Shown here: positions 1 to 64,000 of the stretch, piece after piece | Layout of the letters: each line of letters starts with the position of its first letter | Position numbering within the stretch: the stretch's first letter is position 1 | The notes under the pieces: model-generated | Databases searched by the model: none | Told to the model about the DNA's origin: nothing | The model's input: the letters and a program-made list of their open reading frames with translations, nothing else | Assembly (NCBI GenBank): GCA_038817835.1 | Contig: JAWAZI010000001.1 | Span: 44,948-108,947 of the forward strand | DNA: 64,000 bases | Direction: 5' to 3' | DNA from: Candidatus Pacearchaeota archaeon | GTDB lineage: Archaea; Nanobdellota; Nanobdellia; Pacearchaeales; JAPDKA01 | Translations under genes and position numbers: made by a program

Positions 1-734
1 TTTATTTTGTTATTAATTAATTGATCAATATTTTCATTATTTTCATAAACACCATTTACTAATGCAAAATCTATATTGTGTTCTCCAAATTTTTCTATTT
101 TTCCTCCAGCTCCAATAGCAAGTAAAGCAAGCAAATTATTAATTTCAAAATAACTTGAAACATTAGTGTTTGTGATAGTATTTTGATTCGTTATTATTTC
201 AACTCCATTTTCAGTTTTAGTTTCATTATATAATTCTTTATTTTCACTATAACTTATATCGTAAATGTTTGATGAATTATTAGAGATACTAAATTGGAAA
301 GAGTTTCTTAAATTTTTTCCTTCAAATCTAAAGCAACCACCAACATTATTATTAGTAATTGTATTTTTTTGTATAGATGAAAAATATTCGTTTACTTCTC
401 TATAATAATTTCCTCCTTCCTCTATAGATTTAAAATTTGTATTATAATTTTCTCTTGTTTTTCCTTGTTGATTTTCAAAAAATATATCACAAAAACTCCA
501 TGATAAACCAAGAGTTCCTAGATTTTTACTTCCATCAAAATTTTCTGAATTGAATTTTTCATGATTTAATAGATAAAATATCTTTAAATTGTTTATATCA
601 AATTTATGGAAAATTTCTATTTTTTTATTTTGTAAATGATTTTCAAATTTACTAATTATTTCAGAACCATTTATATTTCCTAATAAAAATAAAGGTAAAA
701 ATAACTTGATAAATTTACTTTTTAGTGATACCAT
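1..734 (-). CDS. hypothetical secreted protein; 3-prime end runs off the left window edge
   Basis: Minus-strand frame opens at ATG 734 (MVSLKSKFIKLFLPLFLLGNINGSE..., signal-peptide-like). It stays open to position 1. It is absent from the supplied track because it is edge-truncated. Asn-rich, no family recognised. Confidence 0.45.
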   Translation of the reverse strand, partial: MVSLKSKFIKLFLPLFLLGNINGSEIISKFENHLQNKKIEIFHKFDINNLKIFYLLNHEKFNSENFDGSKNLGTLGLSWSFCDIFFENQQGKTRENYNTNFKSIEEGGNYYREVNEYFSSIQKNTITNNNVGGCFRFEGKNLRNSFQFSISNNSSNIYDISYSENKELYNETKTENGVEIITNQNTITNTNVSSYFEINNLLALLAIGAGGKIEKFGEHNIDFALVNGVYENNENIDQLINNKI

Positions 735-803
735 TCTAAAATTAAAATATTTATTTTTTAAACTTTTTCTTTTTATTTTATTACCAAATGATGCTAAACA
801 ATG

Positions 804-1118
804 CTAAATAGCCCTTATTAATTTACAATCCCTATTTAATTCAACAAAATGGTTAGCTTTGCCTTCTCTATAATTTTTGCATTGATTTTCATATAAATTA
901 TCTATTTCTTCTCTAGGCCAACTTGCTATATCACAAACCCAATCATCAATATGCCATTCATATAAATCAGATAGACATTGACTAACAAGATTTAATTCTT
1001 TTTTTGCTTTTTCACAAAGTTCTATGCATTTCTCTATTGCTAAATCTTTATTTGTTTCCTTTTTACAACCAAAAAATAAAACAAAAAATAACAATATTAA
1101 TATTAAAAATTTTTTCAT
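804..1118 (-). CDS. small Cys-rich putative lipoprotein (lipobox-like FFGC)
   Basis: N-terminus MKKFLILILLFFVLFFGCKKE is a hydrophobic signal ending in a G-C lipobox-like cut site. The mature part has 7 further Cys. No family recognised. Confidence 0.6.
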   Translation of the reverse strand: MKKFLILILLFFVLFFGCKKETNKDLAIEKCIELCEKAKKELNLVSQCLSDLYEWHIDDWVCDIASWPREEIDNLYENQCKNYREGKANHFVELNRDCKLIRAI

Positions 1119-1151
1119 TAAAAATAAAAATTTTTGAACTAAAAAATTTTT

Positions 1152-3212
1152 CTATTGTGATAAAGCTGCATTAATTAAATTATCTGGCCATCCAGCATTC
1201 TTTAATTTATTTCTTATTTCTTCATCACTCATTCCTATGTTTCTTGCTTTTTTTACATAATCTATTAATTCTGATGGTAATTCTTCTTCTACTTTGATTT
1301 CAATACCTTTTCTTCTTGATAAAAGTAAGATTAAAATTACAACAATAATTATTATTAAAAGTAATATTAATCCTAAAAATGGAAGATATTGTTGTAAATT
1401 TTTTTCTTTCTTTTTTGGAACAGTTGGTGGTGCTTGTTGAACTTCACAAGCTTGAACAGTTTGAGGTTTATCATATGTTGTTCCACAATTATTTAGATCT
1501 ATACATTCTCTAGTTTGAATTCCAGTATCCGGATCACAAATACTCCATTCTGAACATTGCCAATTTTCTATACATTGATATTGACAAGGTTTTGATTCTG
1601 TTGGCTTAATTAAAGATTGTAAGCAATTATAATTTCCCCCACAACCAGTTGTATTCCACCATTCAATATCAGATTGACTACAATTATTAATATCAATACA
1701 TGTTCTATATTGATAATTATTTGGTTGACAATCTTCCCAATTACTACATACCCAATGAGGGAAACAATATGATGGAGCACCTCCTCCACCACCACCTCCT
1801 CCACCAGTAGCACATCTATTTCCACTGCATCCATATTCACACTCTCTAAGTGGAATATAATGATCATCTAATTTAATTTCATCTGGAGCAAGATTATTTT
1901 CTACTAATTTTTTTATTACTTCGTTATAGCTATAGCAATAAATAGAAAAACCAAAAGTAAAGTCAATAGAAGCACTTGGACATGGATCTATGATTGGATT
2001 AACAGACCCCTGCCTATTTGATGCTATGTCTGATGCTATGTTACTTGCATTTATACATTTTCCATAGGCATCTTCTCCTTTATATATTAACCAAACTTTT
2101 TTTGTTTTATTATATTCAGTATTATTTACACAAACATAATTCCAGCTACATTCAATATTTTTTATACTAACATTAGTTTCTATACTATTTATTTCTACTT
2201 CATGGATTTTAGAATAAGGTGGTGGTACACCAATAGAAAAATTTACAGGTTCCTTAGATGGTATAGATGGAGGTATTGATGGGCATGGGCATTCTCGATA
2301 GCAACTTACTTGCGTATTTCCTTGACATATTGCAAAACATGCATTTGGATAAGTTATATTATCTATTCCACATACAGGACTCCAATTAATAGCATAATTG
2401 GTACATATAGTTATATAAGGTAGATTTGGTTGGTCCTGAGGAATTTGTTGTGCCATTCTACAAATTGGATTTGAGAAATTCCATGGAGTTTCCCATCTAT
2501 AAACTAATCTAAATGTTATATTAGCTTTTCCATCCCTATTTTTATCTATTAAAGGTATATTTAATTTTTCTAAATTAATAGTGTATATATTCGAGAAACC
2601 AAAACAAGAATATTTATTTATACATTGTTGTAGAGCTTCTTCATCAGAAGGAGACCAATAACATGAGGTTATATTTTTACATATACATATTTGATTTATT
2701 ATATTAATTCCATCTGGACATAAAAATTCTTTTATTTGACCAGCAGAGCATGATGTTGTTGCTGTTAATTTTGCTGGTTTTTCAGATTTAGCTATGATAT
2801 TTATTCGTGGTAAAGATTCACACCAAGTAAAACCCCAACCTTTTTGTGCAGGAGCTTTACCATTAACATTTCTAAAAACACCAAAACTTAAATTTCCTTT
2901 TCCAGCTTGATCACTTAAATTTATTATTTCTGCAAAAGTTAAATTTTTTACATTTATTCCTTCAACATAAATTTCAAAGGTTGCATTAACAGGAATTAAA
3001 TCTTTATGTGTATTATTTTTATTTAATGAAATAAACAAATTTCCCTTTAATTTTTCTCCAGCATAATATCCTTCTTGAAGAGAAGGTTGAAATACAATAT
3101 TTGCTGTTATTCCTTTATTATAAAAAGGATAAAGAAGAAAAAAGAAAAATAGATATAAAAATATTAATAAAAAAATTATTAAAACTGGGTTTATAGGAGA
3201 TTTTTCTTTCAT
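1152..3212 (-). CDS. large Cys-rich surface protein: N-terminal anchor, Kazal-like module, poly-Gly linker, two TSP1-like WxCSxW repeats, C-terminal TM and short cytoplasmic tail
   Basis: 686-aa ORF. Hydrophobic N-terminus. PVCGIDNITYPNAC resembles the Kazal signature. G9 tract. CFPHWVCSNWEDC..YRTCIDINNC and CIENWQCSEWSICDPDTGIQTRECIDLNNC repeats. TM LPFLGLILLLIIIIVVILILLL followed by a basic/acidic tail. Confidence 0.8.
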   Translation of the reverse strand: MKEKSPINPVLIIFLLIFLYLFFFFLLYPFYNKGITANIVFQPSLQEGYYAGEKLKGNLFISLNKNNTHKDLIPVNATFEIYVEGINVKNLTFAEIINLSDQAGKGNLSFGVFRNVNGKAPAQKGWGFTWCESLPRINIIAKSEKPAKLTATTSCSAGQIKEFLCPDGINIINQICICKNITSCYWSPSDEEALQQCINKYSCFGFSNIYTINLEKLNIPLIDKNRDGKANITFRLVYRWETPWNFSNPICRMAQQIPQDQPNLPYITICTNYAINWSPVCGIDNITYPNACFAICQGNTQVSCYRECPCPSIPPSIPSKEPVNFSIGVPPPYSKIHEVEINSIETNVSIKNIECSWNYVCVNNTEYNKTKKVWLIYKGEDAYGKCINASNIASDIASNRQGSVNPIIDPCPSASIDFTFGFSIYCYSYNEVIKKLVENNLAPDEIKLDDHYIPLRECEYGCSGNRCATGGGGGGGGGAPSYCFPHWVCSNWEDCQPNNYQYRTCIDINNCSQSDIEWWNTTGCGGNYNCLQSLIKPTESKPCQYQCIENWQCSEWSICDPDTGIQTRECIDLNNCGTTYDKPQTVQACEVQQAPPTVPKKKEKNLQQYLPFLGLILLLIIIIVVILILLLSRRKGIEIKVEEELPSELIDYVKKARNIGMSDEEIRNKLKNAGWPDNLINAALSQ

Positions 3213-3288
3213 TTTAATTAAAATTTTTATAATTTTTTCTTTAAAAATTTTTGTATTAAAAATTTAAAAAATTCAAAGTATTATTTTT

Positions 3289-4176
3289 TTGATGAGTTTT
3301 AAAAAATTTAATAAAATATGTAATGATATAAAAAAAGTTAAAATTCAAGGTGCAGAAAATATTGCAAAAGCAGTTTTAGAGGCATTAAAAATAAAAAATG
3401 ATAAAAATGCAATAAAGAAATTAATCTCTTTAAGGCCAACAGAACCTGCAGTAAGAAACACAATCGCAAAAATTTTAGAAAAAATAGAAAAAGGTTTAAG
3501 TTGGGAAAAAGCTATAGAAGAAATGAAGGAATATTTTGAAATATCAGATAAAAAAATTTGTGAATATGGAGAAAGAATTATAGAAAATAATTCTATTATT
3601 TATACTCACTGTCATAGTTCTACAGTTGAAAAAACTTTAAAGTTTGCAAAAAAATTAGGAAAAAATTTTACTGTTTATATTACAGAAACAAGACCTTTAT
3701 TTCAAGGTAGAATCACTGCAGAAAATTTAGCAAAAGCAGGAATAAAAGTTGTTTTAGGGGTTGATAGCAATGCATTTAATTTTTTAAAAAAAGCAGATAT
3801 GTTTTTATTTGGAGCAGATGCTATAACAAGTGAAGGAGATATAATAAATAAAATTGGTACAGCTATGTTTACAGAAATTGCTCAAAAATTAAATGTTCCC
3901 TGTTATTGTTTAAGTTTGAGTATAAAATATGATCCTATAACTAGATATGGCTATCAAGAAGAAATAGAACAAAGACCAGCAAAAGAAATTTGGAATAAAA
4001 AAATTAAAAATTTAAAAATAGTAAATCCAGCTTTTGAGATTGTTAAAGCAAAAAATATTAATGCTATTATTAGTGAATATGGTATTTTAGCTCCAACAGC
4101 TTTTGTAGAAATAGCAAATAAAGAATTTGATATTAAAAAGTTAACATCTTTAAAAAATGGTTTATGGAGGATATAA
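3289..4176 (+). CDS. ribose-1,5-bisphosphate isomerase-like protein (eIF-2B alpha/beta/delta family)
   Basis: eIF-2B-family blocks (TETRPLFQGR, GADAITSEGDIINKIGT). Overlaps the RuBisCO gene immediately downstream by 20 nt. Functional call relies on that context (archaeal AMP/nucleoside salvage pathway). Confidence 0.75.
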   Translation: MMSFKKFNKICNDIKKVKIQGAENIAKAVLEALKIKNDKNAIKKLISLRPTEPAVRNTIAKILEKIEKGLSWEKAIEEMKEYFEISDKKICEYGERIIENNSIIYTHCHSSTVEKTLKFAKKLGKNFTVYITETRPLFQGRITAENLAKAGIKVVLGVDSNAFNFLKKADMFLFGADAITSEGDIINKIGTAMFTEIAQKLNVPCYCLSLSIKYDPITRYGYQEEIEQRPAKEIWNKKIKNLKIVNPAFEIVKAKNINAIISEYGILAPTAFVEIANKEFDIKKLTSLKNGLWRI

Positions 4177-5458
4177 ATTTATAGAGAAAAAATACAATCT
4201 AAGAGAAACAGATTTAATTGCTTTATTTTATGTTGATCCTGCCAAAGGGATTAGTTTCGAGAAAGCACTAGAAGCAATAGCATCTGAAAGCTCGGTTGGA
4301 ACATGGACAAAATTAAAAACAATACAAGAGAAAAAGCAAAACAAATTAAAAGCAAAAGTTTTTTGGTATGACAAAAAAAAGAAACTATGTAAAATTGCTT
4401 ATCCTATAGAACTTTTTGAATTATCTAATATACCACAATTGCTTAGTAGTGTTGCAGGAAATATTTTTGGTATTAAAGCAGTAGAAAATTTAAAACTTCT
4501 TGATATTAAGTTACCAAAAATTTATATTAAATCTTTTGAAGGACCTGAATTTGGAATTATTGGAGTTAGAAATTTATTTAATGTTAGAGATAGACCATTA
4601 CTTGGGAGTATAATAAAACCTAAATTAGGTTTAAATGCTAGTGAACATGCTAAATTAGCTTATAAAGTTTGGGTTGGAGGGGTAGATATAATTAAAGATG
4701 ATGAAAATTTAACTAATCAACCTTTCAATAAATTTGAGGAAAGAATTATTAGAAGCTTAGAAGCAAGAGATAAAGCTATAAATGAAACAGGAGAAAGGAA
4801 AGAATATATGCCAAATATAACAGGACCTATAGATTTAATGATGGAAAGAGCCGAATTTGTAAAAAATCAAGGAGGAAATTATGTTATGGTAGATGTTGTT
4901 ACTGTTGGATTTTCTGCTTTACAGTTTTTAAGAAAAATAACAGGAAAATTAAAACTTGTTATACATGCTCATAGAGCAATGCATGCAGCTTTTACTAGAA
5001 AAAAGAATCATGGTATAAGTATGCTTGTTTTAGCAAAACTTTTAAGGCTTGTTGGTGTTGATCAATTACATATTGGCACTATAGTAGGAAAGATGGAAGG
5101 TTCAAAAGAAGAAGTTTTAGAAATAAAAAAAGAAATTGAAAAAGAAATTATTGATGAAAATATTAAAGCTAAAGTTTTATCTCAATTTTGGTATAATATA
5201 AAACCTGTTTTTCCTGTTGCTTCAGGTGGATTACATCCAGGTGTAGTTGAAGATTTAGTTAGATATTTTGGTAAAGATATCATAATTCAAATGGGAGGCG
5301 GCATTCACGGACATCCAAAAGGAGCTTTATATGGGGCAATTGCCGCTAGACAAGCAATAGATGCTATAATGAAAGGAATAAAAATTAAAGAATATGCAAA
5401 AACACATAGGGAGCTTAGTATAGCTTTAAAAAAATGGGGAAAGAAAAGAGTAAAATAA
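4157..5458 (+). CDS. rbcL: ribulose-1,5-bisphosphate carboxylase large subunit, form III-like
   Basis: Diagnostic RuBisCO blocks: IIKPKLGL, GGVDIIKDDENL (carbamylated Lys context), HAHRAMHAAF, GGLHPG, MGGGIHGHP. No small subunit nearby. Confidence 0.95.
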   Translation: MVYGGYKFIEKKYNLRETDLIALFYVDPAKGISFEKALEAIASESSVGTWTKLKTIQEKKQNKLKAKVFWYDKKKKLCKIAYPIELFELSNIPQLLSSVAGNIFGIKAVENLKLLDIKLPKIYIKSFEGPEFGIIGVRNLFNVRDRPLLGSIIKPKLGLNASEHAKLAYKVWVGGVDIIKDDENLTNQPFNKFEERIIRSLEARDKAINETGERKEYMPNITGPIDLMMERAEFVKNQGGNYVMVDVVTVGFSALQFLRKITGKLKLVIHAHRAMHAAFTRKKNHGISMLVLAKLLRLVGVDQLHIGTIVGKMEGSKEEVLEIKKEIEKEIIDENIKAKVLSQFWYNIKPVFPVASGGLHPGVVEDLVRYFGKDIIIQMGGGIHGHPKGALYGAIAARQAIDAIMKGIKIKEYAKTHRELSIALKKWGKKRVK

Positions 5459-6078
5459 ATAAATCAAAAATATTTTTTATTGATTTTGATGGAACTCTTG
5501 TTGATAGTTGTGAAGCTCATTTAAGATCATTTAATGAAATATTTTTGAATAATAATTTGCCACCAATATATTATTATAAATTTATAAAAATTTTTGGTTT
5601 AAGAACAGAGAAAATAATAAAAAAATTATTTCCAAAATTAAATGATAATAAAATAAAGAAGTTAAGAAATGAAAAAAAGAAAATATTTTTAAAGAAATAT
5701 TATAAACTAGTAAAAATTTTTCCAAATGTTAATTCAACTCTAAAAAAATTGAAGGAAGACTGTTTTTTAATTTTATTTACAAATTCTTCTCGAGAAGAAA
5801 TTAAAAAAATAGCAAAATATACAAAATTAAGATTGGATTATTTTGATATGATTATAAAAAAAGAAGAAATCAATAAAATAAAAAATAAAATTGGAAAAAA
5901 TAAAGAGAAATTTATTGTTGGGGATAGTTTTGTTGATATTTTATATGCAAAAAAAATTAAAGCTGAATCGATAATTGTGATGAATAAAGATAATAAAAAA
6001 ATTTTAGATGAAATAAAAAAATATAAACCAAATTATATTATAAAAAGTTTTGAGGATATATTAAAAATATCAAAATAA
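5434..6078 (+). CDS. HAD-superfamily phosphatase (phosphoglycolate phosphatase-like subfamily IA)
   Basis: HAD motif I FIDFDGTLVDS, motif II ILFTNSS, motif IV VGDSFVDI. Overlaps the rbcL 3-prime end by 25 nt. Confidence 0.8.
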   Translation: MGKEKSKINKSKIFFIDFDGTLVDSCEAHLRSFNEIFLNNNLPPIYYYKFIKIFGLRTEKIIKKLFPKLNDNKIKKLRNEKKKIFLKKYYKLVKIFPNVNSTLKKLKEDCFLILFTNSSREEIKKIAKYTKLRLDYFDMIIKKEEINKIKNKIGKNKEKFIVGDSFVDILYAKKIKAESIIVMNKDNKKILDEIKKYKPNYIIKSFEDILKISK

Positions 6079-6088
6079 TAACAAAATT

Positions 6089-6376
6089 TTAGAAACTGTA
6101 AATTTCTTTTAATTTTTTTTCTAATTCATGATAAATTTGCTTAGGATTTTTATTTTCTTCCTTTGCTTTTTCTATGCTAACTTTGCTTAATATTTTTTCT
6201 ATTACATTTAATTTATATCCTTTCTCTTTTTTTCTTGATATTGTAAACTTATTGCCTTTATAATTTAAAATTGGTTCTCCAGATTTTGTTAATCCTTCAT
6301 ATTCTATTTCTAATAATTCTAAAATTTTTTTTAATTTTTCTTCAGAAATAAATTTTGGCATAAAAATTATAAACAT
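6089..6376 (-). CDS. hypothetical small protein
   Basis: 95-aa ORF. Likely start is the internal MPKFISEEK (about 6361). Weak YcfA/HicA-like layout but the catalytic His is not seen. No confident family. Confidence 0.4.
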   Translation of the reverse strand: MFIIFMPKFISEEKLKKILELLEIEYEGLTKSGEPILNYKGNKFTISRKKEKGYKLNVIEKILSKVSIEKAKEENKNPKQIYHELEKKLKEIYSF

Positions 6377-6393
6377 AAAAATTTTAAAATTTT

Positions 6394-6879
6394 ATGTCAC
6401 TAATTACAGGTGCGAGGCAAATTGTAATTATAACTACAAGAGCAAAAATAAAAAACAAACTCAAGGATAATGCTATAACCATAGCTTGGCATAGCCAATT
6501 AAGTTTTGATCCATATCTTTATGGCATAATTATAGGAAAAACTAGATATAGTTATGAATTAATAAATAAAAGTAAAATTTTTTGTGTTAATTTTATATCC
6601 TCAAAATTGAAAGATTTAGCTTTATTTTTTGGGAGAACTTCTGGAAGAAATATTAATAAATTGGAAAAAGTTGATGTTGAAAAATGTAAAAAAATTGATT
6701 GTTTAAAATTAAAAAATGCTTTAGCATGGCTTGAATGTAAAGTTATTAAAAAAATAGATATTGGGGATCATTGCCTATTTGTTGGAGAAGTTTTGAGTGA
6801 GGAAATAAATAAAAATTATAAAATTGAAAGAGAAAAAAGGATTTTTCATGTTTATGGTAATTTTTTTAAAATATTTTAA
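6394..6879 (+). CDS. flavin reductase-like (FMN-binding split-barrel) protein
   Basis: Pattern VIITTR...ITIAWHSQLSFDPYLYGIIIG...IFCVNF...GDHCLFVGEV is typical of the flavin reductase-like domain. Confidence 0.6.
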   Translation: MSLITGARQIVIITTRAKIKNKLKDNAITIAWHSQLSFDPYLYGIIIGKTRYSYELINKSKIFCVNFISSKLKDLALFFGRTSGRNINKLEKVDVEKCKKIDCLKLKNALAWLECKVIKKIDIGDHCLFVGEVLSEEINKNYKIEREKRIFHVYGNFFKIF

Positions 6880-6902
6880 TTAATTTTTAAAAAAGAGGCG
6901 AA

Positions 6903-8564
6903 ATGAGAATAAATATTTTAATTGCAGGTGAAGCCGGGCAAGGAATTGACAAATTATCAGATTTAATTTGTAAAATTATAGCTAGTAGAGGCTTATATGT
7001 TTTTAATTATAAAGATTATCAAAGCTTGATAACTGGTGGTATAAATTTTAATGTTATAAATATAAGTAACCAAAAAAATTTTTGCTATGATAAAAAATAC
7101 GATTTTGCAATATTTTTAGATAAAAAACTAATTAATTTATTTTTGAAAGATATAAAATATAAAGCTATAATAATTGGAGAAAAAGGAATAAAAGATGAAA
7201 TAAAATCAAAAAGATATAAATTTATTGAGGTTGATGTTGATAATTTAATAAAGAAATATAATCTAAAAAAAATAGTAAAGAATACTATTTTTCTTGGAAT
7301 TATAGCAAAAATATTTGGATTTGATAAGGATTGTTTCAAAATAGTTCAAGATAATTTTGAAACTTTAATTAAAGATAATACTTTAGCATTTGAGATAGGT
7401 TATAATTATGAAAATAAGATTAAATTTAAATTACCAAAATATAAAAGGAATATATTTTATTTTAAAGGAAATGAAGCAATAGCAAAAGCATTCGAGGAAA
7501 CTATAGATATATATTTTGCATATCCTATGACTCCTTCAACATCCCTTTTACATAATTTAGCAAAAGATAAAATATTTACATTCCAGCTAGAAAGTGAGAT
7601 AGCAGTTATAAATGCTGCTTTAGGAGCCAGCTTTGCTGGAAAAAGAGTTGCTGTAGGTACTAGTGGTGGAGGATTTGCTCTAATGAATGAAGCTTTGAGT
7701 TTAGCTGGAATGGCAGAATTACCTATAGTTATTTATGTTGCTATGCGTTATGGCCCATCAACAGGTGCTCCTACTTATAGTAGCCAGGGAGATTTGAAAT
7801 ATATTATTAATGCTGGCCATGGAGAATTTGCAAAAGTTGTTTTAAGTTTAGATGGAAATAATATTTTTCAACAAGTTATAAATGCTGTATATTTGGCTTA
7901 TACTTATAGAATCCCAGTTATTTTAATTGGAGATAAAATAATTGCAGAAAGCGGATATAGTTTTAATGAAGCAGAAATAAAGAAATTTATAAATAATGCA
8001 AAAAAAATAAGAGAAAGATTAGAAAAACAAAATAAAAAACTGAAGAAAAATAATAAATTAATAAAAAATTATCCATTCAATAATCCATTTTTTATTCTGC
8101 CTAAACTAGGAGAGCATATATTCAAAGTTACAAGTTACGAACATGATGAATATGGTTTTAATAAGGATGATGTAGAAACTATTAAAAAAATGGGAAAAAG
8201 AAGAAAAGAGAGAATCGAAAGAATAAATAAAATAATAAAAAATGGTTATAGTATTTATGGAAATAAAAATTCTAAAAATTTATTGATTGCTTACGGAAGT
8301 GTTGCAAATAGCCTTATAGAATTTTCAAAAAATAAAAATTTTAAAGTTATTGCAATAAATTGTTTAAAGCCTTTTCCTGATATAAGCAAAGAAATAAAAA
8401 AAGCAAAAAAAGTTTTTGTATTTGAAGATTCATTAACATGTCAGCTTGCAGATTTAATTAAAGAAAATTGTTGTATAGAAATAAAAAATAAAATAACTAA
8501 TCATACTGGTAGAATTTGGCTTGTAGAAGATATTGAAAATATGTTAAAATGGAAGAAAATTTAA
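6903..8564 (+). CDS. 2-oxoacid:ferredoxin oxidoreductase, fused gamma-alpha subunit
   Basis: N-terminus INILIAGEAGQGIDKLS is the gamma-subunit signature. From about aa 185, GNEAIAKAF...AYPMTPST...GTSGGGFALM...PIVIYVAMRYGPSTG is the alpha subunit. Confidence 0.9.
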   Translation: MRINILIAGEAGQGIDKLSDLICKIIASRGLYVFNYKDYQSLITGGINFNVINISNQKNFCYDKKYDFAIFLDKKLINLFLKDIKYKAIIIGEKGIKDEIKSKRYKFIEVDVDNLIKKYNLKKIVKNTIFLGIIAKIFGFDKDCFKIVQDNFETLIKDNTLAFEIGYNYENKIKFKLPKYKRNIFYFKGNEAIAKAFEETIDIYFAYPMTPSTSLLHNLAKDKIFTFQLESEIAVINAALGASFAGKRVAVGTSGGGFALMNEALSLAGMAELPIVIYVAMRYGPSTGAPTYSSQGDLKYIINAGHGEFAKVVLSLDGNNIFQQVINAVYLAYTYRIPVILIGDKIIAESGYSFNEAEIKKFINNAKKIRERLEKQNKKLKKNNKLIKNYPFNNPFFILPKLGEHIFKVTSYEHDEYGFNKDDVETIKKMGKRRKERIERINKIIKNGYSIYGNKNSKNLLIAYGSVANSLIEFSKNKNFKVIAINCLKPFPDISKEIKKAKKVFVFEDSLTCQLADLIKENCCIEIKNKITNHTGRIWLVEDIENMLKWKKI

Positions 8565-9346
8565 AAAGTAAAGAGAAAATTACATGGTGTCCAGGATGTA
8601 CTAATTTTTTTATTCTTAATGCTTTTGAAAAAGCATTGAATGAATTAATTAAGCAAGGAATGAAAAAAGAAGAATTTGTTTATGTTAGTGGTATTGGTTG
8701 TCATGGAAAAATTCATGATTATTTGAATATTTCAAGTTTTAATGCTTTGCATGGAAGAGTATTGCCAGTAATTTTTGGAATAAAAATTGCGAATCCTAAA
8801 TTAAAGGTTATTGGTTTTGCTGGAGATGGAGATGTATATAATGAAGGAATAGAACATTTAATACATATGGCAAAATATAATATTGATTGTACTTATGTTA
8901 TTCATGATAATCAAATATTTGCTTTGACTGTTGGTCAACCAACTGCAACAACACAAAAAGGATTAAAAAGTAAAAGTTTTAAGAAAGTTGTGCAAGATAC
9001 ACCATTAAACCCAATTAAATTAATGTTAAGTCTTGATACAAGTTTTGTTGCTAGAGCTTATGCTTTAGAACATGAACATTTGAAAGATATATTAAAAAAA
9101 GCAATAATGCATAAAGGTTTTAGCTTTGTTGAAGTTTTGCAGCCATGTATTGTTTTTAATGATACGAGAGAATTTATAGGTAATAGAATTTATAAGCTAG
9201 AAGAAGAAAATCATGATGTTAATGATTTTAATCAAGCATGGAAAAAAGCTGAAGAATGGAATTATTGTTATGATGATTCGAGAATTCCTATAGGAATTTT
9301 TTATATAAAACAAAAAGAAACTTTTGAAGAAAAATATTTAAAATGA
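8549..9346 (+). CDS. 2-oxoacid:ferredoxin oxidoreductase, beta (TPP-binding) subunit
   Basis: WCPGCTNF, SGIGCHGK, GFAGDGDVYNEG (TPP GDG motif). Overlaps the upstream alpha gene. Confidence 0.9.
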   Translation: MEENLKSKEKITWCPGCTNFFILNAFEKALNELIKQGMKKEEFVYVSGIGCHGKIHDYLNISSFNALHGRVLPVIFGIKIANPKLKVIGFAGDGDVYNEGIEHLIHMAKYNIDCTYVIHDNQIFALTVGQPTATTQKGLKSKSFKKVVQDTPLNPIKLMLSLDTSFVARAYALEHEHLKDILKKAIMHKGFSFVEVLQPCIVFNDTREFIGNRIYKLEEENHDVNDFNQAWKKAEEWNYCYDDSRIPIGIFYIKQKETFEEKYLK

Positions 9347-10848
9347 ATCTTAAGGAAAGATTAAAACAACCACAATGTCAAATTGGTAGTAAAGGTTTTT
9401 GTTGTAAAAATTGTTTATTTGGACCATGTTTATTAATTAATGAAAAAAGTAAAGGTGTTTGTGGAGCAAATCAAGAATTAGTTATAAGTAGAAATCTATT
9501 AAGATTTATAGCTAGTGGAACAGCAAATCATTGTGGTCATGCATTACATATGTTAAATGCAATAAATGAAAAATTTCCAATAAACTATATAGAGAATAAA
9601 TCTCCAAAATATTTGCAAAATTTATGGAAAAAACTTGGAATATTACCAAAAGTTGGTTATGAACATTTCAAAGATATAAGCGAATCTCTTCATATGAGTA
9701 GTTTTGGAGTTTCATCTGATTATAAGCAATTATTATTAAATTGTTTAAAATTAGGAATAATTGATGGTTATTATGGATTATATCTATCTACAGAACTAGA
9801 AGAAAGAATATATGGAAAACCAAAAGTTAGAGAAGCTTTTGTTGATTTGGGAGTTATAAACAAAGATAAAGTAAATATAGCTATTCATGGACACTTACCT
9901 ATATTTGCTGAAGCAATAACAAAAGAATCGAGAAAATATAAAGATATTAATATTATAGGCGTTTGCTGTAGTGGAGCTTTTTTATTATCAAAACTTGGAA
10001 TACCACAAGCAGCTAATATAATACTGCAAGAAGATGTTATTAACACTGGCTTAATTGAAGTTATGGCTGTTGATCTTCAATGTGTAATGCCATCCTTATC
10101 TGATTTAATTGAATGTTTTCATACAAAATTAATAACAACTAATGAATTAGCAATGATGAAAAATGCTATTCATATGTCAATAAAAACAATAAAAGATGCG
10201 AAAATAGTTGCAAAAAAAATAATAAAAATTGCAAGAAATAATAAAAAAAATAGAAATAAAATATATGAAAAAAAATTTGAAGAAATAAAAAATAGAAAAG
10301 TAAAAGCTGTAGTTGGTTTTGATGAAAGAATATGGAAAAATATTAATAATAGATTAAAAGATAAAAAAATTAAAGGAGTTTTAGCTTTTATTGGTTGCGT
10401 AAATGCTAGATGTAATGAAAAAGAATGGATAAAAATAATAAATGAACTAAAAAAAGATTATGTAATTTTAACTACAGGTTGTATGGCTTTTGAGCTAGCA
10501 AAAAATGGATTACTTGATGGGAAAAATATTTTTCATTTAGGAAGTTGTGTTAATAATTCAAGAATTGCAGAAATTTTTAAAAATATAGCAAATGCAAATA
10601 AAGTTAAAATTACAGATATGCCATTTCTTGTTTCTGCCCCAATGCCAATAACAGAAAAATGCTTTGCAATAGGTTTTTTCTTTGCTTCTTTGGGTGTAGA
10701 TGTACATTTTGGTTATAATACTATTTTGAGAAGTAATAAAAATATAAAAAATTTCTTGGAAAAATCATTAAAAAAATATTTTCACTCAAAAATATTTTTG
10801 GAGGAGAATGCATCAAATTTTAAAGAAAATTTAAAATTTAGTTTTTAA
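9343..10848 (+). CDS. cooS: compact CooS-like Ni-dependent carbon monoxide dehydrogenase homolog
   Basis: N-terminal CQIGSKGFCCKNCLFGPC...GVCGA matches the CooS D/B-cluster Cys pattern. The candidate C-cluster ligand contexts are IAIHGH, GVCCSG, LQCVMPS, IGCVNA, TTGCMA and GSCVNNSR. ATGA start/stop overlap with the OFOR beta gene. Only 501 aa. Confidence 0.8.
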   Translation: MNLKERLKQPQCQIGSKGFCCKNCLFGPCLLINEKSKGVCGANQELVISRNLLRFIASGTANHCGHALHMLNAINEKFPINYIENKSPKYLQNLWKKLGILPKVGYEHFKDISESLHMSSFGVSSDYKQLLLNCLKLGIIDGYYGLYLSTELEERIYGKPKVREAFVDLGVINKDKVNIAIHGHLPIFAEAITKESRKYKDINIIGVCCSGAFLLSKLGIPQAANIILQEDVINTGLIEVMAVDLQCVMPSLSDLIECFHTKLITTNELAMMKNAIHMSIKTIKDAKIVAKKIIKIARNNKKNRNKIYEKKFEEIKNRKVKAVVGFDERIWKNINNRLKDKKIKGVLAFIGCVNARCNEKEWIKIINELKKDYVILTTGCMAFELAKNGLLDGKNIFHLGSCVNNSRIAEIFKNIANANKVKITDMPFLVSAPMPITEKCFAIGFFFASLGVDVHFGYNTILRSNKNIKNFLEKSLKKYFHSKIFLEENASNFKENLKFSF

Positions 10849-11888
10849 TCTATCAATACAAGATTTTTACCTAATTGTTTTGCTTTATATAATAATTTAT
10901 CTGTTCTTTCTATAAAATGATTTAATTTCTCATTTTCTTTTATTTCTGCAACACCAAAGCTTGCAGTTATAAATCTTTTTGATTTTCTTGCATAATAAAA
11001 ATTTTCTATTTCTTGTCTTATAACTTCAGCAATTTCTTTTGCAATATCTAGTGATGCCTCTATAATTATTGCAAATTCTTCACCACCATATCTACATGCA
11101 TAATATTTTATATTATATTTTTCATACTTACTTAGAATATCTTTTACAGTTGATCCGATTTCCTTTAATAAATCATCTCCTGCGAGATGGCCATAAACAT
11201 CATTATAATTTTTAAAATAATCAATATCAAACATTATTAATGATATTTTCTTTTTTTCTTTTATTAATTCTTCTAATTTATCGATAAAAAATGATTTATT
11301 ATATAAGCCAGTTAAACTATCAATAATTGCTTTTTTACTTTCTTTTTCATATAGTTTTGCATAAAGTTTTGTAACTTTTTTTTCTTTTTCTTCTAATTCT
11401 TTTTTCATTTTTATTTTTTCTATTCCTATTGCTGTAAGATTTGCAATACTACTAACTAATCTTAAATCAAATTTACTAAATCCATCTAATTTTTGGAATA
11501 AGAATATTGCACCTATAATATCAGAATATAACATTAAACTTACAACAAGAATATTTTTTATATTAAATTTTCTTAACCTTTTATGTTTTTTTGTATTATT
11601 TATTATTATTGCTCCACCTTTTCTCATTACATCACTTGCAATTTCAAGTAATAAATCTCTAAAATCTTCTTTAATTTCTCTTGCTAAAATTTCATAATAT
11701 TTTATATTTAAATTATCATTATCTTTCAAAACAAAAAATACATATTTAGATTTTATATTAAATTTAATTAAATCGCTAACCTTTGAAAGAAATATATCTA
11801 AATTATCAGTACTTCCCATTATTTTATATAAATCTCTAAGTACTTTGATTTCTTTTTGACTATATTCAAAAATTTTTTCTTTATTCAT
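10845..11888 (-). CDS. GAF-domain diguanylate cyclase (GGDEF domain, GGEEF active site)
   Basis: C-terminal DSLTGLYNKSFF...MFDIDYFKNYNDVYGHLAGD...RYGGEEFAII...SFGVA is a canonical GGDEF domain (GGEEF at 11073-11087). The N-terminal ~150 aa is GAF-like. A coiled-coil linker joins them. Confidence 0.85.
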   Translation of the reverse strand: MNKEKIFEYSQKEIKVLRDLYKIMGSTDNLDIFLSKVSDLIKFNIKSKYVFFVLKDNDNLNIKYYEILAREIKEDFRDLLLEIASDVMRKGGAIIINNTKKHKRLRKFNIKNILVVSLMLYSDIIGAIFLFQKLDGFSKFDLRLVSSIANLTAIGIEKIKMKKELEEKEKKVTKLYAKLYEKESKKAIIDSLTGLYNKSFFIDKLEELIKEKKKISLIMFDIDYFKNYNDVYGHLAGDDLLKEIGSTVKDILSKYEKYNIKYYACRYGGEEFAIIIEASLDIAKEIAEVIRQEIENFYYARKSKRFITASFGVAEIKENEKLNHFIERTDKLLYKAKQLGKNLVLID

Positions 11889-11942
11889 TTTTACTTCTCT
11901 ATAGTTATAACTTTTAAGTTTTTGTTATTTAAAAATTTTTCG

Positions 11943-12371
11943 TTATAACTTATATATCTTATTAATTTCTTTTTCTAGTATTTTTATTTCATTAAGAATT
12001 TTTTCAGCTTCATTAGCTAATAAAGATTTAGAGAAATATAACTCATCAATCCTTTTTTCTAGAATTTCTTTTGCTTCATCTATTGTTGTTTCTATAACAA
12101 TACCTTGCCCCAAATTAACAAAAACTTTATCTTTATCTTTTATTTCAGCTTTTACAAAAATACCTTCTCCAACATTTGCTAAAATTTCTTTTTCTTTATT
12201 ATATTTCATTTCATCTAAATTAATTTTTATATTTGTTATTTCCAAAATACTTTGGTCAATCATTTTGTATTGTTCTTCAATTTTTCTCAATTCTTGATCA
12301 AGTAAAAGAAGTTTCAAACTTTTATCTTCTATTTCTTTTTTTAATTTTTCTTCACTTTTCTTTTTTTCCAT
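11943..12371 (-). CDS. pfdA: prefoldin alpha subunit
   Basis: Coiled coil, then beta-hairpin block (VGEGIFVKAEIKDKDKVFVNLGQGIVIE), then coiled coil. Adjacent to L14e as in many archaea. Confidence 0.8.
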   Translation of the reverse strand: MEKKKSEEKLKKEIEDKSLKLLLLDQELRKIEEQYKMIDQSILEITNIKINLDEMKYNKEKEILANVGEGIFVKAEIKDKDKVFVNLGQGIVIETTIDEAKEILEKRIDELYFSKSLLANEAEKILNEIKILEKEINKIYKL

Positions 12372-12657
12372 TTTTCTTCTTTTTTCTTTCTTCTAATTTT
12401 TTAATTTTTTCAAATTTTTCTTTACTTATAATACCTTCATCAACTAAAGCTTTAATTATTTTTTCTTTATTAGTTTTTTCGTCAATTTTTATAACTTTAT
12501 CTAAAAACTTCAAATGATTTATATTGCATTTTCTTCTCTTTACTAAACCATCAATTAAAACATATTTATCATCTATTACATCAATTATTACACATGGTTT
12601 ATTTCTTTCTTTTCCTGCAGTTTTTATGCAGATTCTACCTTTTTGTATTATGCTCAT
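12352..12657 (-). CDS. rpl14e: ribosomal protein eL14 (L14e)
   Basis: KOW-type N-terminus GRICIKTAGKERNKPCVIIDVIDDKYVLIDG...RRKCNINHL. Confidence 0.85.
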   Translation of the reverse strand: MSIIQKGRICIKTAGKERNKPCVIIDVIDDKYVLIDGLVKRRKCNINHLKFLDKVIKIDEKTNKEKIIKALVDEGIISKEKFEKIKKLEERKKKKNGKKEK

Positions 12658-12670
12658 TTTATTTTAAATA

Positions 12671-13144
12671 TTAATATATTTTTAAAATCTTTCTTAGCAA
12701 AATACTAAAAATTAAACCAAAAAATATGTAACATAAAAGCCATCCTGCTCCATTCCCAATAATTGGGAGGTTATATTTCCAATCAATTATATTTCCAATT
12801 TTTGCTTCTGTATATGCATATCTTAAAAATAAAAAAACTAATATCAAAGGAAAAAATGTTATTAATGTAGGATTCAATGTCGATTTCATTAACTCTAAGT
12901 TAATTTCCATCATTTTTTTATTTATTTCTTTTAATTTTTCATTATTGTTTTCTTTTGCAGCTTTTTTTATTTCACTTTGCAATTCTTTTTGTTTTTCTTT
13001 TAATTTTTTTATCTTGTTTTGATCTGTAAATTTTTTATAAATTAATAGCTGTAAAAATGTTACAATAAAAGAAATTAAAATTATACTTATTAATCCCTTA
13101 GGTAAACCAAAAATACTAAAACCAATAAAATCTTTTAGTTCCAT
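12671..13144 (-). CDS. DUF106 / EMC3-TMCO1-like membrane protein (archaeal YidC/Oxa1-like insertase candidate)
   Basis: TM, then a long KE-rich coiled helix (KIKKLKEKQKELQSEIKK...MMEINLELMK), then two TMs. This is the typical DUF106 layout. Confidence 0.65.
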   Translation of the reverse strand: MELKDFIGFSIFGLPKGLISIILISFIVTFLQLLIYKKFTDQNKIKKLKEKQKELQSEIKKAAKENNNEKLKEINKKMMEINLELMKSTLNPTLITFFPLILVFLFLRYAYTEAKIGNIIDWKYNLPIIGNGAGWLLCYIFFGLIFSILLRKILKIY

Positions 13145-13173
13145 AATTTTTAAATAAATAATTTTTTAAAAAT

Positions 13174-13587
13174 TTACTTCTCCACCATTTTTCCAAATTC
13201 TTTTAGCATTGCTTTTCCTTTTTCTTCTTCTAGCAATTCCTTTAATTTTTTTCCTTTTCTTATTTTATTCATTGTTAAATATTCTAATATAGATGAACTA
13301 AAGAAAAATAAAACAATTATAAAAAAAGCAAGAATAGGACTTATTTTATAAAAAAATTCTATAATTTTAGCTAATCCAATTTGAAAAAGAAGAAATGGTA
13401 AAAAGATAGAAATTAAAAAAATAATAAAAGAAGGAAAATTAGAAATATCTTTTAATATTCTATAAAACCAAATAACAAAGCATATAAAAACAATACCACA
13501 AAGAGCTAAAAAATTTATATCATTTAAAGTAGTATTAAATAAAGCAACCAAAATTTTTTCAATTAATAATAATACATTTTGATCCAT
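13174..13587 (-). CDS. hypothetical integral membrane protein
   Basis: 137-aa ORF with about 3 hydrophobic segments and a KE-rich C-terminus. No family recognised. Confidence 0.5.
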   Translation of the reverse strand: MDQNVLLLIEKILVALFNTTLNDINFLALCGIVFICFVIWFYRILKDISNFPSFIIFLISIFLPFLLFQIGLAKIIEFFYKISPILAFFIIVLFFFSSSILEYLTMNKIRKGKKLKELLEEEKGKAMLKEFGKMVEK

Positions 13588-13640
13588 AAAAATATAATAA
13601 AAATAATATTAAAAAATTTTCAAGATTAAAATTTTATTTT

Positions 13641-14183
13641 TTATTTTTTTGTCAGCTGTTGGAATTGTTCTAATTTTTGCCATGCTTCCGCAGGACCCGT
13701 AGCTCCTCTTAATGCTTGTGCCCTTACTTTTCTTCTCATTGCCCATAAATAAGCTTTAGTAGAACCCCAAGAAAGCAATATGAAAATAACAAAAGCTGCA
13801 ATTATTTCAGAAACAACAGCAACTACACCCATTGTAGAAGCAAGACTAAGTAAAAATCTTGCTATTGCTATCAATCCCCTACTCAAAGCAATTAATAAGC
13901 TTAAACCAAAACTAATTATATAAACTGTTCTTCTAGAAAAAAATGGGGCTGTTAATGTTAAAATATCTACAAAAGCAAACATAAAAATTAAGAAAAGCAA
14001 AACAAAAATTATAACATGACCAACTGTTGTTAGTTCTGTAAATCCAAACAACCAATCGAAAGGTTTAATTGGTCCTACAGGATAATCAAGAACAGATTTG
14101 GGCTCTTGTGCAATAACAAAAGGTATAAAAATTAATGAAAGTAAAAAATAAATTAAAATAAAATTTTTAATATTTTTTTCCAT
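13641..14183 (-). CDS. hypothetical membrane protein with signal peptide
   Basis: 180 aa. N-terminal signal (FILIYFLLSLIFIPFVIAQE), about 4 TMs, Arg/Ala-rich tail. Its 3-prime end is locally more GC-rich than its neighbours. Confidence 0.55.
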   Translation of the reverse strand: MEKNIKNFILIYFLLSLIFIPFVIAQEPKSVLDYPVGPIKPFDWLFGFTELTTVGHVIIFVLLFLIFMFAFVDILTLTAPFFSRRTVYIISFGLSLLIALSRGLIAIARFLLSLASTMGVVAVVSEIIAAFVIFILLSWGSTKAYLWAMRRKVRAQALRGATGPAEAWQKLEQFQQLTKK

Positions 14184-14200
14184 AATAAGATAAAAAAATT

Positions 14201-14518
14201 TTATTTAAAAATTTTTTGATTTGTTTTTACTCCAAAACTTTTCAATAAAAATAAGATAAAGATTATAACTAAAATTATTGATAAAGCTATAGCAAATCCT
14301 CCTGAGATGAATTGTAAAATTTTTATTGCTAAAGCCCTTATATAACCTAATTGTAAACCTATTAAAGTAATTATTAAAGCAATAATAGCTGCCATCCATC
14401 TTCCGAATATTTTTATTCTAATAAATACATCAAAAATAATTACAAATATTATAATAATCAAAATAGCTATAAGTATATTTTGAGTTAAATTTTCTCCAAG
14501 AATCTCTGCTAAAACCAT
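14201..14518 (-). CDS. hypothetical small integral membrane protein
   Basis: 105 aa, three hydrophobic helices. No family recognised. Confidence 0.5.
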   Translation of the reverse strand: MVLAEILGENLTQNILIAILIIIIFVIIFDVFIRIKIFGRWMAAIIALIITLIGLQLGYIRALAIKILQFISGGFAIALSIILVIIFILFLLKSFGVKTNQKIFK

Positions 14519-14526
14519 TTTAAAAT

Positions 14527-15639
14527 TTAAGGTTGTGGATAGAAAAATTTTTTTCCTTCATAATTTGTTAATTTTACTATATTTTCTTTTATTTCATAAC
14601 ATTTTGGTATACAAGGAACTTTTCCACCACCACCAGGAGCATCTATAACAGGAGTTGGTATAGCTAATCCCGAGATCCAACCTCTCAATTTTTTATAAAT
14701 TTCTTCTAAAACTTCAACTCTAGTTCTAAAATGATTAATCCCTTTTACAGGATCACATTGATAAAGATAATATGGTTTAACTCTTATATATAATAATTTA
14801 GTAAATAATTGTTTCAAAGTTTCTGCATCATCGTTAACTCCTTTCAATAAAACTGTTTGGTTTCCCAAAACTATTCCTGCATCCACAAGTAAATTACAAG
14901 CTTTAGAACTTTCTTCAGTAATTTCTTTTGGATGATTGAAATGAACATTAATATATAATGGTTTATATTTTTTTAGCATATTTATAAGTTCTTGATTTAT
15001 TCTCTGTGGATATGTTACAGGTACCCGAGTACCGATTCTTATTATACCTTCCCTTTTATTTATTATAGAATAAACTCTATCTAAAATTGATTCTAATTTT
15101 GATTTTGATAGCATAAAAGGATCACCACCAGAAATTATAACGTCATTTATTTCTTCATGTTGGCTAATATATTCTATTCCCCTTTCTATATCTTTTTCAC
15201 TTAATGGCCTCTTTGGATCACCAACTTTTCTTTTTCTAGTACAAAATCTACAGTAAGTTGCACATTGATTTGAAACTAAAAAAAGAACCCTGTTTGGATA
15301 TCTATGAGTTATTCCTTTTGGAACATTTTTTCTTAATTGTCTTTCAGGTTCTTCATGTAGAGGATCTTCTTCAACTCCAGGAACATTTTGTAATTTTTCA
15401 TCAATTTCTTCTATAGATGGTATACATTGCTTATATATAGCATCTCCTTTTTTTTCAATTAAATTAAAATAATATCTTGTAACTCTAACTGGATAAATAG
15501 AATCGATTTTTTTTAATTCATCAAGACTAATACTAAATCTATTTGCAATTTCTTCTAAACTTACAAAATCTGAACGAGAATATTGGGGCGAGCTTTCTTC
15601 TTCCATCTTCTTGTTATTTTTTATACTATTAAATATCAC
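14527..15639 (-). CDS. kamA: lysine 2,3-aminomutase family radical SAM enzyme (KamA/AblA-like)
   Basis: KamA-type blocks: YPVRVTRYYFNLI, HRYPNRVLFLVSNQCATYCRFCTRK (CxxxCxxC), ISGGDP, NVHFNHPKEIT, NQTVLLKGVND. Confidence 0.85.
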   Translation of the reverse strand: MIFNSIKNNKKMEEESSPQYSRSDFVSLEEIANRFSISLDELKKIDSIYPVRVTRYYFNLIEKKGDAIYKQCIPSIEEIDEKLQNVPGVEEDPLHEEPERQLRKNVPKGITHRYPNRVLFLVSNQCATYCRFCTRKRKVGDPKRPLSEKDIERGIEYISQHEEINDVIISGGDPFMLSKSKLESILDRVYSIINKREGIIRIGTRVPVTYPQRINQELINMLKKYKPLYINVHFNHPKEITEESSKACNLLVDAGIVLGNQTVLLKGVNDDAETLKQLFTKLLYIRVKPYYLYQCDPVKGINHFRTRVEVLEEIYKKLRGWISGLAIPTPVIDAPGGGGKVPCIPKCYEIKENIVKLTNYEGKKFFYPQP

Positions 15640-15758
15640 AATTTAAAAATTTTTTTTCACTTTTTTACATATAATATAATTCAAGTTTTTTGATTAATAA
15701 TTTTTTCGACGAAATTTTAATATAAAAAAATTTTTAAAGAAATAAGAATAAGGATGTT

Positions 15759-16178
15759 ATGGGAACAATAATAAATAAAAAATTAAAGAAGAAAAAACAA
15801 TTTAGGTGGAGTAGTAAGCATTATAAAAGAAGAATGCTTCAACTTGATAAAAAAGCAGATCCTTTAGAAGGGGTTCATCAAGCAAGAGGTATAGTTTTAG
15901 AAAAAGTTCAACTTGAAGCAAGACAGCCAAATTCTGCAATGAGAAAATGTGTAAAAGTACAATTATTAAAAAATAATAAAATAATTACGGCTTTTGCTCC
16001 TGGTGATGGGGCTATAAAACTTATTAATGAACATGATGAAGTTATTGTTGAAAAAATTGGGGGAAAACAAGGAAGAGCAAAAGGTGATATTCCTGGAGTT
16101 AGATTTCAAGTTATAAAAGTTAATGATCAAAGTTTAGAAGCTTTAAGACAAGGTAAAATAGAAAAAGCAAGAAGATAA
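15759..16178 (+). CDS. rps12: ribosomal protein uS12
   Basis: [14 protein letters not shown]...TAFAPGDG...[13 protein letters not shown]. Confidence 0.95.
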
Positions 16179-16179
16179 A

Positions 16180-16776
16180 ATGGAATTTAAGTTATTTGAT
16201 TTATGGCCACAAACTAACATCACTATCAATGATCCTGGATTAAAAAAATATATAATTCTTGATCCTAAACTATTCCCTAGAAGTAAAGGTAGACTTGCTA
16301 AGAAAAAATTTGGAAAGGCAAAAATGCATATAGTTGAGAGACTCATCAATCAACTTCAAGTTCCTGGACATAGAGGAAAAAAACATAAGATAATTACAGA
16401 ATGGGCTACAGGAAAATATAACAAAAAAGTAAAAATAGTAATTAAAGCTTTCAAAATTATTGAAGAAAAAACAAAGCAAAACCCATTACAAGTTTTTATA
16501 AATGCAATTGAAAATTCTGCACCAAGGGATGAGATAACAACTATAGAATATGGTGGTGCAAGATATCCAATTGCTGTTGATATAAGTCCCTTAAGAAGAT
16601 TAGCTTTAGCAATAAGGCATATTGTTTGGGGAGCATACGATAAAAGTTTTAATAAAAAATTAAAAATACATGAAGCACTAGCAGAAGAAATTTTATTAGC
16701 TAGTAAAAATAGTATGGAGAGTTATGCAATAAAAAGAAAAACAGAAATAGAGAAGCAAGCTGATTCTGCAAGATAA
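16180..16776 (+). CDS. rps7: ribosomal protein uS7
   Basis: VERLINQL...NPLQVFINAIENSAPRDEIT...GGARYPIAVDISPLRR; follows S12. Confidence 0.95.
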   Translation: MEFKLFDLWPQTNITINDPGLKKYIILDPKLFPRSKGRLAKKKFGKAKMHIVERLINQLQVPGHRGKKHKIITEWATGKYNKKVKIVIKAFKIIEEKTKQNPLQVFINAIENSAPRDEITTIEYGGARYPIAVDISPLRRLALAIRHIVWGAYDKSFNKKLKIHEALAEEILLASKNSMESYAIKRKTEIEKQADSAR

Positions 16777-16830
16777 AAATAAATCTCTATAAAATAGTAA
16801 CATTTTTAAATATTAAAGATATATTATTTA

Positions 16831-17136
16831 ATGAGTTTAGATGAAAGAATTTTTAATTCTGAAATTTTTTTGATATGTTCTAAAATAAAAGATATCAATA
16901 AAAAAAATAAAATAAAAAGTATCGAGATACTTTTAAATGAAAAAGATAATTTCAAGGAAATAGAAATAAATATTTATTATAATAATGAATCTTTTAATAA
17001 AGTTGTAAGAATAAAATATGAAAATAAAAATTTTATTGATGATTTTAAGAAAAAATTTGAATATTATACTGAAAAATTAGGTATGAAGCTTAATCTAATA
17101 AAAGAGGAGGAAAGAAAATTAATATATTCACCATAA
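16831..17136 (+). CDS. hypothetical protein (sits where EF-2 usually lies in the archaeal str cluster)
   Basis: 101-aa Asn/Lys-rich ORF with no recognisable motif. Called only as an ORF in a tight same-strand gene array. Confidence 0.4.
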   Translation: MSLDERIFNSEIFLICSKIKDINKKNKIKSIEILLNEKDNFKEIEINIYYNNESFNKVVRIKYENKNFIDDFKKKFEYYTEKLGMKLNLIKEEERKLIYSP

Positions 17137-17208
17137 TTTTTGGAAGGAAAGATTTTTAAATAAATTTTGATAAATTATATTTAAATTAAATTTAAATTAA
17201 TTTAAAAA

Positions 17209-18489
17209 ATGGCAGAAAAACCAAATTTAAATGTAGTATTTGTTGGACATGTTGATCATGGAAAATCTACTACAGTTGGTAGAATACTTTATGAAATTGG
17301 AGTGTTTAGCGAACAAGAATTAAAAAAAATGAAAGAGGTTGCAGAAAAACTTGGAAAAGCAGGTTTTGAATTTGCTTTTGTTATGGATAGATTAAAAGAA
17401 GAAAGAGAGAGAGGTTTAACAATTGATTTAGCTTATAGAAAAATTATAACTAAGAAATATCAAATAACAATCATTGATGCACCTGGCCATAAAGACTTTG
17501 TTAAAAATATGATTACTGGAGCAAGTCAAGCTGATGCAGCATTTTTAGTTGTAGCTGCAAGTGAAGGAGTTATGCCACAAACTAAAGAGCATATACTTTT
17601 ATGTAAAACTATGGGTGTTGATCAGATGGCAGTTATAATAAATAAGATGGATGTAGTAAATTATGATGAGAAAAAATTTAATGAAGTAAAAGCTGCAGTA
17701 TCAAAAGAACTTCAAATAGCAGGATATAAGCTTGATAAAATCAATTTTATTCCAGCAAGTTCATATTATGGAGAGAATGTAACAAAGAAAAGTGAAAAAA
17801 TGCCATGGTATAAGGGGCCATGTGTTTTAGAACAATTTGATTTATTTGAAGAACCAAAGAAACCAGTAGATATGCCATTAAGAATGCCTATACAAGAAGT
17901 TTATAGTATAACTGGTGTTGGGACTGTTCCTGTAGGAAAAATAGTAACAGGAAAAATGAAACCTGGAGATAAGGTTATTGTTCTACCAGCAAGAACTGGA
18001 AAAGGAATAGTTGGAGAAGTTAAAACCATAGAAATGCATCATCAACAATTGAATGAAGCTATTGCTGGTGATAATATAGGAGTAAATATTAGAGGAGTAG
18101 GAAAACAAGATATTGATAGAGGAGATGTAATTGCCCATGTTGATAATCCACCAAGTGTAGTTGAAGAATTTATAGCACAAATTATTGTAATAAATCATCC
18201 AACAGTAATTGCAGTTGGATATACTCCTGTTTTACATGTACATACAGCTCAAGTTCCAGTAAGATTTGAAGCATTATTGAAGAAAATAGATCCAAGAACA
18301 GGATCTGTATTGCAAGAAAATCCAGAATTTTTGAGGAATGGTGATATAGCTATAGTAAAACTTAAACCAATAAAACCATTAGTAATAGAAACTCAAAAAA
18401 CAAATCCATATATGAGTAGATTTGCGATAAGAGATGCTGGAAGGACAGTAGCTGCAGGAATGTGTATAGAAATAACACCTAAAAAATAA
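17209..18489 (+). CDS. tuf: translation elongation factor 1-alpha (aEF-1A)
   Basis: [18 protein letters not shown], full three-domain length of 426 aa. Confidence 0.97.
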
Positions 18490-18491
18490 TT

Positions 18492-18800
18492 TTATTCTTC
18501 TTTCATCTTTATTTCTATATTTACACTTCTTGGTATATGAAGATGAATAATATGATGTAATAATTTTTCATCTACCGGTACATCGATAAGTCTTTTATAT
18601 ACTCTCATTTCAAATCTATCATAAGTTTCAGTCCCATTTCCACAAGGACTTCTTCTAACTACAACTTTAAATCTTTTTGTTGGTAAAGGAACAGGCCCTC
18701 TAATAACTATTCCTTGTTTTTTTGCTATTTCCTTTATAGCTTCAACTACTTCATTTAAATCATCAATATTTACACTTGCAAGTTTTATTCTTGCTATCAT
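18492..18800 (-). CDS. rps10: ribosomal protein uS10
   Basis: ARIKL...GPVPLPTKRFKVVVRRSPCGNGTETYDRFEMRVYKRLID. Confidence 0.95.
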   Translation of the reverse strand: MIARIKLASVNIDDLNEVVEAIKEIAKKQGIVIRGPVPLPTKRFKVVVRRSPCGNGTETYDRFEMRVYKRLIDVPVDEKLLHHIIHLHIPRSVNIEIKMKEE

Positions 18801-18825
18801 CTTTTATTTATATAGTTAAAATTTT

Positions 18826-19368
18826 TTAAATTTTTTCTTTAATTTCTATTTCGATTTTTGGTTTACATGGAATTTTTGGGAATATCATTCTATAAATATT
18901 TTTAACAATATCTACATATTGTTTATTTGTTGCAACTAAAAATACAGGTTTACCTGGCTTTACTACAGCAGCATTACCAACTACAGAACCAAAAGCAAGT
19001 TGCATTCCAGTTTGTAATCTGTCTGCTCCAGCTCCAGTTAACATTTTATTTTCTCTTAATACTTGATGTGGATAAACCATTAAAGAAAAATAAAAATTAT
19101 TTTTTCCAATTTTCTTTTCTAAATGTCTTAAAATTGTTTTTCTTGCAGCTTCTAAAGCATTTTCTCTAATTTGAACATGTTTAGTACTTTTTAACCAAAT
19201 ATAGCAATTAAATTTTTTTTTGTTAAAATCTTCAACGTTTCCCATTACAAATTTTCCTATTTTTGTAGGTAACCAACCCTTTATATAGTTTAATTCTCTT
19301 TTTTTACTTTTTCTAGTATAAGCAGGGCTTCTTGGATGTGTAAATGGTGTTGCTCTTTTTATTACCAT
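18826..19368 (-). CDS. rpl10e: ribosomal protein uL16 (L10e)
   Basis: YPHQVLRENKMLTGAGADRLQTGMQLAFG is the hallmark L10e block. Confidence 0.9.
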   Translation of the reverse strand: MVIKRATPFTHPRSPAYTRKSKKRELNYIKGWLPTKIGKFVMGNVEDFNKKKFNCYIWLKSTKHVQIRENALEAARKTILRHLEKKIGKNNFYFSLMVYPHQVLRENKMLTGAGADRLQTGMQLAFGSVVGNAAVVKPGKPVFLVATNKQYVDIVKNIYRMIFPKIPCKPKIEIEIKEKI

Positions 19369-19369
19369 T

Positions 19370-19639
19370 TTAACCTATAATTTTAACTTTACTTCCTAAT
19401 ACTTGTCCAGGCAAACCTTTATTAAAATGAGCAAGTAAAGTAGTTTTATTTCCATGAAATCTCTTTATAATTCCTTCTATTATTTTTTTCTTTTTTCCTT
19501 TACTTTCCCAAATAACTTTCTTTCCAATTAATTTTTTTAATTCTTCTTTGCTTAATCCTTCTACAACTAATAAAAATTGTCTAGGCCTATAAGTATGTTT
19601 TCCTCTTCTAAAATTTGCAACTATTGCTTCAATTTCCAT
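19370..19639 (-). CDS. rpl35ae: ribosomal protein eL33 (L35Ae)
   Basis: ANFRRGKHTYRPRQFLLVVEG...GKKVIW...GIIKRFHGNKTTLLAHF. Confidence 0.85.
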   Translation of the reverse strand: MEIEAIVANFRRGKHTYRPRQFLLVVEGLSKEELKKLIGKKVIWESKGKKKKIIEGIIKRFHGNKTTLLAHFNKGLPGQVLGSKVKIIG

Positions 19640-19687
19640 AACTTTATTTTTATTTAAACTTTTTAAATTTTTTTTAATTTAATAAAA

Positions 19688-20377
19688 ATGAAAATTGCAA
19701 TAATCTCTGATATTCATAGCAATTTTATAGCTTTAAAAGAAGTTTTAAGAAAAATTAAGAAAAAGAAAATAAAGAAAATATTTTGTGCTGGTGATATAAT
19801 AGGGTATGCAAGTATGCCAAATGAATGTATAAAAGAATTAATAAAAAATAATATAAAAAGTATTTATGGCAATCACGAATTTGTTTTATTAAATTTTCAA
19901 TATGCTAATTTGCTAAATTATCAAGCTTTAAAAGCTTTAATATGGCATAAAGAAAATTTAGAAAATTTTGCTTGGAGATGGATAAAAAAATTAAAAGAAA
20001 AATTAATTTTAAAAATAGGAAGTAAAAAAATAATGATTTTTCATGGGAGTCCTGAAAATTGTTTTGAATATATTTGGCCAGACACTTCAAAAGAAATTTT
20101 TGAATATTGGTTAAAAAAATATAATGTTGATATTTTAATTTTTGGTCATACTCATATTCCTTTCATAAAAAATATTAATTCTAAGCTTGTAATAAATCCT
20201 GGCTCTATTGGACAACCAAGAGATGGAAATAATAAAGCAAGTTTTTGTATAATTGATTTAGAAAATTTAGAAGCAAAAATATTTAGAAAAATTTATGATA
20301 TAAATAAAATAGCAGAAGATATAAAACAAAAAGGACTTCCAAGAATTTTTGCAGATAGGCTTTATTTAGGGAAATAA
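19688..20377 (+). CDS. metallophosphoesterase (YfcE/MJ0936-like)
   Basis: Calcineurin-like motifs ISDIHSN, GDIIGY, GNHE, GHTH, PGSIGQPRDG. Confidence 0.8.
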   Translation: MKIAIISDIHSNFIALKEVLRKIKKKKIKKIFCAGDIIGYASMPNECIKELIKNNIKSIYGNHEFVLLNFQYANLLNYQALKALIWHKENLENFAWRWIKKLKEKLILKIGSKKIMIFHGSPENCFEYIWPDTSKEIFEYWLKKYNVDILIFGHTHIPFIKNINSKLVINPGSIGQPRDGNNKASFCIIDLENLEAKIFRKIYDINKIAEDIKQKGLPRIFADRLYLGK

Positions 20378-20776
20378 TTATTTTTTCTTTTTTTCATAAT
20401 TTTTAATAGCATTTAATAATGCTTCTCTTCCTAAGAGAGAGCAATGAAATTTTTCTTTTGGTAAACCACCTAGGGCTTTAACAATTTTATTATTATTTAT
20501 TTTTTTTGCTTCATCTAGGCTTTTTCCTTTTACCATTTCTGTTAAAATGCTTGATACTGCAATTGCAGCAGCACAACCTAAAGTTTCAAATTTTATATCC
20601 TTAATATATTCTTCATTTTTTTTTCTTTTTTTTCTTTTTCCAATTTTTATATAAATATACATTACATCTCCACAAACAGGATTTCCTGCTTTTCCTATTC
20701 CATCTGGATTTTTTATTTTTCCCATATTTTTTGGTTTTAAAAAATGTTGCATAACTTTTTTGCTATAAATTGGCAT
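20378..20776 (-). CDS. iscU: Fe-S cluster assembly scaffold IscU/NifU-like
   Basis: NPVCGDVM, LGCAAAIAVSS, KFHCSLL give three conserved Cys in U-type scaffold context. Confidence 0.85.
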   Translation of the reverse strand: MPIYSKKVMQHFLKPKNMGKIKNPDGIGKAGNPVCGDVMYIYIKIGKRKKRKKNEEYIKDIKFETLGCAAAIAVSSILTEMVKGKSLDEAKKINNNKIVKALGGLPKEKFHCSLLGREALLNAIKNYEKKKK

Positions 20777-20781
20777 TTTAA

Positions 20782-21942
20782 TTATTTATATGGACTTATT
20801 CTTTGCAATTTCTTTATTGCATTTGGTAAAATAGTAAGAAAATAATTAATTTCCTCTTGAGTTGTTAACATTCCTAAAGTTATTCTTAAACTGCCATGTG
20901 CTTCACTCGGTTTTAAACCAATTGCAATTAAAACATGGCTAGGCTTAAGGCTTTTTTCGCTACATGCACTTCCAGTACTTGTGGCTATACCATATTCATT
21001 CAATGTTAAAACAAGTGCTTCTCCTTCTATTCCATAAAAACTGAAATTAGCATTATTGAAGATTCTATTTTTTGGCCAATCTCCATTAAGTTTAACTTTA
21101 ATAAAATCATAATCCAAAACTTCTCTAATAATTTTATCTCTTAATTTTTCTTCCCTTTTACTTTCTTCTTCAAGATCTTTATAGCATAATTCAAGTGCTT
21201 TACTAAAACCAATAATGCCTGGAACATTTTCTGTAGAACTTCTTAAACCAAATTCTTGTCCTCCACCATGAAGTAATGCATCAATCTTTATTCCTTCTCT
21301 CTTATAAAGTAAACCAATTCCCTTTGGTCCATAAACTTTATGGCTACTACCAGATAGCATATCTATTCCAAGTTTTTTAACATTAATTTTTAATTTTCCT
21401 AATGCTTGTACAGCATCTGTATGAAAGCATATCCCTTTTTCATTACAAATTTTTGCAATTTCTTTTATAAGCTGGATTGTACCAATTTCATTATTAACAG
21501 TCATTACACTAACTAATATAGTATCTTTTCTAATTTTTTTCTCTAAATCTTCAATCTTTACTATTCCTTTATTATCAACATTAATGTAATCTATCTCAAA
21601 CCCAAATTTTTTTAACCAATTTGCTGCATTTATTACTGCTTTATGCTCTATTGAGCTTATTAAAATATGCTTACCTTTTTGTCTATTAGCTAAAGCAAAT
21701 CCTTTTATTGCTAGATTATCAGATTCTGTTCCACTACTAGTAAAGATAATTTCATTAGAATTTGCATTAATGAATGATGCAATTTTTTCTCTTGATTTTT
21801 CAATTGCTTCTCTTGCTTCTTGTCCATAACTATGCAAACTATTAGGATTTCCAAATTTTTTTGAGAAATAAGGAAGCATAGCTTTTATAACTTCTTTATG
21901 CACAGGAGTTGTTGCTGCATAATCTAAATAAACCTTTTTCAT
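20782..21942 (-). CDS. iscS: cysteine desulfurase (IscS/NifS class I)
   Basis: YLDYAATTP, HTDAVQA, SSHKVYGPKGIG (PLP Lys), STGSACS (catalytic Cys loop). Confidence 0.92.
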   Translation of the reverse strand: MKKVYLDYAATTPVHKEVIKAMLPYFSKKFGNPNSLHSYGQEAREAIEKSREKIASFINANSNEIIFTSSGTESDNLAIKGFALANRQKGKHILISSIEHKAVINAANWLKKFGFEIDYINVDNKGIVKIEDLEKKIRKDTILVSVMTVNNEIGTIQLIKEIAKICNEKGICFHTDAVQALGKLKINVKKLGIDMLSGSSHKVYGPKGIGLLYKREGIKIDALLHGGGQEFGLRSSTENVPGIIGFSKALELCYKDLEEESKREEKLRDKIIREVLDYDFIKVKLNGDWPKNRIFNNANFSFYGIEGEALVLTLNEYGIATSTGSACSEKSLKPSHVLIAIGLKPSEAHGSLRITLGMLTTQEEINYFLTILPNAIKKLQRISPYK

Positions 21943-21966
21943 TAAAGATAATAAAAATAATTATTT

Positions 21967-23202
21967 TTAAGATTTTGTATAAATTTTAAAAGTTTGATAT
22001 TTTTCTTTTAATTTATTTATAATATCTTTTGAATTTAAATTACCAAATAAACCATTAAATTCATTAAATATTTTACAATATCCTTTTTTTGTTTTGAATG
22101 TTGTAGGCTCTATGCATGTTCCTTCTCTATAACATAAAGGGCCAATATTATCTATATTATATTTTTTTAATTTTTCAAATATTGGTAAGCCAATAGAATT
22201 TCTTATTTCCCATTGAGAACTTCCACATGCTCTTACTTGAGAAATTTTTATTATGCTATTGCCACATCCATATAATTTTCCTCTTGCTTTCTGACCCAAT
22301 AACAAATAATAAACAAAATTCGAATCACCTATTTCCATCAATTCTTTTTGTTTTTTATGAATTTTTTTTGCAAAATTTTTGTATAAATATATTAATTCTT
22401 CATCAAAAGAAGGAGGTATAACAAATTCAGCATCTTCTACTATTTTATTAAATGGTTGAATAATTGTTAAATTTAATCTTTGTCTAACTAACTGAGCAAA
22501 CATTGCTAAACTTCCAGAAATGTTTGCATATAAATATATCGAGTTTATATCTTTATCTTTAATTTTAATCTCAATTTTATCTTTCTCATTTTTCCAATAT
22601 CCATATATTCTCCACTCACTTGGCAATTTTTCATCTAGAATTGGTATGTCCTTTTGTTTAACAATTTCTTCTATTTTGTTTCCAATTTCTTGAAATTCAT
22701 CTAATTTTATTTTTTTAAAAGCTGAAGCCAATTTTTGATAATATCTAATAGGTGATGAAAAAATCAATCTTGTTAAAGTAGCTTCAGGCAATAAATATCT
22801 TGCATCTTGCTCTTTTATTCCTTTTTCTATAGCTTTATTATAAATTTCTTTTGCTTCATAGAATAATTCATCTTCAAAAACAAATCTTTCAGGCTTAACA
22901 ATTCTAAAGGAAGCTTCTATACCACAACCAAAAATTTCATTTAAACTATTTACATTCCTCCATAAATAAATTGCTGCTAATCTAGAAATATTATCAAAAA
23001 TTATTGCTTGATTAAAAAAATCGAGAAAAATTAAATGTTTATATTTTTCAACAATTTTATTTATAAGCTCTTTTGTTTCATTTTCATTTCTTTTTACTTC
23101 ATCATAAATTTCATCAATTGATTTTTCTAATGGTGATTGAGATATTTTCGCTGCTATACCTCTAATTATAACTTCGTTCTCTTCTAAAAATTTTATTTTC
23201 AT
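21967..23202 (-). CDS. ThyX-family (flavin-dependent thymidylate synthase)-like protein, tandem pseudo-dimeric, with degenerate RHR motif
   Basis: Two ThyX-like halves seen by eye. The QDARYLLPEATLTRLIFS and RACGSSQWEIR blocks resemble the ThyX R..LP....T and R....AQWEI blocks. The RHR...S positions read WRNVNS and RQRLNL. Adjacent to dCMP deaminase. Confidence 0.5.
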   Translation of the reverse strand: MKIKFLEENEVIIRGIAAKISQSPLEKSIDEIYDEVKRNENETKELINKIVEKYKHLIFLDFFNQAIIFDNISRLAAIYLWRNVNSLNEIFGCGIEASFRIVKPERFVFEDELFYEAKEIYNKAIEKGIKEQDARYLLPEATLTRLIFSSPIRYYQKLASAFKKIKLDEFQEIGNKIEEIVKQKDIPILDEKLPSEWRIYGYWKNEKDKIEIKIKDKDINSIYLYANISGSLAMFAQLVRQRLNLTIIQPFNKIVEDAEFVIPPSFDEELIYLYKNFAKKIHKKQKELMEIGDSNFVYYLLLGQKARGKLYGCGNSIIKISQVRACGSSQWEIRNSIGLPIFEKLKKYNIDNIGPLCYREGTCIEPTTFKTKKGYCKIFNEFNGLFGNLNSKDIINKLKEKYQTFKIYTKS

Positions 23203-24203
23203 TTTAGTTTAACTAATTTTACTCCAGCTTGTTTTAATAAATTTTCAGCATCTTTACTTAAAGAATAAGATGCATTATAATAAACTTCTTTTATTCCTGC
23301 ATTTATTATCATCTTCGCACAAAGTAAACAAGGAACAAAAGTAACATATAAAACAGCATTATTTGTGCTTATGCCATGATAAGCAGCTTGAACTATTGCA
23401 TTCTCTTCCGCATGACTACAAAAACATTCACTTAATGCTTTTCCAGATTCTTCCCATCTATAACATCTTGGACAACCTCCTTCATTACAATTTTTAATTC
23501 CTCTAGGAGTTCCATTATAGCCAGTACTTATTATTCTTCTATCTTTAACTATTACAGCCCCAACTTTTCTTTTTATACAATTACTTCTAGTTGCTACTTG
23601 TTTTGCTATACTCATAAAATAATTATCCCAATCGAATCTTTTATCTAATTTTGGAATAAAATCTTGCAGAAATCTATCAATTTTTTTATAAAAATTCTCT
23701 AGTGTAGAATCATTAATTATTTTAACCTTTGCTCTTTCTAAAACTAGATGTAATTGTTGTGCTTCAGGTTTATCACTTTTTTCTTGTTCTTCAAGTTCAA
23801 CAAATTTTTCGAAACTCATAAAACCAGCATGAGGATTTTTACAATATCTTTCATATCTTGTTTTAACATCTGCTATTATTGCTACTAAAATAAAATTTTT
23901 TTGTCTCTCTAAATAATTAAGTTCATAAATATTTCTTATACTTGATATAACCAAATGCTGTCCAAATGCTTCTTTATTAGCTTTTTCTAAAGCTAACTGA
24001 GCAAGTATTGATGGTCCATATTTTTCCCTTATTTCATTTCCTATTTTTATTAAATTTTCTCTAGTAATTTTTATATTTCTTTTTTTAGCTATATCTCTCA
24101 GAATATCGCTTAAACTTATATGATAAAAGCTTTTTTTAGTTAGATAATTTGCAAATGTATCTTTTCCTGCAGCATTTAACCCAGTAACCCCTACAATAAC
24201 CAT
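23199..24203 (-). CDS. fusion protein: N-terminal P-loop nucleotide kinase-like domain plus C-terminal dCMP deaminase
   Basis: P-loop GVTGLNAAGKDT at the N-terminus. C-terminal half has CSHAEENAI and PCLLCAKMIINAGI (the CDA zinc motifs HAE / PCxxC). Confidence 0.8.
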   Translation of the reverse strand: MVIVGVTGLNAAGKDTFANYLTKKSFYHISLSDILRDIAKKRNIKITRENLIKIGNEIREKYGPSILAQLALEKANKEAFGQHLVISSIRNIYELNYLERQKNFILVAIIADVKTRYERYCKNPHAGFMSFEKFVELEEQEKSDKPEAQQLHLVLERAKVKIINDSTLENFYKKIDRFLQDFIPKLDKRFDWDNYFMSIAKQVATRSNCIKRKVGAVIVKDRRIISTGYNGTPRGIKNCNEGGCPRCYRWEESGKALSECFCSHAEENAIVQAAYHGISTNNAVLYVTFVPCLLCAKMIINAGIKEVYYNASYSLSKDAENLLKQAGVKLVKLK

Positions 24204-24243
24204 TTAAAAATTAAAACAAAAAAATTTTTTAAATTTTTCTAAA

Positions 24244-25950
24244 CTAAATTAACTCTAACTCATCCAAATTTATCTCGAAAATTAAAGTAGGATAAAAAAG
24301 TTTGAAATTATTAAGTATTGCTGGATGGATTTCTCCTATAAAACCTATTTCTTTATTATTTACAATAATTTTAGCAACTCTCCCTTCTATGAAACTATCA
24401 TGTTTAATTTCTTCTAATTCGTAATTCAAATTAAGATTTCTAAATAAAAACTCTAAATCTTGTTTTGCATTTGTGAAAGTTATATCATTACCAATAGCTG
24501 CATATGCTAAATGAATTTCTTCTTTTATTTTTCCATTCTCCTCATTGTTTTCTATATCTTCTCCCTTCTCATTTATAACTCTTAATACATTTCCTATTTC
24601 AAATATTTTTATTGGAAGATTAACTTGTTTATTTAAACTTAAAAAATATAATAGATTTGGAAATATATAATTGCGTAATGCAGAATAATTTTGGCTTATT
24701 GGATTTGCAACTTCAACAAGTTTATATTTTTTCTTTATCATTTCTCTGAATAAAGATGGATTTATTAATATATTTGTTAAAACTTCTTCAGCAAAAGAAA
24801 TCATTATATTAGATATTTTTTTATAAATTATATGATTTTTATCTTCTTCTGCTTTTGTTACTAGCTCAAGTTTATTAATTTCTGGTTTAAATTTATTATA
24901 TCCATATGCTATAAGTAAATCTTCAATAACATCATCTTTTCCTTTTATATCATATCTATATGAAGGATAAATAAATTTAATTTTATTTGCTTCTATTGCT
25001 AAAGGAAATCTCTTTTTTATTTCTTTTAATTCAATATTAGCTAAAAATTTTTTTGCTAAATCTTTCATTTGTTTATTATTTAAAGAAAAATTAAATGCAG
25101 TATCTATATCTTTTTTTTCAATTTCTATTTCTATATTTTTAAATTGGGGGTAATATTTTTTTCCATTGGGATGATTTATTTGGACAGAATAAACTTTAAA
25201 ACCTCTTTCTAAAAAAATTCTTGCAAATATATCTAATGTATGATCTAAAAAATTTTCTTGCAAAGCTGTAACTTCAACCATTAAATTCTTTTTACCAATT
25301 TCAACTTTTCCTGAATAATTTGAATTTATTATTGGTGGAAAACTTAAAACATTTTTTTTAGAATCAATTAAAATAGGATATTTATCAAAGTTCTCCAAAA
25401 TGTAACCATATTTAATTCCTTTATCATGAACTTTTAATATTTGTTTTAAATTTAGTTCTTCTTCCATATCCAAAGGAACAAATTTTATTTCTTCTGGAAA
25501 TACTGCTTTATAAAATACTGGCCAATTAATTTTATCAAATTCATAGATGCCAATAGAAATATATTTTCTCTTTTTTCCATAATTTTCTGCTAATGCTTCT
25601 TGAACTTGAATTAAATATTTCAAAAAATTTTCATTAATATTAACTTTCTCTACAATAATTGCCCCTATATATGGTCTTATATTTATTATATTTTTATCTA
25701 CATTTATTGTAAAATTACTTTTTTTTATTCCATAATTTTTTATTTTTTTACCCATTTTTGCTTTTATTTCTCTTGCTAATATCTCTATTGCCCATAATTC
25801 TGGTCTATTCACATCTTTGAATTCTAAACTTATTTCATCTCCTTTAATTTCATAATCTATTTTAAGAAATTCTAAATATTTCTCTATATTATTTATTTTT
25901 GCTCCAACTAATTTTTCAATATCTTTTATTTTATAGCTAAATGTTGGCAT
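24244..25950 (-). CDS. pheT: phenylalanyl-tRNA synthetase beta subunit (archaeal type)
   Basis: MPTFSY... N-terminus, B3/4- and B5-like regions, 568 aa. Sits immediately downstream of pheS. Confidence 0.85.
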   Translation of the reverse strand: MPTFSYKIKDIEKLVGAKINNIEKYLEFLKIDYEIKGDEISLEFKDVNRPELWAIEILAREIKAKMGKKIKNYGIKKSNFTINVDKNIINIRPYIGAIIVEKVNINENFLKYLIQVQEALAENYGKKRKYISIGIYEFDKINWPVFYKAVFPEEIKFVPLDMEEELNLKQILKVHDKGIKYGYILENFDKYPILIDSKKNVLSFPPIINSNYSGKVEIGKKNLMVEVTALQENFLDHTLDIFARIFLERGFKVYSVQINHPNGKKYYPQFKNIEIEIEKKDIDTAFNFSLNNKQMKDLAKKFLANIELKEIKKRFPLAIEANKIKFIYPSYRYDIKGKDDVIEDLLIAYGYNKFKPEINKLELVTKAEEDKNHIIYKKISNIMISFAEEVLTNILINPSLFREMIKKKYKLVEVANPISQNYSALRNYIFPNLLYFLSLNKQVNLPIKIFEIGNVLRVINEKGEDIENNEENGKIKEEIHLAYAAIGNDITFTNAKQDLEFLFRNLNLNYELEEIKHDSFIEGRVAKIIVNNKEIGFIGEIHPAILNNFKLFYPTLIFEINLDELELI

Positions 25951-25951
25951 T

Positions 25952-27499
25952 TTAATAAATTTGTTTATTTCTTAATAAATATAAATCCTTTGTGAATATA
26001 TCTCTTATATCATCAATACCAAATTTTATCATTGCTAATCTATCAACTCCTAAGCCCCAAGCTAATACTTTAATTTTATTATCATAATACTCTCCAAATA
26101 AAGGTTTAATAAGTTCTTCTCTAAATATTCCTGCTCCACCAACTTCAAGCCATTTATCTTTTAATTTTATGCTCATTTCTACACTTGGTTCAGTAAAAGG
26201 ATAATAATCTGGTTTAAATTTTATTTCTTTTGCTTTGGTAATATCTTCAGCCAAATTTTTAAGCCATCCAAGTAAATTTGGAAAACTTAAATTTTTTCCT
26301 ATTATTATTCCTTCACACTGTGTAAATTCTGTTAAATGAGTTTGATCAACGACATCTGGCCTGAATACTCTTACAATAGCAAAATATTTTTCAAATACAC
26401 AGCTATCTATATTTTTTGTTTTTTCTAAAAATTCTTTTATTTTTTTTGCATTTTTTGCTAAAGTTAAAGCAGATATAACAGTACCTTGTGGCCTTAATAT
26501 TAATGTTTTTGCTTTTTCTTCATTCCATTTATATTTCCATTTTTCTTCATGCATTTTTTTAACTCTTTTCATTAAATCATTTGGTATATCTATTTGAAAA
26601 GTATCATTTGTTTGTATAATATAAGTATCACTCCATTCTCTTGCTATATGAAATTGTGGTTGAAATAAAACATCAAAGTTCCAAAATTCATTAACTATAA
26701 TACTACTTATCATCTCTTTGAAACCATAATTTAAAAGTTTATATCTTATATAATCTAAAAAATTTAGATAAAACTGTCTCTTGCCATAATAAACTTCCGG
26801 AACTTTTGATATTATATCATAATATCTAAATTTTTTTCCTTTCCAACCTTTATTTTTAATTAACTCTGGTGTTACTTTATCTATTAATACTATTTTCGAA
26901 GTTTCTAAAAAATTTTGGACATCTTTTAAAATTTCCAATGGTTCATAAATAAATTCAGTCTTTGAATAAATTTTTATTATTTTTTTTCTATTTAGTAAAT
27001 TTTTCAAAATTTCTTTTTCTTCATTGCTTAGATCTTTTTCCTCTTTTGGTAAACTCTCAAGAAATTTTTCTTGTGGAAACTTTTTTATAGCTTTTTCTTT
27101 ATCTATTAATTTAATTTTTCCTTCTTCAATATTAATTATTTTCATTTTTTTTAATTCTCCTAAACTAACTTTTGTTTCATCATCAATTTTTATATCTGCT
27201 AAAGGAATTTCATTTTTTTCTATTAATAAATTTGCTAATTTTCTTTCAGGTAAAAAATTTTTTAAATATATTATTCCATTCTCGTCTAAATCAACTATTT
27301 TTTTAGTTTCAAAATTCAATTTTACTAATTTTTTATTTTCTAGAAATTCTAATGCTCTTTTTATCGCTTCTTCTTCAAGATTTGTTGCTTCTTTTATTTC
27401 TTCTATAGATTTATTTTCTAATAAAAATGGTAATATCTTTCTTTCTTGTTGAGTTAATGAATAAACAATCTTTTTTATTTTATCTTCTTTATTTTCCAT
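25952..27499 (-). CDS. pheS: phenylalanyl-tRNA synthetase alpha subunit
   Basis: Class II motifs: FRPDVVDQTHLTEFTQCEG, GAGIFREEL, AWGLGVDRL. Start moved to ATG 27499 (MENKEDK) because the track ORF start at 27583 overlaps tRNA-Trp. Confidence 0.9.
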   Translation of the reverse strand: MENKEDKIKKIVYSLTQQERKILPFLLENKSIEEIKEATNLEEEAIKRALEFLENKKLVKLNFETKKIVDLDENGIIYLKNFLPERKLANLLIEKNEIPLADIKIDDETKVSLGELKKMKIINIEEGKIKLIDKEKAIKKFPQEKFLESLPKEEKDLSNEEKEILKNLLNRKKIIKIYSKTEFIYEPLEILKDVQNFLETSKIVLIDKVTPELIKNKGWKGKKFRYYDIISKVPEVYYGKRQFYLNFLDYIRYKLLNYGFKEMISSIIVNEFWNFDVLFQPQFHIAREWSDTYIIQTNDTFQIDIPNDLMKRVKKMHEEKWKYKWNEEKAKTLILRPQGTVISALTLAKNAKKIKEFLEKTKNIDSCVFEKYFAIVRVFRPDVVDQTHLTEFTQCEGIIIGKNLSFPNLLGWLKNLAEDITKAKEIKFKPDYYPFTEPSVEMSIKLKDKWLEVGGAGIFREELIKPLFGEYYDNKIKVLAWGLGVDRLAMIKFGIDDIRDIFTKDLYLLRNKQIY

Positions 27500-27574
27500 A
27501 TTCTCTAAAAAAATTAATTTTAAAAAATCTTTTGGTATAAAAAACTTTAAAATATAAAAATTTTTAATTTTAAA

Positions 27575-27645
27575 AGGGGCCATAGTTTAATGGTAGAACG
27601 GCCGGCTCCAGACCGGCTGGCGGGGGTTCGAATCCCTCTGGCCCC
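27575..27645 (+). tRNA. tRNA-Trp (anticodon CCA)
   Basis: Hand-folded cloverleaf. Acceptor GGGGCCA/TGGCCCC. Anticodon arm GCCGG-CTCCAGA-CCGGC. T-arm GGGGG-TTCGAAT-CCCTC. GC-rich island in AT-rich DNA. Confidence 0.9.
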
Positions 27646-27666
27646 AATTAAAATTCAAAATTTAAA

Positions 27667-27993
27667 ATGAAAAAACAAAAAGAATTGAAAATACTATTAG
27701 AAAATTTTACATTAATCCAAAAATCAATGACAGAATTAATAATAGCATTCAAAAGACTTGAAAAAAGATTTGATAAATTTTTAAAATTAGTTGAAGAAGC
27801 TGCTAAAGAAAAGATTGAAAAAGAAAGCATAAAAAAAGAAATACCTAAAGAAAAAGAAAAAATTAGTGATAAAGGATTGAGTGAGAAAATAGAGACTATT
27901 TTAGAACAAAATAAGGCAATGGCAGAAGCTTTATTGTTATTAGAGAAATTAATAAAAGAAAAAATTGAGGAAAAAAAGGAAGAAGAAATTTAA
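27667..27993 (+). CDS. hypothetical coiled-coil protein
   Basis: 108-aa KE-rich heptad-like ORF, first of three same-strand genes ending in lgt. Confidence 0.45.
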   Translation: MKKQKELKILLENFTLIQKSMTELIIAFKRLEKRFDKFLKLVEEAAKEKIEKESIKKEIPKEKEKISDKGLSEKIETILEQNKAMAEALLLLEKLIKEKIEEKKEEEI

Positions 27994-28570
27994 TAAAATG
28001 AATTTTTTTGAAGAATTTTTTGATTTACTTGTGAATATTGAAGCTAAAAATTTAATAAAAAAAGAAAAACCAAAGATTGAAGAAATTAAAGAAAAAAAGA
28101 AAGAAGAGGAAAAAATAGAAAAACTAGAAGATGAATCATTAAAAAAAATTAAAAGAGAACCATTAATAATTAGAAAATTTCCCCCAACTTTTGATATTGG
28201 AAAAATAACAGCAAAAGAACTTATCCCTAAAAAAGAATTCATTCCAAGCTTAGAATTAATAAAAGAAATACCAGTAGAAAGAAAAATTGAAAGATTTAAT
28301 TTTGGAAAAATAAATGATATTGTATATAATACTGATGTTCAACAAGTAAAAATTATTAATGATGAAAAAATTATTGTAATTTATAAAAATGGTAAAAGTG
28401 AAGAAAAAGATATAATAATGAATAAAGATGAAATTCTTGAATTATTAAATAAAATATCAAAAATTACAAAAATACCCCTTGATAAAGAGTTTGGTTGTTA
28501 TTTTGAAGATTTTTTTATAGAAGCAAAATTTAATGAAAAAATTTTAGTAAATATAAGAAGGATAATATGA
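27965..28570 (+). CDS. hypothetical protein; C-terminal half weakly resembles the N-terminal domain of GspE/VirB11/FlaI-type secretion ATPases
   Basis: Likely start MNFFEEFF at 27998. Weak pattern VKIINDEKIIVIYKNGK...NKDEILELLNKISKITKIPLD. ATGA overlap with lgt. Confidence 0.5.
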   Translation: MRKKRKKKFNKMNFFEEFFDLLVNIEAKNLIKKEKPKIEEIKEKKKEEEKIEKLEDESLKKIKREPLIIRKFPPTFDIGKITAKELIPKKEFIPSLELIKEIPVERKIERFNFGKINDIVYNTDVQQVKIINDEKIIVIYKNGKSEEKDIIMNKDEILELLNKISKITKIPLDKEFGCYFEDFFIEAKFNEKILVNIRRII

Positions 28571-29316
28571 TTGAGTATAAACCAATAAATATTCTTTTTA
28601 GTATTGGAAAATTAAATATTTATTCTTGGGGGACTATTGTAGCTTTAGCATTTTTAATTGTTTATATATTATGTATAAGAAAAATAAAAAAAGAAAAATT
28701 GGAAGAAGGAATAATTAATGATTTATTTATTATAACTATTATTTTTGGTTTTTTGGGAGCAAGATTTTTATATGCAATTGAAAATGGTTTTGATAATTTT
28801 TATTCAGTATGGCAAGGTGGCTTAAGCATATATGGTGGTTTACTGCTTGGTTTTTTTTCTATATTTATGTATTTAAAAATAAAAAAAATTTCTTTAAGAT
28901 ATATAGAAATAATTACATTATTTTTGCCTATAGGTTTAGCAATTGGTAGATTAGGATGTTTTATAAATTGGGATGATTATGGTATACCTACAAATTTGCC
29001 ATGGGCAATTAAAGTTGGTGATGATGCTCCAAGACATCCAAGTCAAATTTATGAAATAATTGCAAATTTAGGAATTTTTTTAATTTTATTTTTTATAGAT
29101 AAAAAAGATAGAAAAAAAATTAAAAAAAATAAAGAGGATGAATTAAAATTAACAAAATGGTTTTTATTTTTATATCCAATTACACGGCTATTTCTTGATT
29201 TTTTACGTGACTCGGCAAGATATGTTGGCCTTACTTTAGCTCAGTGGATATCTATAGCAATATTAGCTTGTTTATTTTTATTAATCTTAATAAAAAAATT
29301 TAAAAATATTAAATAA
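28567..29316 (+). CDS. lgt: prolipoprotein diacylglyceryl transferase homolog
   Basis: Blocks match E. coli Lgt recalled from memory: FSIGKLNIYSWG, VWQGGLSIYGGLLLG, GLAIGRLGCFINWDDYG, PRHPSQIYE. About 7 TMs. Confidence 0.85.
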   Translation: MIEYKPINILFSIGKLNIYSWGTIVALAFLIVYILCIRKIKKEKLEEGIINDLFIITIIFGFLGARFLYAIENGFDNFYSVWQGGLSIYGGLLLGFFSIFMYLKIKKISLRYIEIITLFLPIGLAIGRLGCFINWDDYGIPTNLPWAIKVGDDAPRHPSQIYEIIANLGIFLILFFIDKKDRKKIKKNKEDELKLTKWFLFLYPITRLFLDFLRDSARYVGLTLAQWISIAILACLFLLILIKKFKNIK

Positions 29317-29378
29317 AAAATTATAAAAAATAAAAATATAAAAAATAAATAAAGATCTAAAAAATAATAAAAAATCAA

Positions 29379-29603
29379 ATGAAAAAATTCAAAGTTAAAA
29401 TAGATAAAGAAAAATGTATCGGTTGTGGGAGTTGTGTAAGTACTTGTGACAATTTTTATATAAAAAATGGGAAAGCAAATGTAAAAAAAGAAATTATAAA
29501 TGAAGAGGAATACGACAAAAATCTAGAAGCTGCAGAATTGTGTCCAACCAATGCTATAACAATTGAAGAAATTAAAAAAGAAATTAAAAAACATAAAAAA
29601 TAA
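29379..29603 (+). CDS. small ferredoxin (single Fe-S cluster type)
   Basis: CIGCGSCVSTC ... CP motif in a 74-aa protein. Confidence 0.8.
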   Translation: MKKFKVKIDKEKCIGCGSCVSTCDNFYIKNGKANVKKEIINEEEYDKNLEAAELCPTNAITIEEIKKEIKKHKK

Positions 29604-29652
29604 TTTTATATATTTTTGATAAATTTTTAAATTTTATTACTATAGAATTATT

Positions 29653-30648
29653 ATGGAAAATAAAAAATTTGATGAAATTAAAGAAGCTTTATTTAAAGCA
29701 CAATATAGAATTTTTTCAAATTCAGCTGTCCAAATATGTTCATGGACAAAGAAAGCTATAAGAAATGAAGGATTTTGCTATAAACAAAAATTTTATGGTA
29801 TACCAACTCATGCGTGTATGGAATTTACACCATTTATTTTTTGCCAAGAAAATTGTATTCATTGTTGGAGACCAAAAGAATTATTATTAACTAATCTAAA
29901 TTTAATCAAAAAATTGATAAAAAATAATCAAGATCCAGAAGAAATAATAAAAAATTTAATTGAAGAAAGAAGAAAATTATTAATAGGTTTTATGGGAAAT
30001 AAAAAAGTTAATAAAAAAAAATTAGAGCAAGCTTTTATTCCTGTTCATTTTGCTATAAGTTTAGTAGGAGATCCATTACTTTATCCAAAGCTTGGAGAAA
30101 TGATAGAATTATTAAAAACAAAATATAAAGCAAAAAGTATTTTTGTTGTTACAAATTGCCAGGAGCCAAAAGCATTAAAAAAATTAATACAAAAAAATCA
30201 ATTGCCAACCCAGTTATATTTAAGTATAACTGCAACAAATAAAAATGATTATTTAAAATTAAAAAGGCCTATTTATAAAGATGCATGGAAAAGATTTATT
30301 GAATTTTTAAAAATAGCTAAAAAAGCTAAATGTAGAAAAGTTATTAGATATACTTTAGTTAAGGGCATCAATGATAAAGAAAAAAATATAAAAGAATTAA
30401 TAAAACTTGTAAATTTAGCTAATCCTGATTTTTTAGAGATAAAAGCTTATATGTTTTTAGGCTATAGTACATTAAGATTAAAAAAAGAAAATATGCCAGA
30501 ATTTAATTACGTAAAAAATTTTTCTTTAAATTTACTAAAGAATCTAAAAAATTTTAAATATGAAAATTCTGATAAAGCAAGTAGAATTGTTTTATTAAAA
30601 AATAAAAATAGTAACTATAATACAATAATTGAGGAATATAAAAAATAA
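29653..30648 (+). CDS. taw1: tRNA 4-demethylwyosine synthase (Taw1/TYW1 radical SAM)
   Basis: AVQICSWTKKAIRNEGFCYKQKFYGI, then CQENCIHCWRP (radical SAM CxxxCxxC with the TYW1-type WR), then LVGDPLLYP. Confidence 0.8.
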   Translation: MENKKFDEIKEALFKAQYRIFSNSAVQICSWTKKAIRNEGFCYKQKFYGIPTHACMEFTPFIFCQENCIHCWRPKELLLTNLNLIKKLIKNNQDPEEIIKNLIEERRKLLIGFMGNKKVNKKKLEQAFIPVHFAISLVGDPLLYPKLGEMIELLKTKYKAKSIFVVTNCQEPKALKKLIQKNQLPTQLYLSITATNKNDYLKLKRPIYKDAWKRFIEFLKIAKKAKCRKVIRYTLVKGINDKEKNIKELIKLVNLANPDFLEIKAYMFLGYSTLRLKKENMPEFNYVKNFSLNLLKNLKNFKYENSDKASRIVLLKNKNSNYNTIIEEYKK

Positions 30649-30753
30649 GATAAAAAACATCAGAAAAATATTAAGATAAAGATTAAAGGTAAAGATTTTG
30701 TGGTTGAGGATAATAAAAATTATATAAAAGATATAAAAGCGGTAAAAATACTA

Positions 30754-30898
30754 AAAAATACTAAAAAACTTATTTCAAAATTTTTTTATTTTTTCGATTA
30801 AAATATAATTTTTAAGAAAATATTATGCCCCGGCCGAGATTCGAACTCGGGTCGCGAGCGCGAGAGGCTCGCATGCTTGGCCGCTACACCACCGGGGC
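30754..30898 (-). repeat. copy A of duplicated tRNA-Glu segment (gene plus ~70 nt of conserved 3-prime flank)
   Basis: aaaatactaaaaaacttatttcaaaa ... tttttcgattaaaatataatNtttaagaaaatattat plus the tRNA recurs at 43635-43808. Confidence 0.8.
30826..30898 (-). tRNA. tRNA-Glu (anticodon CTC)
   Basis: Reverse complement folds. Acceptor GCCCCGG/CCGGGGC. Anticodon arm CGAGC-CTCTCGC-GCTCG. T-arm CCGAG-TTCGAAT-CTCGG. Confidence 0.9.
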
Positions 30899-30932
30899 AT
30901 AATATTTTAAAGAAATAAATTTTTAAATTTTA

Positions 30933-31928
30933 ATGCTAAAAAACAAGATAAAAATAAAAATAAATCGTCTAGTTATACCAGTATTTTCTTTTATTTTAAT
31001 TTTAATAATTTTATTTAGATTTGTTGAGATAAAAGGTTTTATTGAGATAATAACAAAAATAAAATGGAAGTGGTTTCTTCTAGCTTTAATTTTTCAATTT
31101 ATTTCAATTTTTTTTTCTAGTTTACTTAAATATGAATTAATTGAAACATTAAAAGAAAAAATTGGATTATGGTTTTTAATTAAACTTAATACTGCTATGA
31201 TATTTATTGATATAATAATCCCAAGTCAGAGTATATCATCATTTATTTTTCTTTTTAAAATTTTAGGAAAAAAAGGCGTAGAAAAAGGAAAAAGAACAAT
31301 ATTGATAGCAAATTCTTTTTTAATAAATTATATAGTCACTTTTACTCTTTTAATTGTTGCAATACTTTATAGCATTGAATTGAAATATAATATAATAAAA
31401 ACTTTTATTTTAATTTCAATATCATTAATTTTGATTTTATTTTTGATTTTATTTTTAATTATATTAAAAATTGAAAAATCTAAAAAAATAGTTTTAATTT
31501 TTGCCAAACCAACAAAAATTTTTAATAGAATCATAAAAAATTTTAATGAAAGAATTACAGATTTAATAGAAAGATATTACACAGAAAGAAAAAAGTATAA
31601 AATAAATTATTCTAGACTTATAATAATAAATTTCTTCGAATATTTTTTTAGAATATTAAGCTTATTTTTTGTTATTTTATGCTTAAATTATAATTTAAGT
31701 ATAGATAAAGTAATAATTGTTTATTTATTTGCAAGTTTAATTGCATTTATTAGTTATATAAAAATTGGTTTCTTCGAAGCAGGATTAACTTTAGCCTTAT
31801 TAGCTTTAGGAATAAATTATAATCTTTCTCTTGCAACAACAATTGTTTTTAGAATAATAAATTTCTGGATACCTTTAATTTTAGGTTATATAGCTACAAG
31901 AAAAATTTTGAAAGATGTGGATAGTTAA
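30933..31928 (+). CDS. polytopic membrane protein (UPF0104 / flippase-like, LPG-synthase-TM-like family candidate)
   Basis: 331 aa, about 8 TMs. The N-terminal layout is reminiscent of UPF0104, but the family assignment is weak. Confidence 0.45.
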   Translation: MLKNKIKIKINRLVIPVFSFILILIILFRFVEIKGFIEIITKIKWKWFLLALIFQFISIFFSSLLKYELIETLKEKIGLWFLIKLNTAMIFIDIIIPSQSISSFIFLFKILGKKGVEKGKRTILIANSFLINYIVTFTLLIVAILYSIELKYNIIKTFILISISLILILFLILFLIILKIEKSKKIVLIFAKPTKIFNRIIKNFNERITDLIERYYTERKKYKINYSRLIIINFFEYFFRILSLFFVILCLNYNLSIDKVIIVYLFASLIAFISYIKIGFFEAGLTLALLALGINYNLSLATTIVFRIINFWIPLILGYIATRKILKDVDS

Positions 31929-31939
31929 TTAAATTATTA

Positions 31940-32012
31940 TAGCCGGGCCCGGATTCGAACCGGGGTCACAGGGGCCAGAGCCCTGTATGCTTGACCACTA
32001 CACCACCCGGCT
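31940..32012 (-). tRNA. tRNA-Gln (anticodon CTG)
   Basis: Reverse complement folds. Acceptor AGCCGGG/CCCGGCT (A1-U72 as in archaeal tRNA-Gln). Anticodon arm CAGGG-CTCTGGC-CCCTG. T-arm CCCGG-TTCGAAT-CCGGG. Confidence 0.9.
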
Positions 32013-32074
32013 ATAAACTGGCTATAAATTAAAAAATATAAAAAATTTAAAAATATTAATCTATAAAAATTGTA

Positions 32075-34672
32075 ATGCAATATAAATGGCATTCATTAGA
32101 TGTTGATCAAATAATAAATATATTAAAAAGTGATAGAGAAAAAGGTTTAACAAGTATAGAAGCTGAAAGAAGATTAAAAGAGCAAGGAAAAAATATAATT
32201 ATTGAAAAAAAAATAAATCCTTTTAAAATATATTTGTCCCAATTTACTTCTCCATTAATCTTAATATTAATTTTTGCTTTAATTATTTTAATTTTTTTAA
32301 AATTTTGGATTGATTCTATAATAATTTTAGCTGTAATATTAATAAATACAATTTTAAGTTTTGTAAATGAATATAGATCTGAAAAGATTATTGCAGAATT
32401 AAAAAAAGAAATGCCATTCTATGCAAAAGTAATTAGAGATGGAAAATTAATTAAAATTCCATCTAGTGATGTTGTTTTAGGAGATATTATAATTTTAGAG
32501 CATGGTGATAAAGTTCCTGCTGATGCCAGAGTAATTGAAAGTTTCGAATTAAGAACTGATGATTCTATAATTACAGGGGAATCTTCTCCTCAAGCAAAAT
32601 TCTCTAGAAAATTGAAAGAAGATATAAGCTTATTAGATATGGATAACATAGTTTGGCAATCTACAAAAGTTGTTTATGGAAGAGGTAAAGCAATTGTTAT
32701 TGCAAGAGGTATGGAAAGTGAATATGGTAAAATTGCAAAAGTTATAGAAGAAAAATTAACTCCAACCCCTTTACAACAACAATTAAAAAAATTAGCAAAA
32801 ATATTAGGAATATTTGTAATTTTTATAGCTGTATTATTTTTTATTCTCGGAATTTTATATGGAATAGATAAAATCCAGACTTTTTTAACAGCTGTAAGTT
32901 TAGCTGTAGCTGCAGTTCCAGAAGGATTACCAACAGTTGTTACTATAGGATTAAGTTTAGGTATATTAAAATTAAAGAAATCTAATTTATTAGTAAAAAA
33001 ACTTTTTGCTGCAGAAGGATTAGGGAGTGTTACAGCTATATGTATAGATAAAACTGGAACAATAACAAAAGGAGAAATGGTTGTAAGAAAAATTTTTGTT
33101 GATGATAAAATATTTGATGTTAGTGGGATTGGTTTTAGTGATGAAGGAGAAATTAGTTATTGTGGAATAAAAATAGAAAAAGAAGAAATTGAAAAAAATC
33201 AGGCATTATTATTTTTATTAAAAAATTGTTATTATTGTAATAATGCAGATATAAAAAATCTAATTGGTGATCCTACAGAGCTGGCTCTAGCTTTTCTCGT
33301 AAAAAAATCGAAATTAGATTTTTATGGAAAAAGATTAGATGAAATTTCTTTTAGCTCAGAAAGGAAAATGATGACAGTAATGATAGAAGAGAAGAATAAA
33401 GTTTATATATTTAGCAAAGGGGCTCCAGAAAAAATATTAGATTTATGTAATAAAAAATTAACAAAAGTTGGAGAAAAATACGAAGAAAAAATTTTAAGGG
33501 AGAATGAAAAAAACAAAATTCTAAAAATCTATGAAGAATTTGCTAAAAAAGGGTATAGAGTTTTAGCTTTTGCTTATAAAAAAGGAATAAAAAATACAAG
33601 AATAATCGAGAATAATTTCATATTTTTAGGTTTAGTAGCAATTTATGATGCACCAAAAGAAAATGTAAAGGAAGTAATTAAAAAAGCAAATGAATTTGGA
33701 ATAAAGTTTTATATGTTAACTGGTGATTCTACTCATACTGCTAAAGCAATAGCAGAAGAAATAGGATTAGAAGGAAAAGTTATGGAAGGCAAAGAAATAG
33801 ATAAAATAAGCGAAGAAGAATTAGCAAATATAATTGATGAATATAGAATATTTACAAGATTGAGTGTAGAAAATAAAATAAAGATAATAAAGGCTCTTCA
33901 CAAAAAAGGAGAGATAGTTGCAATGTTTGGAGATGGATTGAATGATGCTCCTGCACTAAAAAAATCTGATATTGGTGTTTCTATGAATAAGGCAACTGAT
34001 GTAACAAAAGAAACAGCTGAAATAATAATTCTTGACGATGATCTTGGAAGATTAGTTGATGGAGTAATAGAAGGAAGAAAAATAAGGAAAAATATTGAAA
34101 AAGTTATAAATTATTTACTAAGTTGTAATTTAGCCGAAGTTATAGTAGTTTTTACTGGTATTTTATTTAAAAGAATAATTTTATTTCCAATTCAAATTTT
34201 GTGGATAAATCTAATTACTGATAGTTTGCCTTCAATAGCATTTGCTAATGATCCTATCGATGCAAAAAAAATAAAAGAAATAAAGAAAGAAATAATAGAT
34301 AAAAAATTAATTTATAAGATTATATTAAATAGTTTAGTCTTAGCATTTTTTATTTTGTTGATTTATTTTATAGGATTAAAATATTATAATTTAGAAATAG
34401 CTACTACCATGGCATTTTTATCTATTGCAATATTTGAATTTGCTAGAATTACTGCTATAAAAATTGATGAGAATTTATTTAATAATAAATGGTTAAATAT
34501 TACTTTATTAATTTGTATAATTTTACAATTAATAATAATCTATACACCAATAAATAAAATATTTAGAGTTTCTTATTTACCATTATCAACTTTATTAATA
34601 ATAATTGGAACAATGATAATAATGGTTTTAACAATGTATCTTGTAGCAAAATTTATAGAGAAAAGATTATAA
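32075..34672 (+). CDS. cation-transporting P-type ATPase (type II, Ca2+/cation-like)
   Basis: ITGES (TGES-type actuator motif), CIDKTGTITKG (phosphorylation site), MLTGDS, GDGLNDAPALKKSDIG. 10-TM layout, 865 aa. Confidence 0.93.
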   Translation: MQYKWHSLDVDQIINILKSDREKGLTSIEAERRLKEQGKNIIIEKKINPFKIYLSQFTSPLILILIFALIILIFLKFWIDSIIILAVILINTILSFVNEYRSEKIIAELKKEMPFYAKVIRDGKLIKIPSSDVVLGDIIILEHGDKVPADARVIESFELRTDDSIITGESSPQAKFSRKLKEDISLLDMDNIVWQSTKVVYGRGKAIVIARGMESEYGKIAKVIEEKLTPTPLQQQLKKLAKILGIFVIFIAVLFFILGILYGIDKIQTFLTAVSLAVAAVPEGLPTVVTIGLSLGILKLKKSNLLVKKLFAAEGLGSVTAICIDKTGTITKGEMVVRKIFVDDKIFDVSGIGFSDEGEISYCGIKIEKEEIEKNQALLFLLKNCYYCNNADIKNLIGDPTELALAFLVKKSKLDFYGKRLDEISFSSERKMMTVMIEEKNKVYIFSKGAPEKILDLCNKKLTKVGEKYEEKILRENEKNKILKIYEEFAKKGYRVLAFAYKKGIKNTRIIENNFIFLGLVAIYDAPKENVKEVIKKANEFGIKFYMLTGDSTHTAKAIAEEIGLEGKVMEGKEIDKISEEELANIIDEYRIFTRLSVENKIKIIKALHKKGEIVAMFGDGLNDAPALKKSDIGVSMNKATDVTKETAEIIILDDDLGRLVDGVIEGRKIRKNIEKVINYLLSCNLAEVIVVFTGILFKRIILFPIQILWINLITDSLPSIAFANDPIDAKKIKEIKKEIIDKKLIYKIILNSLVLAFFILLIYFIGLKYYNLEIATTMAFLSIAIFEFARITAIKIDENLFNNKWLNITLLICIILQLIIIYTPINKIFRVSYLPLSTLLIIIGTMIIMVLTMYLVAKFIEKRL

Positions 34673-34696
34673 ATTTTTTTATTTTTTATTTTTATT

Positions 34697-34769
34697 GCCT
34701 CGGTAGCTCAGTGGTTAGAGCACAGCCTTGGTAAGGCTGGGGTCGCGGGTTCAAATCCCGCCCGAGGCT
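34697..34769 (+). tRNA. tRNA-Thr (anticodon GGT)
   Basis: Acceptor GCCTCGG/CCGAGGC. Anticodon arm CAGCC-TTGGTAA-GGCTG. T-arm GCGGG-TTCAAAT-CCCGC. Confidence 0.9.
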
Positions 34770-34785
34770 TTAAATTTTCAATTTT

Positions 34786-35259
34786 ATGATTATAATGAAC
34801 TATTCAAAAATAAAAAAATTAAAAAAAGAATATTTAAAATTTGTAAAAAAATATAAACTTCCAAGTTTTGATGAATTAAATAAAGAATTTGAAATAGAAG
34901 AGATTAAGTTTGGAAAATCTTTTCTATTAAGAGATATAAGAAGAAGAATGATTGGTAAAATTTTATTTTATTTATCAACTTTTGAAGATTTATTAATTCC
35001 ATCAAAACCTTCATCAATGTTTATAGCAAATAAATTAAAAAATGAAGATAAAGAAAAAATAAATAAAATATTATCATCGATGAGAATGCTTTTAATTCAA
35101 GAAATTTTTATTAATGAGCTTGAATATAATGAAAAAAATGATGCAGAAATGATAAAAAAAATTTATACATCATGGAAAGAAATAAAAAAAGAAATTAAAA
35201 AAATTGGGAAAACTATTCTTAAAGAAAATAAAAAAAGTAAATTATCTTATTTGGGATGA
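34786..35259 (+). CDS. hypothetical helical protein
   Basis: 157-aa ORF, no motif recognised. ATGA overlap with the downstream endonuclease V gene. Confidence 0.45.
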   Translation: MIIMNYSKIKKLKKEYLKFVKKYKLPSFDELNKEFEIEEIKFGKSFLLRDIRRRMIGKILFYLSTFEDLLIPSKPSSMFIANKLKNEDKEKINKILSSMRMLLIQEIFINELEYNEKNDAEMIKKIYTSWKEIKKEIKKIGKTILKENKKSKLSYLG

Positions 35260-35897
35260 AAATTGATATAAAAAAACTTGAGAATGAACAAATAAAACTT
35301 TCAAAACTTGTTGATAAAAATGATTATACTGATTTTTCTCAAATTCAAAATGCATGTGGAATAGCAGAAATTATAAATGAAAAATATAAGGAAATATTAG
35401 TTGGAATGGTTACTATAGATATAAATAAAAATGAAATAGAAAAAAAATGGCACAAAGATAAAATAAATTTTCCATATATCCCTGGATTTAGAGCTTATAG
35501 AGAGATAAATGCTTTAGTAAAATGTTATGAAAAATTAGAAATAAAACCAGATATTTTTTTTATTAAAGCAAATGGTATATGCCATCCTAGAAAATTTGGT
35601 TTAGCATGTCATTTTGGTTTAGTTACAGATAGTTGTGTTGTTGGCATTTCAGATGAATTATTAAAATTGGAAAAATTAGAAATAGTTAATGATTATATCA
35701 AAATAGATAATGAAATAGTTGGAAAATTCCTTAAAACAGTAGAATTTGCAAATCCTATAATAGTTAGTATTGGTAATAAAATCTCTATAGAAAGTGCACT
35801 TGAAATTACAAAAAGATTTTGTTTTAATAAATATAAGTATCCATATCCATTAATTGCAGCAAAAAAATTTATAAGAAAAATTGCAAAAGAATTATAA
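35256..35897 (+). CDS. nfi: endonuclease V
   Basis: YIPGFRAYREINALV, ANGICHPRKFGLACHFGLV, VVGISD are the conserved EndoV blocks. Confidence 0.85.
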   Translation: MKIDIKKLENEQIKLSKLVDKNDYTDFSQIQNACGIAEIINEKYKEILVGMVTIDINKNEIEKKWHKDKINFPYIPGFRAYREINALVKCYEKLEIKPDIFFIKANGICHPRKFGLACHFGLVTDSCVVGISDELLKLEKLEIVNDYIKIDNEIVGKFLKTVEFANPIIVSIGNKISIESALEITKRFCFNKYKYPYPLIAAKKFIRKIAKEL

Positions 35898-36716
35898 AAT
35901 TTTTCCTTCTAATAAAGGAACAAATGCATAAGTTTCTTGAGTTTTTTTTAATTTTATTTTTTCTTTTTCTTTCTCAAAAATAAAAATTCCACCATAAGTT
36001 TCTGGTGCAATAAGTCTACCATTTTGTTTTAAATTTTTATTAGCCATTTTTCTCACTTTTTCTTCTATATATTTATTCGGTATTCCAGCAGTAAATATTA
36101 TATAATCGAATTTTTTATTATTAGCATAAATAAAACCATCTTCACAAATTAATTTTAGATTTAATCTAATTTTTTTTTCATTCTCGAATTTTTTTATATT
36201 TTTTGTTGCAAAATTAATAAGAGCCTGAATTCTATCTACAGAATATACATTATAATTTTTTTTATATATTTTAAGCAAATATGCTATTAATGCTGCATTC
36301 CATCCACTTCCACTACCAATTTCATATACTTCTATTTTTCCCTTTCTTTTTTCTATACCTTCAAATAAAAGCAATAACATTCTAGCTACAGTTGTTGGTT
36401 GACTTATTGTTTGGTCATGTCCAATAGGTAAAGCAGTATCCATATACACTAAATTTTTATATTCATCCAAAACAAAAAATTTTCTATCAACTATATCCAT
36501 TGACTTTAAAATATTAAAAAGAAGTTTTATTTTATCTATTGTTTTAGTATAAAAAATATTATTAAGATAAACACTTTCTAACATTGCTCTTTTATTATTA
36601 TCTTTTACTTTTTCTATAAATATCATAATTTTATTTTTTATCTCATCTATAGGATTTTTTTCTATTTTTTCTTTATCTATTTTTATTACTCTAGGCCAAT
36701 AAACCTCTTTTTTCAT
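35892..36716 (-). CDS. pcm: protein-L-isoaspartate O-methyltransferase-like
   Basis: GHDQTISQPTTVARMLLLL and EIGSGSGWNAALIAYL (SAM-binding motif I). About 90-aa N-terminal extension. Confidence 0.8.
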   Translation of the reverse strand: MKKEVYWPRVIKIDKEKIEKNPIDEIKNKIMIFIEKVKDNNKRAMLESVYLNNIFYTKTIDKIKLLFNILKSMDIVDRKFFVLDEYKNLVYMDTALPIGHDQTISQPTTVARMLLLLFEGIEKRKGKIEVYEIGSGSGWNAALIAYLLKIYKKNYNVYSVDRIQALINFATKNIKKFENEKKIRLNLKLICEDGFIYANNKKFDYIIFTAGIPNKYIEEKVRKMANKNLKQNGRLIAPETYGGIFIFEKEKEKIKLKKTQETYAFVPLLEGKIL

Positions 36717-36749
36717 AAAAATAAAAAAAATAGAAAAATAAAAATATTT

Positions 36750-38579
36750 CTATTTAGTTTTGTTTATTGTTTTGTTACTTGTATTAATAGCTTCTAAAAT
36801 TTCACTTATTTCCTCAATTTCATTTGTTAAATTTTCTTCTTTTTCTTTTGGCTTAAATAAGTTTTTGAAGAAATTAATTATTTTTTGGAATATTCCCTCT
36901 TTTGGCTTTTCTTTTTCTACTACTTTTTCAATCTCAATTTCTTTTATCTCTATTTTTTCAGCAACTATAACATTTACTGTTTTATTTACTATAATACTAG
37001 TTTCATTTAATCTTATACCTAAAATTAATGTATAATTTCCAGTAGGTGTAGTTAATGATGGTGCTATATAAAGATAAATATTTTCACCTTTTCCTGGTTC
37101 AATTTCAATTGTTGAAGGACTAACACTTGTAAATCTATTTGCATTTCCACTAACTTCAATGAAATATCTTGCATTTTTTATTCCTTTATTTTCAATACCA
37201 ATCACTGCAACATGCGTTTTATCTTTTTCTACTTCGATTTTTTCTTTATCTATTTTTAATTCTGGTTTGAAACAGTCTATATAAGTTAATGTCTCTAAAG
37301 TTAATTTTGCTATTACCATTACTTCAGAATTTTTATCTTTTGCAATTATTTCTATATTATATTCTCCAGGTTTTGTTGAAAGGAAAGGTGTAGCTTCCAA
37401 ATTTAATATTGCTGATTCATTTGGTTTCAATCTTACTGAATTATTATATAATTTAATCCATTCTGGGGCCTTTGCTATTATTTCATAGTCTCCTTCTATT
37501 TCACCTTTATTTTCTAATTTTAGTTTATATTCATTAACTAACCCATTACATATTTTATCTTTCTCTTTATCAATCAAAAATTTAAATTCTGCTTTATGGC
37601 ATTCTTTAATTTTTACTTTTATTTTTTCTTTTGCTAATATTTTTCCTTTCTCTGATAAAGTTTCTATTTCTAGATCATATTCTCCTTCCTTTTCTCCAAA
37701 CTTTGGATTTAAATAAATACTTATATTTCTTTTTTCTTTTGCATTTAAAGATAATCTATTCAATTCTATATTTGCAAAGTTTGGAGCTTTGAAGTTTATC
37801 TCATAAAAGTTTGCATCAATCCCTTTATTTTCTATATAAATTTTTGCAATTTCTTTTTTTCCATCACATATTTCATAAAAATTTTTTTCTGCTAAAATAG
37901 TATAACTGAAACAATTTTTTACTTTTATTTTTCCTATTTGAGTTGCTAAAGCATTGCTATCTAAAGAACTAACTTTTAAAGTATAACTATATTCTCCCTC
38001 GTTCTCTTCACAACTTGGATTAAATGTAATTATTATATCTTTTTCTTCATCTGGATTTAATTGAATTAAATCAGTCCCTAATTTTGCAAATCTTGCAGCT
38101 TCACCACTAATTTCTATTTTATATCTTTCTTTATATAATCCATTATTTTTTATTCTAGCTTTTGCACTAATGCTTTCACAAGCACAAACTTCTTTAGACT
38201 CAAGAGTTACTATAACTTTATTACAATTCTCAACTATTATATCATGTCTTATTTGCTTTGTTTCATAGCCATTAGATATTGTAACTAATATATTATAATT
38301 TCCTGGCAAAACATTGCTTGATGGGGTTATATATAAATAAAAACTTCTTACTTGACCTTGTGCTAAATAAAATGATGATGGCAATATAGTTGCAAAACTT
38401 GATGCAGTTCCTGCAACTACTGCTTCATAACTAGCAGATTTATCTGCACTAACTTTTTCTTCTATAACTATTGTAGAAGATGGACATACAACATTTGTTA
38501 TTACATTACTTTCAATACTAAAACTTTTTACCAATGGCAAAAGTAATACTATAAATAACAATATCAGTTTACTTTTCAT
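36750..38579 (-). CDS. secreted surface protein with about 5 tandem ~95-aa Ig-like (CARDB/NEW3-like) repeats
   Basis: Signal peptide MKSKLILLFIVLLLPLVKS. Recurring module C..(x)..C...N.G.....Y.I......(W/F)..L......L.P.E......(L/I).P......GEY...(I/L). C-terminal N-x-T sequons. Confidence 0.7.
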   Translation of the reverse strand: MKSKLILLFIVLLLPLVKSFSIESNVITNVVCPSSTIVIEEKVSADKSASYEAVVAGTASSFATILPSSFYLAQGQVRSFYLYITPSSNVLPGNYNILVTISNGYETKQIRHDIIVENCNKVIVTLESKEVCACESISAKARIKNNGLYKERYKIEISGEAARFAKLGTDLIQLNPDEEKDIIITFNPSCEENEGEYSYTLKVSSLDSNALATQIGKIKVKNCFSYTILAEKNFYEICDGKKEIAKIYIENKGIDANFYEINFKAPNFANIELNRLSLNAKEKRNISIYLNPKFGEKEGEYDLEIETLSEKGKILAKEKIKVKIKECHKAEFKFLIDKEKDKICNGLVNEYKLKLENKGEIEGDYEIIAKAPEWIKLYNNSVRLKPNESAILNLEATPFLSTKPGEYNIEIIAKDKNSEVMVIAKLTLETLTYIDCFKPELKIDKEKIEVEKDKTHVAVIGIENKGIKNARYFIEVSGNANRFTSVSPSTIEIEPGKGENIYLYIAPSLTTPTGNYTLILGIRLNETSIIVNKTVNVIVAEKIEIKEIEIEKVVEKEKPKEGIFQKIINFFKNLFKPKEKEENLTNEIEEISEILEAINTSNKTINKTK

Positions 38580-38698
38580 TTTTCATATATTATTGAATTT
38601 TCTGTTATCACTTAAAAAGTTTAATGATATTTAAATTTTTTTCTTAAATTTTACCACCTATATTAAATAAAAATAAAAAAAGAAAAAAATTTAAAAAA

Positions 38699-39967
38699 TT
38701 AGTAGTAAATTTCTTCTGGTTTTTCTTCACTTTCTTTTCTTTTTACTAACATTACTATCAATGTAATAAGCAAAGCTAATGCTATTATTGCTAATATTGC
38801 TATTATTATCCAAATCCATATATTCTCTCTAATTACTTTTTTAGCTTCAACTTCTGCAATTAAAGTTTGAGTAGCTATTATATTACCATTACTTATTGCT
38901 TGAACACTGAATATATGACTTCCTTCTAAAGCTTTTTCATCAACATTTAATGTTAATATTACTGATTGACTTGATTTTGGAGCAAGAGAAATTATTGGTT
39001 TATCAAAGTTAGCTGTAGCCCATCCTGTTAATCCTTCAACTTTAAACTCTAGATTAACTAAATTATCTCCTAAATTTGTTAAAACAATTGTATATTCTAC
39101 TTTATCTCCTGCATTAACTTTTTTTGTTTTTTCTATAGCAACTATATTAACAATTTCTTTTTCTTCTTTTTCATCCTTTGTTTCTTTTACTCCAATAACT
39201 TCAAAAATTTTAGATGTTTCTTTACTAACATCATCATTGTAAGCTTTAACTATCAATGTATATGTTCCTGTTTTTGCTGATTTTGGAATATCAAAATTAA
39301 TGTTTACAACTTTTGTATCTCTTTCAGTATTATCTGCATAATCATATGGATATATATCTCCTATGTATATTGTTTTTACCATATTTAATTCTGGAATCTC
39401 TGCTTTTACATATACATCCTCTAATTTATGACTTCCTCTATTTTTTATTACTGCAATAGCATTTAATCTTTCTCCAGCATTAACTACTGTTGGTAAAGCC
39501 AAATCTAAACTCAATATCTCAACATTATAATTTTGTCTCTGTATAGCTAATCTATATGTTTTATAACTTTCTCCTGGAACTTGTTGATTACTTGTAATCA
39601 TTACATGTAATGTATATATTCCTTCTTCCATGTCATTAGGCAAGTTTAAAAATAATGATTTACTATACATTCTTCCTGGATAAATATCAAATCTTTCTGT
39701 TTCTGCTTTTATTTCTTTTCTATATCCATCAATCCATGCTTTCACTTTTACTTCTGTTGGATATGATGGAATCCAAGATGTAGTTTCAAATAATACTCTA
39801 ACACTTAATAATGTTCCTCTTTCAACACTAAAAGTATCTCCTTCACTAACATAATGTCCATTCAAATAAACTTCCATCCAACTTATACTTGTTGCACTTG
39901 CTAGATTTATCATAGCAAATACTGAAACTATTACTAAAGCTATCAAGCTTAGCAATTTGCCTTTCAT
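38699..39967 (-). CDS. surface (S-layer-like) protein with signal peptide, Ig-like repeats and C-terminal TM anchor
   Basis: Signal MKGKLLSLIALVIVSVFAMINLASA. CARDB-like blocks (VIKNRGSHKLEDVYVKAEIPEL, GTYTLIVKAYN). C-terminal TM IWIWIIIAILAIIALALLITLIVMLV plus a charged tail. Confidence 0.7.
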   Translation of the reverse strand: MKGKLLSLIALVIVSVFAMINLASATSISWMEVYLNGHYVSEGDTFSVERGTLLSVRVLFETTSWIPSYPTEVKVKAWIDGYRKEIKAETERFDIYPGRMYSKSLFLNLPNDMEEGIYTLHVMITSNQQVPGESYKTYRLAIQRQNYNVEILSLDLALPTVVNAGERLNAIAVIKNRGSHKLEDVYVKAEIPELNMVKTIYIGDIYPYDYADNTERDTKVVNINFDIPKSAKTGTYTLIVKAYNDDVSKETSKIFEVIGVKETKDEKEEKEIVNIVAIEKTKKVNAGDKVEYTIVLTNLGDNLVNLEFKVEGLTGWATANFDKPIISLAPKSSQSVILTLNVDEKALEGSHIFSVQAISNGNIIATQTLIAEVEAKKVIRENIWIWIIIAILAIIALALLITLIVMLVKRKESEEKPEEIYY

Positions 39968-40074
39968 TTTAAATTTAGTTTTTTATTTAGTTACTATTTT
40001 AAAGTTGTTACTCTTTTTAAATTTTTCTATTGTTGTATCTTAAAAGTTAAAAAATAGTACTTTATAAAAATATG

Positions 40075-40605
40075 TTACTTAAAATTGGGGATAAAAATAC
40101 TCTTATTATAAGTTATAAACTTTATTAATTTAATAGTAATATTTTTAGAAATAATCAATTTTTGTTCCATTAGTTCATTGCTTCCTGGTTTTGTTCCTTT
40201 CTCATAAACATTAATATTATAATCTCCTACAGGAACATTTTGAAGTTTTGCTTCTATCTCAGAAAAGCATATACATCTACAACCAACACCACTCCAAACT
40301 TCATAAATATTTATGACTGAATTTTCTATTTCTTTATAAATTTCTACTTTTCTACAACAAAGATGATTAATAGATCTAGAATATCTTATTTCATTACCAA
40401 AAACTTCTATATTTGGTTCTTTTTCAATATTAATTGATTTAGTTGCCATTCCTCTATCTGTTTCGGCACATCCTTTCACTGAATAAGAAAAAGCAATATT
40501 TTGGTTTGAATATATTATATTTTTTTGATTTTGAAAAAAATAAATTCCTATTATTCCAATAATTATAACTATAAAAATTAGTGTAAGCATAATTTTATTT
40601 TTCAT
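40075..40605 (-). CDS. membrane-anchored Cys-containing hypothetical protein
   Basis: N-terminal TM (MLTLIFIVIIIGIIGIYFF), then a beta-rich domain with HLCCRK and GVGCRCICF. No family recognised. Confidence 0.5.
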   Translation of the reverse strand: MKNKIMLTLIFIVIIIGIIGIYFFQNQKNIIYSNQNIAFSYSVKGCAETDRGMATKSINIEKEPNIEVFGNEIRYSRSINHLCCRKVEIYKEIENSVINIYEVWSGVGCRCICFSEIEAKLQNVPVGDYNINVYEKGTKPGSNELMEQKLIISKNITIKLIKFITYNKSIFIPNFK

Positions 40606-40675
40606 AAAATGAAGTTACAAAATTATCTATTTAAATATTTGGTTAAAATATAGCAATCAAATAAACAATATATAT

Positions 40676-40746
40676 TGGGCCTGCTGGGATTCGAACCCAG
40701 ATCACTGCCATGTGAAGGCAGTGTCATGCCATTAGACCACAGGCCC
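40676..40746 (-). tRNA. tRNA-Val (anticodon CAC)
   Basis: Reverse complement folds. Acceptor GGGCCTG/CAGGCCC. Anticodon arm CTGCC-TTCACAT-GGCAG. T-arm CTGGG-TTCGAAT-CCCAG. Confidence 0.9.
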
Positions 40747-40758
40747 TCAAAAAAGATT

Positions 40759-41466
40759 TTATTCTTGCCATATAATAATATTTCCTCTCCCTCTTTTTAT
40801 TTTTTTAACTTTTCCTTCTTCTTCAAGTTCTGTAATTAATAAACTTAGTTTAGCTTCAGAAACATTTAATCTTTTTCTTAAATCTTTTTGTAATATTCTT
40901 CTTTCTTTCTCAAGTATTTTTATAACTTCCTCTTTAAATTTATCTGGGGAAATAAAAATCATCTTTTTTTCCTTTTCTTTTTTTTCTTTTATTTTTTTTC
41001 TATAATGTTTAAAAATAAAGAAAAAAGAAAGTATAATCAGTAATATTATAACTAAAATTAATATTAAAAATTTAAAATTAAATTGCTCTTTTTTCTTTGC
41101 TATCATTAAATCTAAAATTTCGTTAATTTCAGTATCATTAAAAAATATATCATCAACTTCCATTAATATCAAATCAATTTTATAATTTCCTTCATTCTTT
41201 ATTTCTATTATTTCTCTATCATAATAAAAACCTTCTTCATCTTTATAATAAGCCTCTATAACATAAACTCCTAAAGGAACCTCAAAACTATAACTACCAT
41301 TTGTTAGTTGTTTTTGTAAAGGAGTGGAATTTATCATTACAAATGCTCCAATTTTCTCTAACTTAAAATCATAAATATTTCCATAAATAGTTGCAGATTT
41401 TACTAATGGAGAAAATAAAATTAAAAATAAAAGAGAGAAAAATAAAATTAAAAACATGGGCCTCAT
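40759..41466 (-). CDS. single-pass membrane protein: extracellular CarboxypepD_reg-like beta-sandwich, TM, cytoplasmic winged-helix DNA-binding-like domain
   Basis: Signal peptide. TIYGNIYD...GSYSFEVPLGVYVIEAYY pattern. TM FLILILVIILLIILSFFFIF. C-terminal ILEKERRILQKDLRKRLNVSEAKLSLLITELEEEGKVKKIKRGRGNII is wHTH-like. Confidence 0.6.
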   Translation of the reverse strand: MRPMFLILFFSLLFLILFSPLVKSATIYGNIYDFKLEKIGAFVMINSTPLQKQLTNGSYSFEVPLGVYVIEAYYKDEEGFYYDREIIEIKNEGNYKIDLILMEVDDIFFNDTEINEILDLMIAKKKEQFNFKFLILILVIILLIILSFFFIFKHYRKKIKEKKEKEKKMIFISPDKFKEEVIKILEKERRILQKDLRKRLNVSEAKLSLLITELEEEGKVKKIKRGRGNIIIWQE

Positions 41467-41632
41467 CTATTTATTATTATTTTTAATTTTAAAAATTTTC
41501 TTTATCAAATTTTTATTATTTAAAGCTTAAAATTAAAAAATTTAATCAAGAAAAAAAAGTTTATTTATAAATAAAAAAATTCAATATAAATTATAGAAAA
41601 TAAAAATAAATAAATAAAAAATAAAAGTAAAA

Positions 41633-42472
41633 ATGATAAAGAAAATTTTAGTTTGGATTGTTTTAGCAATATTTGCAATTGCAAGTATTGCTAGTGTATA
41701 TGCACAACAATATAGAGAACAGGAACGATTAAGAGAACAATTAAGAGAAATAAAAACAGAGTTAACAAAATGTATTAATAATGAAAGTACATATTGTAAA
41801 GAAGTAAGAACAAGAGCATATGAAATTGTAAAAGAGAGATTTTGTAATGGAATTAATATAGCAATTGAAAGAATAGAAAAAATAAAAAAAGATATTGATA
41901 AACAAAAAGATTTGGATGAAGAAGAAAAAAATATAATAAAAGAACAACTTAATGAAACAATAGAAGTTTTGAAAAAACAAAAAGAAAATTGTGAAAAAGC
42001 TGATACACCACAAAAATTAAAACAAATTTTAGAGGAACATAAAAGAATAAGAGAACAATTTAGAGAAAGGGAAAGATTTGGTCTAGAAAAAGTAAGGGAG
42101 AGAAGAATTGGCTTAATAATAGTTAAAGCTGAAAAATTGGTAGATAAACTTTATAGATTTTTAGAAAAATATAATGTTAGTGATCCAGAATTAGAAAAAT
42201 TAATAGAAAATTTCAAAGAAAAAATAGAACTAGCAAATAAAAGTAGACAAGAAGCAATTACTCTATGGGAAGAATTACATAAAAAAATAAAAAACAAAGA
42301 AGTAAATAGTACAGAAATAAGAGAAACTGTTAGAGAAATACATGAAAAATTGGATGAAGCAAAAAACTATCTAGAAGAAGCAAAAAGAATTTTGAAAGAA
42401 ATAATATTTAAAATAAAAGGGATCGAGCGAGAAGAAACTGAGAATAAAACAATAGAAAATAAAACTTCATAA
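41633..42472 (+). CDS. secreted coiled-coil protein
   Basis: Signal peptide (ILVWIVLAIFAIASIASVYAQQ), then about 250 aa of E/K/R-rich heptad-like sequence. Confidence 0.55.
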   Translation: MIKKILVWIVLAIFAIASIASVYAQQYREQERLREQLREIKTELTKCINNESTYCKEVRTRAYEIVKERFCNGINIAIERIEKIKKDIDKQKDLDEEEKNIIKEQLNETIEVLKKQKENCEKADTPQKLKQILEEHKRIREQFRERERFGLEKVRERRIGLIIVKAEKLVDKLYRFLEKYNVSDPELEKLIENFKEKIELANKSRQEAITLWEELHKKIKNKEVNSTEIRETVREIHEKLDEAKNYLEEAKRILKEIIFKIKGIEREETENKTIENKTS

Positions 42473-42474
42473 AA

Positions 42475-42681
42475 ATGAGAAAAGCAATATTTTTTTTATT
42501 TTTTTTATTTATAATTATAGCAGTTATCTTTGTAGGTTGCAAAAAAGCAGAAACCGATTGGGACAAAGATTTTGAGGAGATTGAAAAAGATTTACAAAAT
42601 TTAGAAGTAAATATAAGCGAATCAGAAATAACTACAGATACATCATTTGAGGAAATTGATAATTTAATCTCTCAAACTTAA
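42475..42681 (+). CDS. small acidic putative lipoprotein (lipobox-like FVGC)
   Basis: MRKAIFFLFFLFIIIAVIFVGCKKAE is a signal ending in G-C, followed by KK as in the 804-1118 ORF. Confidence 0.5.
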   Translation: MRKAIFFLFFLFIIIAVIFVGCKKAETDWDKDFEEIEKDLQNLEVNISESEITTDTSFEEIDNLISQT

Positions 42682-43218
42682 ATTTATTATTTTTTTTATT
42701 TTTTTATAAAATTCCCTTTTACTTTTATCATTAAAAATTTTATAATCTGCATATTTTTTTGTTATATTAAATCTAAATATCTTTTTTTCTTCTTTTTCTT
42801 TTTTTAAAAATTCTTCAAAGCTTAAATTTTTCTCATAGCTTCTTCCTCTTTTAATTGTTCTTTTCCATCTCAAAATTATTGGAGCGTCAACAAATATTAT
42901 TTTTGCATTAAATTTTTTCTTAAGCATTAAAGCATCTTCTGGATTTCTCAATCCATCAACAACCCATCTTCCATATTTAGATTTTTCAATTTTATCAATA
43001 ACTTTATTTATAAAATAATATTTATTTTTCTTTCTTAATTTTGCTTGTAAATTATGCAAATTCTCTCTTGTTGCTTTAATTTTTCTTTTTCTTGCTTCTG
43101 CTCTCACTAAATTTCCCATAACTATGCTTCTAAAATTATAATTATCAACTAAAAATTTTGCTAATGTTCCTTTACCACTTCCAATAGTTCCAATAATACC
43201 AATAACTATCTTTTTCAT
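42664..43218 (-). CDS. P-loop nucleotide/nucleoside kinase family protein
   Basis: Walker A GIIGTIGSGKGT. Shares the KxKIKxTRENL block with the kinase domain of the 23199-24203 fusion. Confidence 0.7.
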   Translation of the reverse strand: MKKIVIGIIGTIGSGKGTLAKFLVDNYNFRSIVMGNLVRAEARKRKIKATRENLHNLQAKLRKKNKYYFINKVIDKIEKSKYGRWVVDGLRNPEDALMLKKKFNAKIIFVDAPIILRWKRTIKRGRSYEKNLSFEEFLKKEKEEKKIFRFNITKKYADYKIFNDKSKREFYKKIKKIINLSLRD

Positions 43219-43251
43219 AAAAAAGAAAAAAATTTGAATTTAAAAATAAAA

Positions 43252-43503
43252 TTATTCAACTATTTTGTAAACAATGTCTCCTTCTCTTACCTTATCTTTA
43301 ACTTTCAAACCAATTTCTTCTCCAGATTTAGCTTCATTAATTGGTTTATGATTTATTTGCATACTTTCTACTTTCTGAGTAAAATCTGTTGTATGTCCTT
43401 TTATATGTATCTTATCTCCTTTTTTTATATTATCCTTTAGCTCAACTACAGCTACACCAATTTTACTAAAATAATGTACAACCTTACCAATTTCAATTTC
43501 CAT
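43252..43503 (-). CDS. small beta-barrel protein, translation elongation factor domain-2-like
   Basis: 83 aa. IGKVVHYFSKIGVAVVELKDNIKKGDKIHIKG...GEEIGLKVKDKVREGDIVYK is an EF-Tu domain II-like pattern. Confidence 0.6.
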   Translation of the reverse strand: MEIEIGKVVHYFSKIGVAVVELKDNIKKGDKIHIKGHTTDFTQKVESMQINHKPINEAKSGEEIGLKVKDKVREGDIVYKIVE

Positions 43504-43634
43504 AAAATCAGAAAAATTCTTAATATTTAAAATTTATGGTATGTAAAGTAATATTATTTTTATCTTATTTTTTATTGCATGATAAAGATAAAAAAATAAT
43601 TAAAGCAAAAATAGGAGGAATAGTTAGAGGTTGG

Positions 43635-43808
43635 AAAATACTAAAAAACTTATTTCAAAAAATTTGTTTTTTTCAAATTTTTCTTTAAATTTTTTTATTT
43701 TTTTCGATTAAAATATAATGTTTAAGAAAATATTATGCCCCGGCCGAGATTCGAACTCGGGTCTCAGGCTCGAAAGGCCTGTATGCTTGGCCGCTACACC
43801 ACCGGGGC
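43635..43808 (-). repeat. copy B of duplicated tRNA-Glu segment (has a ~29-nt insertion in the flank)
   Basis: Same flank blocks as 30754-30825 plus an extra aatttgtttttttcaaatttttctttaaa. The tRNA body is identical except for the anticodon arm. Confidence 0.8.
43736..43808 (-). tRNA. tRNA-Glu (anticodon TTC)
   Basis: Body is identical to the 30826-30898 gene outside the anticodon arm region, which here reads CAGGC-CTTTCGA-GCCTG. Confidence 0.9.
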
Positions 43809-43828
43809 ATAAAATAGATAATGAATAT

Positions 43829-44392
43829 TTATTTTTTAAATTTTTTATTTATTTTTCTCAAACAAAAAAAGGTAAAAAATAAAACAAAAGAAAAAACCGA
43901 AGATAAAATATAAGATAAAATAAAAAATTTTTGTGGAAAAATTTTTATTAATAAATTTGAAGAAGGAAAAGAATAATTTCTTACAAAAAATATCTTATGG
44001 AATATCTCAAAACAAAAATCAAAATTTAATAAAGAAAAAAGAAAAAATAAAATAAAAATTATTAATAAAATAAAAAATAATTTTTCATTTATTTCTGCAA
44101 GAAAAAATAAAATTAAAGAAATAAATAAGCATAAAAAATAAAAAATTCTCAAAGAATTTAAAAAATTCTTTACATCAATCAAATGAGAAATTTCTTCTTT
44201 TGTTAATCCAAATTTTGAAAGATAATCACAATCATAATTACTACTAATACAAAAAAATATATTTTTTAATAGTTCATCATCCTTCTCGGATATAAATTTA
44301 ACAAAAATATATGAAAAATTAAAAGTTGTTAATAAAATATAAGGAGTTAATAAAATAACAAAAAATAAGAAAATAGTATAAATATACGAAAA
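43829..44392 (-). CDS. polytopic membrane protein, possible DUF1461/Lit-like; start codon unresolved
   Basis: The track ORF (to 44509) translates through the tRNA-Ile gene, so its first ~39 codons are spurious. Downstream of the tRNA there is no in-frame ATG/GTG/TTG before the first TM. FGLTKEEISHLIDVKNF resembles the E..H..DVK block I associate with DUF1461. Confidence 0.45.
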   Translation of the reverse strand, partial: FSYIYTIFLFFVILLTPYILLTTFNFSYIFVKFISEKDDELLKNIFFCISSNYDCDYLSKFGLTKEEISHLIDVKNFLNSLRIFYFLCLFISLILFFLAEINEKLFFILLIIFILFFLFSLLNFDFCFEIFHKIFFVRNYSFPSSNLLIKIFPQKFFILSYILSSVFSFVLFFTFFCLRKINKKFKK

Positions 44393-44393
44393 G

Positions 44394-44502
44394 TGGGCCC
44401 TGGCGGATTTGAACCGCCGACCTCCGGTTAGCCTAGATTCCCGCCAAATATGGCGAGTGGTCATATAAGACCGGCGCTCTAACCTGGCTGAGCTAAGGGC
44501 CC
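44394..44502 (-). tRNA. tRNA-Ile (anticodon TAT) with 34-nt intron at canonical 37/38 position (intron 44430-44463)
   Basis: Acceptor GGGCCCT/AGGGCCC. D-arm GCTC-AGCCAGGTTA-GAGC. Anticodon stem CCGGT/ACCGG. Loop CTTATA^intron^A. Hand-folded BHB: 4-bp helix CUUA/UAGG flanked by 3-nt bulges UA^U and CU^A. Intron hairpin CTCGCC-ATATTT-GGCGGG. Confidence 0.75.
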
Positions 44503-44542
44503 TCCTCATTTATTTATAATTTTATATTTTTTAATTTTTTCC

Positions 44543-46021
44543 TCACAGCTTTTTAAATAGAATTTCAATTTTATTTATTTTATAATCTTCTTTTTTTTCA
44601 AATTTACATTCTCTAATTTTAACTTCAAAATTTAGATTATTTGCAACTTTAGAAGTAGCATTAGGAATAATAGGAAATAAAAAAATTGTAATAATTCTTA
44701 TTGCTTCTAGCAAAAAATATAGATGCTTATTTAATTCATTCTTATCATCTATCTTCCATAATTCTTTATCTTGAATATATTTATTACAAAAATCAAGAAG
44801 CTCGAGTATTTTTTTTATTCCTAAATTAAAATTATATTCATCAAAATTTTTTCTTATTTCATTAAAACTTTCATTAAAAAGTTTCTTTAAATTTTTATCT
44901 ATATTTACTTTATTTATTTCGTTATTTACTTTTTTTGCTAATCCAAAAACTCTAGATATTAAATTACCATATTTATCTGCTAACTCGTTATTTGCTTCTT
45001 TAATTTCATTCTCATCAAAATCAAAATCATCGCCGTAACTTGCAGATTTTATCAAATAATATCTTAAACTATCACAACCATATTTATCTACAAGATAAAA
45101 TGGATCAACAATTGTTCCAGTTGTTTTACTAAGTTTTTCTCCTTTTATATTTATAAAGCCATGAACAAAAACAAGTTTTGGGATATCAATATTATTTGCC
45201 ATAAGTAAAGCGGGCCATATAACTGAATGAAACCAATTAATATCTTTACCAATTACATGCATATCTGCTGGCCAATAATTTTTAAATAATCTACCTTTAG
45301 GCCAATTTAATGCACTTATATAATTTATTAATGCATCTACCCAAACATATATTGTTTGAGATTTATCAAATGGTACTTTTATACCCCAAATCAATTTTTT
45401 TCTACTGACACTCAAATCTTTAAGATCTTCTTGATTTAATCTATATAATATTTCTTTAGCATATCTCTCAGGTTTTATTAAACCTTTTTCTATTGCTTCT
45501 ATTATTTTTTGTTTAAATTTACTAAGATTAAAAAAATAATTTTCTTCTTCTATTTCTTCAAGCTTTTTTTTATGAATAGGGCAAAGGCCGTTTATAGCTT
45601 CATTTTCTCTATAAAAAGCTTCACAAGAAATACAATAAAGGCCTTTATATTTAGATTTATAAATATGGCCATTCTCTAAAAGTAAATTAAAAAATTTTTT
45701 AACACATTTTATATGTTTTTTATCTGTAGTTCTTATAAAATAACTATAATCAATATTTAATACTTTACAAAGTTGCTTAAATTTTTCTGCATTTTCATCA
45801 ACAAATTTTTTTATTTCTTTTTTATTCCTTGCTCCAGCTTCTTTAGCTGCTTTTGCAATTTTTATTGCATTTTCGTCAGTTCCTGTAAGAAAAAAAACTT
45901 TATATCCATTAATTTTTTTCCATCTAGCAATTGTATCTGCAATTATTTTTTCATAAGCATGTCCTAAATGTGGTTGTGCATTAACATAATCTATTGCTGT
46001 AGTAATATAAAATTTTTTCAT
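44543..46021 (-). CDS. metG: methionyl-tRNA synthetase (core, no C-terminal tRNA-binding extension)
   Basis: HIGH-type PHLGHAYE, Zn knuckle CISCEAFY...CPIHKK, KMSKS-type KLSKT. Confidence 0.93.
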   Translation of the reverse strand: MKKFYITTAIDYVNAQPHLGHAYEKIIADTIARWKKINGYKVFFLTGTDENAIKIAKAAKEAGARNKKEIKKFVDENAEKFKQLCKVLNIDYSYFIRTTDKKHIKCVKKFFNLLLENGHIYKSKYKGLYCISCEAFYRENEAINGLCPIHKKKLEEIEEENYFFNLSKFKQKIIEAIEKGLIKPERYAKEILYRLNQEDLKDLSVSRKKLIWGIKVPFDKSQTIYVWVDALINYISALNWPKGRLFKNYWPADMHVIGKDINWFHSVIWPALLMANNIDIPKLVFVHGFINIKGEKLSKTTGTIVDPFYLVDKYGCDSLRYYLIKSASYGDDFDFDENEIKEANNELADKYGNLISRVFGLAKKVNNEINKVNIDKNLKKLFNESFNEIRKNFDEYNFNLGIKKILELLDFCNKYIQDKELWKIDDKNELNKHLYFLLEAIRIITIFLFPIIPNATSKVANNLNFEVKIRECKFEKKEDYKINKIEILFKKL

Positions 46022-46107
46022 AAAAAATTAATTTAATATTTAATTAAAAATTTTATTATTTATAAATTTCCTTATAATATTTAAAAACTTAAAAAATTTA
46101 TTTTAAA

Positions 46108-47283
46108 ATGCTTATTGGTATAGTTGGAAAACCAAATGTTGGCAAAAGTACTTTTTTCAAAGCTTTAACATTAAGTGAAGTTGAAATTGCAAATTATCCT
46201 TTCACAACAATAAAACCAAATGAAGGTATAGCTTATGTGAAAGTTAAATGTGTCGAGAAAGAGTTTGGTATTAAGTGCAAACCTAACTATGGATATTGTA
46301 TCAATGGATGGCGTTTTTTGCCAATAAAAGTTATAGATGTTGCAGGATTAGTACCGAAAGCCCATCTAGGAAGAGGACTTGGAAATAAATTTCTTGATGA
46401 TTTAAGACAAGCGGATGTTTTATTGCATATTGTTGATGCAAGCGGTACTGTAGATGAAGAAGGAAAACCAACAATAAATTATAATCCAATAAATGATATA
46501 AAATGGTTGGAGGAAGAAATAGAAGCATGGTTTATTAATTTAGTAATGAAAGATTGGGAAAATTTAAAAAGAAAAGCACAACATATTGAAAAGCCATTAT
46601 CAATTATTTATGAAAAATTATCTGGACTAAAAATAAAAGAAATACATATAAAAGAAACAATATCAAAATTAAATTTAGATGAAAAATTTTGGTTATGGGA
46701 TAAAGATGAATTAATAAAATTTATAAAAGAATTAAGAAAAATAAGCAAACCAATAGTTATTATAGCTAATAAAGCAGATATGCCCCAATCAGAAAAAAAT
46801 ATAGAAGAAATGAAAAAACAATATGAAAATATTTTTGTTTGTTCAGCAGAAATAGAGCTTGCATTAAAAGAAGCTGCAAAAAATGGAATAATTAACTATA
46901 TCCCTGGAGAGAGTAGTTTTGAAATAATAAAAAAAGATATTGATGAAAAAAAATTAAATGCTTTAAAGGTTATTGAAAATTATTTAGAAAAATATAAAAC
47001 TACTGGTGTACAAGATGCAATTGATTATAGTGTTTTTAATTTATTAAAGCAAATTGTTGTATATCCTGTTGAAAATGAAAACAAACTAAGTGATAAACAA
47101 GGAAATATATTGCCTGATGCTTTTCTAATGGAAAGTGGGAGTAAAGTTATTGATCTTGCATATAAAATTCATGAAGATATAGGAAAAAATTTTATTGCTG
47201 CTATCGACGTAAAAACAAAAAAAAGACTTGCTAGAGATTATGAACTAAAACATAATGATATAATAAAAATTTTAACTCATTGA
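46108..47283 (+). CDS. Obg-family GTPase with C-terminal TGS domain (YchF/Ygr210-like)
   Basis: G1 GKPNVGKST, G2 YPFTT, G3 DVAGL, G4 NKAD (GTP-type). C-terminal TGS-like YELKHNDIIKI. Confidence 0.85.
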   Translation: MLIGIVGKPNVGKSTFFKALTLSEVEIANYPFTTIKPNEGIAYVKVKCVEKEFGIKCKPNYGYCINGWRFLPIKVIDVAGLVPKAHLGRGLGNKFLDDLRQADVLLHIVDASGTVDEEGKPTINYNPINDIKWLEEEIEAWFINLVMKDWENLKRKAQHIEKPLSIIYEKLSGLKIKEIHIKETISKLNLDEKFWLWDKDELIKFIKELRKISKPIVIIANKADMPQSEKNIEEMKKQYENIFVCSAEIELALKEAAKNGIINYIPGESSFEIIKKDIDEKKLNALKVIENYLEKYKTTGVQDAIDYSVFNLLKQIVVYPVENENKLSDKQGNILPDAFLMESGSKVIDLAYKIHEDIGKNFIAAIDVKTKKRLARDYELKHNDIIKILTH

Positions 47284-47652
47284 TCTAAGTATAAAATAAT
47301 ATCCTTTCCCCTCATAGATAATTTCATTTGAATTAAATAAATTTCTTGCTTCTTTAGGTAAAAGTATCCTATTATGTTTATCTTTTTTAATTATATAATA
47401 TTTATCAAAATTTTTATTTGGTTTTATATGGGTTATTTCAACAAAAGTTTCTTTAATTTTTAAAAAATAGGTTTTTATTTTCTTATTTTCGTGATCTATC
47501 AATATATATTTTTTATTCAGATAAATCCTACCTTTATTATCAATTTTTAATATTTTTTTCCCAAAATATATATTATCAATTAAATCCTCGATCATAATTA
47601 GTTTTTTTATTTTTAAATTTAAAAAATTATCTCCAAAAAACTTCAACATCAT
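47272..47652 (-). CDS. hypothetical protein with two MraZ/AbrB-like (D-x-x-G/N-R-I-x-L-P) motifs
   Basis: YFGKKILKIDNKGRIYLNKKY and KKDKHNRILLPKEARNLF...EIIYEGKGYYFIL. Probable start is the internal ATG near 47595, which removes the overlap with kae1. Confidence 0.4.
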   Translation of the reverse strand: MMLKFFGDNFLNLKIKKLIMIEDLIDNIYFGKKILKIDNKGRIYLNKKYILIDHENKKIKTYFLKIKETFVEITHIKPNKNFDKYYIIKKDKHNRILLPKEARNLFNSNEIIYEGKGYYFILRSMS

Positions 47653-48631
47653 CCGTCCTTTGGTATGGTAATATATCTATATTTTTAATTTCTTCTTCAC
47701 TAAATTTAAAATCCTTAGCTTTTAACATAAACCTTGCTGTTAAACCAATCATTGCAGCATTATCAACAAGTAAAGAAGAATCCGGTATATAGCATTTTGC
47801 TCCTCTTGCTTTTGTCATTTTAATTGCCATTTCTTGAAGCCTTTCATTACATGCAACACCACCACCTAAAGCCAATTCTTTCTTATTTAAATGTGCCATT
47901 GCTCTCTCTGCAACTTCTATAAGCATAGCAAATGCATATTCTTGTAAGCTATAACATAAATCCTCAATTTTATATTTTCCAGAATTATATTTTTGTTGCA
48001 AATTGGTCAATAAACCAGAAAAAGCAACATCCATACCCTTAACTGTATAAGGTAATTCAATTAATTTTTTTCCTTTTTTAGCAATTTCAGCAATCTTTGG
48101 ACCACCTGGAAAACCTATTCCAATATATCTAGCAAAACTATCCAAAAAATTTCCTACCCCCATATCTAAAGTCTCTCCAAAAACTCTATAACGAGAAGCA
48201 GCATAAGCTATGACTTGTGTATTTGCTCCAGAAACATATAATAAAACTGGATCTCTAGCTTTTGTAACAGCTCTTGCAACTTCAAGATGAGCTATACAAT
48301 GATTAACTGGAATTAATGGAACTTTAAGCTTTAAAGCTAAATTTTTTACAAAATTTTTTCCAACTAAAAGACAAGGACTCAATCCAGGCCCTTGTGAAAA
48401 TGCAATATAATTTATATCTTTTTCTTTTATGTTAGCTTGTTCTATTGCTTTCTGAAACAAAATATCTTTCCATTGCTCATGATGTTTTGCAGCTTCGTTA
48501 GGCACTATTCCTCCTTTCTCAGAAGTAAAACTATGTGAAACATTTGCAATAATAGCTTTATAACCTTTTCTCGTTTCATTAATTAAAGATATTCCAAATG
48601 TATGTGCAGTACTTTCAATAGCAAGTATCAT
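47627..48631 (-). CDS. kae1: tRNA N6-adenosine threonylcarbamoyltransferase Kae1
   Basis: ILAIESTAHTFG, VNHCIAHLE (metal-binding His pair), GGGVACNERL. Stand-alone, no Bud32 fusion. Confidence 0.93.
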   Translation of the reverse strand: MILAIESTAHTFGISLINETRKGYKAIIANVSHSFTSEKGGIVPNEAAKHHEQWKDILFQKAIEQANIKEKDINYIAFSQGPGLSPCLLVGKNFVKNLALKLKVPLIPVNHCIAHLEVARAVTKARDPVLLYVSGANTQVIAYAASRYRVFGETLDMGVGNFLDSFARYIGIGFPGGPKIAEIAKKGKKLIELPYTVKGMDVAFSGLLTNLQQKYNSGKYKIEDLCYSLQEYAFAMLIEVAERAMAHLNKKELALGGGVACNERLQEMAIKMTKARGAKCYIPDSSLLVDNAAMIGLTARFMLKAKDFKFSEEEIKNIDILPYQRTDDVEVFWR

Positions 48632-48704
48632 AAAAAAAATTATGCTTTTAATATTTTTATAATTTTTTCAGAAATAAAAAATAAAAATAAAAAAATAAAA
48701 AGAT

Positions 48705-48947
48705 TTACTTTTTCTTCTTTTTTCTTCCTTTTGCCATCTTTGCTTCACATAAGTTTCCTGCTGCATCTATGTAATATAAAAATCCTTCCTTTCTTTTTAC
48801 AGCATTTTTAACAACAACCTTTTTTCCTCCTTTGCCTTTTTTCTTTCCTCTAGCCATCGGTACTTCCATTATATTTCCCTTAGCATCAACATAGTAAAGA
48901 AACCCTGGCTTTCTCTTTACAGCATTTTTCAATATTACCTTTCCCAT
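48705..48947 (-). CDS. small highly basic protein made of two tandem ~38-aa repeats
   Basis: V(I/V)xKNAVKRKxGFLYY(V/I)DAxGN(I/L)xExxMA(R/K)GxKK occurs twice. Lys/Gly-rich linker and tail. No family name known to me. Confidence 0.55.
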   Translation of the reverse strand: MGKVILKNAVKRKPGFLYYVDAKGNIMEVPMARGKKKGKGGKKVVVKNAVKRKEGFLYYIDAAGNLCEAKMAKGRKKKKK

Positions 48948-49099
48948 TTTACATTACAAACAAATTTTTCTAAAAATATAAAGAAATTATCATTTAAATA
49001 TCTTTCTATCTCGTCGTGATTTAACTATGGATTGATCACAAAAATTTTTAAAATTTTTATTTTATTATAATAAAAAATAAAATATCAAAGTATTTTAAA

Positions 49100-49528
49100 A
49101 TGTTCGACGAATTTGAAAGAATAGAAAAAGAAATTGAAGAGATGAGAAAAAGATTAGAAAAACTTAGTAAAGAAATGTTCAAGCCATTGAAAATAGAAAC
49201 TATAAGTTTTCCTATTGACATAAGAGAAAGTAATAGTGATTTAATCATAGAAGCGGAATTGCCAGGAGTAAATAAAGAAAATATTGATATAAATTTAGAT
49301 GAAAATAAATTAACTATAAAAGCAGAAACCAAAAAAGCTGTTGAAGAAAAAAAAGAAGGATATTTACATAGAGAGAGATCTTACAAAAGTTTTTATAGAT
49401 CTTTTACATTGCCAATGCCAGTAATACCAGAAAAAGCAAAAGCAACTTATAAAGATGGAATACTAACTATAATTGTACCAAAAAAAGAGAAAGAAAAAAA
49501 GAAGGAAGTGAAAATAAAAATTTCTTAA
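49100..49528 (+). CDS. hsp20: small heat shock protein (Hsp20/alpha-crystallin)
   Basis: DLIIEAELPGVNKENIDINLDENKLTIKAE...FYRSFTLP...ATYKDGILTIIVPK. Confidence 0.9.
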   Translation: MFDEFERIEKEIEEMRKRLEKLSKEMFKPLKIETISFPIDIRESNSDLIIEAELPGVNKENIDINLDENKLTIKAETKKAVEEKKEGYLHRERSYKSFYRSFTLPMPVIPEKAKATYKDGILTIIVPKKEKEKKKEVKIKIS

Positions 49529-49539
49529 TTTTTTATTTT

Positions 49540-50901
49540 TTATTCTATGAACTTTCTTATTGCAGGATTCATATCATAATAATGTTGTGATACTATTTCT
49601 TGATATAATCTATAAACAATCATTACACTAAGTAAAAGTCCTGTCCCTCTAACTAATGCTCCTAATAAATCAGCTAAAGCTGCAAGTAATCCTACAGTTG
49701 CCCCACCCATAACAGCAAGAGGCATGATATATCTACTTAATATAATTTCTAAAACTCTAGGATCTTCTCTAAATCCTGGAATTTTTAAACCACTAGAAAC
49801 AATTTGTTCTGAAATAGTTCTTGCATCCATACCTGCAGTTTGTACCCAAAATACACTAAACATTATACTCATCAAAACTAAAAATAATAAATAAGTAAAA
49901 GCTTGTAAAAGCATTATAGGATGAAAAGCTCCCCTAATAATTGCTTCTATTATTTGTGGTGGATGTAACCAAAAAGCTAAACCAGAAACTGGTACTCCAT
50001 TAACAAAACCTCCAAGAAATGTTGGTTTTTTAAGCCATGATTGGAATAAAGTAGCAAATAATTCTATATTTGCAATCAAAGCTGCAGCAAGAATAACTGG
50101 AATATTACTAGTATATAAAAAAGCAAGTGGCCATCTAACACCAAAACCTTTTATTCTACCAAAGCTTAAAGGAATTTCTGCTCTAATTGATTGAACATAA
50201 ATAACAAATATAAAAATTAAAATTGTTGCTGCAATTGCAATTAATGCTGATGTTGCTTCTATTGTATTTCCACTAGCAAAAGAACTAAGTAAAAGCCAAA
50301 CTTTTCCAATAGGTTCTATTTTTCCTGTAGGTCCAATAAAAGAAAAAGCTCTAACAAATAATTCATAAGCAACTCCACCAACAATAAATAAACTTATTCC
50401 ACCTCCAAATCCATATTTTGTAACGAACTCATCCATATATATTATAAGTATACCAACAATGAATAATTGTAATATTAAAAGCCATTCTAATCCTGGAACT
50501 GCTTCAAGGCCCCTCATCAAAACATAAACCATTGCTTCAAACAAAGTAAAAAAAATTGCTAAAATTTTTTGAAGTCCTTGAAAATATGCTCTTCCATCTG
50601 GAGTTTTTAAATCAATATTCAATATTTTACTTCCAACAAGAAGTTGTAAAACTATAGATGCTGTAACTATTGGTCCTATTCCTAAACTCATTAAACTACC
50701 AAATTTTGCTCCAAGTATAATTGCTAAAAATTCGAATCTGCTTAAAGCATTTTGGCTTAATCCATAAAGAGGAATAGAAGCCATAATAAAATAAACAATT
50801 AAAATTATCAAAGTCCACTTAATTTTTTCATTAAAGCTTAATCTTGTTACTGGTTTTCTTATTTCTGGTAAATTAAGAATTATTTTTCTCAACATCTTCA
50901 T
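49540..50901 (-). CDS. secY: preprotein translocase subunit SecY
   Basis: 10-TM protein with SecY blocks (GIGPIVTASIVLQLL, TSNIPVILA). Terminal gene of the ribosomal operon. Confidence 0.95.
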   Translation of the reverse strand: MKMLRKIILNLPEIRKPVTRLSFNEKIKWTLIILIVYFIMASIPLYGLSQNALSRFEFLAIILGAKFGSLMSLGIGPIVTASIVLQLLVGSKILNIDLKTPDGRAYFQGLQKILAIFFTLFEAMVYVLMRGLEAVPGLEWLLILQLFIVGILIIYMDEFVTKYGFGGGISLFIVGGVAYELFVRAFSFIGPTGKIEPIGKVWLLLSSFASGNTIEATSALIAIAATILIFIFVIYVQSIRAEIPLSFGRIKGFGVRWPLAFLYTSNIPVILAAALIANIELFATLFQSWLKKPTFLGGFVNGVPVSGLAFWLHPPQIIEAIIRGAFHPIMLLQAFTYLLFLVLMSIMFSVFWVQTAGMDARTISEQIVSSGLKIPGFREDPRVLEIILSRYIMPLAVMGGATVGLLAALADLLGALVRGTGLLLSVMIVYRLYQEIVSQHYYDMNPAIRKFIE

Positions 50902-51331
50902 TTATTAAATTTACAATAATTCCATTTTCTTCCAAAATTTTTTTTGCATTATCAGTTATATCTTTACAAATTATCTCTTTTCCTTTTAGAAATTCTATTC
51001 CATATATGTTATTACCAGCTAGAATTTTAAAATTACTCAAATCTATTTTATTTTCTTTACTCATATAAAATTTTGATATAATCTCTGATACTGTAATAAA
51101 TTTTTCTCTTTTCTTTTTTAATTTTTTATGACTAGTAAAACCTCTTTTTCCTAAATATTCTCCTTTATAATATTTTTGTATCAATGTTAATTTTTGTCCA
51201 GCTCTTTTTCCAGTTCCTGCCATACCTTTTCCTCCTCTACTACCTTTCCCTCTTCTTTTTTTCCTACTCCCTTTTCCAATAGTTCTTCTTCCTCTTATTC
51301 TACTTCTTTTATCTCTTTTTTTTATTTTCAT
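50873..51331 (-). CDS. rpl15: ribosomal protein uL15
   Basis: GKGSRGGKGMAGTGKRAGQK; operon position between L30 and SecY. Confidence 0.9.
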   Translation of the reverse strand: MKIKKRDKRSRIRGRRTIGKGSRKKRRGKGSRGGKGMAGTGKRAGQKLTLIQKYYKGEYLGKRGFTSHKKLKKKREKFITVSEIISKFYMSKENKIDLSNFKILAGNNIYGIEFLKGKEIICKDITDNAKKILEENGIIVNLINEDVEKNNS

Positions 51332-51332
51332 A

Positions 51333-51764
51333 TTAAATCATAGACAAAATTAGATCATTTATTTTTTCTCCAATATTTCCTCTAATTCCTTTAGGCCATA
51401 AAAGTTTCGAATTTTTTTTAAATCCTCCTCTTGGAGGAGCTAATCTAAAAAAAGGTTTAATTATATTTATCTCTTTCAATTTTTTTCCCTTTTTTAATTC
51501 TTCAATTACTCTTTTAACTTCTTCCTCACTAAGTCTTTTATCACCAAGCTTTCTACCTCTTTCCCTTATTAATATTTCTAAAGTTTTATCATTTATCTTT
51601 CCATATGCAATATAAGCTTTAACTTTTTCCAACATATTTATAATTTGTTTCTCTTCTGGATATAAACTACAAACAAATTTTTTTCTAAGCCTTAGCAAAT
51701 ATAAAGTATCTTTAATTTCCTTTGGTATTTCTACTCTTCCTTTAATTCTTATTGCTGCTATCAT
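51333..51764 (-). CDS. rpl30: ribosomal protein uL30
   Basis: AAIRIKGRVEIPKEIKDTLYLLRLRKK. Confidence 0.9.
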   Translation of the reverse strand: MIAAIRIKGRVEIPKEIKDTLYLLRLRKKFVCSLYPEEKQIINMLEKVKAYIAYGKINDKTLEILIRERGRKLGDKRLSEEEVKRVIEELKKGKKLKEINIIKPFFRLAPPRGGFKKNSKLLWPKGIRGNIGEKINDLILSMI

Positions 51765-51765
51765 T

Positions 51766-52545
51766 TTAATAAAGTTTTTTTAATGCATCAACAACAGCTT
51801 TAACATGATTATATTTTGTTCTTGTTTTTCCAAAAGATTTAACATATATATCTTTTATTCCTGCAAGTCTAAAAACTTTTTTCAATTCATCATCAGCTAC
51901 AAGACCTGCACCTCTCGGAGCCGGAATAAGAATTACTCTAACTCCACTACATTTTCCTTCAACTCTAAAAGGGATACTATGAGGCTCATTACAACAACAA
52001 TTAAAACTTCCACAACCTCTAACAACTTTAAATATATTTAATTTTGCTCTTCTTAATGCTTTTTCTCTAGCTGGAACTGTTTCTTTTGCTTTTTCCATTC
52101 CAACTCCTAAATGTCCATTTTTATCTCCTATAACTACCATTGCACTAAACTTAGGAACATTTCCTTCTGCAGTTTTCTTTTGTGTTTGTCTCCATGCTCT
52201 CCTTTTTCCACCCCCAAATTTTCCTTTAGATTGACCTATATTTATTAACTCAAATTCATAATCAAGTAAAGCATCGACAATTTCTGGTTCAAGAATAACT
52301 TTTCCTTTATCAAGAATTTCATCTATATTAGTAATTTTTTTCTCTTTAACTAGCCTTCCTAACTCTGTTTTAGGTTTCCAAGCAAATAATTTTTTTTCTC
52401 TTTCGATTTCTCTTATTTTTTCGGGAGTTAATTCTTCTTCTTTTACTATTTCTTCTATCTTTTCTTCTAATTTCTCTTCTTCAGCTTCCCTAATAAGTTT
52501 TTTCTTTTCTCTTTCTAATAATTCTTTTTTTCTTGATGCTTTCAT
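51766..52545 (-). CDS. rps5: ribosomal protein uS5 (with ~50-aa KE-rich N-terminal extension)
   Basis: VVIGDKNGHLGVGMEKAKETVPAREKALRRAK...IPAPRGAGLVA. Confidence 0.93.
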   Translation of the reverse strand: MKASRKKELLEREKKKLIREAEEEKLEEKIEEIVKEEELTPEKIREIEREKKLFAWKPKTELGRLVKEKKITNIDEILDKGKVILEPEIVDALLDYEFELINIGQSKGKFGGGKRRAWRQTQKKTAEGNVPKFSAMVVIGDKNGHLGVGMEKAKETVPAREKALRRAKLNIFKVVRGCGSFNCCCNEPHSIPFRVEGKCSGVRVILIPAPRGAGLVADDELKKVFRLAGIKDIYVKSFGKTRTKYNHVKAVVDALKKLY

Positions 52546-53015
52546 TTTATTAATTTTTCTTCAATCTCTTTAACTTTAGTTTCAATATTTTCATTTATAT
52601 GTTTCCCATAAATTCTATCTTCACTAGGAAAATATTTCGAGCAAGGAATATTTATAAATTTACTTGCACCATAAACAACAGCAAAAATTCTATTACCTTT
52701 AGTTATTCTATGCAAACCTGTATCTAATATAGCTTCTTTTATTCCTTTTTCTTTGGCTTTTTTTCCAATTAATAGTCCTAACAAATAAGCAGCAGGAAGA
52801 CATTTAAAGCTATAATTCCAATTTAATTTTTTAAGTGTTTTTGTTGTATAACCTATAATAACTCTATCTTTTGCCTCTTTGCTTTCTATAATTTGTGCTA
52901 TAATATAACGATTTGTTTTTCTTACAACTAGTCTAGGTTTATTACTTTTCAAGAGTTTTAATCTTTTTCTATAATCCGTTTTTCCTTCCCTTCTTCTTCT
53001 TTTTTGAACTATCAT
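52542..53015 (-). CDS. rpl18: ribosomal protein uL18
   Basis: REGKTDYRKRLKLLKSNKPRLVVRKTNRYIIAQI. Confidence 0.92.
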   Translation of the reverse strand: MIVQKRRRREGKTDYRKRLKLLKSNKPRLVVRKTNRYIIAQIIESKEAKDRVIIGYTTKTLKKLNWNYSFKCLPAAYLLGLLIGKKAKEKGIKEAILDTGLHRITKGNRIFAVVYGASKFINIPCSKYFPSEDRIYGKHINENIETKVKEIEEKLIK

Positions 53016-53016
53016 T

Positions 53017-53454
53017 TTATATACTCTTCCCCAATTTAATTTTTATATATTCCATCAATTCTTTTTTACTTTTGAATCTTCCACCTTTTGCTTGCTTTCT
53101 TAATATTCTATATTCTCTAGTTGTTAAAATTCCTCTATTCTTTAAATTTTTTAAGTACCTTCTCAAATTTCTTATTAAAATTATATATTTTCTCTTTCTA
53201 TCTATAACTTTTTTCTTTATTTTTCCTTCACCCCTTCTTCTTTTTTTATATCTCTTTTGCCTTTTTCTTCCGGCTCTTCTTTTATAACCTTTAATTGGTC
53301 TCTTTTTTATTGCTCCTTCTTTGATCAATTCTTCTATATCTTTTCTAGTTATAGCTTCTTTTATTTCATTAATTTTTTCAGGCATAAATTTAACTCTATT
53401 AATTCCAACTCCCAATATTTCTGCTGCAAGTCTTCTTTGAGTTTTTAGGCTCAT
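53017..53454 (-). CDS. rpl19e: ribosomal protein eL19
   Basis: MSLKTQRRLAAEILGVGINRVKF. Confidence 0.92.
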   Translation of the reverse strand: MSLKTQRRLAAEILGVGINRVKFMPEKINEIKEAITRKDIEELIKEGAIKKRPIKGYKRRAGRKRQKRYKKRRRGEGKIKKKVIDRKRKYIILIRNLRRYLKNLKNRGILTTREYRILRKQAKGGRFKSKKELMEYIKIKLGKSI

Positions 53455-54098
53455 TTTTCTAAAGCCATTCTAAATGTTTCAACATGCTTTTCTTTACTTA
53501 TTTTTTCTTTTTTAGTTTCAACAATTTTTTTAATTTCTTCTTTTTCTTTTTTAATTTCTTTTTCAATTTCCTCTTTCTTTTTTTCTTCTTCTTTAACCTC
53601 TTTAACTTTTGCTTTCTCCTCTTTTTTTCTTAATTTTTCTTCATATTCTTTTCTTTCTTCTTTTCTTTTTTTAATTATTTCTTCAGCTTCTTTCAAAAAT
53701 TTATCAATATCAATATTAGTTTTTATATCTAATTCTTTTGCTTTTTTTAAGATTTCAATTTTTTTCTTTAATCCAAGATTTCCAGAAATAATTGCTATTT
53801 CTCTATCTTTATTTATTTTATATAAATCATCTATCTTATAAATATGAATTGGAAATAATCCTTTAATACTATGTTTTACTTCTTTTGGACTTCCATATCC
53901 AACTTCTGGTCTTTTTGGTTTTCCTTTTCTTCTTTCTCTAATTTTATTATGTCTACCTTTAGGTCTCCTCCATTTTTGCTTTTTTTTCCTTCTTCTGCCT
54001 AATCTTGACTTTTTATACCAATCAGTTCTCAAATAATTTGGTTTCCTTTTTTTCTTTTTTATCCTTTCTTCCAATTTTTCCAATATTTTTTCATCCAT
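53451..54098 (-). CDS. rpl32e: ribosomal protein eL32 with ~85-aa KE-rich C-terminal extension
   Basis: WRRPKGRHNKIRERRKGKPKRPEVGYGSPKEV. Start set to ATG 54098 (MDEKIL), directly after the L6 stop. The track ORF extends to 54134. Confidence 0.88.
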   Translation of the reverse strand: MDEKILEKLEERIKKKKRKPNYLRTDWYKKSRLGRRRKKKQKWRRPKGRHNKIRERRKGKPKRPEVGYGSPKEVKHSIKGLFPIHIYKIDDLYKINKDREIAIISGNLGLKKKIEILKKAKELDIKTNIDIDKFLKEAEEIIKKRKEERKEYEEKLRKKEEKAKVKEVKEEEKKKEEIEKEIKKEKEEIKKIVETKKEKISKEKHVETFRMALEK

Positions 54099-54100
54099 TT

Positions 54101-54667
54101 TTATATTGGTTTGTTTGCTTTTTCTATAATCCAAATACCATCTTGAAATATTCTTCTATCTCTATTTGTTATCCTTGTTGCTCCCTCAATTAATGCTGCT
54201 TGTCTTCCAGCTAATTCCTTATCACAACTTAAAACTTGAATTATGTTTCCTTTTATTTCAACATCAACTCCATCAAGAAGTTTAACTACTCTAGGTTTAT
54301 TTTCTCCAAAGAAATTTTTTATTATTATCTGTTTTTTATTTTTATCAATAGAAACAGAAATTGGAAAATGGCTATAGCATATCTCTAATTTATAACTCCA
54401 TGGATTAGATAAACCAATAATCATATTCTTTATATGGCTCTTTATAGTTTTTATAATTCTTTTCTCTTTTCGTGTAGCTTTATTTGATTCAATAACTAAA
54501 AAATTTTCATCTTTCCTAATAATTATTTTTTTACCAACTTTAAATTGTCTTGTTAAACTTTTATCTTTAAAAGAAATTTTTATAACATAAAATAATCCTG
54601 AACTTCTATCTATATTAATTTCATATCCGTCTGGTATTTCAATTTTTTCTATAATATCTTTTTTCAT
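54101..54667 (-). CDS. rpl6: ribosomal protein uL6
   Basis: IEIPDGYEINID...WSYKLEICYSHFPI...ITNRDRRIFQDGIWI. Confidence 0.92.
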   Translation of the reverse strand: MKKDIIEKIEIPDGYEINIDRSSGLFYVIKISFKDKSLTRQFKVGKKIIIRKDENFLVIESNKATRKEKRIIKTIKSHIKNMIIGLSNPWSYKLEICYSHFPISVSIDKNKKQIIIKNFFGENKPRVVKLLDGVDVEIKGNIIQVLSCDKELAGRQAALIEGATRITNRDRRIFQDGIWIIEKANKPI

Positions 54668-54708
54668 TTTATTAGGAAAAAATTATTATTTTTAAATTTT
54701 GCTTAAAA

Positions 54709-55110
54709 TTAGTAACAATAAGCAATCAAAACTCCTCCCAAACCTTTCTCGATTGCTTCACTATGTGTCATCAAACCTTGATTAGTTGAAATTATCAATA
54801 TACCAATATTTCTAGCTGGTAAATATCTTTGCATATATTTATCATAAAATTTTTTTCTTACAACATATCTTGGTTTTATAGCTTTACATTCATGTATATT
54901 TCCCAATTTTACTTTAACTTTTCTAGCATTTTTTTCTTTACTAATTTCATAACTTTCAATATAGCCATGTTTTTTCATTATTTCAAAAACATTAAGCATT
55001 AAATTGTTTACAGGCCATATTTCAGTTTCTTTTTTTCCAACTCTTAAGCAGTTCATAAAATGATTCAATGCATTACTTAACCAATCTCTAACTACCATTT
55101 TAACTCCCAT
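54709..55110 (-). CDS. rps8: ribosomal protein uS8
   Basis: [31 protein letters not shown]. An alternative start at 55098 avoids the overlap with S14. Confidence 0.92.
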
Positions 55111-55333
55111 ACTTTCTAAATCCTAATTCATAAGCAATTTCTCTAAAGCATTGTCTGCATAAACCAATCCCATATTTTTTTATATGTCCCCCAAATCTTC
55201 CACATCTTTTACATTTATAAGCAGCTACTCCAAATTTTCTATCTTTTGGCTTATTATATTTATAAAACCTTCTAAGTAATTGTGGTTTTGCACTCAATTG
55301 TTTCAGCATTTTTCTCCAATCACTTGCTGTCAT
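55100..55333 (-). CDS. rps14: ribosomal protein uS14 (zinc-ribbon type)
   Basis: [25 protein letters not shown]. Confidence 0.9.
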
Positions 55334-55368
55334 ATAAATATAAAAAATATTAAGTTTAAAAATTTAAA

Positions 55369-55887
55369 TTAAACAAATTTTACACCAAAATTTTTTTCCA
55401 TAAATTCTATAGCTTCTTGAGTTGTTACTTGTTGCCTTTTACCAATTTTACTTTTACATCTCTTTCTATAAATAACTCTCTTTCCTTTCTTCGCTAAAAC
55501 AACTGAAACATCAAAACCAAGTATACCTATGTCTCTCCTATAGTCTATACCTGGCAAAGTAATATATTCCTTAATACCAAAATTTATAACACCTTTATCA
55601 ACTTGCTTTTTGCTTAATTGATGCTTTACTCCTGCAAGTAAAATTTTTAATATCTCTATTGCATGTTTTTTTCTTAATGTAACTTTATAGCCTATAGGTA
55701 ATCCTCTTCTAATTTTAAATGCTTGAATTCTTTTTTTAGCTTTAGTTAGTACAGGTTTTCTTTTTGTTATATATTCCAAAAGTTTTCTATATTTCTCCAA
55801 TTTTTCTTGATCACTTGTTGTTGCATGTAAAACAACTTTCTCAACAAAAATTTGTTGCATAGGATTAGCATTAGGCATTTTTATCAA
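55369..55887 (-). CDS. rpl5: ribosomal protein uL5
   Basis: NPMQQIFVEKVVLH...RRGLPIGYKVTLR...DIGILGFDVSVVL. Confidence 0.92.
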   Translation of the reverse strand: MIKMPNANPMQQIFVEKVVLHATTSDQEKLEKYRKLLEYITKRKPVLTKAKKRIQAFKIRRGLPIGYKVTLRKKHAIEILKILLAGVKHQLSKKQVDKGVINFGIKEYITLPGIDYRRDIGILGFDVSVVLAKKGKRVIYRKRCKSKIGKRQQVTTQEAIEFMEKNFGVKFV

Positions 55888-56572
55888 TTAATTCTTTATT
55901 TTTTTCATCAATAACAAAAATACAATCTAATAATGTTTCTATTTGTTTTTTATCAATTTCTATTATAGCAAAACTTCTATTACCTTTAATTATTTTCTCT
56001 ATAAATTTACCAGTATAGCCTACATGCTTTCCTTTTATTATATAAACAAAAGAATTTTTCTTTAAAGGAATATGCTTAATTATTTTTTTATTTTCTATAT
56101 CAAATAATACTGAATCTCCAACTTTTAGTTCATTGTCAGCAAACATAGTTCTACCATCATGAAATGTTACTTGAATTCTTGCTTTTTTTAACATTTTTTT
56201 ATTTTTTATTTTTAAAGGTTTAATATTTGCAATTTCTTTTGGTAATTCGATCAATTTTAATTTATTTTTTTTATTTAAAATTAATGTATAATATTTATCT
56301 ATCTTAGGTAAATATAATCTATCAAATAAACCTAAAGCATCTTTATAGCTTTTTACTCTTCTTCCATCAATCCTTATTTCATTATTTGCAATTAATTTTT
56401 TTGTTTCTCTCGTATTTGTAGCAATTTTTAATATATCTCTAAAAATTATATTAATTGGTAAACAAAATTCAAGAGGATGACCACAAGGATATGGCCTAGT
56501 TATCCAAACATTTTTCTTTCTTTCAATAGGCCAAGTTTTTGGCATTGCTAATGTTTTTAAATGCCTTGTCAT
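55871..56572 (-). CDS. rps4e: ribosomal protein eS4
   Basis: MTRHLKTLAMPKTWPIERKK...IRIDGRRVKSYKDALGLFD. Confidence 0.93.
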   Translation of the reverse strand: MTRHLKTLAMPKTWPIERKKNVWITRPYPCGHPLEFCLPINIIFRDILKIATNTRETKKLIANNEIRIDGRRVKSYKDALGLFDRLYLPKIDKYYTLILNKKNKLKLIELPKEIANIKPLKIKNKKMLKKARIQVTFHDGRTMFADNELKVGDSVLFDIENKKIIKHIPLKKNSFVYIIKGKHVGYTGKFIEKIIKGNRSFAIIEIDKKQIETLLDCIFVIDEKNKELIDKNA

Positions 56573-56573
56573 T

Positions 56574-56963
56574 TTAAGTTTTTTTTCTTCTTTCTATTAT
56601 TTCTAATCTTTTTTTATCATCGAGATTAAGCTCAACAACTTGTAATTTACTAGCATCAAATGGAACTAAAACATTAACACCACTTTGTTTTTTTATATTT
56701 ATTCCTTCTAAATAAACTTTTAATTTTTTTAAATCTATCTTAATAACTTTTGCAATTTTTCCTTTAAATTTTCCCCGCATTATTTTTACAACATCACCTT
56801 TTCTTAATGGAATACTTCTAAAACCATATTTTTTTCTTAATTCTCTGCTAAGATTTGAAGATAAAAATTTATGCCTTATATGAAGTGGGGCATTAAATCT
56901 ATATTTTCTCTGTTTTTTTGGATTTTTACTAGATTTCCAATGTTTACTCCACTTTTTAGCCAT
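56574..56963 (-). CDS. rpl24: ribosomal protein uL24
   Basis: KOW block PLRKGDVVKIMRGKFKGKIAKV. Confidence 0.92.
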   Translation of the reverse strand: MAKKWSKHWKSSKNPKKQRKYRFNAPLHIRHKFLSSNLSRELRKKYGFRSIPLRKGDVVKIMRGKFKGKIAKVIKIDLKKLKVYLEGINIKKQSGVNVLVPFDASKLQVVELNLDDKKRLEIIERRKKT

Positions 56964-56964
56964 T

Positions 56965-57372
56965 TTATATTATAATGCTAGCAATTTTAGCTACAAATGG
57001 CCATCTTTCTGCAACTTCTTTTGCAATAGGCCCTTTTATTAAAGTCCCCATAGGATTTCCTTTATCATCTTTAAGTAAAACACAAGCATTATCTTCAAAA
57101 GCTATTCTCTCTCCAGTAAGCCTTCTATATGGCATTCTTTGCCTTATTATTACTGCCCAATGTGTTTGTTTCTTTAATTCTAAATTTCCAACTCTAACAC
57201 TAACCCTAACTAAATCGGCAACTCCACAGCTTACTTGTCTTTTTCTTCTAGTTTTTCCTCTTCCTCCCTTAACAGCTACAATTCTTACTTTCTTTGCTCC
57301 ACTATTATCTGCTACATCAATCAAACTTCCAATATGTAAGCCTTTTGTTATTCTTGCTTTTACAGGCATCAT
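56965..57372 (-). CDS. rpl14: ribosomal protein uL14
   Basis: GSLIDVADNSGAKKVRIVAVKG...NACVLLKDDKGNPMGT. Confidence 0.95.
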   Translation of the reverse strand: MMPVKARITKGLHIGSLIDVADNSGAKKVRIVAVKGGRGKTRRKRQVSCGVADLVRVSVRVGNLELKKQTHWAVIIRQRMPYRRLTGERIAFEDNACVLLKDDKGNPMGTLIKGPIAKEVAERWPFVAKIASIII

Positions 57373-57713
57373 TTTATTTTTCTAATTAGTACATGATGTA
57401 TCATTTTACTTATAGGTCTTGTTTCTCCTATCTCAACTTTATCACCAATATTAACTTTATTTATCATACAATCTGGAAGATGAGCATGAATCCTAGTAAA
57501 CCTTTTTAAATATCCTTCATATTTTTTCAAATAAATATAACGTTCAAATTCTATTGTAATTTTTTTCTGTTTTATATTTTTTCTTTTTATTATCCCTATA
57601 AATTTTCTACCTCTAATTTTTATATCTCCATGAAATGGACAATTTCTATCTTTGCATGCTTCTTGATTTTGTTCTTTTTCTATTTCATGATTTTCTTTTT
57701 TTTCTTTAGCCAT
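57369..57713 (-). CDS. rps17: ribosomal protein uS17
   Basis: CPFHGDIKIRGRKFIGIIKRK...GDKVEIGETRPISK. Confidence 0.92.
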   Translation of the reverse strand: MAKEKKENHEIEKEQNQEACKDRNCPFHGDIKIRGRKFIGIIKRKNIKQKKITIEFERYIYLKKYEGYLKRFTRIHAHLPDCMINKVNIGDKVEIGETRPISKMIHHVLIRKIK

Positions 57714-57762
57714 ATTTTTCTTATAAATTTAAATTTTTAAATTTTTAGAAAAAACAAAAAAT

Positions 57763-58035
57763 CTATCTTTTTATTCTTTTCTCTATTCTTCCAACAAGTT
57801 TTTTTCCTTCTATTAAAACTTTATATTTATCAATATAAACAATAAACCAACAATCTTTTTTTATTATTTTTTTCTCTCCTTTCTCTGTAGAAATAATTAA
57901 TATATTAGCTCTATCCTCAACACATTTTCCTTTAATACCTATATTATATTTATTTTTAGAATAAAAAACTTCAACAATTTTTCCTACTAATGTTTGTTTT
58001 ACTATCTGAGAAATTTCTTTTAAATTTTTTTCCAT
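57763..58035 (-). CDS. rnp1: RNase P protein component 1 (Rpp29/Pop4-like)
   Basis: Sm-like pattern LVGKIVEVFYSKNKYNIGIKGKCVEDRANILIIST. Conserved archaeal position between SUI1/L29 and S17. Confidence 0.7.
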   Translation of the reverse strand: MEKNLKEISQIVKQTLVGKIVEVFYSKNKYNIGIKGKCVEDRANILIISTEKGEKKIIKKDCWFIVYIDKYKVLIEGKKLVGRIEKRIKR

Positions 58036-58041
58036 TTTTTA

Positions 58042-58350
58042 TTATTCTATTATTTCTATAAGTTCTTTATTAAACCCTTGTTTTATAAGTTCTTCTTTTA
58101 CTTCTTTTATATGATCCCCTTGAAGTTCTATAGCATTATTTTTAACAGTTCCTCCACAAGCAAGTTTTTGTTTTAATATTTTCGCTAATTGTTTTATATC
58201 TATATCTTGTAACCCATAGATTAAAGTTACCTTTTTCCCGAAACTTCTTTTCTCAGTTTTTATTGTTATTTTTTGTTTTTCTTTTGCTATTGCCTCACAA
58301 ACGCAAGCAGCTTTAGGTAATCCACATTTAGGACAAATTTCCATATTCAA
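58042..58350 (-). CDS. sui1: translation initiation factor aSUI1 (eIF1 homolog)
   Basis: N-terminal Zn knuckle CPKCGLPKAACVC, then KRSFGKKVTLIYGL...KLACGGTVKNNAIELQGDH. Confidence 0.9.
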   Translation of the reverse strand: MNMEICPKCGLPKAACVCEAIAKEKQKITIKTEKRSFGKKVTLIYGLQDIDIKQLAKILKQKLACGGTVKNNAIELQGDHIKEVKEELIKQGFNKELIEIIE

Positions 58351-58550
58351 ATTTTATATTTATATTTCAAATTAAGTATTGTTTTAATTCTTGCAATTGT
58401 TCTTTTTATTTCTCTTGTTTTTATTTTTACACCTTGACCAACCTGTTTAATATTCCTTTGTTTTATTAATTCTAATTCTAAATCTCTAAGTTTTTTTAAT
58501 AATTCTTCCTTACTTAGCATTGATAACTCTTTTTTTCTTATTATAGCCAT
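58347..58550 (-). CDS. rpl29: ribosomal protein uL29
   Basis: KELSMLSKEELLKKLRDLELELIKQR. Confidence 0.9.
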   Translation of the reverse strand: MAIIRKKELSMLSKEELLKKLRDLELELIKQRNIKQVGQGVKIKTREIKRTIARIKTILNLKYKYKI

Positions 58551-58553
58551 ATT

Positions 58554-59153
58554 TTATTCTGTTTTTTCTTTTATTTCAATTTTATCTGGCAAAATTGAAA
58601 ATGGCTTTATAATTCTAACTTTTATTCCAACATATCCAGGAATTGTTAATGCTTCCGTTTTTGCATAATCAACTATTTGTTCTCTATATGCACCACTCTT
58701 AATTAAATTTCCAAAACTAAAAAGCCAACTTCTTGCTCTTTCACTTGGTAGTTTTCCAGTAAGTCTTATTTCTGCACCAATCGCACCAGCTTCTTTTATT
58801 TTATCTAATGCTCTATAAGCAACAACCTTAAATGATAATGGACCAAATTTCTCTATAGATTTTTTTATATATTCAGCAACACTTGCAGCATCAAGAAACA
58901 TATTATCAATAGGCTGAACTTCTATTTGTGGATTATCTAAACCAAATTGTTTTTTTAATATTTCAATAATTTTATCAATATTTTCTCCTCGAGAACCAAA
59001 TATTAAATGTGGTTTACAACTTTTTATAATAATTTTTTCACCTAATGGAGTTCTCTCAACTTTTACAGAACTTACATAATCAAAATTCTTTTTAAGATAT
59101 TCTCTAATCTCAAATTCTTGCTTCTTCAAGTTTATAAATTTTTTCTCTATCAT
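58554..59153 (-). CDS. rps3: ribosomal protein uS3
   Basis: KH domain ERTPLGEKIIIKSCKPHLIFGSRGENI; GAIGAEIRLTGKL. Confidence 0.93.
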   Translation of the reverse strand: MIEKKFINLKKQEFEIREYLKKNFDYVSSVKVERTPLGEKIIIKSCKPHLIFGSRGENIDKIIEILKKQFGLDNPQIEVQPIDNMFLDAASVAEYIKKSIEKFGPLSFKVVAYRALDKIKEAGAIGAEIRLTGKLPSERARSWLFSFGNLIKSGAYREQIVDYAKTEALTIPGYVGIKVRIIKPFSILPDKIEIKEKTE

Positions 59154-59569
59154 TTTTCCTTCTCTTTTATTTCTATATATAAATGAGTTCTTTTAAATTT
59201 TCTTCCAAAAAATCTACCAGGCCTAAAAATTGTTTCACCTTTGTTAGCTTGAGCTTTACTTATATAGATTTTATTTTCATCTAAACCAATTTGAGTTGCA
59301 TTTGCAATAGCTTGTTTCAAAATTTTTATAAAATATTTAGCTGCTTTTACAGGATATCTTCCTTGAGCATGTTTAGTTAATCTATGCTTTTTCTTTCTAT
59401 GAGGAATTTCTCCTTTTAGAGGGATAGCTTTTTTTAGAGCAATAACTTCTTCCATTAGTTTTATAGCTTCTTTTGGATGTTTTCCTTTTATTATTCTACA
59501 TATAGCAACAGCTTTCTTGGTTGATATAGGTAAATTAAAACCTTTAGCAACAGCGAATTTGTTTTCCAT
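59150..59569 (-). CDS. rpl22: ribosomal protein uL22
   Basis: PISTKKAVAICRIIKGK...RPGRFFGRKFKRTHLYIEI. Confidence 0.92.
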   Translation of the reverse strand: MENKFAVAKGFNLPISTKKAVAICRIIKGKHPKEAIKLMEEVIALKKAIPLKGEIPHRKKKHRLTKHAQGRYPVKAAKYFIKILKQAIANATQIGLDENKIYISKAQANKGETIFRPGRFFGRKFKRTHLYIEIKEKEK

Positions 59570-59570
59570 T

Positions 59571-59981
59571 TTATTTTACAGATAAAAATGCAGAACTTTT
59601 TGTTGCTCCAACACCAGGAGCACTATGTTTTACAGGTTTTCTTGTTAAGGCAAATTCTCCAAGTCTATGACCAACCATATCTTCACTAATTTTAACAGCT
59701 TCAAAACTTTTTCCATTATGAACATATATTGTTAATCCGATCATCTGTGGTACTATAACGGCGTCTCTCCAATGGGTTTTTATTGGTTTATTTTTCTCAA
59801 GTTTTTTCTTGATCCTTTTTAAAAAATTTTCATATTTATCTAATTGCCTTAAAATACTTCTTCTTTCTCTACTTTTTACAAGCATAGCAAACTCTTTTAA
59901 GCTGAGAGCTTTTAATTCATCAATAGTTTTACCTCTAAATTTAAAAGTTATTGCCTCGATTTTTTCAATTTTCTCTCTCAT
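59571..59981 (-). CDS. rps19: ribosomal protein uS19
   Basis: [39 protein letters not shown]. Confidence 0.93.
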
Positions 59982-59982
59982 T

Positions 59983-60675
59983 TTATTTTTTTCTTCCTGT
60001 TCTTTTTGGTCTTATTAAACCAACCTTTGCTCCTGGAGGAGCATTCCAATGTGCAATTTTACTTTTTATATGTTTTCCTCTACCAGATCCAAAAGGATGA
60101 TTTACAGCATTCATTTTTACTGCACTAGTCCTTGGATAAAGTTTATTTAAAGCTTTCATTTTATGCCATTTTGCTCCTGCTTTTACAAATGGTTTTTCAA
60201 TTCTGCCAATTCCTGCAGGAACTCCAATTGTTGCCCTACAACTAGCAAGTAAAATTTTTTCTTTTTTACTAGGTAATTCTATTATAACTTTATCTTCTAA
60301 TTTTTTCTTTATTCTTGCATAACTAGCTCTACAAAGTTTTCCTCCATCAAAAGGTTTTATTTCTATATTAAAAATTTCAGTTCCAACAGGAATTTTTGAT
60401 AATGGCAAAATATTGCCAATAGCTATATCAGCATTTTCTCCTATTCCTATTTTTTGTCCTTTATAAACATAAAGAGGAGCAACATTATAAAATATTTCTC
60501 CATTAGCTTTTATTTTTATTAAAGGAGTATGATGGGCAACATTATGAATTATATCAACTATTTCTCCTTCTCCTTGAATATTTGGATAACTAACTTTGAT
60601 AGAAAATGCTTTTTTTCTTACTTTATATGTTGGACTACCTTTTCCTCTTCTTTGTTGGATTATTCGCTTTCCCAT
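59983..60675 (-). CDS. rpl2: ribosomal protein uL2
   Basis: [23 protein letters not shown]...[15 protein letters not shown]. Confidence 0.95.
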
Positions 60676-60724
60676 TTTATTCTTAATTTCTAAATTTTTT
60701 AAATCTTTTCTTAATAAAAGAAAT

Positions 60725-60973
60725 TTATATTAATCCAATTTTACTTGCTATCTCACTAGCTTTATATTCTGGCTTTAACTTAATATAAGCAATTTTTTTA
60801 CCTCTTGAATTTATTAATGTATTAACTTTTTCAACTTTTACATTAAATATTTCTTCAAATTCTTTTTTTATTTGTTGTTTATTTGCTTCTCTTGCTACCT
60901 CAAACAAAATTTTATTTTCAGTTTCAACAAGTTTTAAAGCTTTCTCACTAATAATTGGTCTTTTTAATATCAT
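60725..60973 (-). CDS. rpl23: ribosomal protein uL23
   Basis: [21 protein letters not shown]...[10 protein letters not shown]. Confidence 0.92.
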
Positions 60974-61845
60974 TTTAAAAATTCCAAATTTATATTTAAT
61001 TTTTCAGCACTTTTTCTTATTCTCTCATCAAGCTCTTTTAATCCATTAATTGTAAAAGCAGTTAATCTTGCTGGTTTATTGCCTATTGCTAAATGCTTTA
61101 CAGAAACTCTATTAGCATCAACAACATCAATTGCCAAAGTTTTGAAATTTATATTTTCATCTTTAGATTTTATAAGTAATAAACCTGCTGATTTTTTATA
61201 ATATCTTCCTCTCCTTTTTCCTTTTCCAGCTCTAATTTTCTTCTCTTTAAATATTACTTCCTCAACTTGAGAAAAAATTTTCTTTAATGCATTTTTTAAA
61301 TCTTTAACTTTTTTTAATTTTTCAATCCCATCTATAATTACTGGAAAACTCAAATCTACATTTTTTCCTTTGAGTTTTTCATATCTATTTAAAACAAAAT
61401 TTTTGTTTGCTATAGCTGTCAAAGCATAAAGTAAAGCTAAAAATTTTTCTTTTTTATTAATTTTTCTTTCTCTTCTAATAGGCCTTGGTGGATGAGCTCT
61501 ATGGCCGCCTCTTGCACTAGGAACAAACGCTCCAACCCAATAAAATCCTTGTGGTTTTCTTCTAAGCAATATTTTTCTTGGAACTCTACTTATTCCTCTT
61601 CCATAAGCAGTTCTATAGCGTCTTCTCGCATGTCTAACTTTACCACTAGCACTTGTTTCCTTTCCTGCTAAAATATAGCTTCCATATTTATGTTTTGCAT
61701 TCAATTTTAATGCTTCATATACTTTACTTATAATATCTTCCCTATATTGTAAATCGAAATATATAGGCAAATCTATTTGATTAATAACATTGCCATTAAC
61801 ATCATAAACATTAACTTTTTTACTCATATTATTTTTGAATATCAT
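60970..61845 (-). CDS. rpl4: ribosomal protein uL4
   Basis: [26 protein letters not shown]...[10 protein letters not shown]. An alternative start MSKKVNV at 61827 removes the overlap with L3. Confidence 0.92.
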
Positions 61846-62833
61846 AATTTAATTTTATTAAGCTATAATCTTGCCTCAATACTTTTTTAGATTCTCTTAA
61901 TGGGAATGTTATAAATAATGGTCTCTTTGATGGACCAATTACACTACCTTTAAGCATAATAAAATCTCCATCTATAAAACCATAATGCAAAAATCCTCCT
62001 TTTTTATTTATATTTTTTTCTTTAGAGTTTCCGAAATCAACAATATATTTATTATATTCTACTCTTGTAAAATATCCTAATTGTCCAGCCATAGGAACCC
62101 TAAATGAAACTTTTGAAGGGTTCCAAGGTCCAAGGCTTCCTGGTCTTCTAACTCCTTTCTCGCTTTTATGTTGTTTTCTCTTTATACCAAAACGTTTTAT
62201 AGGGCCTGAAGTACCTTTTCCTTTAGTAACTCCTCTAACATCTACTAACTTTATTGAATTAAATATAGTTTTAGGATCTATATCTTTATCTAAATTATTC
62301 TTAATCCATTCTATCTGCTGATCAATATTTCCTCCTAAAGCAATCTCAACAATATCCGGAGTTTTTTTTAATTTTATTAATTTAGGTTTTGTATAAACAA
62401 TAATTCTAATTTTATCTGCTTCTTTTGCTTTTTCTTCTATTTCTTTTATTATTTCTTCTTTACTTTTTTCTTTTTTGCTTGCTTTAACTTTTCTTTTTAA
62501 CCATTTATAATCTTTAAAGGCCAAATTATTAATTACTTCTCCTATACATTTATTATCTTTATAAAATCTAACTGATAAAATTCTTTGAGGAGGCAATTCA
62601 ATTATTGTTACAGGTAAAAAAATTTCTTGATTATAAGTTAAACTTTTATCATAATTATCTTTAACTATTACACTCTCCATTCCTACTTTATAGCCAATAA
62701 TTCCGAGTGGCCCTATAAAATTTTTATATTTTTCTTCTAATGGTTTCCAATTTACTTTAGGCAAAATTTTTTTTGCTCTTTTTCTAGGCCAAAATTGCAA
62801 ACTTCCTGCACGTGGTTTACTTTCTTTTGGCAT
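61829..62833 (-). CDS. rpl3: ribosomal protein uL3
   Basis: PRAGSLQFWPRKRA...GYKVGM...VTKGKGTSGPIKRFG...FRVPMAGQLGYFTRVEYNK. First gene of the operon. Confidence 0.95.
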   Translation of the reverse strand: MPKESKPRAGSLQFWPRKRAKKILPKVNWKPLEEKYKNFIGPLGIIGYKVGMESVIVKDNYDKSLTYNQEIFLPVTIIELPPQRILSVRFYKDNKCIGEVINNLAFKDYKWLKRKVKASKKEKSKEEIIKEIEEKAKEADKIRIIVYTKPKLIKLKKTPDIVEIALGGNIDQQIEWIKNNLDKDIDPKTIFNSIKLVDVRGVTKGKGTSGPIKRFGIKRKQHKSEKGVRRPGSLGPWNPSKVSFRVPMAGQLGYFTRVEYNKYIVDFGNSKEKNINKKGGFLHYGFIDGDFIMLKGSVIGPSKRPLFITFPLRESKKVLRQDYSLIKLNYDIQK

Positions 62834-62907
62834 TCTTTTAAAATTAATTTATATTTATAAAATTTTTTGATTAAAAAATAAATTTTCAAATAAAAAAATA
62901 AAAAATA

Positions 62908-64000
62908 TTAACCAGTATAAGATGTTATCTCTCTTTTTTCTGGTTGTTTTATCTTTTTTTCTATTTCCTTATATCTTTCCATTTCAGCTTTTGTTATACT
63001 TGGTTTTATTTTATTTAATGCAATTTCGAAATGCTTTAATTTAACTTCTTTTGCATTTTTATTTTCTCTCAATGCAGCTAAAGCAGCTTCTTTACATACT
63101 GCAGCAAGATCTGCACCACTATAACCATTTGTTCTTCTCGCTATTTCCTCTAAATTTACATCTTTTGCTAGAGGCATATTTCTTGTATGTATTTTTAAAA
63201 TTTCTAATCTTGCTTTCTCATCTGGTGGTCCAACAAAAATTAATTTATCAAATCTTCCTGGTCTTAGTAAAGCTGGATCTAAAATATCTGGCCTATTAGT
63301 AGCACCAATAACAACAATTCCTTTAATTTCTTGTAAACCATCCATCTCAGCAAGTAATTGATTTAACATTCTTTCTGTTGTTCTATTTATATCATATCCT
63401 CTTCTACTTGCTATAGCATCTATTTCATCAAAAAATATTATACAAGGAGCAACTTGTCGCGCTCTTTCAAAAACTTGTCTTATTCCTTTCTCACTTTCAC
63501 CAACCCACTTGCTAAGCAAACTTGGACCAGCAACATAAATAAAGTTAGCTTCACTTTCATTTGCTACAGCTTTAGCTAAAAGAGTTTTTCCTGTTCCAGA
63601 AGGACCATAAAGTAAAACACCTTTAGGAGGCTCTATACCTAATCTTGCAAAAGCTCCAGGCATCTTAAGAGGCCATTCTATTGCCTCTTTTAATGCTTGT
63701 TTTGCTTCTTCTAAGCCTCCTATATCTCTCCATTTTACATTTGGAGTCTCTACTAAAACTTCACGCATAGCACTTGGAACAACTACCCTTAAAGCATTTT
63801 GGAAATCTTTCATTGTTACTTGTAATTTTTCTAAAATTTCTGGAGAAAGAGTTTCTTCTTCAAGATTTATATTTGGTAAAACTCTTCTTAATGCAGCTAA
63901 AGCAGCTTCTTTACATAATGCAGCCAAATCTGCACCAACAAAACCATGAGTTATATCAGCAATTTTTTCTAAATTTACATCTTTTGCTAGAGGCATATTT
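62908..64000 (-). CDS. cdc48: CDC48/VCP-type AAA+ ATPase, 5-prime end beyond right window edge (end of D1, complete D2)
   Basis: Walker [14 protein letters not shown], Walker [33 protein letters not shown]. The frame stays open to position 64000. The track start at 63996 is an internal Met. Confidence 0.93.

What the first reader, a model, noticed from the sequence alone, without database searches (positions are those of the whole stretch)
2283..2405. Kazal-like protease-inhibitor module in an archaeal surface protein
Residues 270-310 of the 686-aa protein read CTNYAINWSPVCGIDNITYPNACFAICQGNTQVSCYRECPC. The core PVCG-x-D-x-x-TY-x-N-x-C matches the classical Kazal signature (compare ovomucoid PLCGSDNKTYGNKC), with plausible flanking Cys partners. 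Kazal domains are typical of animals and a few bacteria. In a cell-surface protein of an episymbiont-like archaeon, one could protect against host proteases or mediate adhesion.
Basis: partly seen in the sequence, partly recalled or inferred. Interest (0 to 1): 0.6.

Follow-up and report, generated by a model that had tools for sequence, protein, structure and literature searches.

The report
Kazal-fold module in Pacearchaeota surface protein
A tiny symbiont-type archaeon (Pacearchaeota) has a real Kazal-type "protease inhibitor" domain in a conserved membrane-anchored surface protein. Such domains prove common in this archaeal group and are already auto-annotated, and this copy has an enlarged, invariant loop that fits a binding module better than a classical inhibitor.

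Summary
Residues 270-310 of the 686-aa ORF (window 1152..3212, minus strand) read exactly as quoted. They score above Pfam's curated cut-off for Kazal_2 (30 bits for the whole protein and 36 bits for the segment, against 22.8). A domain-level AlphaFold model matches only Kazal-fold structures in the PDB, and its core lies 1.1-1.3 Å from LDTI and GmSPI-2.

The protein is a type I membrane, cysteine-rich surface protein. All 38 Cys and all 17 N-x-S/T sequons lie in the ectodomain. It belongs to a small Pacearchaeota family and is the first gene of a conserved surface-protein cluster.

It is not new as an annotation. NCBI already calls the 84%-identical homolog a [quoted passage not shown]. Kazal_2 also occurs in 77 of 401 genomes of this DPANN phylum.

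What sets this copy apart is the would-be reactive-site loop. Its C2-C3 gap is 10, 12 or 29 residues across the family, against 7-8 in the other 21 units examined. The loop is also part of the most conserved stretch of the protein.

I therefore favour a disulfide-locked binding or structural module (about 0.55) over a standard-mechanism serine-protease inhibitor (about 0.3). It is a new member of a known kind, of modest interest.

The parts
1152..3212 (-). Whole gene: 686-aa type I membrane, Cys-rich surface protein (P0001)
   Evidence: ORF, translation. Full-length orthologs at 39-84% identity. Two hydrophobic segments, with all 38 Cys and 17 sequons between them.
3120..3188 (-). N-terminal hydrophobic segment (about aa 9-31), a signal peptide or signal anchor
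   Evidence: Kyte-Doolittle segment 3-33. AF2 helix 9-31.
2463..3107 (-). Ectodomain region 1 (aa 36-250), beta-rich, no family match
   Evidence: AF2 pLDDT about 70-87, mostly strands. No Pfam hit. 51% mean identity to distant orthologs.
2406..2462 (-). Invariant C251 (candidate Kazal C1) followed by a hypervariable linker (aa 251-269)
   Evidence: C251 is invariant in A1. The linker shows 8% identity to distant orthologs.
2283..2405 (-). Kazal-fold module (aa 270-310), the finding itself
   Evidence: Kazal_2 at 30/36 bits against a cut-off of 22.8. Domain AF2 model has pLDDT 86-92 over aa 274-313. Foldseek PDB matches are all Kazal-fold; the core is 1.1-1.3 Å from 1an1_I and 4hgu. It contains the most conserved 30-aa window of the protein, 77%.
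2370..2405 (-). Enlarged loop between C2 (C270) and C3 (C281): CTNYAINWSPVC. It takes the place of the reactive-site loop of Kazal inhibitors.
   Evidence: The gap is 10 here, 12 in distant orthologs and 29 in P0010. It is 7 or 8 in all 21 non-family units. N272, Y273, A274, W277, P279 and V280 are invariant in orthologs. The classical spacing signature is not met.
2217..2282 (-). Pro-rich hypervariable linker (aa 311-332)
   Evidence: 15% identity to distant orthologs. pLDDT below 50.
1812..2216 (-). Ectodomain region 2 (aa 333-467), fast-evolving alpha/beta region
   Evidence: AF2 secondary structure. dN/dS about 0.95 against the 84% ortholog, from small counts.
1779..1805 (-). Gly9 hinge (aa 470-478)
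   Evidence: Sequence. A Gly run is conserved in all orthologs.
1446..1766 (-). Two Cys/Trp repeats (aa 483-589), CxxWxCSxWxxC...R.C.D.NNC, which look like thrombospondin type 1 repeats
   Evidence: Alignment A1. This part of the profile (positions 553-610) accounts for most of the 7093 hits in the representative search. It is the subject of a separate first-reader note (item 1).
1317..1394 (-). C-terminal transmembrane helix (about aa 607-632), followed by RRK
   Evidence: Kyte-Doolittle segment 605-639. AF2 helix 610-633.
1155..1316 (-). Cytoplasmic tail with a conserved three-helix motif, PxELxxYVKK..G.S..EI..KLK.AGWP..LI
   Evidence: Invariant columns 646-679. AF2 helices 647-658, 663-672 and 677-685 at pLDDT 77-88. 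Only sub-threshold SinI and RecX_HTH1 hits.
804..1118 (-). Downstream 104-aa lipobox-like Cys-containing ORF, the conserved next gene in the cluster
   Evidence: ORF. A 104-aa gene sits in the same place beside P0003, and an 85-aa gene beside P0006. No Pfam hit.
3..734 (-). N-terminal part of the 491-aa secreted protein, third gene of the cluster. It is followed outside the window by a 2001-aa Big_7/Big_9/CARDB protein and a 589-aa CARDB protein.
   Evidence: The same order is seen in L029 and L027.

Best explanation
Residues 270-310 form a genuine Kazal-family domain: a small helix plus a short beta-sheet, locked by disulfides. It is displayed outside the cell in a conserved single-pass (type I) membrane glycoprotein of Pacearchaeota. 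My confidence in that identity is about 0.93.

In this family the Kazal scaffold most likely serves as a rigid binding or structural knob. Its enlarged, invariant C2-C3 loop (NYAxNWxPV) would present a fixed recognition surface to a conserved partner. That partner could be another part of the same surface apparatus or a host-cell surface component. A classical substrate-like, standard-mechanism serine-protease inhibitor is less likely.

The gene is the first in a conserved cluster of secreted or surface proteins: a small lipobox protein, a 491-aa protein, a 2001-aa Ig-like/CARDB giant and a 589-aa CARDB protein. This fits a cell-surface or attachment apparatus.

Shown: domain identity, topology, conservation pattern, loop enlargement and gene cluster. 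Inferred: the disulfide pairs C251-C296, C270-C292, C281-C308 and C304-C310, and the binding role.
For: Identity:
- Kazal_2 scores above the curated cut-off.
- PDB sequence hits are all Kazal-fold proteins.
- The domain AF2 model has pLDDT 86-92 over aa 274-313.
- All 50 listed Foldseek PDB matches are Kazal or FS-Kazal domains. The core superposes at 1.1-1.3 Å over 33-34 residues on LDTI 1an1_I and GmSPI-2 4hgu.
- C270, P279, C281, G282, Y288, N290, C292 and C308 are invariant across 20 diverse units.

Extracellular display: hydrophobic segments at 3-33 and 605-639, with all 38 Cys and 17 sequons between them.

Binding rather than canonical inhibition:
- The C2-C3 gap is 10, 12 or 29 only in this family. 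It is 7 (18 units) or 8 (3 units) elsewhere, including canonical CT[R/L/M]EYxPVCG units in the same order.
- The classical spacing signature is not met, while canonical DPANN units do meet it.
- The module holds the most conserved 30-aa window of the protein (77% against 47% overall). The loop is 72% conserved and is flanked by linkers at 8% and 15%.
- It is a single module embedded in the middle of a multidomain ectodomain, as in follistatin, hevin and FSTL1, which also appear among the sequence and fold matches.
- Presence of Trypsin_2 proteases is not enriched in Kazal-positive genomes of the order: 7 of 12 against 126 of 201. The own genome has no subtilase.

Cluster.
Against: - No biochemical test exists.
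- The spacer Asn (N290) and the PVCG-x-D-x-x-TY core of true inhibitors are retained. A longer loop could still dock in a protease active site.
- Canonical Kazal units in related genomes are probably real inhibitors, so inhibition is the ancestral function of the fold in this lineage.
- The own genome does encode one membrane-anchored S1 protease that could be a target.
- The AF2 domain model was built with canonical Kazal sequences in the alignment, so it leans towards that fold.
- The C251-C273 part of the model has low confidence (pLDDT 54-74). No coordinates were available to measure Cys-Cys distances.
- An invariant loop is also what a conserved endogenous protease target would produce.
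Confidence: 0.55

Rival explanations
1. The module is a working, surface-displayed standard-mechanism serine-protease inhibitor. It would shield the symbiont's surface proteins from host or environmental S1/S8 proteases, or restrain the organism's own membrane-anchored S1 protease. If the loop is aligned backwards from C3, the P1 residue would be I275, or Ala/Ser in the orthologs, which predicts elastase- or subtilisin-like specificity.
For: Significant homology to MEROPS I1 / Pfam Kazal. The Kazal core fold is predicted. The spacer Asn N290 and Y288 are conserved. The location is extracellular. Canonical Kazal mini-proteins with varied P1 residues (R, L, D, M) occur in the same order, so the inhibitor function probably exists in the lineage. 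The own genome encodes a membrane-anchored Trypsin_2 protease.
Against: The Cys that normally sits at P3 (C2) is displaced by 3-5 residues. In distant family members the loop grows to 29 residues, so the covalent brace of the canonical loop is lost or moved. The classical signature is not met. The loop is invariant rather than hypervariable. There is no co-occurrence with Trypsin_2 in the order. G007, which carries the family member P0010, has no Trypsin_2 hit. The own genome has no S8 protease.
Confidence: 0.3
2. The module is mainly a structural spacer. It would be a small disulfide-rich, protease-resistant knot that stiffens the stalk between two ectodomain regions and has no specific ligand.
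For: It sits between two hypervariable, low-confidence linkers. The protein carries several other Cys-rich mini-modules, namely the two Cys/Trp repeats. DPANN surface proteins use Kazal units in many different architectures, from 131 to 7533 aa open frames.
Against: A pure spacer would not need invariant surface-exposed loop residues (N272, Y273, A274, W277). It would also not be expected to be the most conserved block of the whole protein.
Confidence: 0.1
3. The similarity is a chance match of a Cys-rich segment, or the gene is a contaminant or recent foreign insert and not truly archaeal.
For: Short Cys-rich motifs can give spurious HMM hits. The paper PMC13607799 raises 'classification artifacts' as one possibility for DPANN Kazal assignments.
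Against: E-values run from 5.8e-7 to 6.8e-9 with non-Cys motif residues matching. The fold prediction agrees. The gene lies in a 118-kb contig, and its first 4 kb have about 25% G+C, like the rest of the window. Synteny next to the IF-2B / form III RuBisCO / HAD operon is conserved in orthologs at 84% and 43% identity.
Confidence: 0.03

Closest known systems
NCBI-annotated 'Kazal-type serine protease inhibitor domain-containing protein' of Candidatus Pacearchaeota (P0003, assembly GCA_038895215.1, contig JAWANT010000001.1)
   Same: 84% identical over the full length, with the same architecture and the same neighbours: the IF-2B/RuBisCO/HAD operon on one side, and the 104-aa, 491-aa and 2001-aa surface genes on the other.
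   Different: Essentially nothing. It is the same protein family, and it is named by an automatic pipeline only, with no functional study.
Non-classical Kazal inhibitors: leech-derived tryptase inhibitor (PDB 1an1, 1ldt, 2kmo) and Galleria mellonella silk protease inhibitor 2 (PDB 4hgu, 2m5x)
   Same: The best structural superposition of the core, from C3 to C6: rmsd 1.1-1.3 Å over 33-34 residues at 35-42% identity. The domain is compact with a short helix.
   Different: These are free, secreted single-domain inhibitors with a C2-x7-C3 reactive loop. Here the module is embedded in a 686-aa membrane protein. Its loop is 3-5 residues longer, and it has an extra Cys pair (C304 and C310) flanking C6.
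Ovomucoid third domain (OMTKY3/OMSVP3; PDB 2ovo, 1cho, 3sgb) and ovomucoid 1yu6
   Same: The best sequence and Foldseek E-values. The shared motif is PVCG-x-D-x-x-TY-x-N-x-C, with C3-x6-Y-x3-C4 and the spacer Asn.
   Different: The classical C2-T-P1-E-Y-x-P-V-C3 loop is replaced by C-T-N-Y-A-I-N-W-S-P-V-C. C4-C5 is x3 rather than x2, and the distance from C5 to C6 is shorter. Over 60 columns the model deviates by about 6 Å because the N-terminal third does not superpose.
Non-inhibitory Kazal-like modules of multidomain extracellular proteins: follistatin (2b0u, 2p6a, 1lr7), FSTL1 (6jza), hevin/SPARC FS domain (7kbu), OATP/SLCO extracellular loop (9dxp, 8pg0), RECK (8tzp)
   Same: A single Kazal-like unit built into a larger extracellular protein and used for binding or architecture, with loops that depart from the inhibitor consensus. 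They appear among the sequence and fold matches.
   Different: No FOLN/EGF-like subdomain precedes the module (no such Pfam hit). There is no evidence of direct descent from these animal proteins. The match scores are weaker than to true inhibitors.
Canonical tandem-Kazal mini-proteins of the same archaeal order (L002, L005)
   Same: The same lineage, the same Pfam family, and secreted or anchored.
   Different: They are 172-180 aa with two units each. They have ovomucoid-like CT[R/L/M]EYxPVCG or CSDEYIPVCG loops with C2-x7-C3 and variable P1 residues, which is what real inhibitors look like.

Membership tests
Kazal domain (Pfam PF07648 Kazal_2 / PF00050 Kazal_1; MEROPS I1) | Profile-HMM score above the curated gathering threshold | tested here: met
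   Kazal_2 scores 30.0 bits on the protein and 36.1 bits on the segment, against 22.8. Kazal_1 scores 24.6 bits on the segment against 21, but 20.6 on the whole protein, just below.
Kazal domain (Pfam PF07648 Kazal_2 / PF00050 Kazal_1; MEROPS I1) | Core motif around C3-C4: P-V-C-G-x-D-x-x-T-Y-x-N-x-C (C3-x6-Y-x3-C4, with the spacer Asn) | tested here: met
   P279-V-C281-G-I-D-N-I-T-Y288-P-N290-A-C292. These columns are invariant across 20 diverse units.
Kazal domain (Pfam PF07648 Kazal_2 / PF00050 Kazal_1; MEROPS I1) | Fold: a short alpha-helix packed on a small antiparallel beta-sheet | tested here: met
   The AF2 domain model has strands at 280-282, 287-288 and 302-304 and a helix at 291-296, with pLDDT 86-92. 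All top PDB matches are Kazal-fold, with core rmsd 1.1-1.3 Å. Caveat: the alignment used contained canonical Kazal units.
Kazal domain (Pfam PF07648 Kazal_2 / PF00050 Kazal_1; MEROPS I1) | Disulfide topology 1-5, 2-4, 3-6 | tested here: inconclusive
   Candidate cysteines exist for all six positions: C251, C270, C281, C292, C296 and C308. Across the 20 units of A3, C2, C3, C4 and C6 are universal. In the units inspected, C5 appears only where an upstream Cys is available. C304 and C310 are present or absent together. No model coordinates were available to measure S-S distances.
Kazal inhibitors proper (standard-mechanism, classical signature as I recall PROSITE PS00282) | C2-x7-C3 reactive-site loop with C2 at P3 | tested here: not met
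   The gap is 10 here, 12 in distant orthologs and 29 in P0010. It is 7 or 8 in the other 21 units. A regex of the classical signature finds no match in P0001 but does match the two canonical DPANN units tested, L002 unit 2 and L013. The signature string itself is recalled from memory.
Kazal inhibitors proper (standard-mechanism, classical signature as I recall PROSITE PS00282) | Tight-binding inhibition of an S1 or S8 serine protease | not testable with these tools
   This needs recombinant protein and enzyme assays.
Follistatin/SPARC-type FS domain (FOLN + Kazal-like) | An EGF-like FOLN subdomain immediately N-terminal to the Kazal-like subdomain | tested here: not met
   No FOLN or EGF family appears in the Pfam scan, even at E up to 10. 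The preceding 19 residues are a hypervariable linker.

The most novel reading that the evidence does not exclude
In this Pacearchaeota family the Kazal scaffold has been repurposed. Its enlarged, invariant NYAxNWxPV loop would be the recognition element by which a conserved surface-protein cluster (Kazal protein, small lipoprotein, 491-aa protein, 2001-aa Ig/CARDB giant) binds a host-cell surface structure. More broadly, DPANN archaea of this phylum would carry a large, diversified and essentially unstudied repertoire of Kazal modules, present in about 1 genome in 5. That repertoire would include both canonical secreted inhibitors and derived binding modules, used in symbiont-host contact.
Probability: 0.25. 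Interest if true: 0.55.

Novelty: new member of a known kind. Interest (0 to 1): 0.3.

Why it matters
DPANN archaea depend on contact with host cells, yet almost nothing is known about the proteins on their surface. This case shows that a domain best known from animal protease inhibitors is a regular building block of those surfaces: 77 of 401 genomes of the phylum carry it, against none of 14 model prokaryotes. That contrasts with a 2026 survey, which treated such DPANN-unique fold assignments, Kazal among its examples, as mostly singletons and possibly artefacts. The protein family here offers a clean comparison between canonical inhibitor-like units and a derived unit with a remodelled loop. 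It could therefore be used to ask whether these modules inhibit proteases or mediate attachment. In itself it is one more auto-annotated example, not a new kind of system.

Tried and rejected
1. The full-length AF2 model on 7 orthologs gave pLDDT below 50 over the Kazal region. Its PDB fold search gave nothing significant, so it was useless for the module. The domain-level model replaced it.
2. A word-indexed homolog search restricted to residues 262-315 found only 4 candidates, all from the family itself. It gave no wider taxonomic picture.
3. A genome-contig scan with the domain alignment returned only 4 bacterial loci (Flavobacteriales, Bacteroidetes, a deltaproteobacterium) and no orthologs. 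It was not informative on origin.
4. A cluster look-up of the closest multi-Kazal hits gave almost no names, only one from the green alga Caulerpa. The source of the 'C-x3-C-x7-C-x3-C-P-C' subtype stays unknown. I attempted no tree, because about 40 aa is too short.
5. The endogenous-target idea: the own genome has no subtilase and one Trypsin_2 protease. Trypsin_2 is not enriched among Kazal-positive genomes of the order (7 of 12 against 126 of 201), so there is no support from co-occurrence.
6. Chance match and contamination were considered and rejected (see the rival explanations).
7. The FS-domain (follistatin) membership was rejected because there is no FOLN subdomain.
8. dN/dS against the 84% ortholog suggests more constraint on the module (0.35) than on the whole protein (0.63). 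It rests on 9 substitutions, so it is only indicative.
Full report
**The observation**

The 686-aa ORF lies at window 1152..3212 on the minus strand. Window 2283-2405 translates exactly to the 41 residues quoted, which are aa 270-310.

Pfam Kazal_2 (PF07648) matches at 30.0 bits (E 5.8e-7) on the whole protein and at 36.1 bits (E 6.8e-9) on a 58-aa segment. The curated cut-off is 22.8. Kazal_1 scores 20.6 and 24.6 bits against a cut-off of 21.

phmmer against PDB sequences returns Kazal-fold proteins throughout. The best are ovomucoid 1yu6_C (3.4e-7) and the Anemonia elastase inhibitor 1y1c (6.7e-5). PSTI, LDTI, rhodniin, infestin and follistatin also appear.

A six-frame scan of the whole 572-kb assembly finds this single site (E 7.9e-9) and nothing in 14 control genomes.

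**Organism and protein**

The window has 21-28% G+C. It lies in a 118.6-kb contig of a 0.57-Mb genome that is 87% complete.

The nearest homologs are named by NCBI as 'MAG: Kazal-type serine protease inhibitor domain-containing protein [Candidatus Pacearchaeota archaeon]', at 84% and 87% identity. All eight homolog clusters carry a precomputed PF07648 hit. At the level of automatic annotation, the domain assignment is therefore already public.

The protein has two hydrophobic segments, at aa 3-33 and 605-639. All 38 cysteines and 17 N-x-S/T sequons lie between them, and RRK follows the second segment. This makes it a type I membrane protein with a disulfide-rich, probably glycosylated ectodomain of about 573 aa.

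Along the chain the parts are:
- a beta-rich region (aa 36-250);
- the invariant C251 and a hypervariable linker;
- the Kazal module (aa 270-310);
- a Pro-rich hypervariable linker;
- a fast-evolving alpha/beta region (aa 333-467);
- a Gly9 hinge;
- two Cys/Trp repeats that look like thrombospondin type 1 repeats (aa 483-589);
- the transmembrane helix;
- a conserved three-helix cytoplasmic tail.

**Family and genomic context**

A profile search of 1.84 billion representative proteins finds only three full-length ortholog clusters and two distant full-length relatives, P0010 (865 aa) and P0011 (806 aa). Most of the 7093 hits come from the C-terminal Cys/Trp repeat, and some are multi-Kazal proteins.

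The gene is divergently adjacent to the IF-2B-like / form III RuBisCO / HAD operon. This holds in this genome, in the 84% ortholog and in a 43% ortholog, so the gene is resident and not a contaminant.

Downstream on the same strand follow four more genes:
- a 104-aa lipobox-like ORF;
- a 491-aa protein with no family match;
- a 2001-aa protein with Big_7, Big_9 and CARDB domains;
- a 589-aa CARDB protein.

As far as the fetched flanks reach (small ORF, a protein of about 480-490 aa, then the ~1900-2000-aa giant), the same order is seen beside two orthologs. The Kazal protein therefore heads a conserved surface-protein cluster.

**How common Kazal is here**

Kazal_2 is found in 12 of 201 genomes of the order. 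In the phylum it is found in 77 of 401 genomes and 62 of 281 genera. The architectures range from mini-proteins of about 80 aa to open frames of 3251 and 7533 aa.

In the open-access library, the only paper found that names Kazal in DPANN archaea is a 2026 fold survey. It names Kazal among its examples of 23 'DPANN-unique' fold groups (21 of them singletons) and attributes them to gene transfer or classification artefacts, 'not systematically verified' (PMC13607799). Searches pairing 'Kazal' with Woesearchaeota, Pacearchaeota, Nanoarchaeota or CPR listed no other paper holding the word among those shown.

Earlier notes of this scan also report Kazal modules on DPANN and CPR surface proteins in at least 25 genomes. 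I treat those as leads, and they agree with my own tally. In this lineage the domain is a regular surface building block.

**Structure**

The full-length AF2 model was poor over the module, with pLDDT below 50.

A domain-level model was built on 20 sequences: 7 orthologs, 2 distant relatives and 11 diverse Kazal units (alignment A3). It gave a mean pLDDT of 77, with 86-92 over aa 274-313. It has strands at 280-282, 287-288 and 302-304 and a helix at 291-296.

All 50 listed Foldseek PDB matches are Kazal or FS-Kazal domains. The core superposes on LDTI (1an1_I) and GmSPI-2 (4hgu) at 1.1-1.3 Å over 33-34 residues. Alignments that include the N-terminal third deviate by about 6 Å.

There are three caveats. 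The alignment contained canonical Kazal units, which biases the model towards that fold. The C251-C273 part has low confidence. No coordinates were available, so disulfide geometry could not be measured.

**Cysteine pattern**

Across the 20 units, C270 (C2), C281 (C3), C292 (C4) and C308 (C6) are invariant, as are P279, G282, Y288 and N290.

C296 (C5) occurs only in units that also have an upstream Cys available for C1; here that is the invariant C251. C304 and C310 occur together or not at all. They form the 'C-x3-C-P-C' ending shared with L006, L010, P0038 and P0105.

This co-occurrence argues for the pairs 1-5, 2-4 and 3-6 plus an extra C304-C310 bridge. It is an inference, not a measurement.

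**The loop**

In Kazal inhibitors, C2 sits at P3 of the reactive-site loop and C2-x7-C3 is nearly universal. This is established knowledge of family I1, for example OMTKY3 C16-T-L18-E-Y-R-P-L-C24.

Among the 26 distinct Kazal-like units in the loci fetched here, the C2-C3 gaps are as follows:

| C2-C3 gap | Units | Where |
|---|---|---|
| 7 | 18 | Outside this family |
| 8 | 3 | Outside this family |
| 10 | 2 | This protein and its 84% ortholog |
| 12 | 2 | More distant orthologs |
| 29 | 1 | P0010 (distant family member) |

The same order contains mini-proteins with textbook loops: CTREYVPVCG, CTLEYMPVCG, CSDEYIPVCG and CTMDYNPVCG. A regex of the classical signature matches the two canonical units tested (L002 unit 2, L013) but not P0001.

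The enlarged loop is also not variable. N272, Y273, A274, W277, P279 and V280 are invariant in orthologs that share only 39-49% identity overall. The window 271-300 is the most conserved 30-aa stretch of the whole protein, at 77% against 47% overall. It is flanked by linkers at 8% and 15%.

Against the 84% ortholog, dN/dS is about 0.35 for the module, 0.63 for the whole protein and 0.95 for aa 311-467. The counts are small, so this is only indicative.

**Possible protease targets**

The own genome has no Peptidase_S8. It has one membrane-anchored Trypsin_2 protease of 315 aa.

In the order, 126 of 201 genomes carry Trypsin_2, compared with 7 of the 12 Kazal-positive genomes. G007, which carries the family member P0010, has none. 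Co-occurrence therefore gives no support for an endogenous target.

**Interpretation**

The module is a genuine member of the Kazal family, with about 0.93 confidence. For function I weigh two readings.

- Inhibition is the ancestral role of the fold, and the spacer Asn and core motif are kept.
- Against that, the covalent brace of the canonical loop is displaced, the loop length drifts across the family (10, 12, 29), and the loop sequence is invariant among orthologs rather than hypervariable. The unit is also a single module embedded in a multidomain surface protein, like the non-inhibitory Kazal-like modules of follistatin, FSTL1, hevin, OATPs and RECK, which also appear among the matches.

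I therefore favour a disulfide-locked binding or structural knob that presents a fixed loop to a conserved partner (0.55). A working standard-mechanism inhibitor is second (0.30), a pure spacer third (0.10), and an artefact last (0.03).

**Novelty and score**

The domain, its presence in bacteria and its automatic annotation in this very protein family are all known. The modest additions are the lineage-wide frequency, the enlarged and conserved loop variant, and the conserved surface-gene cluster. I rate it a new member of a known kind, with interest 0.3.

Noticed in passing
window 3..1118 (-) and L030 3407..13066 (= G000:C1:36406-46065): A conserved five-gene, same-strand surface-protein cluster. 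It runs: Kazal protein, a 104-aa lipobox-like ORF, a 491-aa protein with no family match, a 2001-aa Big_7/Big_9/CARDB giant, and a 589-aa CARDB protein. As far as the fetched flanks reach, the same order is seen beside orthologs P0003 (L029) and P0006 (L027).
   Followed up: partly
window 1446..1766 (-), aa 483-589: Two Cys/Trp repeats (CxxWxCSxWxxC...QTRxCxDxNNC) account for most of the 7093 hits in the 1.84-billion-protein profile search, so this is a very widespread module with no Pfam model. The full-length model's weak PDB matches include TSP1-bearing complement C8/C9 chains and midkine/pleiotrophin; these are not significant.
   Followed up: partly
window 1155..1316 (-), aa 633-686: The cytoplasmic tail has a strongly conserved three-helix motif, PxELxxYVKK..G.S..EI..KLK.AGWP..LI, modelled at pLDDT 77-88. 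Only sub-threshold SinI and RecX_HTH1 hits were found. The same tail occurs on many unrelated ectodomains among the profile-search hits (best stretches around profile positions 650-707).
   Followed up: no
window 1812..2216 (-), aa 333-467: Against the 84%-identical ortholog, the stretch aa 311-467 (this region plus the preceding linker) evolves almost neutrally (dN/dS about 0.95), while the Kazal module and the C-terminal repeats are constrained. It may be a diversifying, exposed surface. The counts are small.
   Followed up: partly
L002 1243..1785 (+) and L005 1411..1929 (-), other genomes of the same order: Small membrane-anchored or secreted proteins with two textbook Kazal units each: CTREYVPVCG and CTLEYMPVCG in one, CSDEYIPVCG and CTMDYNPVCG in the other. 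The P1 residues would be R, L, D and M. These are the best candidates for real archaeal Kazal inhibitors.
   Followed up: partly
L026 1087..2034 (+) = G000:C10, own genome: The genome's only Trypsin_2 hit (it has no Peptidase_S8) is a 315-aa protein with an N-terminal membrane anchor, a TNYHV motif and a GNSGGP serine motif. It scores lower (76.6 bits) than the typical order-wide copy (about 115-130 bits), so it is a divergent paralog or variant.
   Followed up: no
L009 220..2817 (-) (G007, same family) = P0010; also P0011: Distant relatives of 865 and 806 aa keep the whole architecture. They insert an extra Cys/Trp repeat near the N-terminus, and their Kazal unit is degenerate: a 29-residue loop, CGTDCKTYPNEC with an extra Cys, and a changed C-terminal Cys pattern. 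The module is being remodelled within the family.
   Followed up: partly
L017 (G203:C21) and L004 (G198:C6): Giant open frames of 7533 aa and 3251 aa in related genomes carry multiple Kazal_2 units, at least 7 and 3 hits respectively. Kazal units are thus also used as repeats in very large DPANN surface proteins.
   Followed up: no

What the first reader, a model, noticed from the sequence alone, without database searches (positions are those of the whole stretch)
10845..11888. GAF-GGDEF diguanylate cyclase in an archaeon
The C-terminal 160 aa is a textbook GGDEF domain with an intact GGEEF active site (11073-11087) and the upstream D-x-L-T-G-L-x-N-R/K-like block (DSLTGLYNKS). An RxxD inhibitory I-site five residues upstream of GGEEF is absent (the sequence reads IKYYACRYGGEEF). 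The N-terminal half is GAF-like. Cyclic-di-GMP signalling is regarded as essentially bacterial, and GGDEF domains are very rare in archaea. No EAL, HD-GYP or PilZ gene is visible in the window. The gene converges on the CooS-like gene so tightly that the two stop codons share one TTAA (10845-10848).
Basis: partly seen in the sequence, partly recalled or inferred. Interest (0 to 1): 0.6.

Follow-up and report, generated by a model that had tools for sequence, protein, structure and literature searches.

The report
Conserved diguanylate cyclase in Pacearchaeota archaea
A tiny hot-spring archaeon carries a well-conserved gene for the enzyme that makes cyclic-di-GMP, a signal thought to be almost purely bacterial; the gene is truly archaeal, but what reads or removes the signal is unknown.

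Summary
Window 10845..11888 (-) encodes a 347-aa protein with three parts: a GAF domain, a 50-residue helix and a full-length GGDEF domain (Pfam E=1.6e-36). It has GGEEF and the canonical GTP and metal motifs, and no RxxD I-site.

It is not contamination:
- The window has 21-29% GC throughout.
- It holds an archaeal ribosomal-protein cluster, an intron-bearing tRNA, prefoldin and Kae1.
- Cluster mates at 90% identity or more are 'Candidatus Pacearchaeota archaeon' proteins from hot-spring MAGs.

The protein has about 20 full-length orthologues (41-80% identity). Every one whose context I read sits among archaeal genes, in two conserved gene orders. The group is monophyletic in 186 of 200 bootstraps and is far from every bacterial GGDEF protein (E 1e-70 against 1e-31). 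dN/dS against an 80%-identical variant is 0.20, and all catalytic residues are invariant.

So this is one old acquisition, inherited vertically and kept under selection. It is most likely a dimeric, ligand-gated cyclase that is not inhibited by its product.

No EAL, HD-GYP, PilZ, MshEN or c-di-GMP riboswitch lies in the window or the flanks I could reach. One distant lineage has a GAF-HD-GYP gene 3 kb away.

The protein kind is ordinary and the host is unusual. NCBI already annotates such proteins, and one 2021 paper mentions archaeal GGDEF hits in passing.

The parts
10845..11888 (-). Complete gene for the 347-aa GAF-helix-GGDEF protein (predicted sensor diguanylate cyclase)
   Evidence: ORF. 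Pfam and NCBIfam hits. Twenty full-length orthologues. dN/dS is 0.20 against L009.
11475..11888 (-). N-terminal helix plus GAF sensor domain (aa 1-138)
   Evidence: GAF_2 is above its cut-off. The AF2 model of aa 1-165 has pLDDT 90.6. Foldseek TM-scores are 0.70-0.78 to the GAF domains of PmGH HD-GYP (4mcw), NifA (8jrc), Lcd1-cAMP (5w10) and PDE2A.
11325..11474 (-). Single long helix of 50 residues (aa 139-188) linking GAF to GGDEF; presumed dimeric signalling stalk
   Evidence: The AF2 model gives H139-188. The best full-length fold matches are coiled-coil-linked cyclases: IsPadC 5llw, Dcsbis 4zmu and DgcB 6ttr.
10848..11324 (-). GGDEF catalytic domain (aa 189-347)
   Evidence: PF00990 E=1.6e-36, full profile. 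WspR 3i5c scores E=2.9e-24 and PleD 1w25 9.4e-19. Invariant residues are listed.
11073..11087 (-). GGEEF active-site (A-site) codons, aa 268-272
   Evidence: Read. Invariant RYGGEEF in all 20 orthologues.
10845..10848 (.). TTAA shared by the two convergent stop codons (cyclase gene and CooS-like gene)
   Evidence: ORF ends. The same overlap is seen in L009 and L092.
11922..11945 (-). Conserved block TAACGAAAAATTTTTAAATAACAA: the prefoldin stop codon followed by a BRE/TATA-like element, about 35-55 nt upstream of the cyclase ATG
   Evidence: The block is identical in window and L009, although the rest of the spacer differs. The promoter function is inferred from only two sequences in a very A+T-rich genome.

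Best explanation
Window 10845..11888 (-) is a genuine gene of a Pacearchaeota (DPANN) archaeon from hot springs.

Origin. The gene descends from one old transfer of a bacterial-type GAF-GGDEF gene. It has since been inherited vertically and kept under purifying selection.

Predicted mechanism (inferred, not shown).
- The protein is a homodimeric sensor diguanylate cyclase.
- An unknown small ligand or state is sensed by the N-terminal GAF domain.
- The signal passes along the 50-residue helical stalk.
- The stalk sets whether the two GTP-loaded GGDEF half-sites can face each other and condense 2 GTP into c-di-GMP.
- The RxxD I-site is missing in the whole family, so the enzyme is not shut off by its product. 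Output must be limited by the input signal, by expression, or by a degradation route not yet identified.

Shown here: gene, domains, motifs, fold, archaeal context, orthologue clade, selection.
Inferred: dimerisation, GAF gating, c-di-GMP as the product.
Unknown: GAF ligand, phosphodiesterase, receptors, physiological output.
For: Domains and motifs.
- GGDEF E=1.6e-36 over the full profile, and GAF_2 above its cut-off.
- Aligned to the canonical cyclase WspR, the protein keeps DxLTGLxN, DxDxFKxYND, GHxxGD, RYGGEEF and YKAKxxGKN.
- D190, N197, D221, D223, K226, N229, D230, H234, D238, R266, GGEEF and K337 are invariant in 20 orthologues.

Fold.
- AF2 pLDDT is 86, with GAF, a 50-aa helix and GGDEF.
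- The nearest solved folds are sensor cyclases with helical linkers, including the GAF-GGDEF protein Dcsbis.
- The GAF fold has TM-scores of 0.70-0.78.

Archaeal host.
- Archaeal ribosomal and informational genes and an intron-bearing tRNA are on the same contig.
- GC of the gene region is 0.214, against 0.21-0.29 across the window.
- Cluster mates are Pacearchaeota proteins.
- The same locus appears in independent assemblies and in hot-spring metagenomes of two studies.

Vertical inheritance.
- Orthologues have E 1e-209 to 1e-70, then there is a gap to 1e-31.
- Monophyly is recovered in 186 of 200 bootstraps.
- There are two conserved gene orders. One is OFOR/HAD/e2b2/Kazal, in the window, L005, L007 and L092. 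The other is RsmB-PUA | GGDEF | MetAP | CDC48, in L001, L003, L010, L012, L095 and L096.
- dN/dS is 0.20 overall, 0.16 for GAF and 0.28 for GGDEF.
Against: - No enzymatic or expression data exist. Three metatranscriptomes from the same study gave essentially no reads, even for the neighbouring ribosomal-protein genes.
- No phosphodiesterase, PilZ, MshEN or c-di-GMP riboswitch was found in the 64-kb window or in about 210 kb of related archaeal loci. The one exception is an orphan HD-GYP in L011. A functioning signalling circuit is therefore not demonstrated.
- The position matching the phosphate-binding Arg of the GRN motif is Lys in the window protein and in P0002. The other 18 orthologues have Arg.
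- The GAF ligand cannot be inferred. The nearest GAF folds bind very different ligands.
Confidence: 0.78

Rival explanations
1. The gene is bacterial DNA that entered the contig through mis-assembly or mis-binning, so it is not archaeal.
For: Galperin et al. 2018 (PMC5847659) raised this concern for bacterial-type signalling proteins in archaeal MAGs in general. The nearest relatives outside the clade are all bacterial.
Against: - The gene is embedded, with a 4-nt overlap on one side and a 54-nt spacer on the other, in a 64-kb stretch with archaeal markers on both sides.
- Its GC content is the same as its surroundings.
- The same junctions occur in independent assemblies and in a variant with 84% nucleotide identity.
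- Orthologues at 42-61% identity lie in archaeal contexts in at least 10 other contigs.
Confidence: 0.01
2. The enzyme is active, but c-di-GMP is not an internal second messenger of the archaeon. It is made for, or acts on, a partner organism. DPANN archaea live attached to hosts. Alternatively the signal is read by receptors unlike any bacterial one.
For: - No PDE, PilZ, MshEN or riboswitch was found in any reachable sequence, except in one lineage.
- The family lacks the product-inhibition site. That fits bulk production better than a tightly buffered internal pool.
- Large Big/CARDB/Kazal surface proteins lie nearby.
Against: - Only about 85 kb of this genome could be inspected, so the absence of partners is not established.
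- Many bacterial cyclases also lack the I-site (established knowledge).
- No export route is evident.
- L011 has a canonical GAF-HD-GYP gene 3 kb from its cyclase gene. That argues for internal turnover in at least that lineage.
Confidence: 0.12
3. The GGDEF domain makes a different product (3'3'-cGAMP or c-di-AMP, as Hypr GGDEF enzymes do), or it acts only as a GTP-binding or regulatory module without signalling output.
For: Product identity cannot be read with certainty from sequence. GRN is changed to GKN in the window protein. There is a weak Cas10 palm-domain similarity (21.7 bits, below the cut-off of 27).
Against: - The residue that selects guanine is Asp238, in GHLAGD, and it is invariant in the family. 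Hypr enzymes carry Ser or Thr there (established knowledge: Hallberg et al. 2016, cited in PMC10086821).
- Degenerate, non-catalytic GGDEF domains usually lose GGEEF or the metal-binding Asp residues. Here all are invariant under dN/dS of about 0.2-0.3.
- The Cas10 hit is the expected distant palm-domain homology, and there is no CRISPR context.
Confidence: 0.06
4. The gene is a recently acquired, decaying passenger gene with no function in the archaeon.
For: Small DPANN genomes do carry scattered bacterial-type genes. Lgt, a Lit-like gene and LspA were seen here.
Against: - There is an orthologue clade with within-clade distances of up to about 1 substitution per site.
- Gene order is conserved and the ORFs are intact.
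- Catalytic residues are invariant and dN/dS is 0.20.
- Base composition is fully that of the host.
Confidence: 0.02

Closest known systems
Dcsbis (PA2771) of Pseudomonas aeruginosa, a GAF-GGDEF diguanylate cyclase (PDB 4zmu)
   Same: Same two-domain architecture and almost the same length (341 aa against 347 aa). It is a full-length Foldseek match, E=6.9e-18.
   Different: Only 22% identity. Dcsbis is bacterial. Its GGDEF domain was crystallised with c-di-GMP bound (4zmm), whereas the archaeal family has no RxxD site.
Lcd1 of Leptospira interrogans, a cAMP-activated GAF-GGDEF cyclase (GAF domain PDB 5w10)
   Same: It has the best sequence-profile match to the archaeal GAF domain (E=6.8e-6). 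It is also among the top fold matches (TM 0.72, 23% identity). It shows that a GAF ligand can switch on a GGDEF output.
   Different: I did not test whether the cAMP-binding residues are conserved. The ligand of the archaeal GAF domain is unknown.
WspR, PleD and DgcB-type canonical GGDEF cyclases (PDB 3i5c, 1w25, 6ttr)
   Same: All catalytic motifs align. The GGDEF fold superposes at about 3 A rmsd. A helical stalk precedes the domain, as in DgcB and in GCN4-WspR.
   Different: Those enzymes are driven by receiver (REC) domains and have the RxxD product-inhibition site. The archaeal protein has a GAF input, no I-site and a 5-residue insertion at that place.
IsPadC, the bacteriophytochrome-activated cyclase of Idiomarina (PDB 5llw, 6et7)
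   Same: It is the best overall structural match (E=1.5e-19). A GAF-containing sensor is joined to GGDEF by a long dimeric helix, which serves as the model for regulation through the stalk.
   Different: IsPadC is 670-690 aa, with a PAS-GAF-PHY module and a bilin chromophore. The archaeal protein has a single GAF domain, and I found no evidence that it binds a chromophore.
Previously noted archaeal GGDEF proteins: Methanocella arvoryzae CAJ37382, the REC-GGDEF (inactivated) protein of Ca. Micrarchaeum, and unexamined BLAST hits in DPANN and Asgard archaea
   Same: GGDEF domains in archaeal genomes (PMC5847659, PMC8646023).
   Different: Those cases were single proteins, degenerate domains or unverified hits. 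Here a catalytically intact family is shown to be monophyletic, syntenic and under purifying selection on verified archaeal contigs.

Membership tests
GGDEF-domain diguanylate cyclase (PF00990 / TIGR00254) | Domain HMM match above the curated threshold over the whole domain | tested here: met
   PF00990 scores 125.9 bits against a cut-off of 23.8, covering profile 1-160 of 161. TIGR00254 scores 125.9 against 37.4.
GGDEF-domain diguanylate cyclase (PF00990 / TIGR00254) | Intact GG(D/E)EF active-site motif | tested here: met
   RYGGEEF at aa 266-272, invariant in 20 orthologues.
GGDEF-domain diguanylate cyclase (PF00990 / TIGR00254) | Metal-, phosphate- and guanine-binding residues (PleD D327, K332, N335, D344, R366, K442, R446 by established numbering) | tested here: met
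   DIDYFKNYND, GHLAGD, R266 and YKAK are all present and align with WspR. They are invariant in the family. The last Arg is Lys in the window protein and Arg in 18 of the 20 orthologues.
GGDEF-domain diguanylate cyclase (PF00990 / TIGR00254) | GGDEF fold with a dimerising N-terminal module | tested here: inconclusive
   The monomer model has pLDDT 86, with a 50-aa helix between the domains. Its fold matches dimeric sensor cyclases. The dimer itself was not modelled.
GGDEF-domain diguanylate cyclase (PF00990 / TIGR00254) | Synthesis of c-di-GMP from 2 GTP | not testable with these tools
   This needs an enzyme assay.
Product-inhibited (I-site) diguanylate cyclases | RxxD motif five residues upstream of GG(D/E)EF | tested here: not met
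   The window has N-I-K-Y at that place. None of the 20 orthologues has RxxD.
Hypr GGDEF (cGAMP-producing) enzymes | Ser or Thr replacing the guanine-specifying Asp of the GHxxGD motif | tested here: not met
   Asp238 is invariant in the family and aligns with the Asp of WspR. The meaning of this position comes from established knowledge (Hallberg et al. 2016).
GAF sensor domains | GAF HMM match and GAF fold | tested here: met
   GAF_2 scores 33.4 bits against a cut-off of 28.6. The model has pLDDT 90.6 and TM-scores of 0.70-0.78 to solved GAF domains.
GAF sensor domains | Identified ligand | tested here: inconclusive
   The top fold neighbours bind cAMP, cGMP, 2-oxoglutarate, bilins or haem, and none stands out.
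Complete c-di-GMP signalling module (cyclase + phosphodiesterase + receptor) | EAL or HD-GYP phosphodiesterase in the same genome | tested here: inconclusive
   None in the 64-kb window or in about 20 kb of extra flank. One canonical GAF-HD-GYP gene lies 3 kb from the orthologue in L011 only, and it has no archaeal relatives.
Complete c-di-GMP signalling module (cyclase + phosphodiesterase + receptor) | PilZ or MshEN receptor, or a c-di-GMP-I/II riboswitch | tested here: inconclusive
   No Pfam PilZ or MshEN hit in the scanned window ORFs. No Rfam hit other than tRNA in the window, and none in 115 kb of related loci.
Cas10/Cmr2 palm-domain cyclases | Match above the family threshold, and CRISPR-Cas context | tested here: not met
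   PF22335 scores 21.7 bits, below its cut-off of 27. No cas gene families appeared in the Pfam scans of the window ORFs.

The most novel reading that the evidence does not exclude
A branch of DPANN archaea (Pacearchaeota/Woesearchaeota) runs a c-di-GMP pathway that has the bacterial synthase but none of the known bacterial phosphodiesterases or receptors. The signal would then be read by archaea-specific effectors still unknown, or be used at the symbiont-host interface, for example to control attachment through the large surface proteins these genomes encode.
Probability: 0.2. Interest if true: 0.8.

Novelty: new member of a known kind. Interest (0 to 1): 0.5.

Why it matters
Reviews still treat c-di-GMP as essentially absent from archaea. 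They have asked that GGDEF hits in archaeal MAGs be confirmed on real archaeal contigs (PMC5847659, PMC10086821).

This locus gives that confirmation for one family:
- the cyclase is catalytically intact;
- it is fixed in conserved chromosomal positions;
- it is under purifying selection;
- it occurs across a diverse group of ultra-small archaea.

The family offers a concrete protein for testing c-di-GMP synthesis by an archaeal enzyme. It also gives a defined set of small genomes (0.6-0.7 Mb contigs exist) in which to look for how such a signal is degraded and read.

If receptors of a new type exist, a genome this small is a good place to find them.

Tried and rejected
1. Expression. Three metatranscriptomes from the study that holds the DNA were laid on window 9000-13500. 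They gave 0, 1 and 0 reads, even over the prefoldin and L14e genes. The organism was simply not sampled at the 3-5% of reads inspected, so the result says nothing.

2. A matching archaeal phosphodiesterase family. I searched with the GAF-HD-GYP protein of L011. It has no archaeal relatives. The best hits are bacterial at 38% identity or less, so it is a lineage-specific extra and not a partner of the family.

3. Phyletic count in GTDB species representatives. It returned one archaeal orthologue (L012), so no distribution can be derived from it.

4. Donor lineage. In the neighbour-joining tree of the GGDEF domain the sister group is unresolved (35% or less of replicates). The best full-length bacterial matches are scattered over Elusimicrobiota, Omnitrophota, Planctomycetota, Clostridia and Acidobacteriota. 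A first tree script timed out.

5. GAF ligand. Sequence-profile and fold searches give only generic GAF neighbours.

6. c-di-GMP riboswitches. None in the window or in 115 kb of related loci.

7. Second GGDEF paralogue. The short SAGDEF protein of L001, L003 and L096 has no counterpart in the window.

8. Right-hand extension. Extending the window through the terminal AAA ORF failed, because that ORF is a fragment of CDC48. Extension through L3 worked.

9. Functional link to the CooS-like neighbour. Rejected, because the adjacency exists only in the window's own sub-lineage.
Full report
**What is there**

Window 10845..11888 on the minus strand is an intact 347-codon ORF with an ATG start.

- Pfam finds a full-length GGDEF domain at aa 187-342. 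It covers profile positions 1-160 of 161, with E=1.6e-36 and 125.9 bits against a cut-off of 23.8.
- Pfam also finds an N-terminal GAF domain. GAF_2 scores 33.4 bits against a cut-off of 28.6, and GAF scores 23.9 against 22.4.
- NCBIfam agrees: TIGR00254 scores 125.9 bits. The protein resembles PleD-, DgcA- and SiaD-type cyclases without reaching any equivalog cut-off.
  - GGEEF lies at nt 11073-11087.
  - DSLTGLYNKS is present.
  - There is no RxxD five residues before GGEEF.
  - The two convergent stop codons share TTAA at 10845-10848.

**Is the host an archaeon, and does the gene belong to it?**

- The window has 21-29% GC throughout, and the 10-12 kb segment has 21.4%, so there is no compositional island.
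- The same 64 kb holds many archaeal genes:
  - prefoldin, an L14e-like protein and an EMC3/YidC-like insertase directly upstream of the gene;
  - S12, S7, an EF-1alpha-type GTPase, L10e, L35Ae and Kae1;
  - type III RuBisCO with its e2b2 partner;
  - an intron-bearing tRNA;
  - a ribosomal-protein cluster with L19e, L18/L5e, S5, L30/L7e, SecY (with the Sec61 plug) and L3.
- Beyond the right end lie CDC48, SepF, diphthamide synthase, L37ae, L11 and RadA.
- Proteins at least 90% identical to the window's L3, SecY, RbcL, MetRS, Kae1, S7, S12 and ThyX are NCBI MAG proteins labelled Candidatus Pacearchaeota archaeon.
- The gene sequence is found in hot-spring metagenomes of two studies.
- The same junctions recur in an NCBI MAG contig (L092). 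They also recur in a variant with 84% nucleotide and 80% protein identity from another run: prefoldin, a 54-nt spacer, the cyclase gene, then the 4-nt overlap with the CooS-like gene (L009).
- Contamination and chimeric assembly are therefore excluded.

**A conserved archaeal family**

The database search gave 20 full-length proteins of 340-359 aa, with 41-100% identity and E from 1e-209 to 1e-70. After these there is a jump to bacterial proteins that match only about half the length, at E of about 1e-31. The members that carry a name are called 'sensor domain-containing diguanylate cyclase [Candidatus Pacearchaeota archaeon]'. One GTDB representative is labelled Candidatus Woesearchaeota (L012).

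All contexts I could read are archaeal, and they fall into a few arrangements.

- **First order.** The 58-61% identical orthologues converge on the OFOR beta and alpha genes. These are followed by HAD, e2b2 and a Kazal-domain protein, which is the gene order of window 1152-9346. The CooS-like gene is missing there.
- **Second order.** Six lineages at 42-48% identity share RsmB-PUA | GGDEF | methionine aminopeptidase | CDC48. Their wider surroundings include FEN1, PolB, SMC and aminoacyl-tRNA synthetase genes.
- **Third context.** One lineage has the gene between S8e and TFIIB.

In a neighbour-joining tree of the GGDEF domain with 100 bacterial relatives, the archaeal group is one clade in 186 of 200 bootstraps. 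Its sister group is unresolved. Against L009, dN is 0.117 and dS is 0.577. That gives a ratio of 0.20 overall, 0.16 for GAF and 0.28 for GGDEF.

The simplest history is a single old acquisition from an unidentified bacterium, followed by vertical descent under purifying selection.

**Is it a working cyclase, and how would it work?**

- Aligned with the canonical cyclase WspR, the protein keeps every motif known to bind GTP and metal and to carry out catalysis: DxLTGLxN, DIDYFKNYND, GHLAGD, RYGGEEF and YKAKxxG(K/R)N.
- These residues are invariant across the 20 orthologues. The only variation is Lys for Arg in the last motif, in the window protein and its closest relative.
- The Asp of GHxxGD is the residue that specifies guanine. 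Hypr GGDEF enzymes that make cGAMP have Ser or Thr there (established knowledge). So c-di-GMP is the expected product.
- AlphaFold gives a confident model with mean pLDDT 86. It has an N-terminal helix plus GAF (aa 1-138), one uninterrupted helix (aa 139-188), then the GGDEF fold.
- The nearest solved structures are dimeric sensor cyclases in which such a helix forms the signalling stalk. They include IsPadC, DgcB, the GCN4-WspR fusion and the GAF-GGDEF protein Dcsbis of P. aeruginosa.
- The GAF model (pLDDT 90.6) matches GAF domains of very different ligand specificity. Among them are the cAMP-binding GAF of the Leptospira cyclase Lcd1 and the GAF of the HD-GYP enzyme PmGH. The ligand therefore remains open.
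- My reading is as follows, and it is inferred from homologues, not shown here. The protein is a homodimer. The state of the GAF domain sets the stalk geometry, and so decides whether the two half-sites can meet to make c-di-GMP.
- The whole family lacks RxxD, and there is a 5-residue insertion at that spot. The enzyme should therefore not be product-inhibited.

**The rest of the pathway**

- I scanned most ORFs of the window against Pfam, using concatenated ORFs. I also ran my own GGDEF and HD-GYP HMMs over all stop-to-stop ORFs of the window and 11 related archaeal loci, about 210 kb in all.
  - No EAL, HD-GYP, PilZ or MshEN was found in the window.
  - Rfam finds only tRNAs in the window and nothing in 115 kb of related loci.
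- There are two extras in relatives:
  - a short second GGDEF protein (207-217 aa, motif SAGDEF) lies 4-7 kb away in L001, L003 and L096;
  - a canonical GAF-HD-GYP protein (HD ... HHERYDGNGYP) lies 3 kb from the orthologue in L011.
- That HD-GYP protein has no archaeal relatives at all, so it is a lineage-specific addition.
- Whole genomes could not be fetched. Whether the window's organism can degrade or sense c-di-GMP is therefore open.

**Transcription**

- A 24-nt block containing CGAAAAA-TTTTTAAATA lies about 35-55 nt upstream of the ATG. It is identical in the window and L009, although the rest of the spacer differs. It looks like a BRE/TATA promoter, which would give the gene its own promoter downstream of prefoldin.
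- This rests on two sequences in a very A+T-rich genome.
- Metatranscriptomes were uninformative.

**Comparison with what is known**

- The protein is an ordinary member of the GGDEF cyclase family with a common GAF input. What is unusual is the host.
- Galperin et al. 2018 knew a single archaeal GGDEF domain, and they warned that bacterial-type regulators in archaeal MAGs might be contamination (PMC5847659).
- Römling 2022 wrote that the presence of GGDEF proteins 'need[s] to be confirmed in archaeal contigs' (PMC10086821).
- Braun et al. 2021 found no c-di-GMP in Haloferax or Sulfolobus, but mentioned more than 300 archaeal BLAST hits, many of them in DPANN and Asgard lineages (PMC8646023).
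- Full-text searches found no paper that analyses a Pacearchaeota or Woesearchaeota GGDEF protein.
- This locus therefore supplies the missing confirmation for one family, without being a new kind of system.

**Verdict**

The finding is a new member of a known kind, of moderate interest. Its value is that it gives a clean, testable case of a bacterial-type second-messenger synthase fixed in ultra-small archaea, with the downstream half of the pathway unknown.

Noticed in passing
window 28567..29316 (+), 43829..44509 (-); L005 1653..2075, L007 3337..3828: Bacterial-type lipoprotein maturation genes sit in this archaeal lineage. Lgt matches PF01790 at E=4e-50, and a Lit-like transacylase domain lies in the window. 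LspA (Peptidase_A8) lies near the cyclase orthologue in L005 and L007. This is another set of bacterial-looking genes apparently fixed in Pacearchaeota.
   Followed up: partly
window 44394..44502 (-): Rfam calls a 109-nt tRNA (61.5 bits) that ARAGORN missed, probably because it carries an intron. It overlaps the first ~115 nt of ORF 43829..44509, so that ORF's true start is probably further downstream.
   Followed up: no
window 9343..10848 (+): The CooS-like 'Prismane' protein is short (501 aa). It scores 306 bits against TIGR01702, below the cut-off of 478, and lacks the N-terminal ~150 profile positions. NCBI calls its orthologues 'hypothetical'. It is present only in the window's sub-lineage (window, L009, L092) and absent at the same spot in L005 and L007.
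   Followed up: partly
window 3289..5458 (+) and 6903..9346 (+): An e2b2 (IF-2B family) gene and type III RuBisCO, the AMP-salvage pair, are followed by a HAD hydrolase, a flavin reductase and a two-subunit 2-oxoacid:ferredoxin oxidoreductase. This block is syntenic with the 58-61% identical relatives, except that RuBisCO is not called in L005 or L007.
   Followed up: partly
L001 15174..15827 (-), L003 18327..18950 (-), L096 14925..15569 (-): A second, short GGDEF-domain protein (207-217 aa) has SAGDEF in place of GGDEF and no sensor domain. It lies 4-7 kb from the GAF-GGDEF gene in three lineages. No counterpart exists in the window.
   Followed up: partly
L011 8040..9134 (-): A canonical GAF-HD-GYP protein (364 aa, HD and HHERYDGNGYP intact) lies 3 kb from the cyclase orthologue, between TFIIB and Kae1. 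It has no archaeal relatives, and its best hits are bacterial at 38% identity or less. It looks like an independent acquisition that completes c-di-GMP turnover in that one lineage.
   Followed up: yes
window 1152..3212 (-), 36750..39967 (-); L092 11865..19458: Large secreted or surface proteins are present. One 686-aa protein has a Kazal domain. Others of 609 and 422 aa have Ig-like/CARDB-like repeats. A 2000-aa Big/CARDB protein lies just outside the left end of the window. These are candidate adhesins of a host-attached archaeon.
   Followed up: no
window 11922..11945 (-): A 24-nt block, TAACGAAAAATTTTTAAATAACAA, is identical in the window and in the 84%-identical L009. It has a BRE/TATA-like sequence between prefoldin and the cyclase gene.
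   Followed up: partly
whole window: The window is a hot-spring organism with only 21-29% G+C. The gene sequence was found in eight hot-spring metagenome runs from two studies.
   Followed up: partly

What the first reader, a model, noticed from the sequence alone, without database searches (positions are those of the whole stretch)
28567..29316. Bacterial-type prolipoprotein diacylglyceryl transferase (Lgt) inside an archaeal chromosome
The 249-aa ORF matches the Lgt signature blocks nearly residue for residue, compared from memory with E. coli Lgt. FSIGKLNIYSWG matches FSIGPVALHWYG. VWQGGLSIYGGLLLG matches VWDGGMSFHGGLIG. GLAIGRLGCFINWDDYG matches GLGAGRLGNFINGELWG. PRHPSQIYE matches PRHPSQLYE. 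It sits between unmistakably archaeal genes (PheRS alpha/beta and tRNA-Trp upstream, Taw1 downstream). It is also translationally coupled to the preceding gene by an ATGA overlap, so it is not an obvious assembly chimera. Archaea are known to carry lipobox proteins. The canonical Lgt/LspA/Lnt enzymes are generally reported as missing from them, and archaeal lipids are ether-linked, so the lipid donor would have to differ. The window also holds two short ORFs whose signal peptides end in a lipobox-like G-C followed by KK. Two positions differ from E. coli: the His of HGG is Tyr, and the Asn of GNF is Cys. No lspA-like gene is visible in the window.
Basis: partly seen in the sequence, partly recalled or inferred. 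Interest (0 to 1): 0.78.

Follow-up and report, generated by a model that had tools for sequence, protein, structure and literature searches.

The report
Bacterial-type Lgt gene in a Pacearchaeota genome
A tiny symbiotic archaeon (Pacearchaeota) stably carries a bacterial-family enzyme (Lgt) that lipid-anchors secreted proteins, and a second bacterial lipoprotein enzyme (Lit) nearby; recent papers say archaea lack Lgt, so this raises the question of which membrane lipids these cells use.

Summary
ORF 28567-29316(+) is a full-length Lgt-family protein: Pfam PF01790 scores 174 bits, the AlphaFold model has pLDDT 94, and its only significant PDB match is E. coli Lgt. It sits in a clearly archaeal Pacearchaeota chromosome with typical composition. 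The same gene order occurs in four independent assemblies at 56-96% identity, so it is neither a chimera nor a recent transfer.

It belongs to a divergent Lgt subtype (E. coli numbering Y26W, H103Y, N146C, E151D, E243D). It keeps R143, R239, G154, Y235 and R246, and scores below the TIGR00544 equivalog cut-off. Candidate Phyla Radiation (CPR) bacteria carry the same subtype. Other DPANN archaea carry canonical Lgt, so Lgt entered archaea at least twice.

Both lipobox ORFs are real, and one belongs to a large lipoprotein family. I found no LspA or AliA gene in the window.

Most likely it lipidates lipobox cysteines. The lipid donor is unknown; Lit chemistry needs ester lipids.

NCBI already names these proteins, but papers from 2018-2026 state that Lgt is absent from archaea. 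I rate it a new member of a known kind, of moderate to high interest.

The parts
28567..29316 (+). Lgt-family membrane enzyme, 249 aa, N146C/W26 subtype. Key residues in window numbering: W21 (=Y26), G22, G84-G85, Y89 (=H103), G127-R128 (=R143), C131 (=N146), N134, D136 (=E151), G139 (=G154), R156-H157-P-S-Q, Y162-E163, Y203 (=Y235), R207 (=R239), D211 (=E243), R214 (=R246).
   Evidence: PF01790 at 174 bits. TIGR00544 at 103 bits, below the 118.9 cut-off. AlphaFold model pLDDT 94.4 with 7 TM helices plus an N-terminal hairpin. Foldseek match to 5azb at E=5.7e-10, TM-score 0.73, the only significant hit. Residue map.
27998..28570 (+). Upstream ORF of 190 aa, translationally coupled to lgt by the ATGA overlap. 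It has a charged, disordered N-terminal half and a C-terminal domain (residues ~100-190) with the fold of the N-terminal domain of secretion/pilus ATPases (CpaF, VirB11, FlaI). There is no ATPase domain. Its link to Lgt is unknown.
   Evidence: No Pfam or NCBIfam hit. Conserved next to lgt in L009 (44% identity) and in L008 and L025. Only 3 homologues found. AlphaFold pLDDT ~88 for residues 100-190. Foldseek hits 8rkd, 2pt7 and 4ii7 at E~1e-4, rmsd ~2 A over ~96 residues.
27667..27993 (+). First gene of the same-strand cluster, a 108-aa helical/charged protein of unknown function. It is conserved in synteny.
   Evidence: 44% identity to the corresponding ORF in L009. No Pfam hit.
29379..29603 (+). 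Small 4Fe-4S ferredoxin, a conserved downstream neighbour. It probably serves TYW1 rather than Lgt.
   Evidence: PF13370 and PF13459. Synteny.
29653..30648 (+). TYW1/Taw1 radical-SAM tRNA wyosine enzyme, an archaeal/eukaryotic marker and conserved neighbour.
   Evidence: TIGR03972 at 333.8 bits, above the cut-off.
30933..31928 (+). Flippase-like membrane protein with the LPG_synthase_TM domain (the MprF transmembrane domain family). It is a conserved neighbour. A role in handling lipid head-groups is possible but untested.
   Evidence: PF03706 at 89.7 bits. TIGR00374 at 76.6 bits. Synteny.
43829..44392 (-). Lit-like membrane protein (lipoprotein intramolecular transacylase family). The catalytic His (HLIDVKN), the second His and the invariant Phe (FHKIFF) are conserved. 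There is no canonical start codon after the upstream tRNA; the open frame extends to the ATG at 44509.
   Evidence: PF07314 at 40.2 bits against a cut-off of 24. phmmer to B. cereus Lit 7b0o at E=8e-6 with His85, His153, Phe157, Val89 and Lys90 aligned (residue roles from PMC8275575). TIGR01906 at 37 bits, below its cut-off. DNA read.
44394..44502 (-). tRNA-Ile(UAU) with a 34-nt intron at the canonical position, an archaeal hallmark. It lies inside the open frame that leads into the Lit-like gene.
   Evidence: Rfam tRNA at 61.5 bits. aragorn -i. The same arrangement occurs in L024.
804..1118 (-). Candidate substrate: a 104-aa secreted Cys-rich protein with signal peptide and lipobox (LFFGC, Cys18). 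It belongs to a large family in which most members carry a lipobox at the same place.
   Evidence: Regex scan. 422 representative homologues at E<=1e-3. At least 88 of the best 150 have a signal peptide plus lipobox Cys.
42475..42681 (+). Candidate substrate: a 68-aa protein with signal peptide and lipobox (IFVGC, Cys22).
   Evidence: Regex scan. Only weak N-terminal matches to bacterial lipoprotein models.
27576..27646 (+). tRNA-Trp(CCA), immediately upstream of the cluster.
   Evidence: ARAGORN and Rfam.

Best explanation
The ORF is a working member of the bacterial Lgt family that a Pacearchaeota (DPANN) lineage acquired long ago from bacteria and has since inherited vertically.

Shown:
- It is a 7-TM Lgt-fold protein.
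- It keeps the catalytic arginine pair (R143, R239) and G154, Y235, R246, H196 and E202 (E. coli numbering).
- It belongs to the natural N146C / H103Y / E151D subtype, which is also the Lgt found in CPR bacteria.
- The same genome encodes lipobox-bearing secreted proteins and a Lit-like enzyme with an intact catalytic dyad.

Inferred mechanism: after Sec export, the enzyme binds a phosphoglycerol lipid in its central cavity. It then transfers the lipid's glyceryl moiety with both chains onto the thiol of the lipobox cysteine, forming a thioether and releasing glycerol phosphate, as E. coli Lgt does.

Inferred further, with less confidence: the donor is an ester-linked, bacterial-type phosphatidylglycerol scavenged from a host. 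Three points lead there. Pacearchaeota lack lipid synthesis genes. The active site is the same as in CPR relatives. The co-encoded Lit chemistry (sn-2 acyl shift to the Cys amino group) is impossible on ether lipids.
For: Family and fold: PF01790 at 174 bits. AlphaFold pLDDT 94.4 and pTM 0.90. Foldseek gives 5azb as the only hit, probability 1.00.

Residues: R143, R239, G154, Y235, R246, G99, G142, G145, H196 and E202 are all conserved across the clade at 50-96% identity. N146C and E151D are described in distant bacterial Lgts. The N146C Lgt of Leptospira interrogans restores cell morphology in an E. coli Lgt-depletion strain but viability only poorly. H103Y is normal in Firmicutes.

Archaeal host and vertical descent. 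Native GC and codon usage, and dN/dS 0.37 against the 96% relative. The core clade has 96/100 NJ bootstrap support.

CPR relatives sit in bacterial contexts next to SecA, SecDF and trigger factor.

Substrates: two lipobox ORFs, one from a family in which at least 88 of 150 representatives keep the lipobox.

Lit-like gene with His/His/Phe conserved. Lgt and Lit also lie 3 kb apart in another archaeal contig, L013.

Pacearchaeota lack lipid synthesis genes, and bacterial hosts have been proposed for them.
Against: - Three residues that E. coli Lgt cannot do without are changed (Y26W, H103Y, N146C). The M. smegmatis paralogue with Y26H and N146C is presumed weakly active.
- The protein is below the TIGR00544 equivalog cut-off.
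- No signal peptidase II was found, and Lit needs a free N-terminal cysteine. Only 64 kb of the genome was visible.
- The Lit-like gene has no canonical start codon.
- Lit-like genes also occur beside AliA in another DPANN contig, L015. Lit presence therefore does not by itself prove ester lipids.
- dN/dS rests on 15 differences only.
- There are no activity or lipid data.
Confidence: 0.68

Rival explanations
1. The enzyme is the same, but the donor is archaeal. The acquired Lgt uses archaetidylglycerol (ether-linked, glycerol-1-phosphate backbone) from an archaeal host. It makes diphytanylglyceryl-cysteine, as AliA does in Haloferax. In effect it replaces or supplements AliA.
For: Archaeal lipoproteins studied so far carry thioether-linked archaeol. 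An archaeal lipid supply to Pacearchaeota from Hydrothermarchaeales has been proposed. No AliA/AliB (PF01889) gene was seen in the window, which would fit displacement.
Against: The active-site residues are shared with CPR bacterial homologues, so there is no visible adaptation to the opposite glycerol stereochemistry or to ether chains. In E. coli Lgt, R143 and the sn-2 contacts read the ester oxygens. A catalytically intact Lit-like enzyme would have no ester to move. Absence of AliA from 64 kb says little.
Confidence: 0.2
2. It is an Lgt-like paralogue with another job, or a weak or inactive one. The N146C/W26 subtype may not lipidate prolipoproteins here. It may act on a different acceptor or donor, or be a relic.
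For: Y26, H103 and N146 are each essential in E. coli, and all three are replaced here. It is below the equivalog cut-off. MSMEG_5408, with Y26H and N146C, is presumed to have low activity. No Lsp was found.
Against: The clade keeps every catalytic Arg, Gly and Tyr over 50-96% identity and keeps its genomic position, which argues for selection. The same subtype is the Lgt seen in CPR bacteria beside protein-export genes. The N146C Lgt of Leptospira, a lipoprotein-rich bacterium, partly complements E. coli. Lipobox substrates are present.
Confidence: 0.1
3. It is an assembly or binning artefact: a bacterial gene mis-joined into an archaeal contig.
For: Lgt is otherwise a bacterial hallmark, and the source is a metagenome-assembled genome.
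Against: The ATGA overlap joins it to an archaeal-clade-specific gene. The same neighbourhood occurs in four independent assemblies from NCBI, JGI and Logan. GC is 0.20-0.22, like the flanks, and GC3 is 0.096 against 0.113 for the window. The upstream ORF is seen on six contigs of up to 118.6 kb. Other archaeal contigs with RNAP, Cdc6 or Rad50 also carry Lgt.
Confidence: 0.02

Closest known systems
E. coli Lgt (phosphatidylglycerol:prolipoprotein diacylglyceryl transferase, PDB 5AZB/5AZC; PF01790, TIGR00544)
   Same: The fold matches: 7 TM helices, an N-terminal hairpin arm and a central cavity. It has the signature GR-LG-F-N---G, the PRHPSQ-YE motif, R143, R239, G154, Y235 and R246, and the same length class.
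   Different: About 23% identity. Y26W, H103Y, N146C, E151D and E243D differ. The periplasmic head domain is about half the size (23 against 47 residues between positions 151 and 197). It is below the TIGR00544 cut-off. The host is an archaeon.
N146C-type Lgt of CPR/Patescibacteria, Leptospira interrogans and M. smegmatis MSMEG_5408
   Same: It shares the N146C substitution with all three. It shares the wider pattern (Tyr at 103, Asp or Cys at 151, Trp or Tyr at 26) with the CPR sequences aligned here. It groups with the CPR sequences and away from canonical Lgt in 100/100 NJ bootstraps. The Leptospira and M. smegmatis sequences were not aligned here; their substitutions are taken from PMC13251419.
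   Different: The window clade keeps the canonical PRHPSQ-YE block, which the CPR sequences have lost. It forms its own 96%-supported clade restricted to Pacearchaeota-like contigs. The exact sister group is unresolved.
AliA/AliB (PF01889, arCOG02177), the archaeal lipoprotein lipidation enzymes of Haloferax volcanii
   Same: The presumed role is the same: attaching a membrane lipid to the lipobox cysteine. AliA also has two conserved arginines that were compared with R143 and R239.
   Different: They are not detectably homologous at the family level. HHpred gives 29% probability between arCOG02177 and PF01790. The window protein is a plain PF01790 member, and no PF01889 gene was seen in the window.
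Canonical Lgt in other DPANN archaea (P0022 'archaeon' GCA_021107835.1; P0053 Nanoarchaeota)
   Same: These are also Lgt genes inside archaeal contigs. P0022 is on a contig with RpoH, B'', B' and A', with a Lit gene 3 kb away.
   Different: They have canonical Y26, H103, N146 and E151 and pass TIGR00544 (189 and 204 bits). They are phylogenetically separate, so they represent an independent acquisition.
Lit of Bacillus cereus / Enterococcus faecalis (PF07314, PDB 7B0O), for the second gene at 43829-44392
   Same: A 4-TM protein with conserved His85, His153, Phe157, Val89 and Lys90.
   Different: Trp162 is Ser. It is below the TIGR01906 cut-off. It has no canonical start codon, and its frame runs through a tRNA gene. 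The host is archaeal.

Membership tests
Lgt family (Pfam PF01790) | Full-length profile match above the curated gathering score | tested here: met
   174.4 bits against 24.9, E=3e-51, profile positions 2-238 of 240.
Lgt equivalog (NCBIfam TIGR00544, i.e. same function as characterised Lgt) | Score at or above the curated equivalog cut-off | tested here: not met
   103.0 bits against 118.9. The canonical archaeal homologues P0022 and P0053 do pass, at 189 and 204 bits.
Lgt | Seven-TM fold with N-terminal beta-hairpin arm, as in PDB 5AZB | tested here: met
   AlphaFold pLDDT 94.4, with helices at 20-42, 47-73, 88-105, 111-134, 159-182, 194-213 and 224-248 and strands at 9-13 and 16-19. Foldseek match to 5azb at E=5.7e-10, TM 0.73; the next hit has E>1.
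Lgt | Catalytic/lipid-binding arginines R143 and R239, plus G154, Y235 and R246 | tested here: met
   R128, R207, G139, Y203 and R214 are invariant or nearly invariant in the 49-sequence alignment. Their roles are taken from PMC4728403 and PMC13251419.
Lgt | Y26, H103 and N146, each essential in E. coli Lgt | tested here: not met
   These are W21, Y89 and C131. All three changes occur naturally in bacterial Lgts: H103Y in Firmicutes, N146C in Leptospira and in CPR bacteria. This lowers the claim of equivalence to E. coli Lgt but not family membership.
Lgt | Transfers diacylglyceryl from phosphatidylglycerol to the lipobox cysteine | not testable with these tools
   Needs an enzyme assay or complementation.
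Lgt pathway | Lipobox-bearing prolipoprotein substrates encoded in the same genome | tested here: met
   804..1118(-) with FFGC and 42475..42681(+) with FVGC. The first belongs to a family in which at least 88 of 150 representatives have a lipobox at the equivalent site. A proteome-wide count is not possible from 64 kb.
Lgt pathway | Signal peptidase II (LspA, PF01252) in the same genome | tested here: inconclusive
   None in the window or in any archaeal locus fetched (Pfam on all ORFs with 3 or more TM segments; phmmer with E. coli LspA). The method does find LspA next to lgt in bacterial locus L002. The rest of the genome could not be scanned.
Lit (PF07314), for ORF 43829-44392 | Profile match above the gathering score, and the catalytic His85/His153 dyad with Phe157 | tested here: met
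   40.2 bits against 24. Alignment to 7b0o shows H, H and F conserved (residue roles).
Lit (PF07314), for ORF 43829-44392 | An intact, translatable gene | tested here: inconclusive
   There is no ATG, GTG or TTG between the tRNA-Ile 3' end and codon ~97. The frame is open from an ATG 5' of the tRNA in both the window and L024.
AliA/AliB (PF01889) | Profile or sequence match to the archaeal lipidation enzymes | tested here: not met
   No PF01889 hit for Lgt or any multi-TM ORF of the window. phmmer with the L015 AliA finds only itself.

The most novel reading that the evidence does not exclude
Some DPANN archaea (Pacearchaeota and relatives) run a bacterial-style lipoprotein pathway, with Lgt followed by Lit. 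That chemistry requires ester-linked diacylglycerol. Their membranes would then contain bacterial-type phosphatidylglycerol taken from bacterial hosts. This would be a natural breach of the archaeal/bacterial lipid divide, visible from the genome, with bacterial Lgt having displaced the native AliA system in these lineages.
Probability: 0.25. Interest if true: 0.85.

Novelty: new member of a known kind. Interest (0 to 1): 0.6.

Why it matters
Reviews and primary papers up to 2026 state that no archaeal genome encodes Lgt. That supposed absence motivated the search that found AliA/AliB.

This window shows Lgt-family genes stably resident in DPANN archaea, from at least two acquisitions. In two cases (this window and L013) a Lit homologue lies in the same stretch of DNA.

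Three consequences follow:
- It corrects the stated distribution of Lgt.
- It offers a natural test of whether Lgt can use archaeal lipids.
- It gives a genomic handle on which lipids, and hence which hosts, uncultured Pacearchaeota depend on.

It also matters for using Lgt as a strictly bacterial marker or drug target.

Tried and rejected
- **Genome and metagenome scans.** Scans with the single protein used over-specific peptide patterns. They returned only distant bacterial loci (L001-L007, L021-L022). An alignment query would have been better.
- **Supplementary tables.** Those of PMC12462473 (arCOG02177 presence per genome) are not held, so I could not test whether Lgt and AliA are mutually exclusive.
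- **Window edges.** A look-up of the left-edge protein found no record. The right-edge look-up added only ribosomal and housekeeping genes.
- **LspA and AliA.** phmmer against all ORFs of the window and of all loci was negative for archaeal DNA.
- **Lipobox counting.** The short related loci were too small to say anything.
- **dN/dS.** The comparison with the 96% relative has only 15 differences, so it is weak.
- **Sister group.** The NJ tree does not resolve the sister group of the core clade: support is 12/100 or less for wider groupings, and the DPANN+CPR group seen in the first tree is 0/100 as an exact set. I therefore do not name CPR as the proven donor.
- **Recent-transfer idea.** Rejected on composition and synteny.
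- **Upstream 190-aa ORF as a missing signal peptidase.** Rejected. It has no TM segment, and its folded domain looks like a secretion-ATPase N-domain.
Full report
**1. Observation**

The ORF at 28567-29316(+) is real and encodes 249 aa. Its ATG overlaps the stop codon of the preceding ORF in the sequence ATGA. It matches Pfam PF01790 (LGT) over the whole profile at 174.4 bits against a cut-off of 24.9, E=3e-51. Its only PDB relative by sequence is E. coli Lgt, 5azb, at E=7.5e-12.

They are also reproduced in a MAFFT alignment with E. coli lgt taken from NC_000913.3.

An AlphaFold2 model built on 49 homologues is confident (pLDDT 94.4, pTM 0.90). It has seven TM helices and an N-terminal beta-hairpin. 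Foldseek against the PDB returns E. coli Lgt as the only significant match (E=5.7e-10, probability 1.00, TM 0.73); everything else has E>1.

**2. The host is an archaeon and the gene belongs there**

The window carries several archaeal markers:
- a ribosomal-protein operon with L32e, L19e, S4e, RNase P p29, SUI1 and SecY;
- EF-1alpha, Kae1, TYW1 (TIGR03972, 334 bits), archaeal-type PheRS and form III RuBisCO;
- an intron-containing tRNA.

The upstream ORF is 100% identical to NCBI protein QXQ30_01990 of a Candidatus Pacearchaeota MAG, seen on contigs of up to 118.6 kb. The Lgt itself is 96% identical to a protein that NCBI already names 'prolipoprotein diacylglyceryl transferase [Candidatus Pacearchaeota archaeon]'. 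Pacearchaeota lie in Archaea; Nanobdellati, i.e. DPANN.

GC content across the gene (0.20-0.22) equals that of the flanks. GC3 is 0.096 against 0.113 for the window. Codon usage ranks 34th of 52 genes by distance from the window mean.

The order PheRS-beta/alpha(-) | two small ORFs | LGT | ferredoxin | TYW1 | LPG_synthase_TM recurs in four other assemblies:
- L008, an NCBI MAG, 96% identity;
- L009, a 154-kb JGI contig that also carries RadA and RPA, 56% identity;
- L010, a Logan assembly, carrying the same protein as L009 (56% identity);
- L025, another NCBI Pacearchaeota MAG, 56% identity.

Chimerism and recent transfer are therefore excluded. The gene has been inherited vertically within this clade.

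**3. What kind of Lgt**

Mapped onto E. coli numbering, the whole clade (window plus P0001-P0010, 50-96% identity) keeps these residues: G27, G98, G99, G104, G142, R143, G145, N149, G154, R195-H196-P-S-Q, Y201, E202, Y235, R239 and R246. It has W for Y26, Y for H103, C for N146, D for E151 and D for E243.

R143 and R239 are the proposed catalytic and lipid-binding pair. Y26, H103, R143, N146, G154 and R239 are the six residues found absolutely required in E. coli. Three of the six are therefore changed, and the protein falls below the TIGR00544 equivalog cut-off (103 against 118.9 bits).

These changes are not archaeal inventions. PMC13251419 reports the following:
- H103 is Y in Firmicutes.
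- The N146C Lgt of Leptospira interrogans restores morphology and partly restores viability in E. coli.
- M. smegmatis MSMEG_5408, with Y26H and N146C, is presumed weakly active.

The same W/Y/C/D pattern occurs in CPR bacteria. P0017 (Portnoybacteria) and P0016 lie in plainly bacterial contexts, the latter between SecA/SecDF and trigger factor.

The periplasmic head domain is short: 23 residues between positions 151 and 197, against 47 in E. coli.

**4. Phylogeny (neighbour joining only)**

The window clade is monophyletic in 96 of 100 bootstraps. A split that puts the window, P0013 (Nanoarchaeia; its contig carries Cdc6/Orc1 and Rad50/Mre11) and CPR P0017 on one side, and E. coli, P0022 and P0053 on the other, is found in 100 of 100 bootstraps.

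P0022 sits on a contig with archaeal RNA polymerase subunits RpoH, B'', B' and A'. P0053 is labelled Nanoarchaeota. Both have canonical Y26, H103, N146 and E151 and pass TIGR00544 at 189 and 204 bits. DPANN archaea therefore acquired Lgt at least twice. The exact sister group of the window clade is unresolved.

**5. The rest of the pathway**

*Substrates.* Two ORFs have a signal peptide that ends in a lipobox: 804-1118(-) with ...LFFGC-KK and 42475-42681(+) with ...IFVGC-KK. The first belongs to a large family of ~100-140-aa Cys-rich secreted proteins. The family has 422 representatives at E<=1e-3 and shares the motif WVCDVAHxPRxxxDNxxENQC. At least 88 of the best 150 carry a lipobox cysteine at the end of the hydrophobic region. 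That count is conservative, because the regex misses clear cases. The lipobox in this ORF is therefore a conserved feature, not chance.

*A second enzyme.* ORF 43829-44392(-) matches PF07314 (Lit, lipoprotein intramolecular transacylase) at 40.2 bits against a cut-off of 24. It also matches B. cereus Lit (7b0o) at E=8e-6. The catalytic His85 (HLIDVKN), His153 and the invariant Phe157 (FHKIFF) are conserved. Another archaeal contig, L013, has canonical Lgt and Lit 3 kb apart. A third, L015, has Lit together with AliA_AliB (PF01889).

*Missing pieces.* I found no LspA and no AliA in the window or in any archaeal locus fetched. The same phmmer search does find LspA next to lgt in bacterial locus L002. 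This absence covers only 64 kb and is not evidence about the whole genome.

**6. Mechanism**

The best-supported reading is that the protein does what Lgt does. It would move the glyceryl-lipid moiety of a phosphoglycerol lipid onto the lipobox cysteine of exported proteins (confidence about 0.7).

The donor lipid is the open question. Four points favour an ester-linked bacterial-type donor:
- The active site is shared with CPR homologues, and I found no archaeal-specific change in it.
- E. coli Lgt reads the ester oxygens through R143 and the sn-2 contacts.
- Lit catalyses an sn-2 acyl shift to the N-terminal amino group, which cannot happen on ether chains.
- Pacearchaeota lack lipid synthesis genes, and bacterial hosts have been proposed for them.

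PlsC and PlsY also occur sporadically in DPANN.

Three points count against it:
- Archaeal lipoproteins studied so far carry archaeol.
- Archaeal hosts have also been proposed for Pacearchaeota.
- Lit-like genes also accompany AliA.

I put the ester-donor version at roughly 0.25-0.4 and the archaeal-donor version at about 0.2.

**7. Comparison with the literature and novelty**

Three papers make explicit statements:
[quoted passage not shown] No paper in the held library links 'diacylglyceryl transferase' with Pacearchaeota, Woesearchaeota or Nanoarchaeota.

Against that, NCBI's pipeline already names these proteins in several DPANN MAGs. The sequences are therefore public and annotated. What is new is the recognition that they are truly archaeal-resident, conserved in synteny, of two origins, and accompanied by Lit. 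This is a new member of a known enzyme family in an unexpected domain, not a new kind of system.

**8. Side findings**

- The ORF coupled to lgt has a C-terminal domain with the fold of the N-terminal domain of secretion/pilus ATPases and no ATPase part.
- The Lit-like gene has no canonical start after the upstream intron-containing tRNA-Ile(UAU). In both the window and a 45%-identical relative (L024), an ATG just 5' of the tRNA opens a frame that runs through both exons and the intron into the Lit-like protein. The introns are 34 and 37 nt, so their lengths differ by three. I have no explanation for this.

Noticed in passing
window 43829-44509 (-): A Lit-family (PF07314) gene with its catalytic His/His/Phe intact lies 15 kb from lgt. 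It has no ATG, GTG or TTG between the upstream tRNA and codon ~97. The only open frame starts at an ATG 5' of the tRNA gene and reads through it, giving an Arg-rich N-tail. The same layout occurs in L024, where the protein is 45% identical and the intron is 3 nt longer, so the frame is preserved.
   Followed up: partly
window 44394-44502 (-): tRNA-Ile(UAU) with a 34-nt intron at the canonical position. The default ARAGORN run missed it; Rfam and aragorn -i found it. The order MetRS - tRNA-Ile - Lit-like is conserved in L024.
   Followed up: yes
window 27998-28570 (+): The ORF translationally coupled to lgt has a C-terminal domain with the fold of the N-terminal domain of CpaF/VirB11/FlaI secretion ATPases (rmsd ~2 A over ~96 residues) but no ATPase domain. 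It has only three homologues, all next to this Lgt clade.
   Followed up: partly
L013 6789-7334 and 10001-10750: Another DPANN contig, carrying archaeal RNAP subunits, has a canonical Lgt (which passes TIGR00544) and a Lit gene (56.5 bits) 3 kb apart. A GILT/thioredoxin-like protein lies just downstream of lgt.
   Followed up: partly
L015 1480-2256, 10001-10630, 524-1447: An archaeal contig (Topo VI, Alba, S17e, tRNA-intron endonuclease) has AliA_AliB (PF01889), a Lit-family gene and a textbook lipobox protein (IFLAGC). Lit-like genes therefore accompany both lipidation systems in DPANN.
   Followed up: no
window 804-1118 (-): A small Cys-rich lipobox protein from a large uncharacterised family (422 representative clusters; motif WVCDVAHxPRxxxDNxxENQC) with no Pfam model. 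Most members are predicted lipoproteins.
   Followed up: partly
window 10845-11888 (-): A GAF-GGDEF diguanylate cyclase (PF00990, 126 bits). This is a bacterial-type second-messenger enzyme in an archaeal chromosome and may be another bacterial acquisition.
   Followed up: no
window 12671-14518 (-): A run of four small membrane proteins. One is EMC3/TMCO1/YidC-like (PF01956, 47 bits). The other three (137, 180 and 105 aa) have no family hit in Pfam or NCBIfam.
   Followed up: partly
window 3292-5458 (+): A ribose-1,5-bisphosphate isomerase-like gene (IF-2B family) overlaps a form III RuBisCO large subunit. This is the nucleotide-salvage pair typical of DPANN archaea.
   Followed up: no
window 1152-3212 (-): A 686-aa membrane-anchored or secreted protein with a Kazal-type protease-inhibitor domain. 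Its exact sequence is not on record in the assembly collection.
   Followed up: no
L002 1844-2410 and 2419-3165: In a bacterial MAG from horse faeces, lspA lies immediately upstream of lgt. This served as a positive control showing that the LspA search works.
   Followed up: yes
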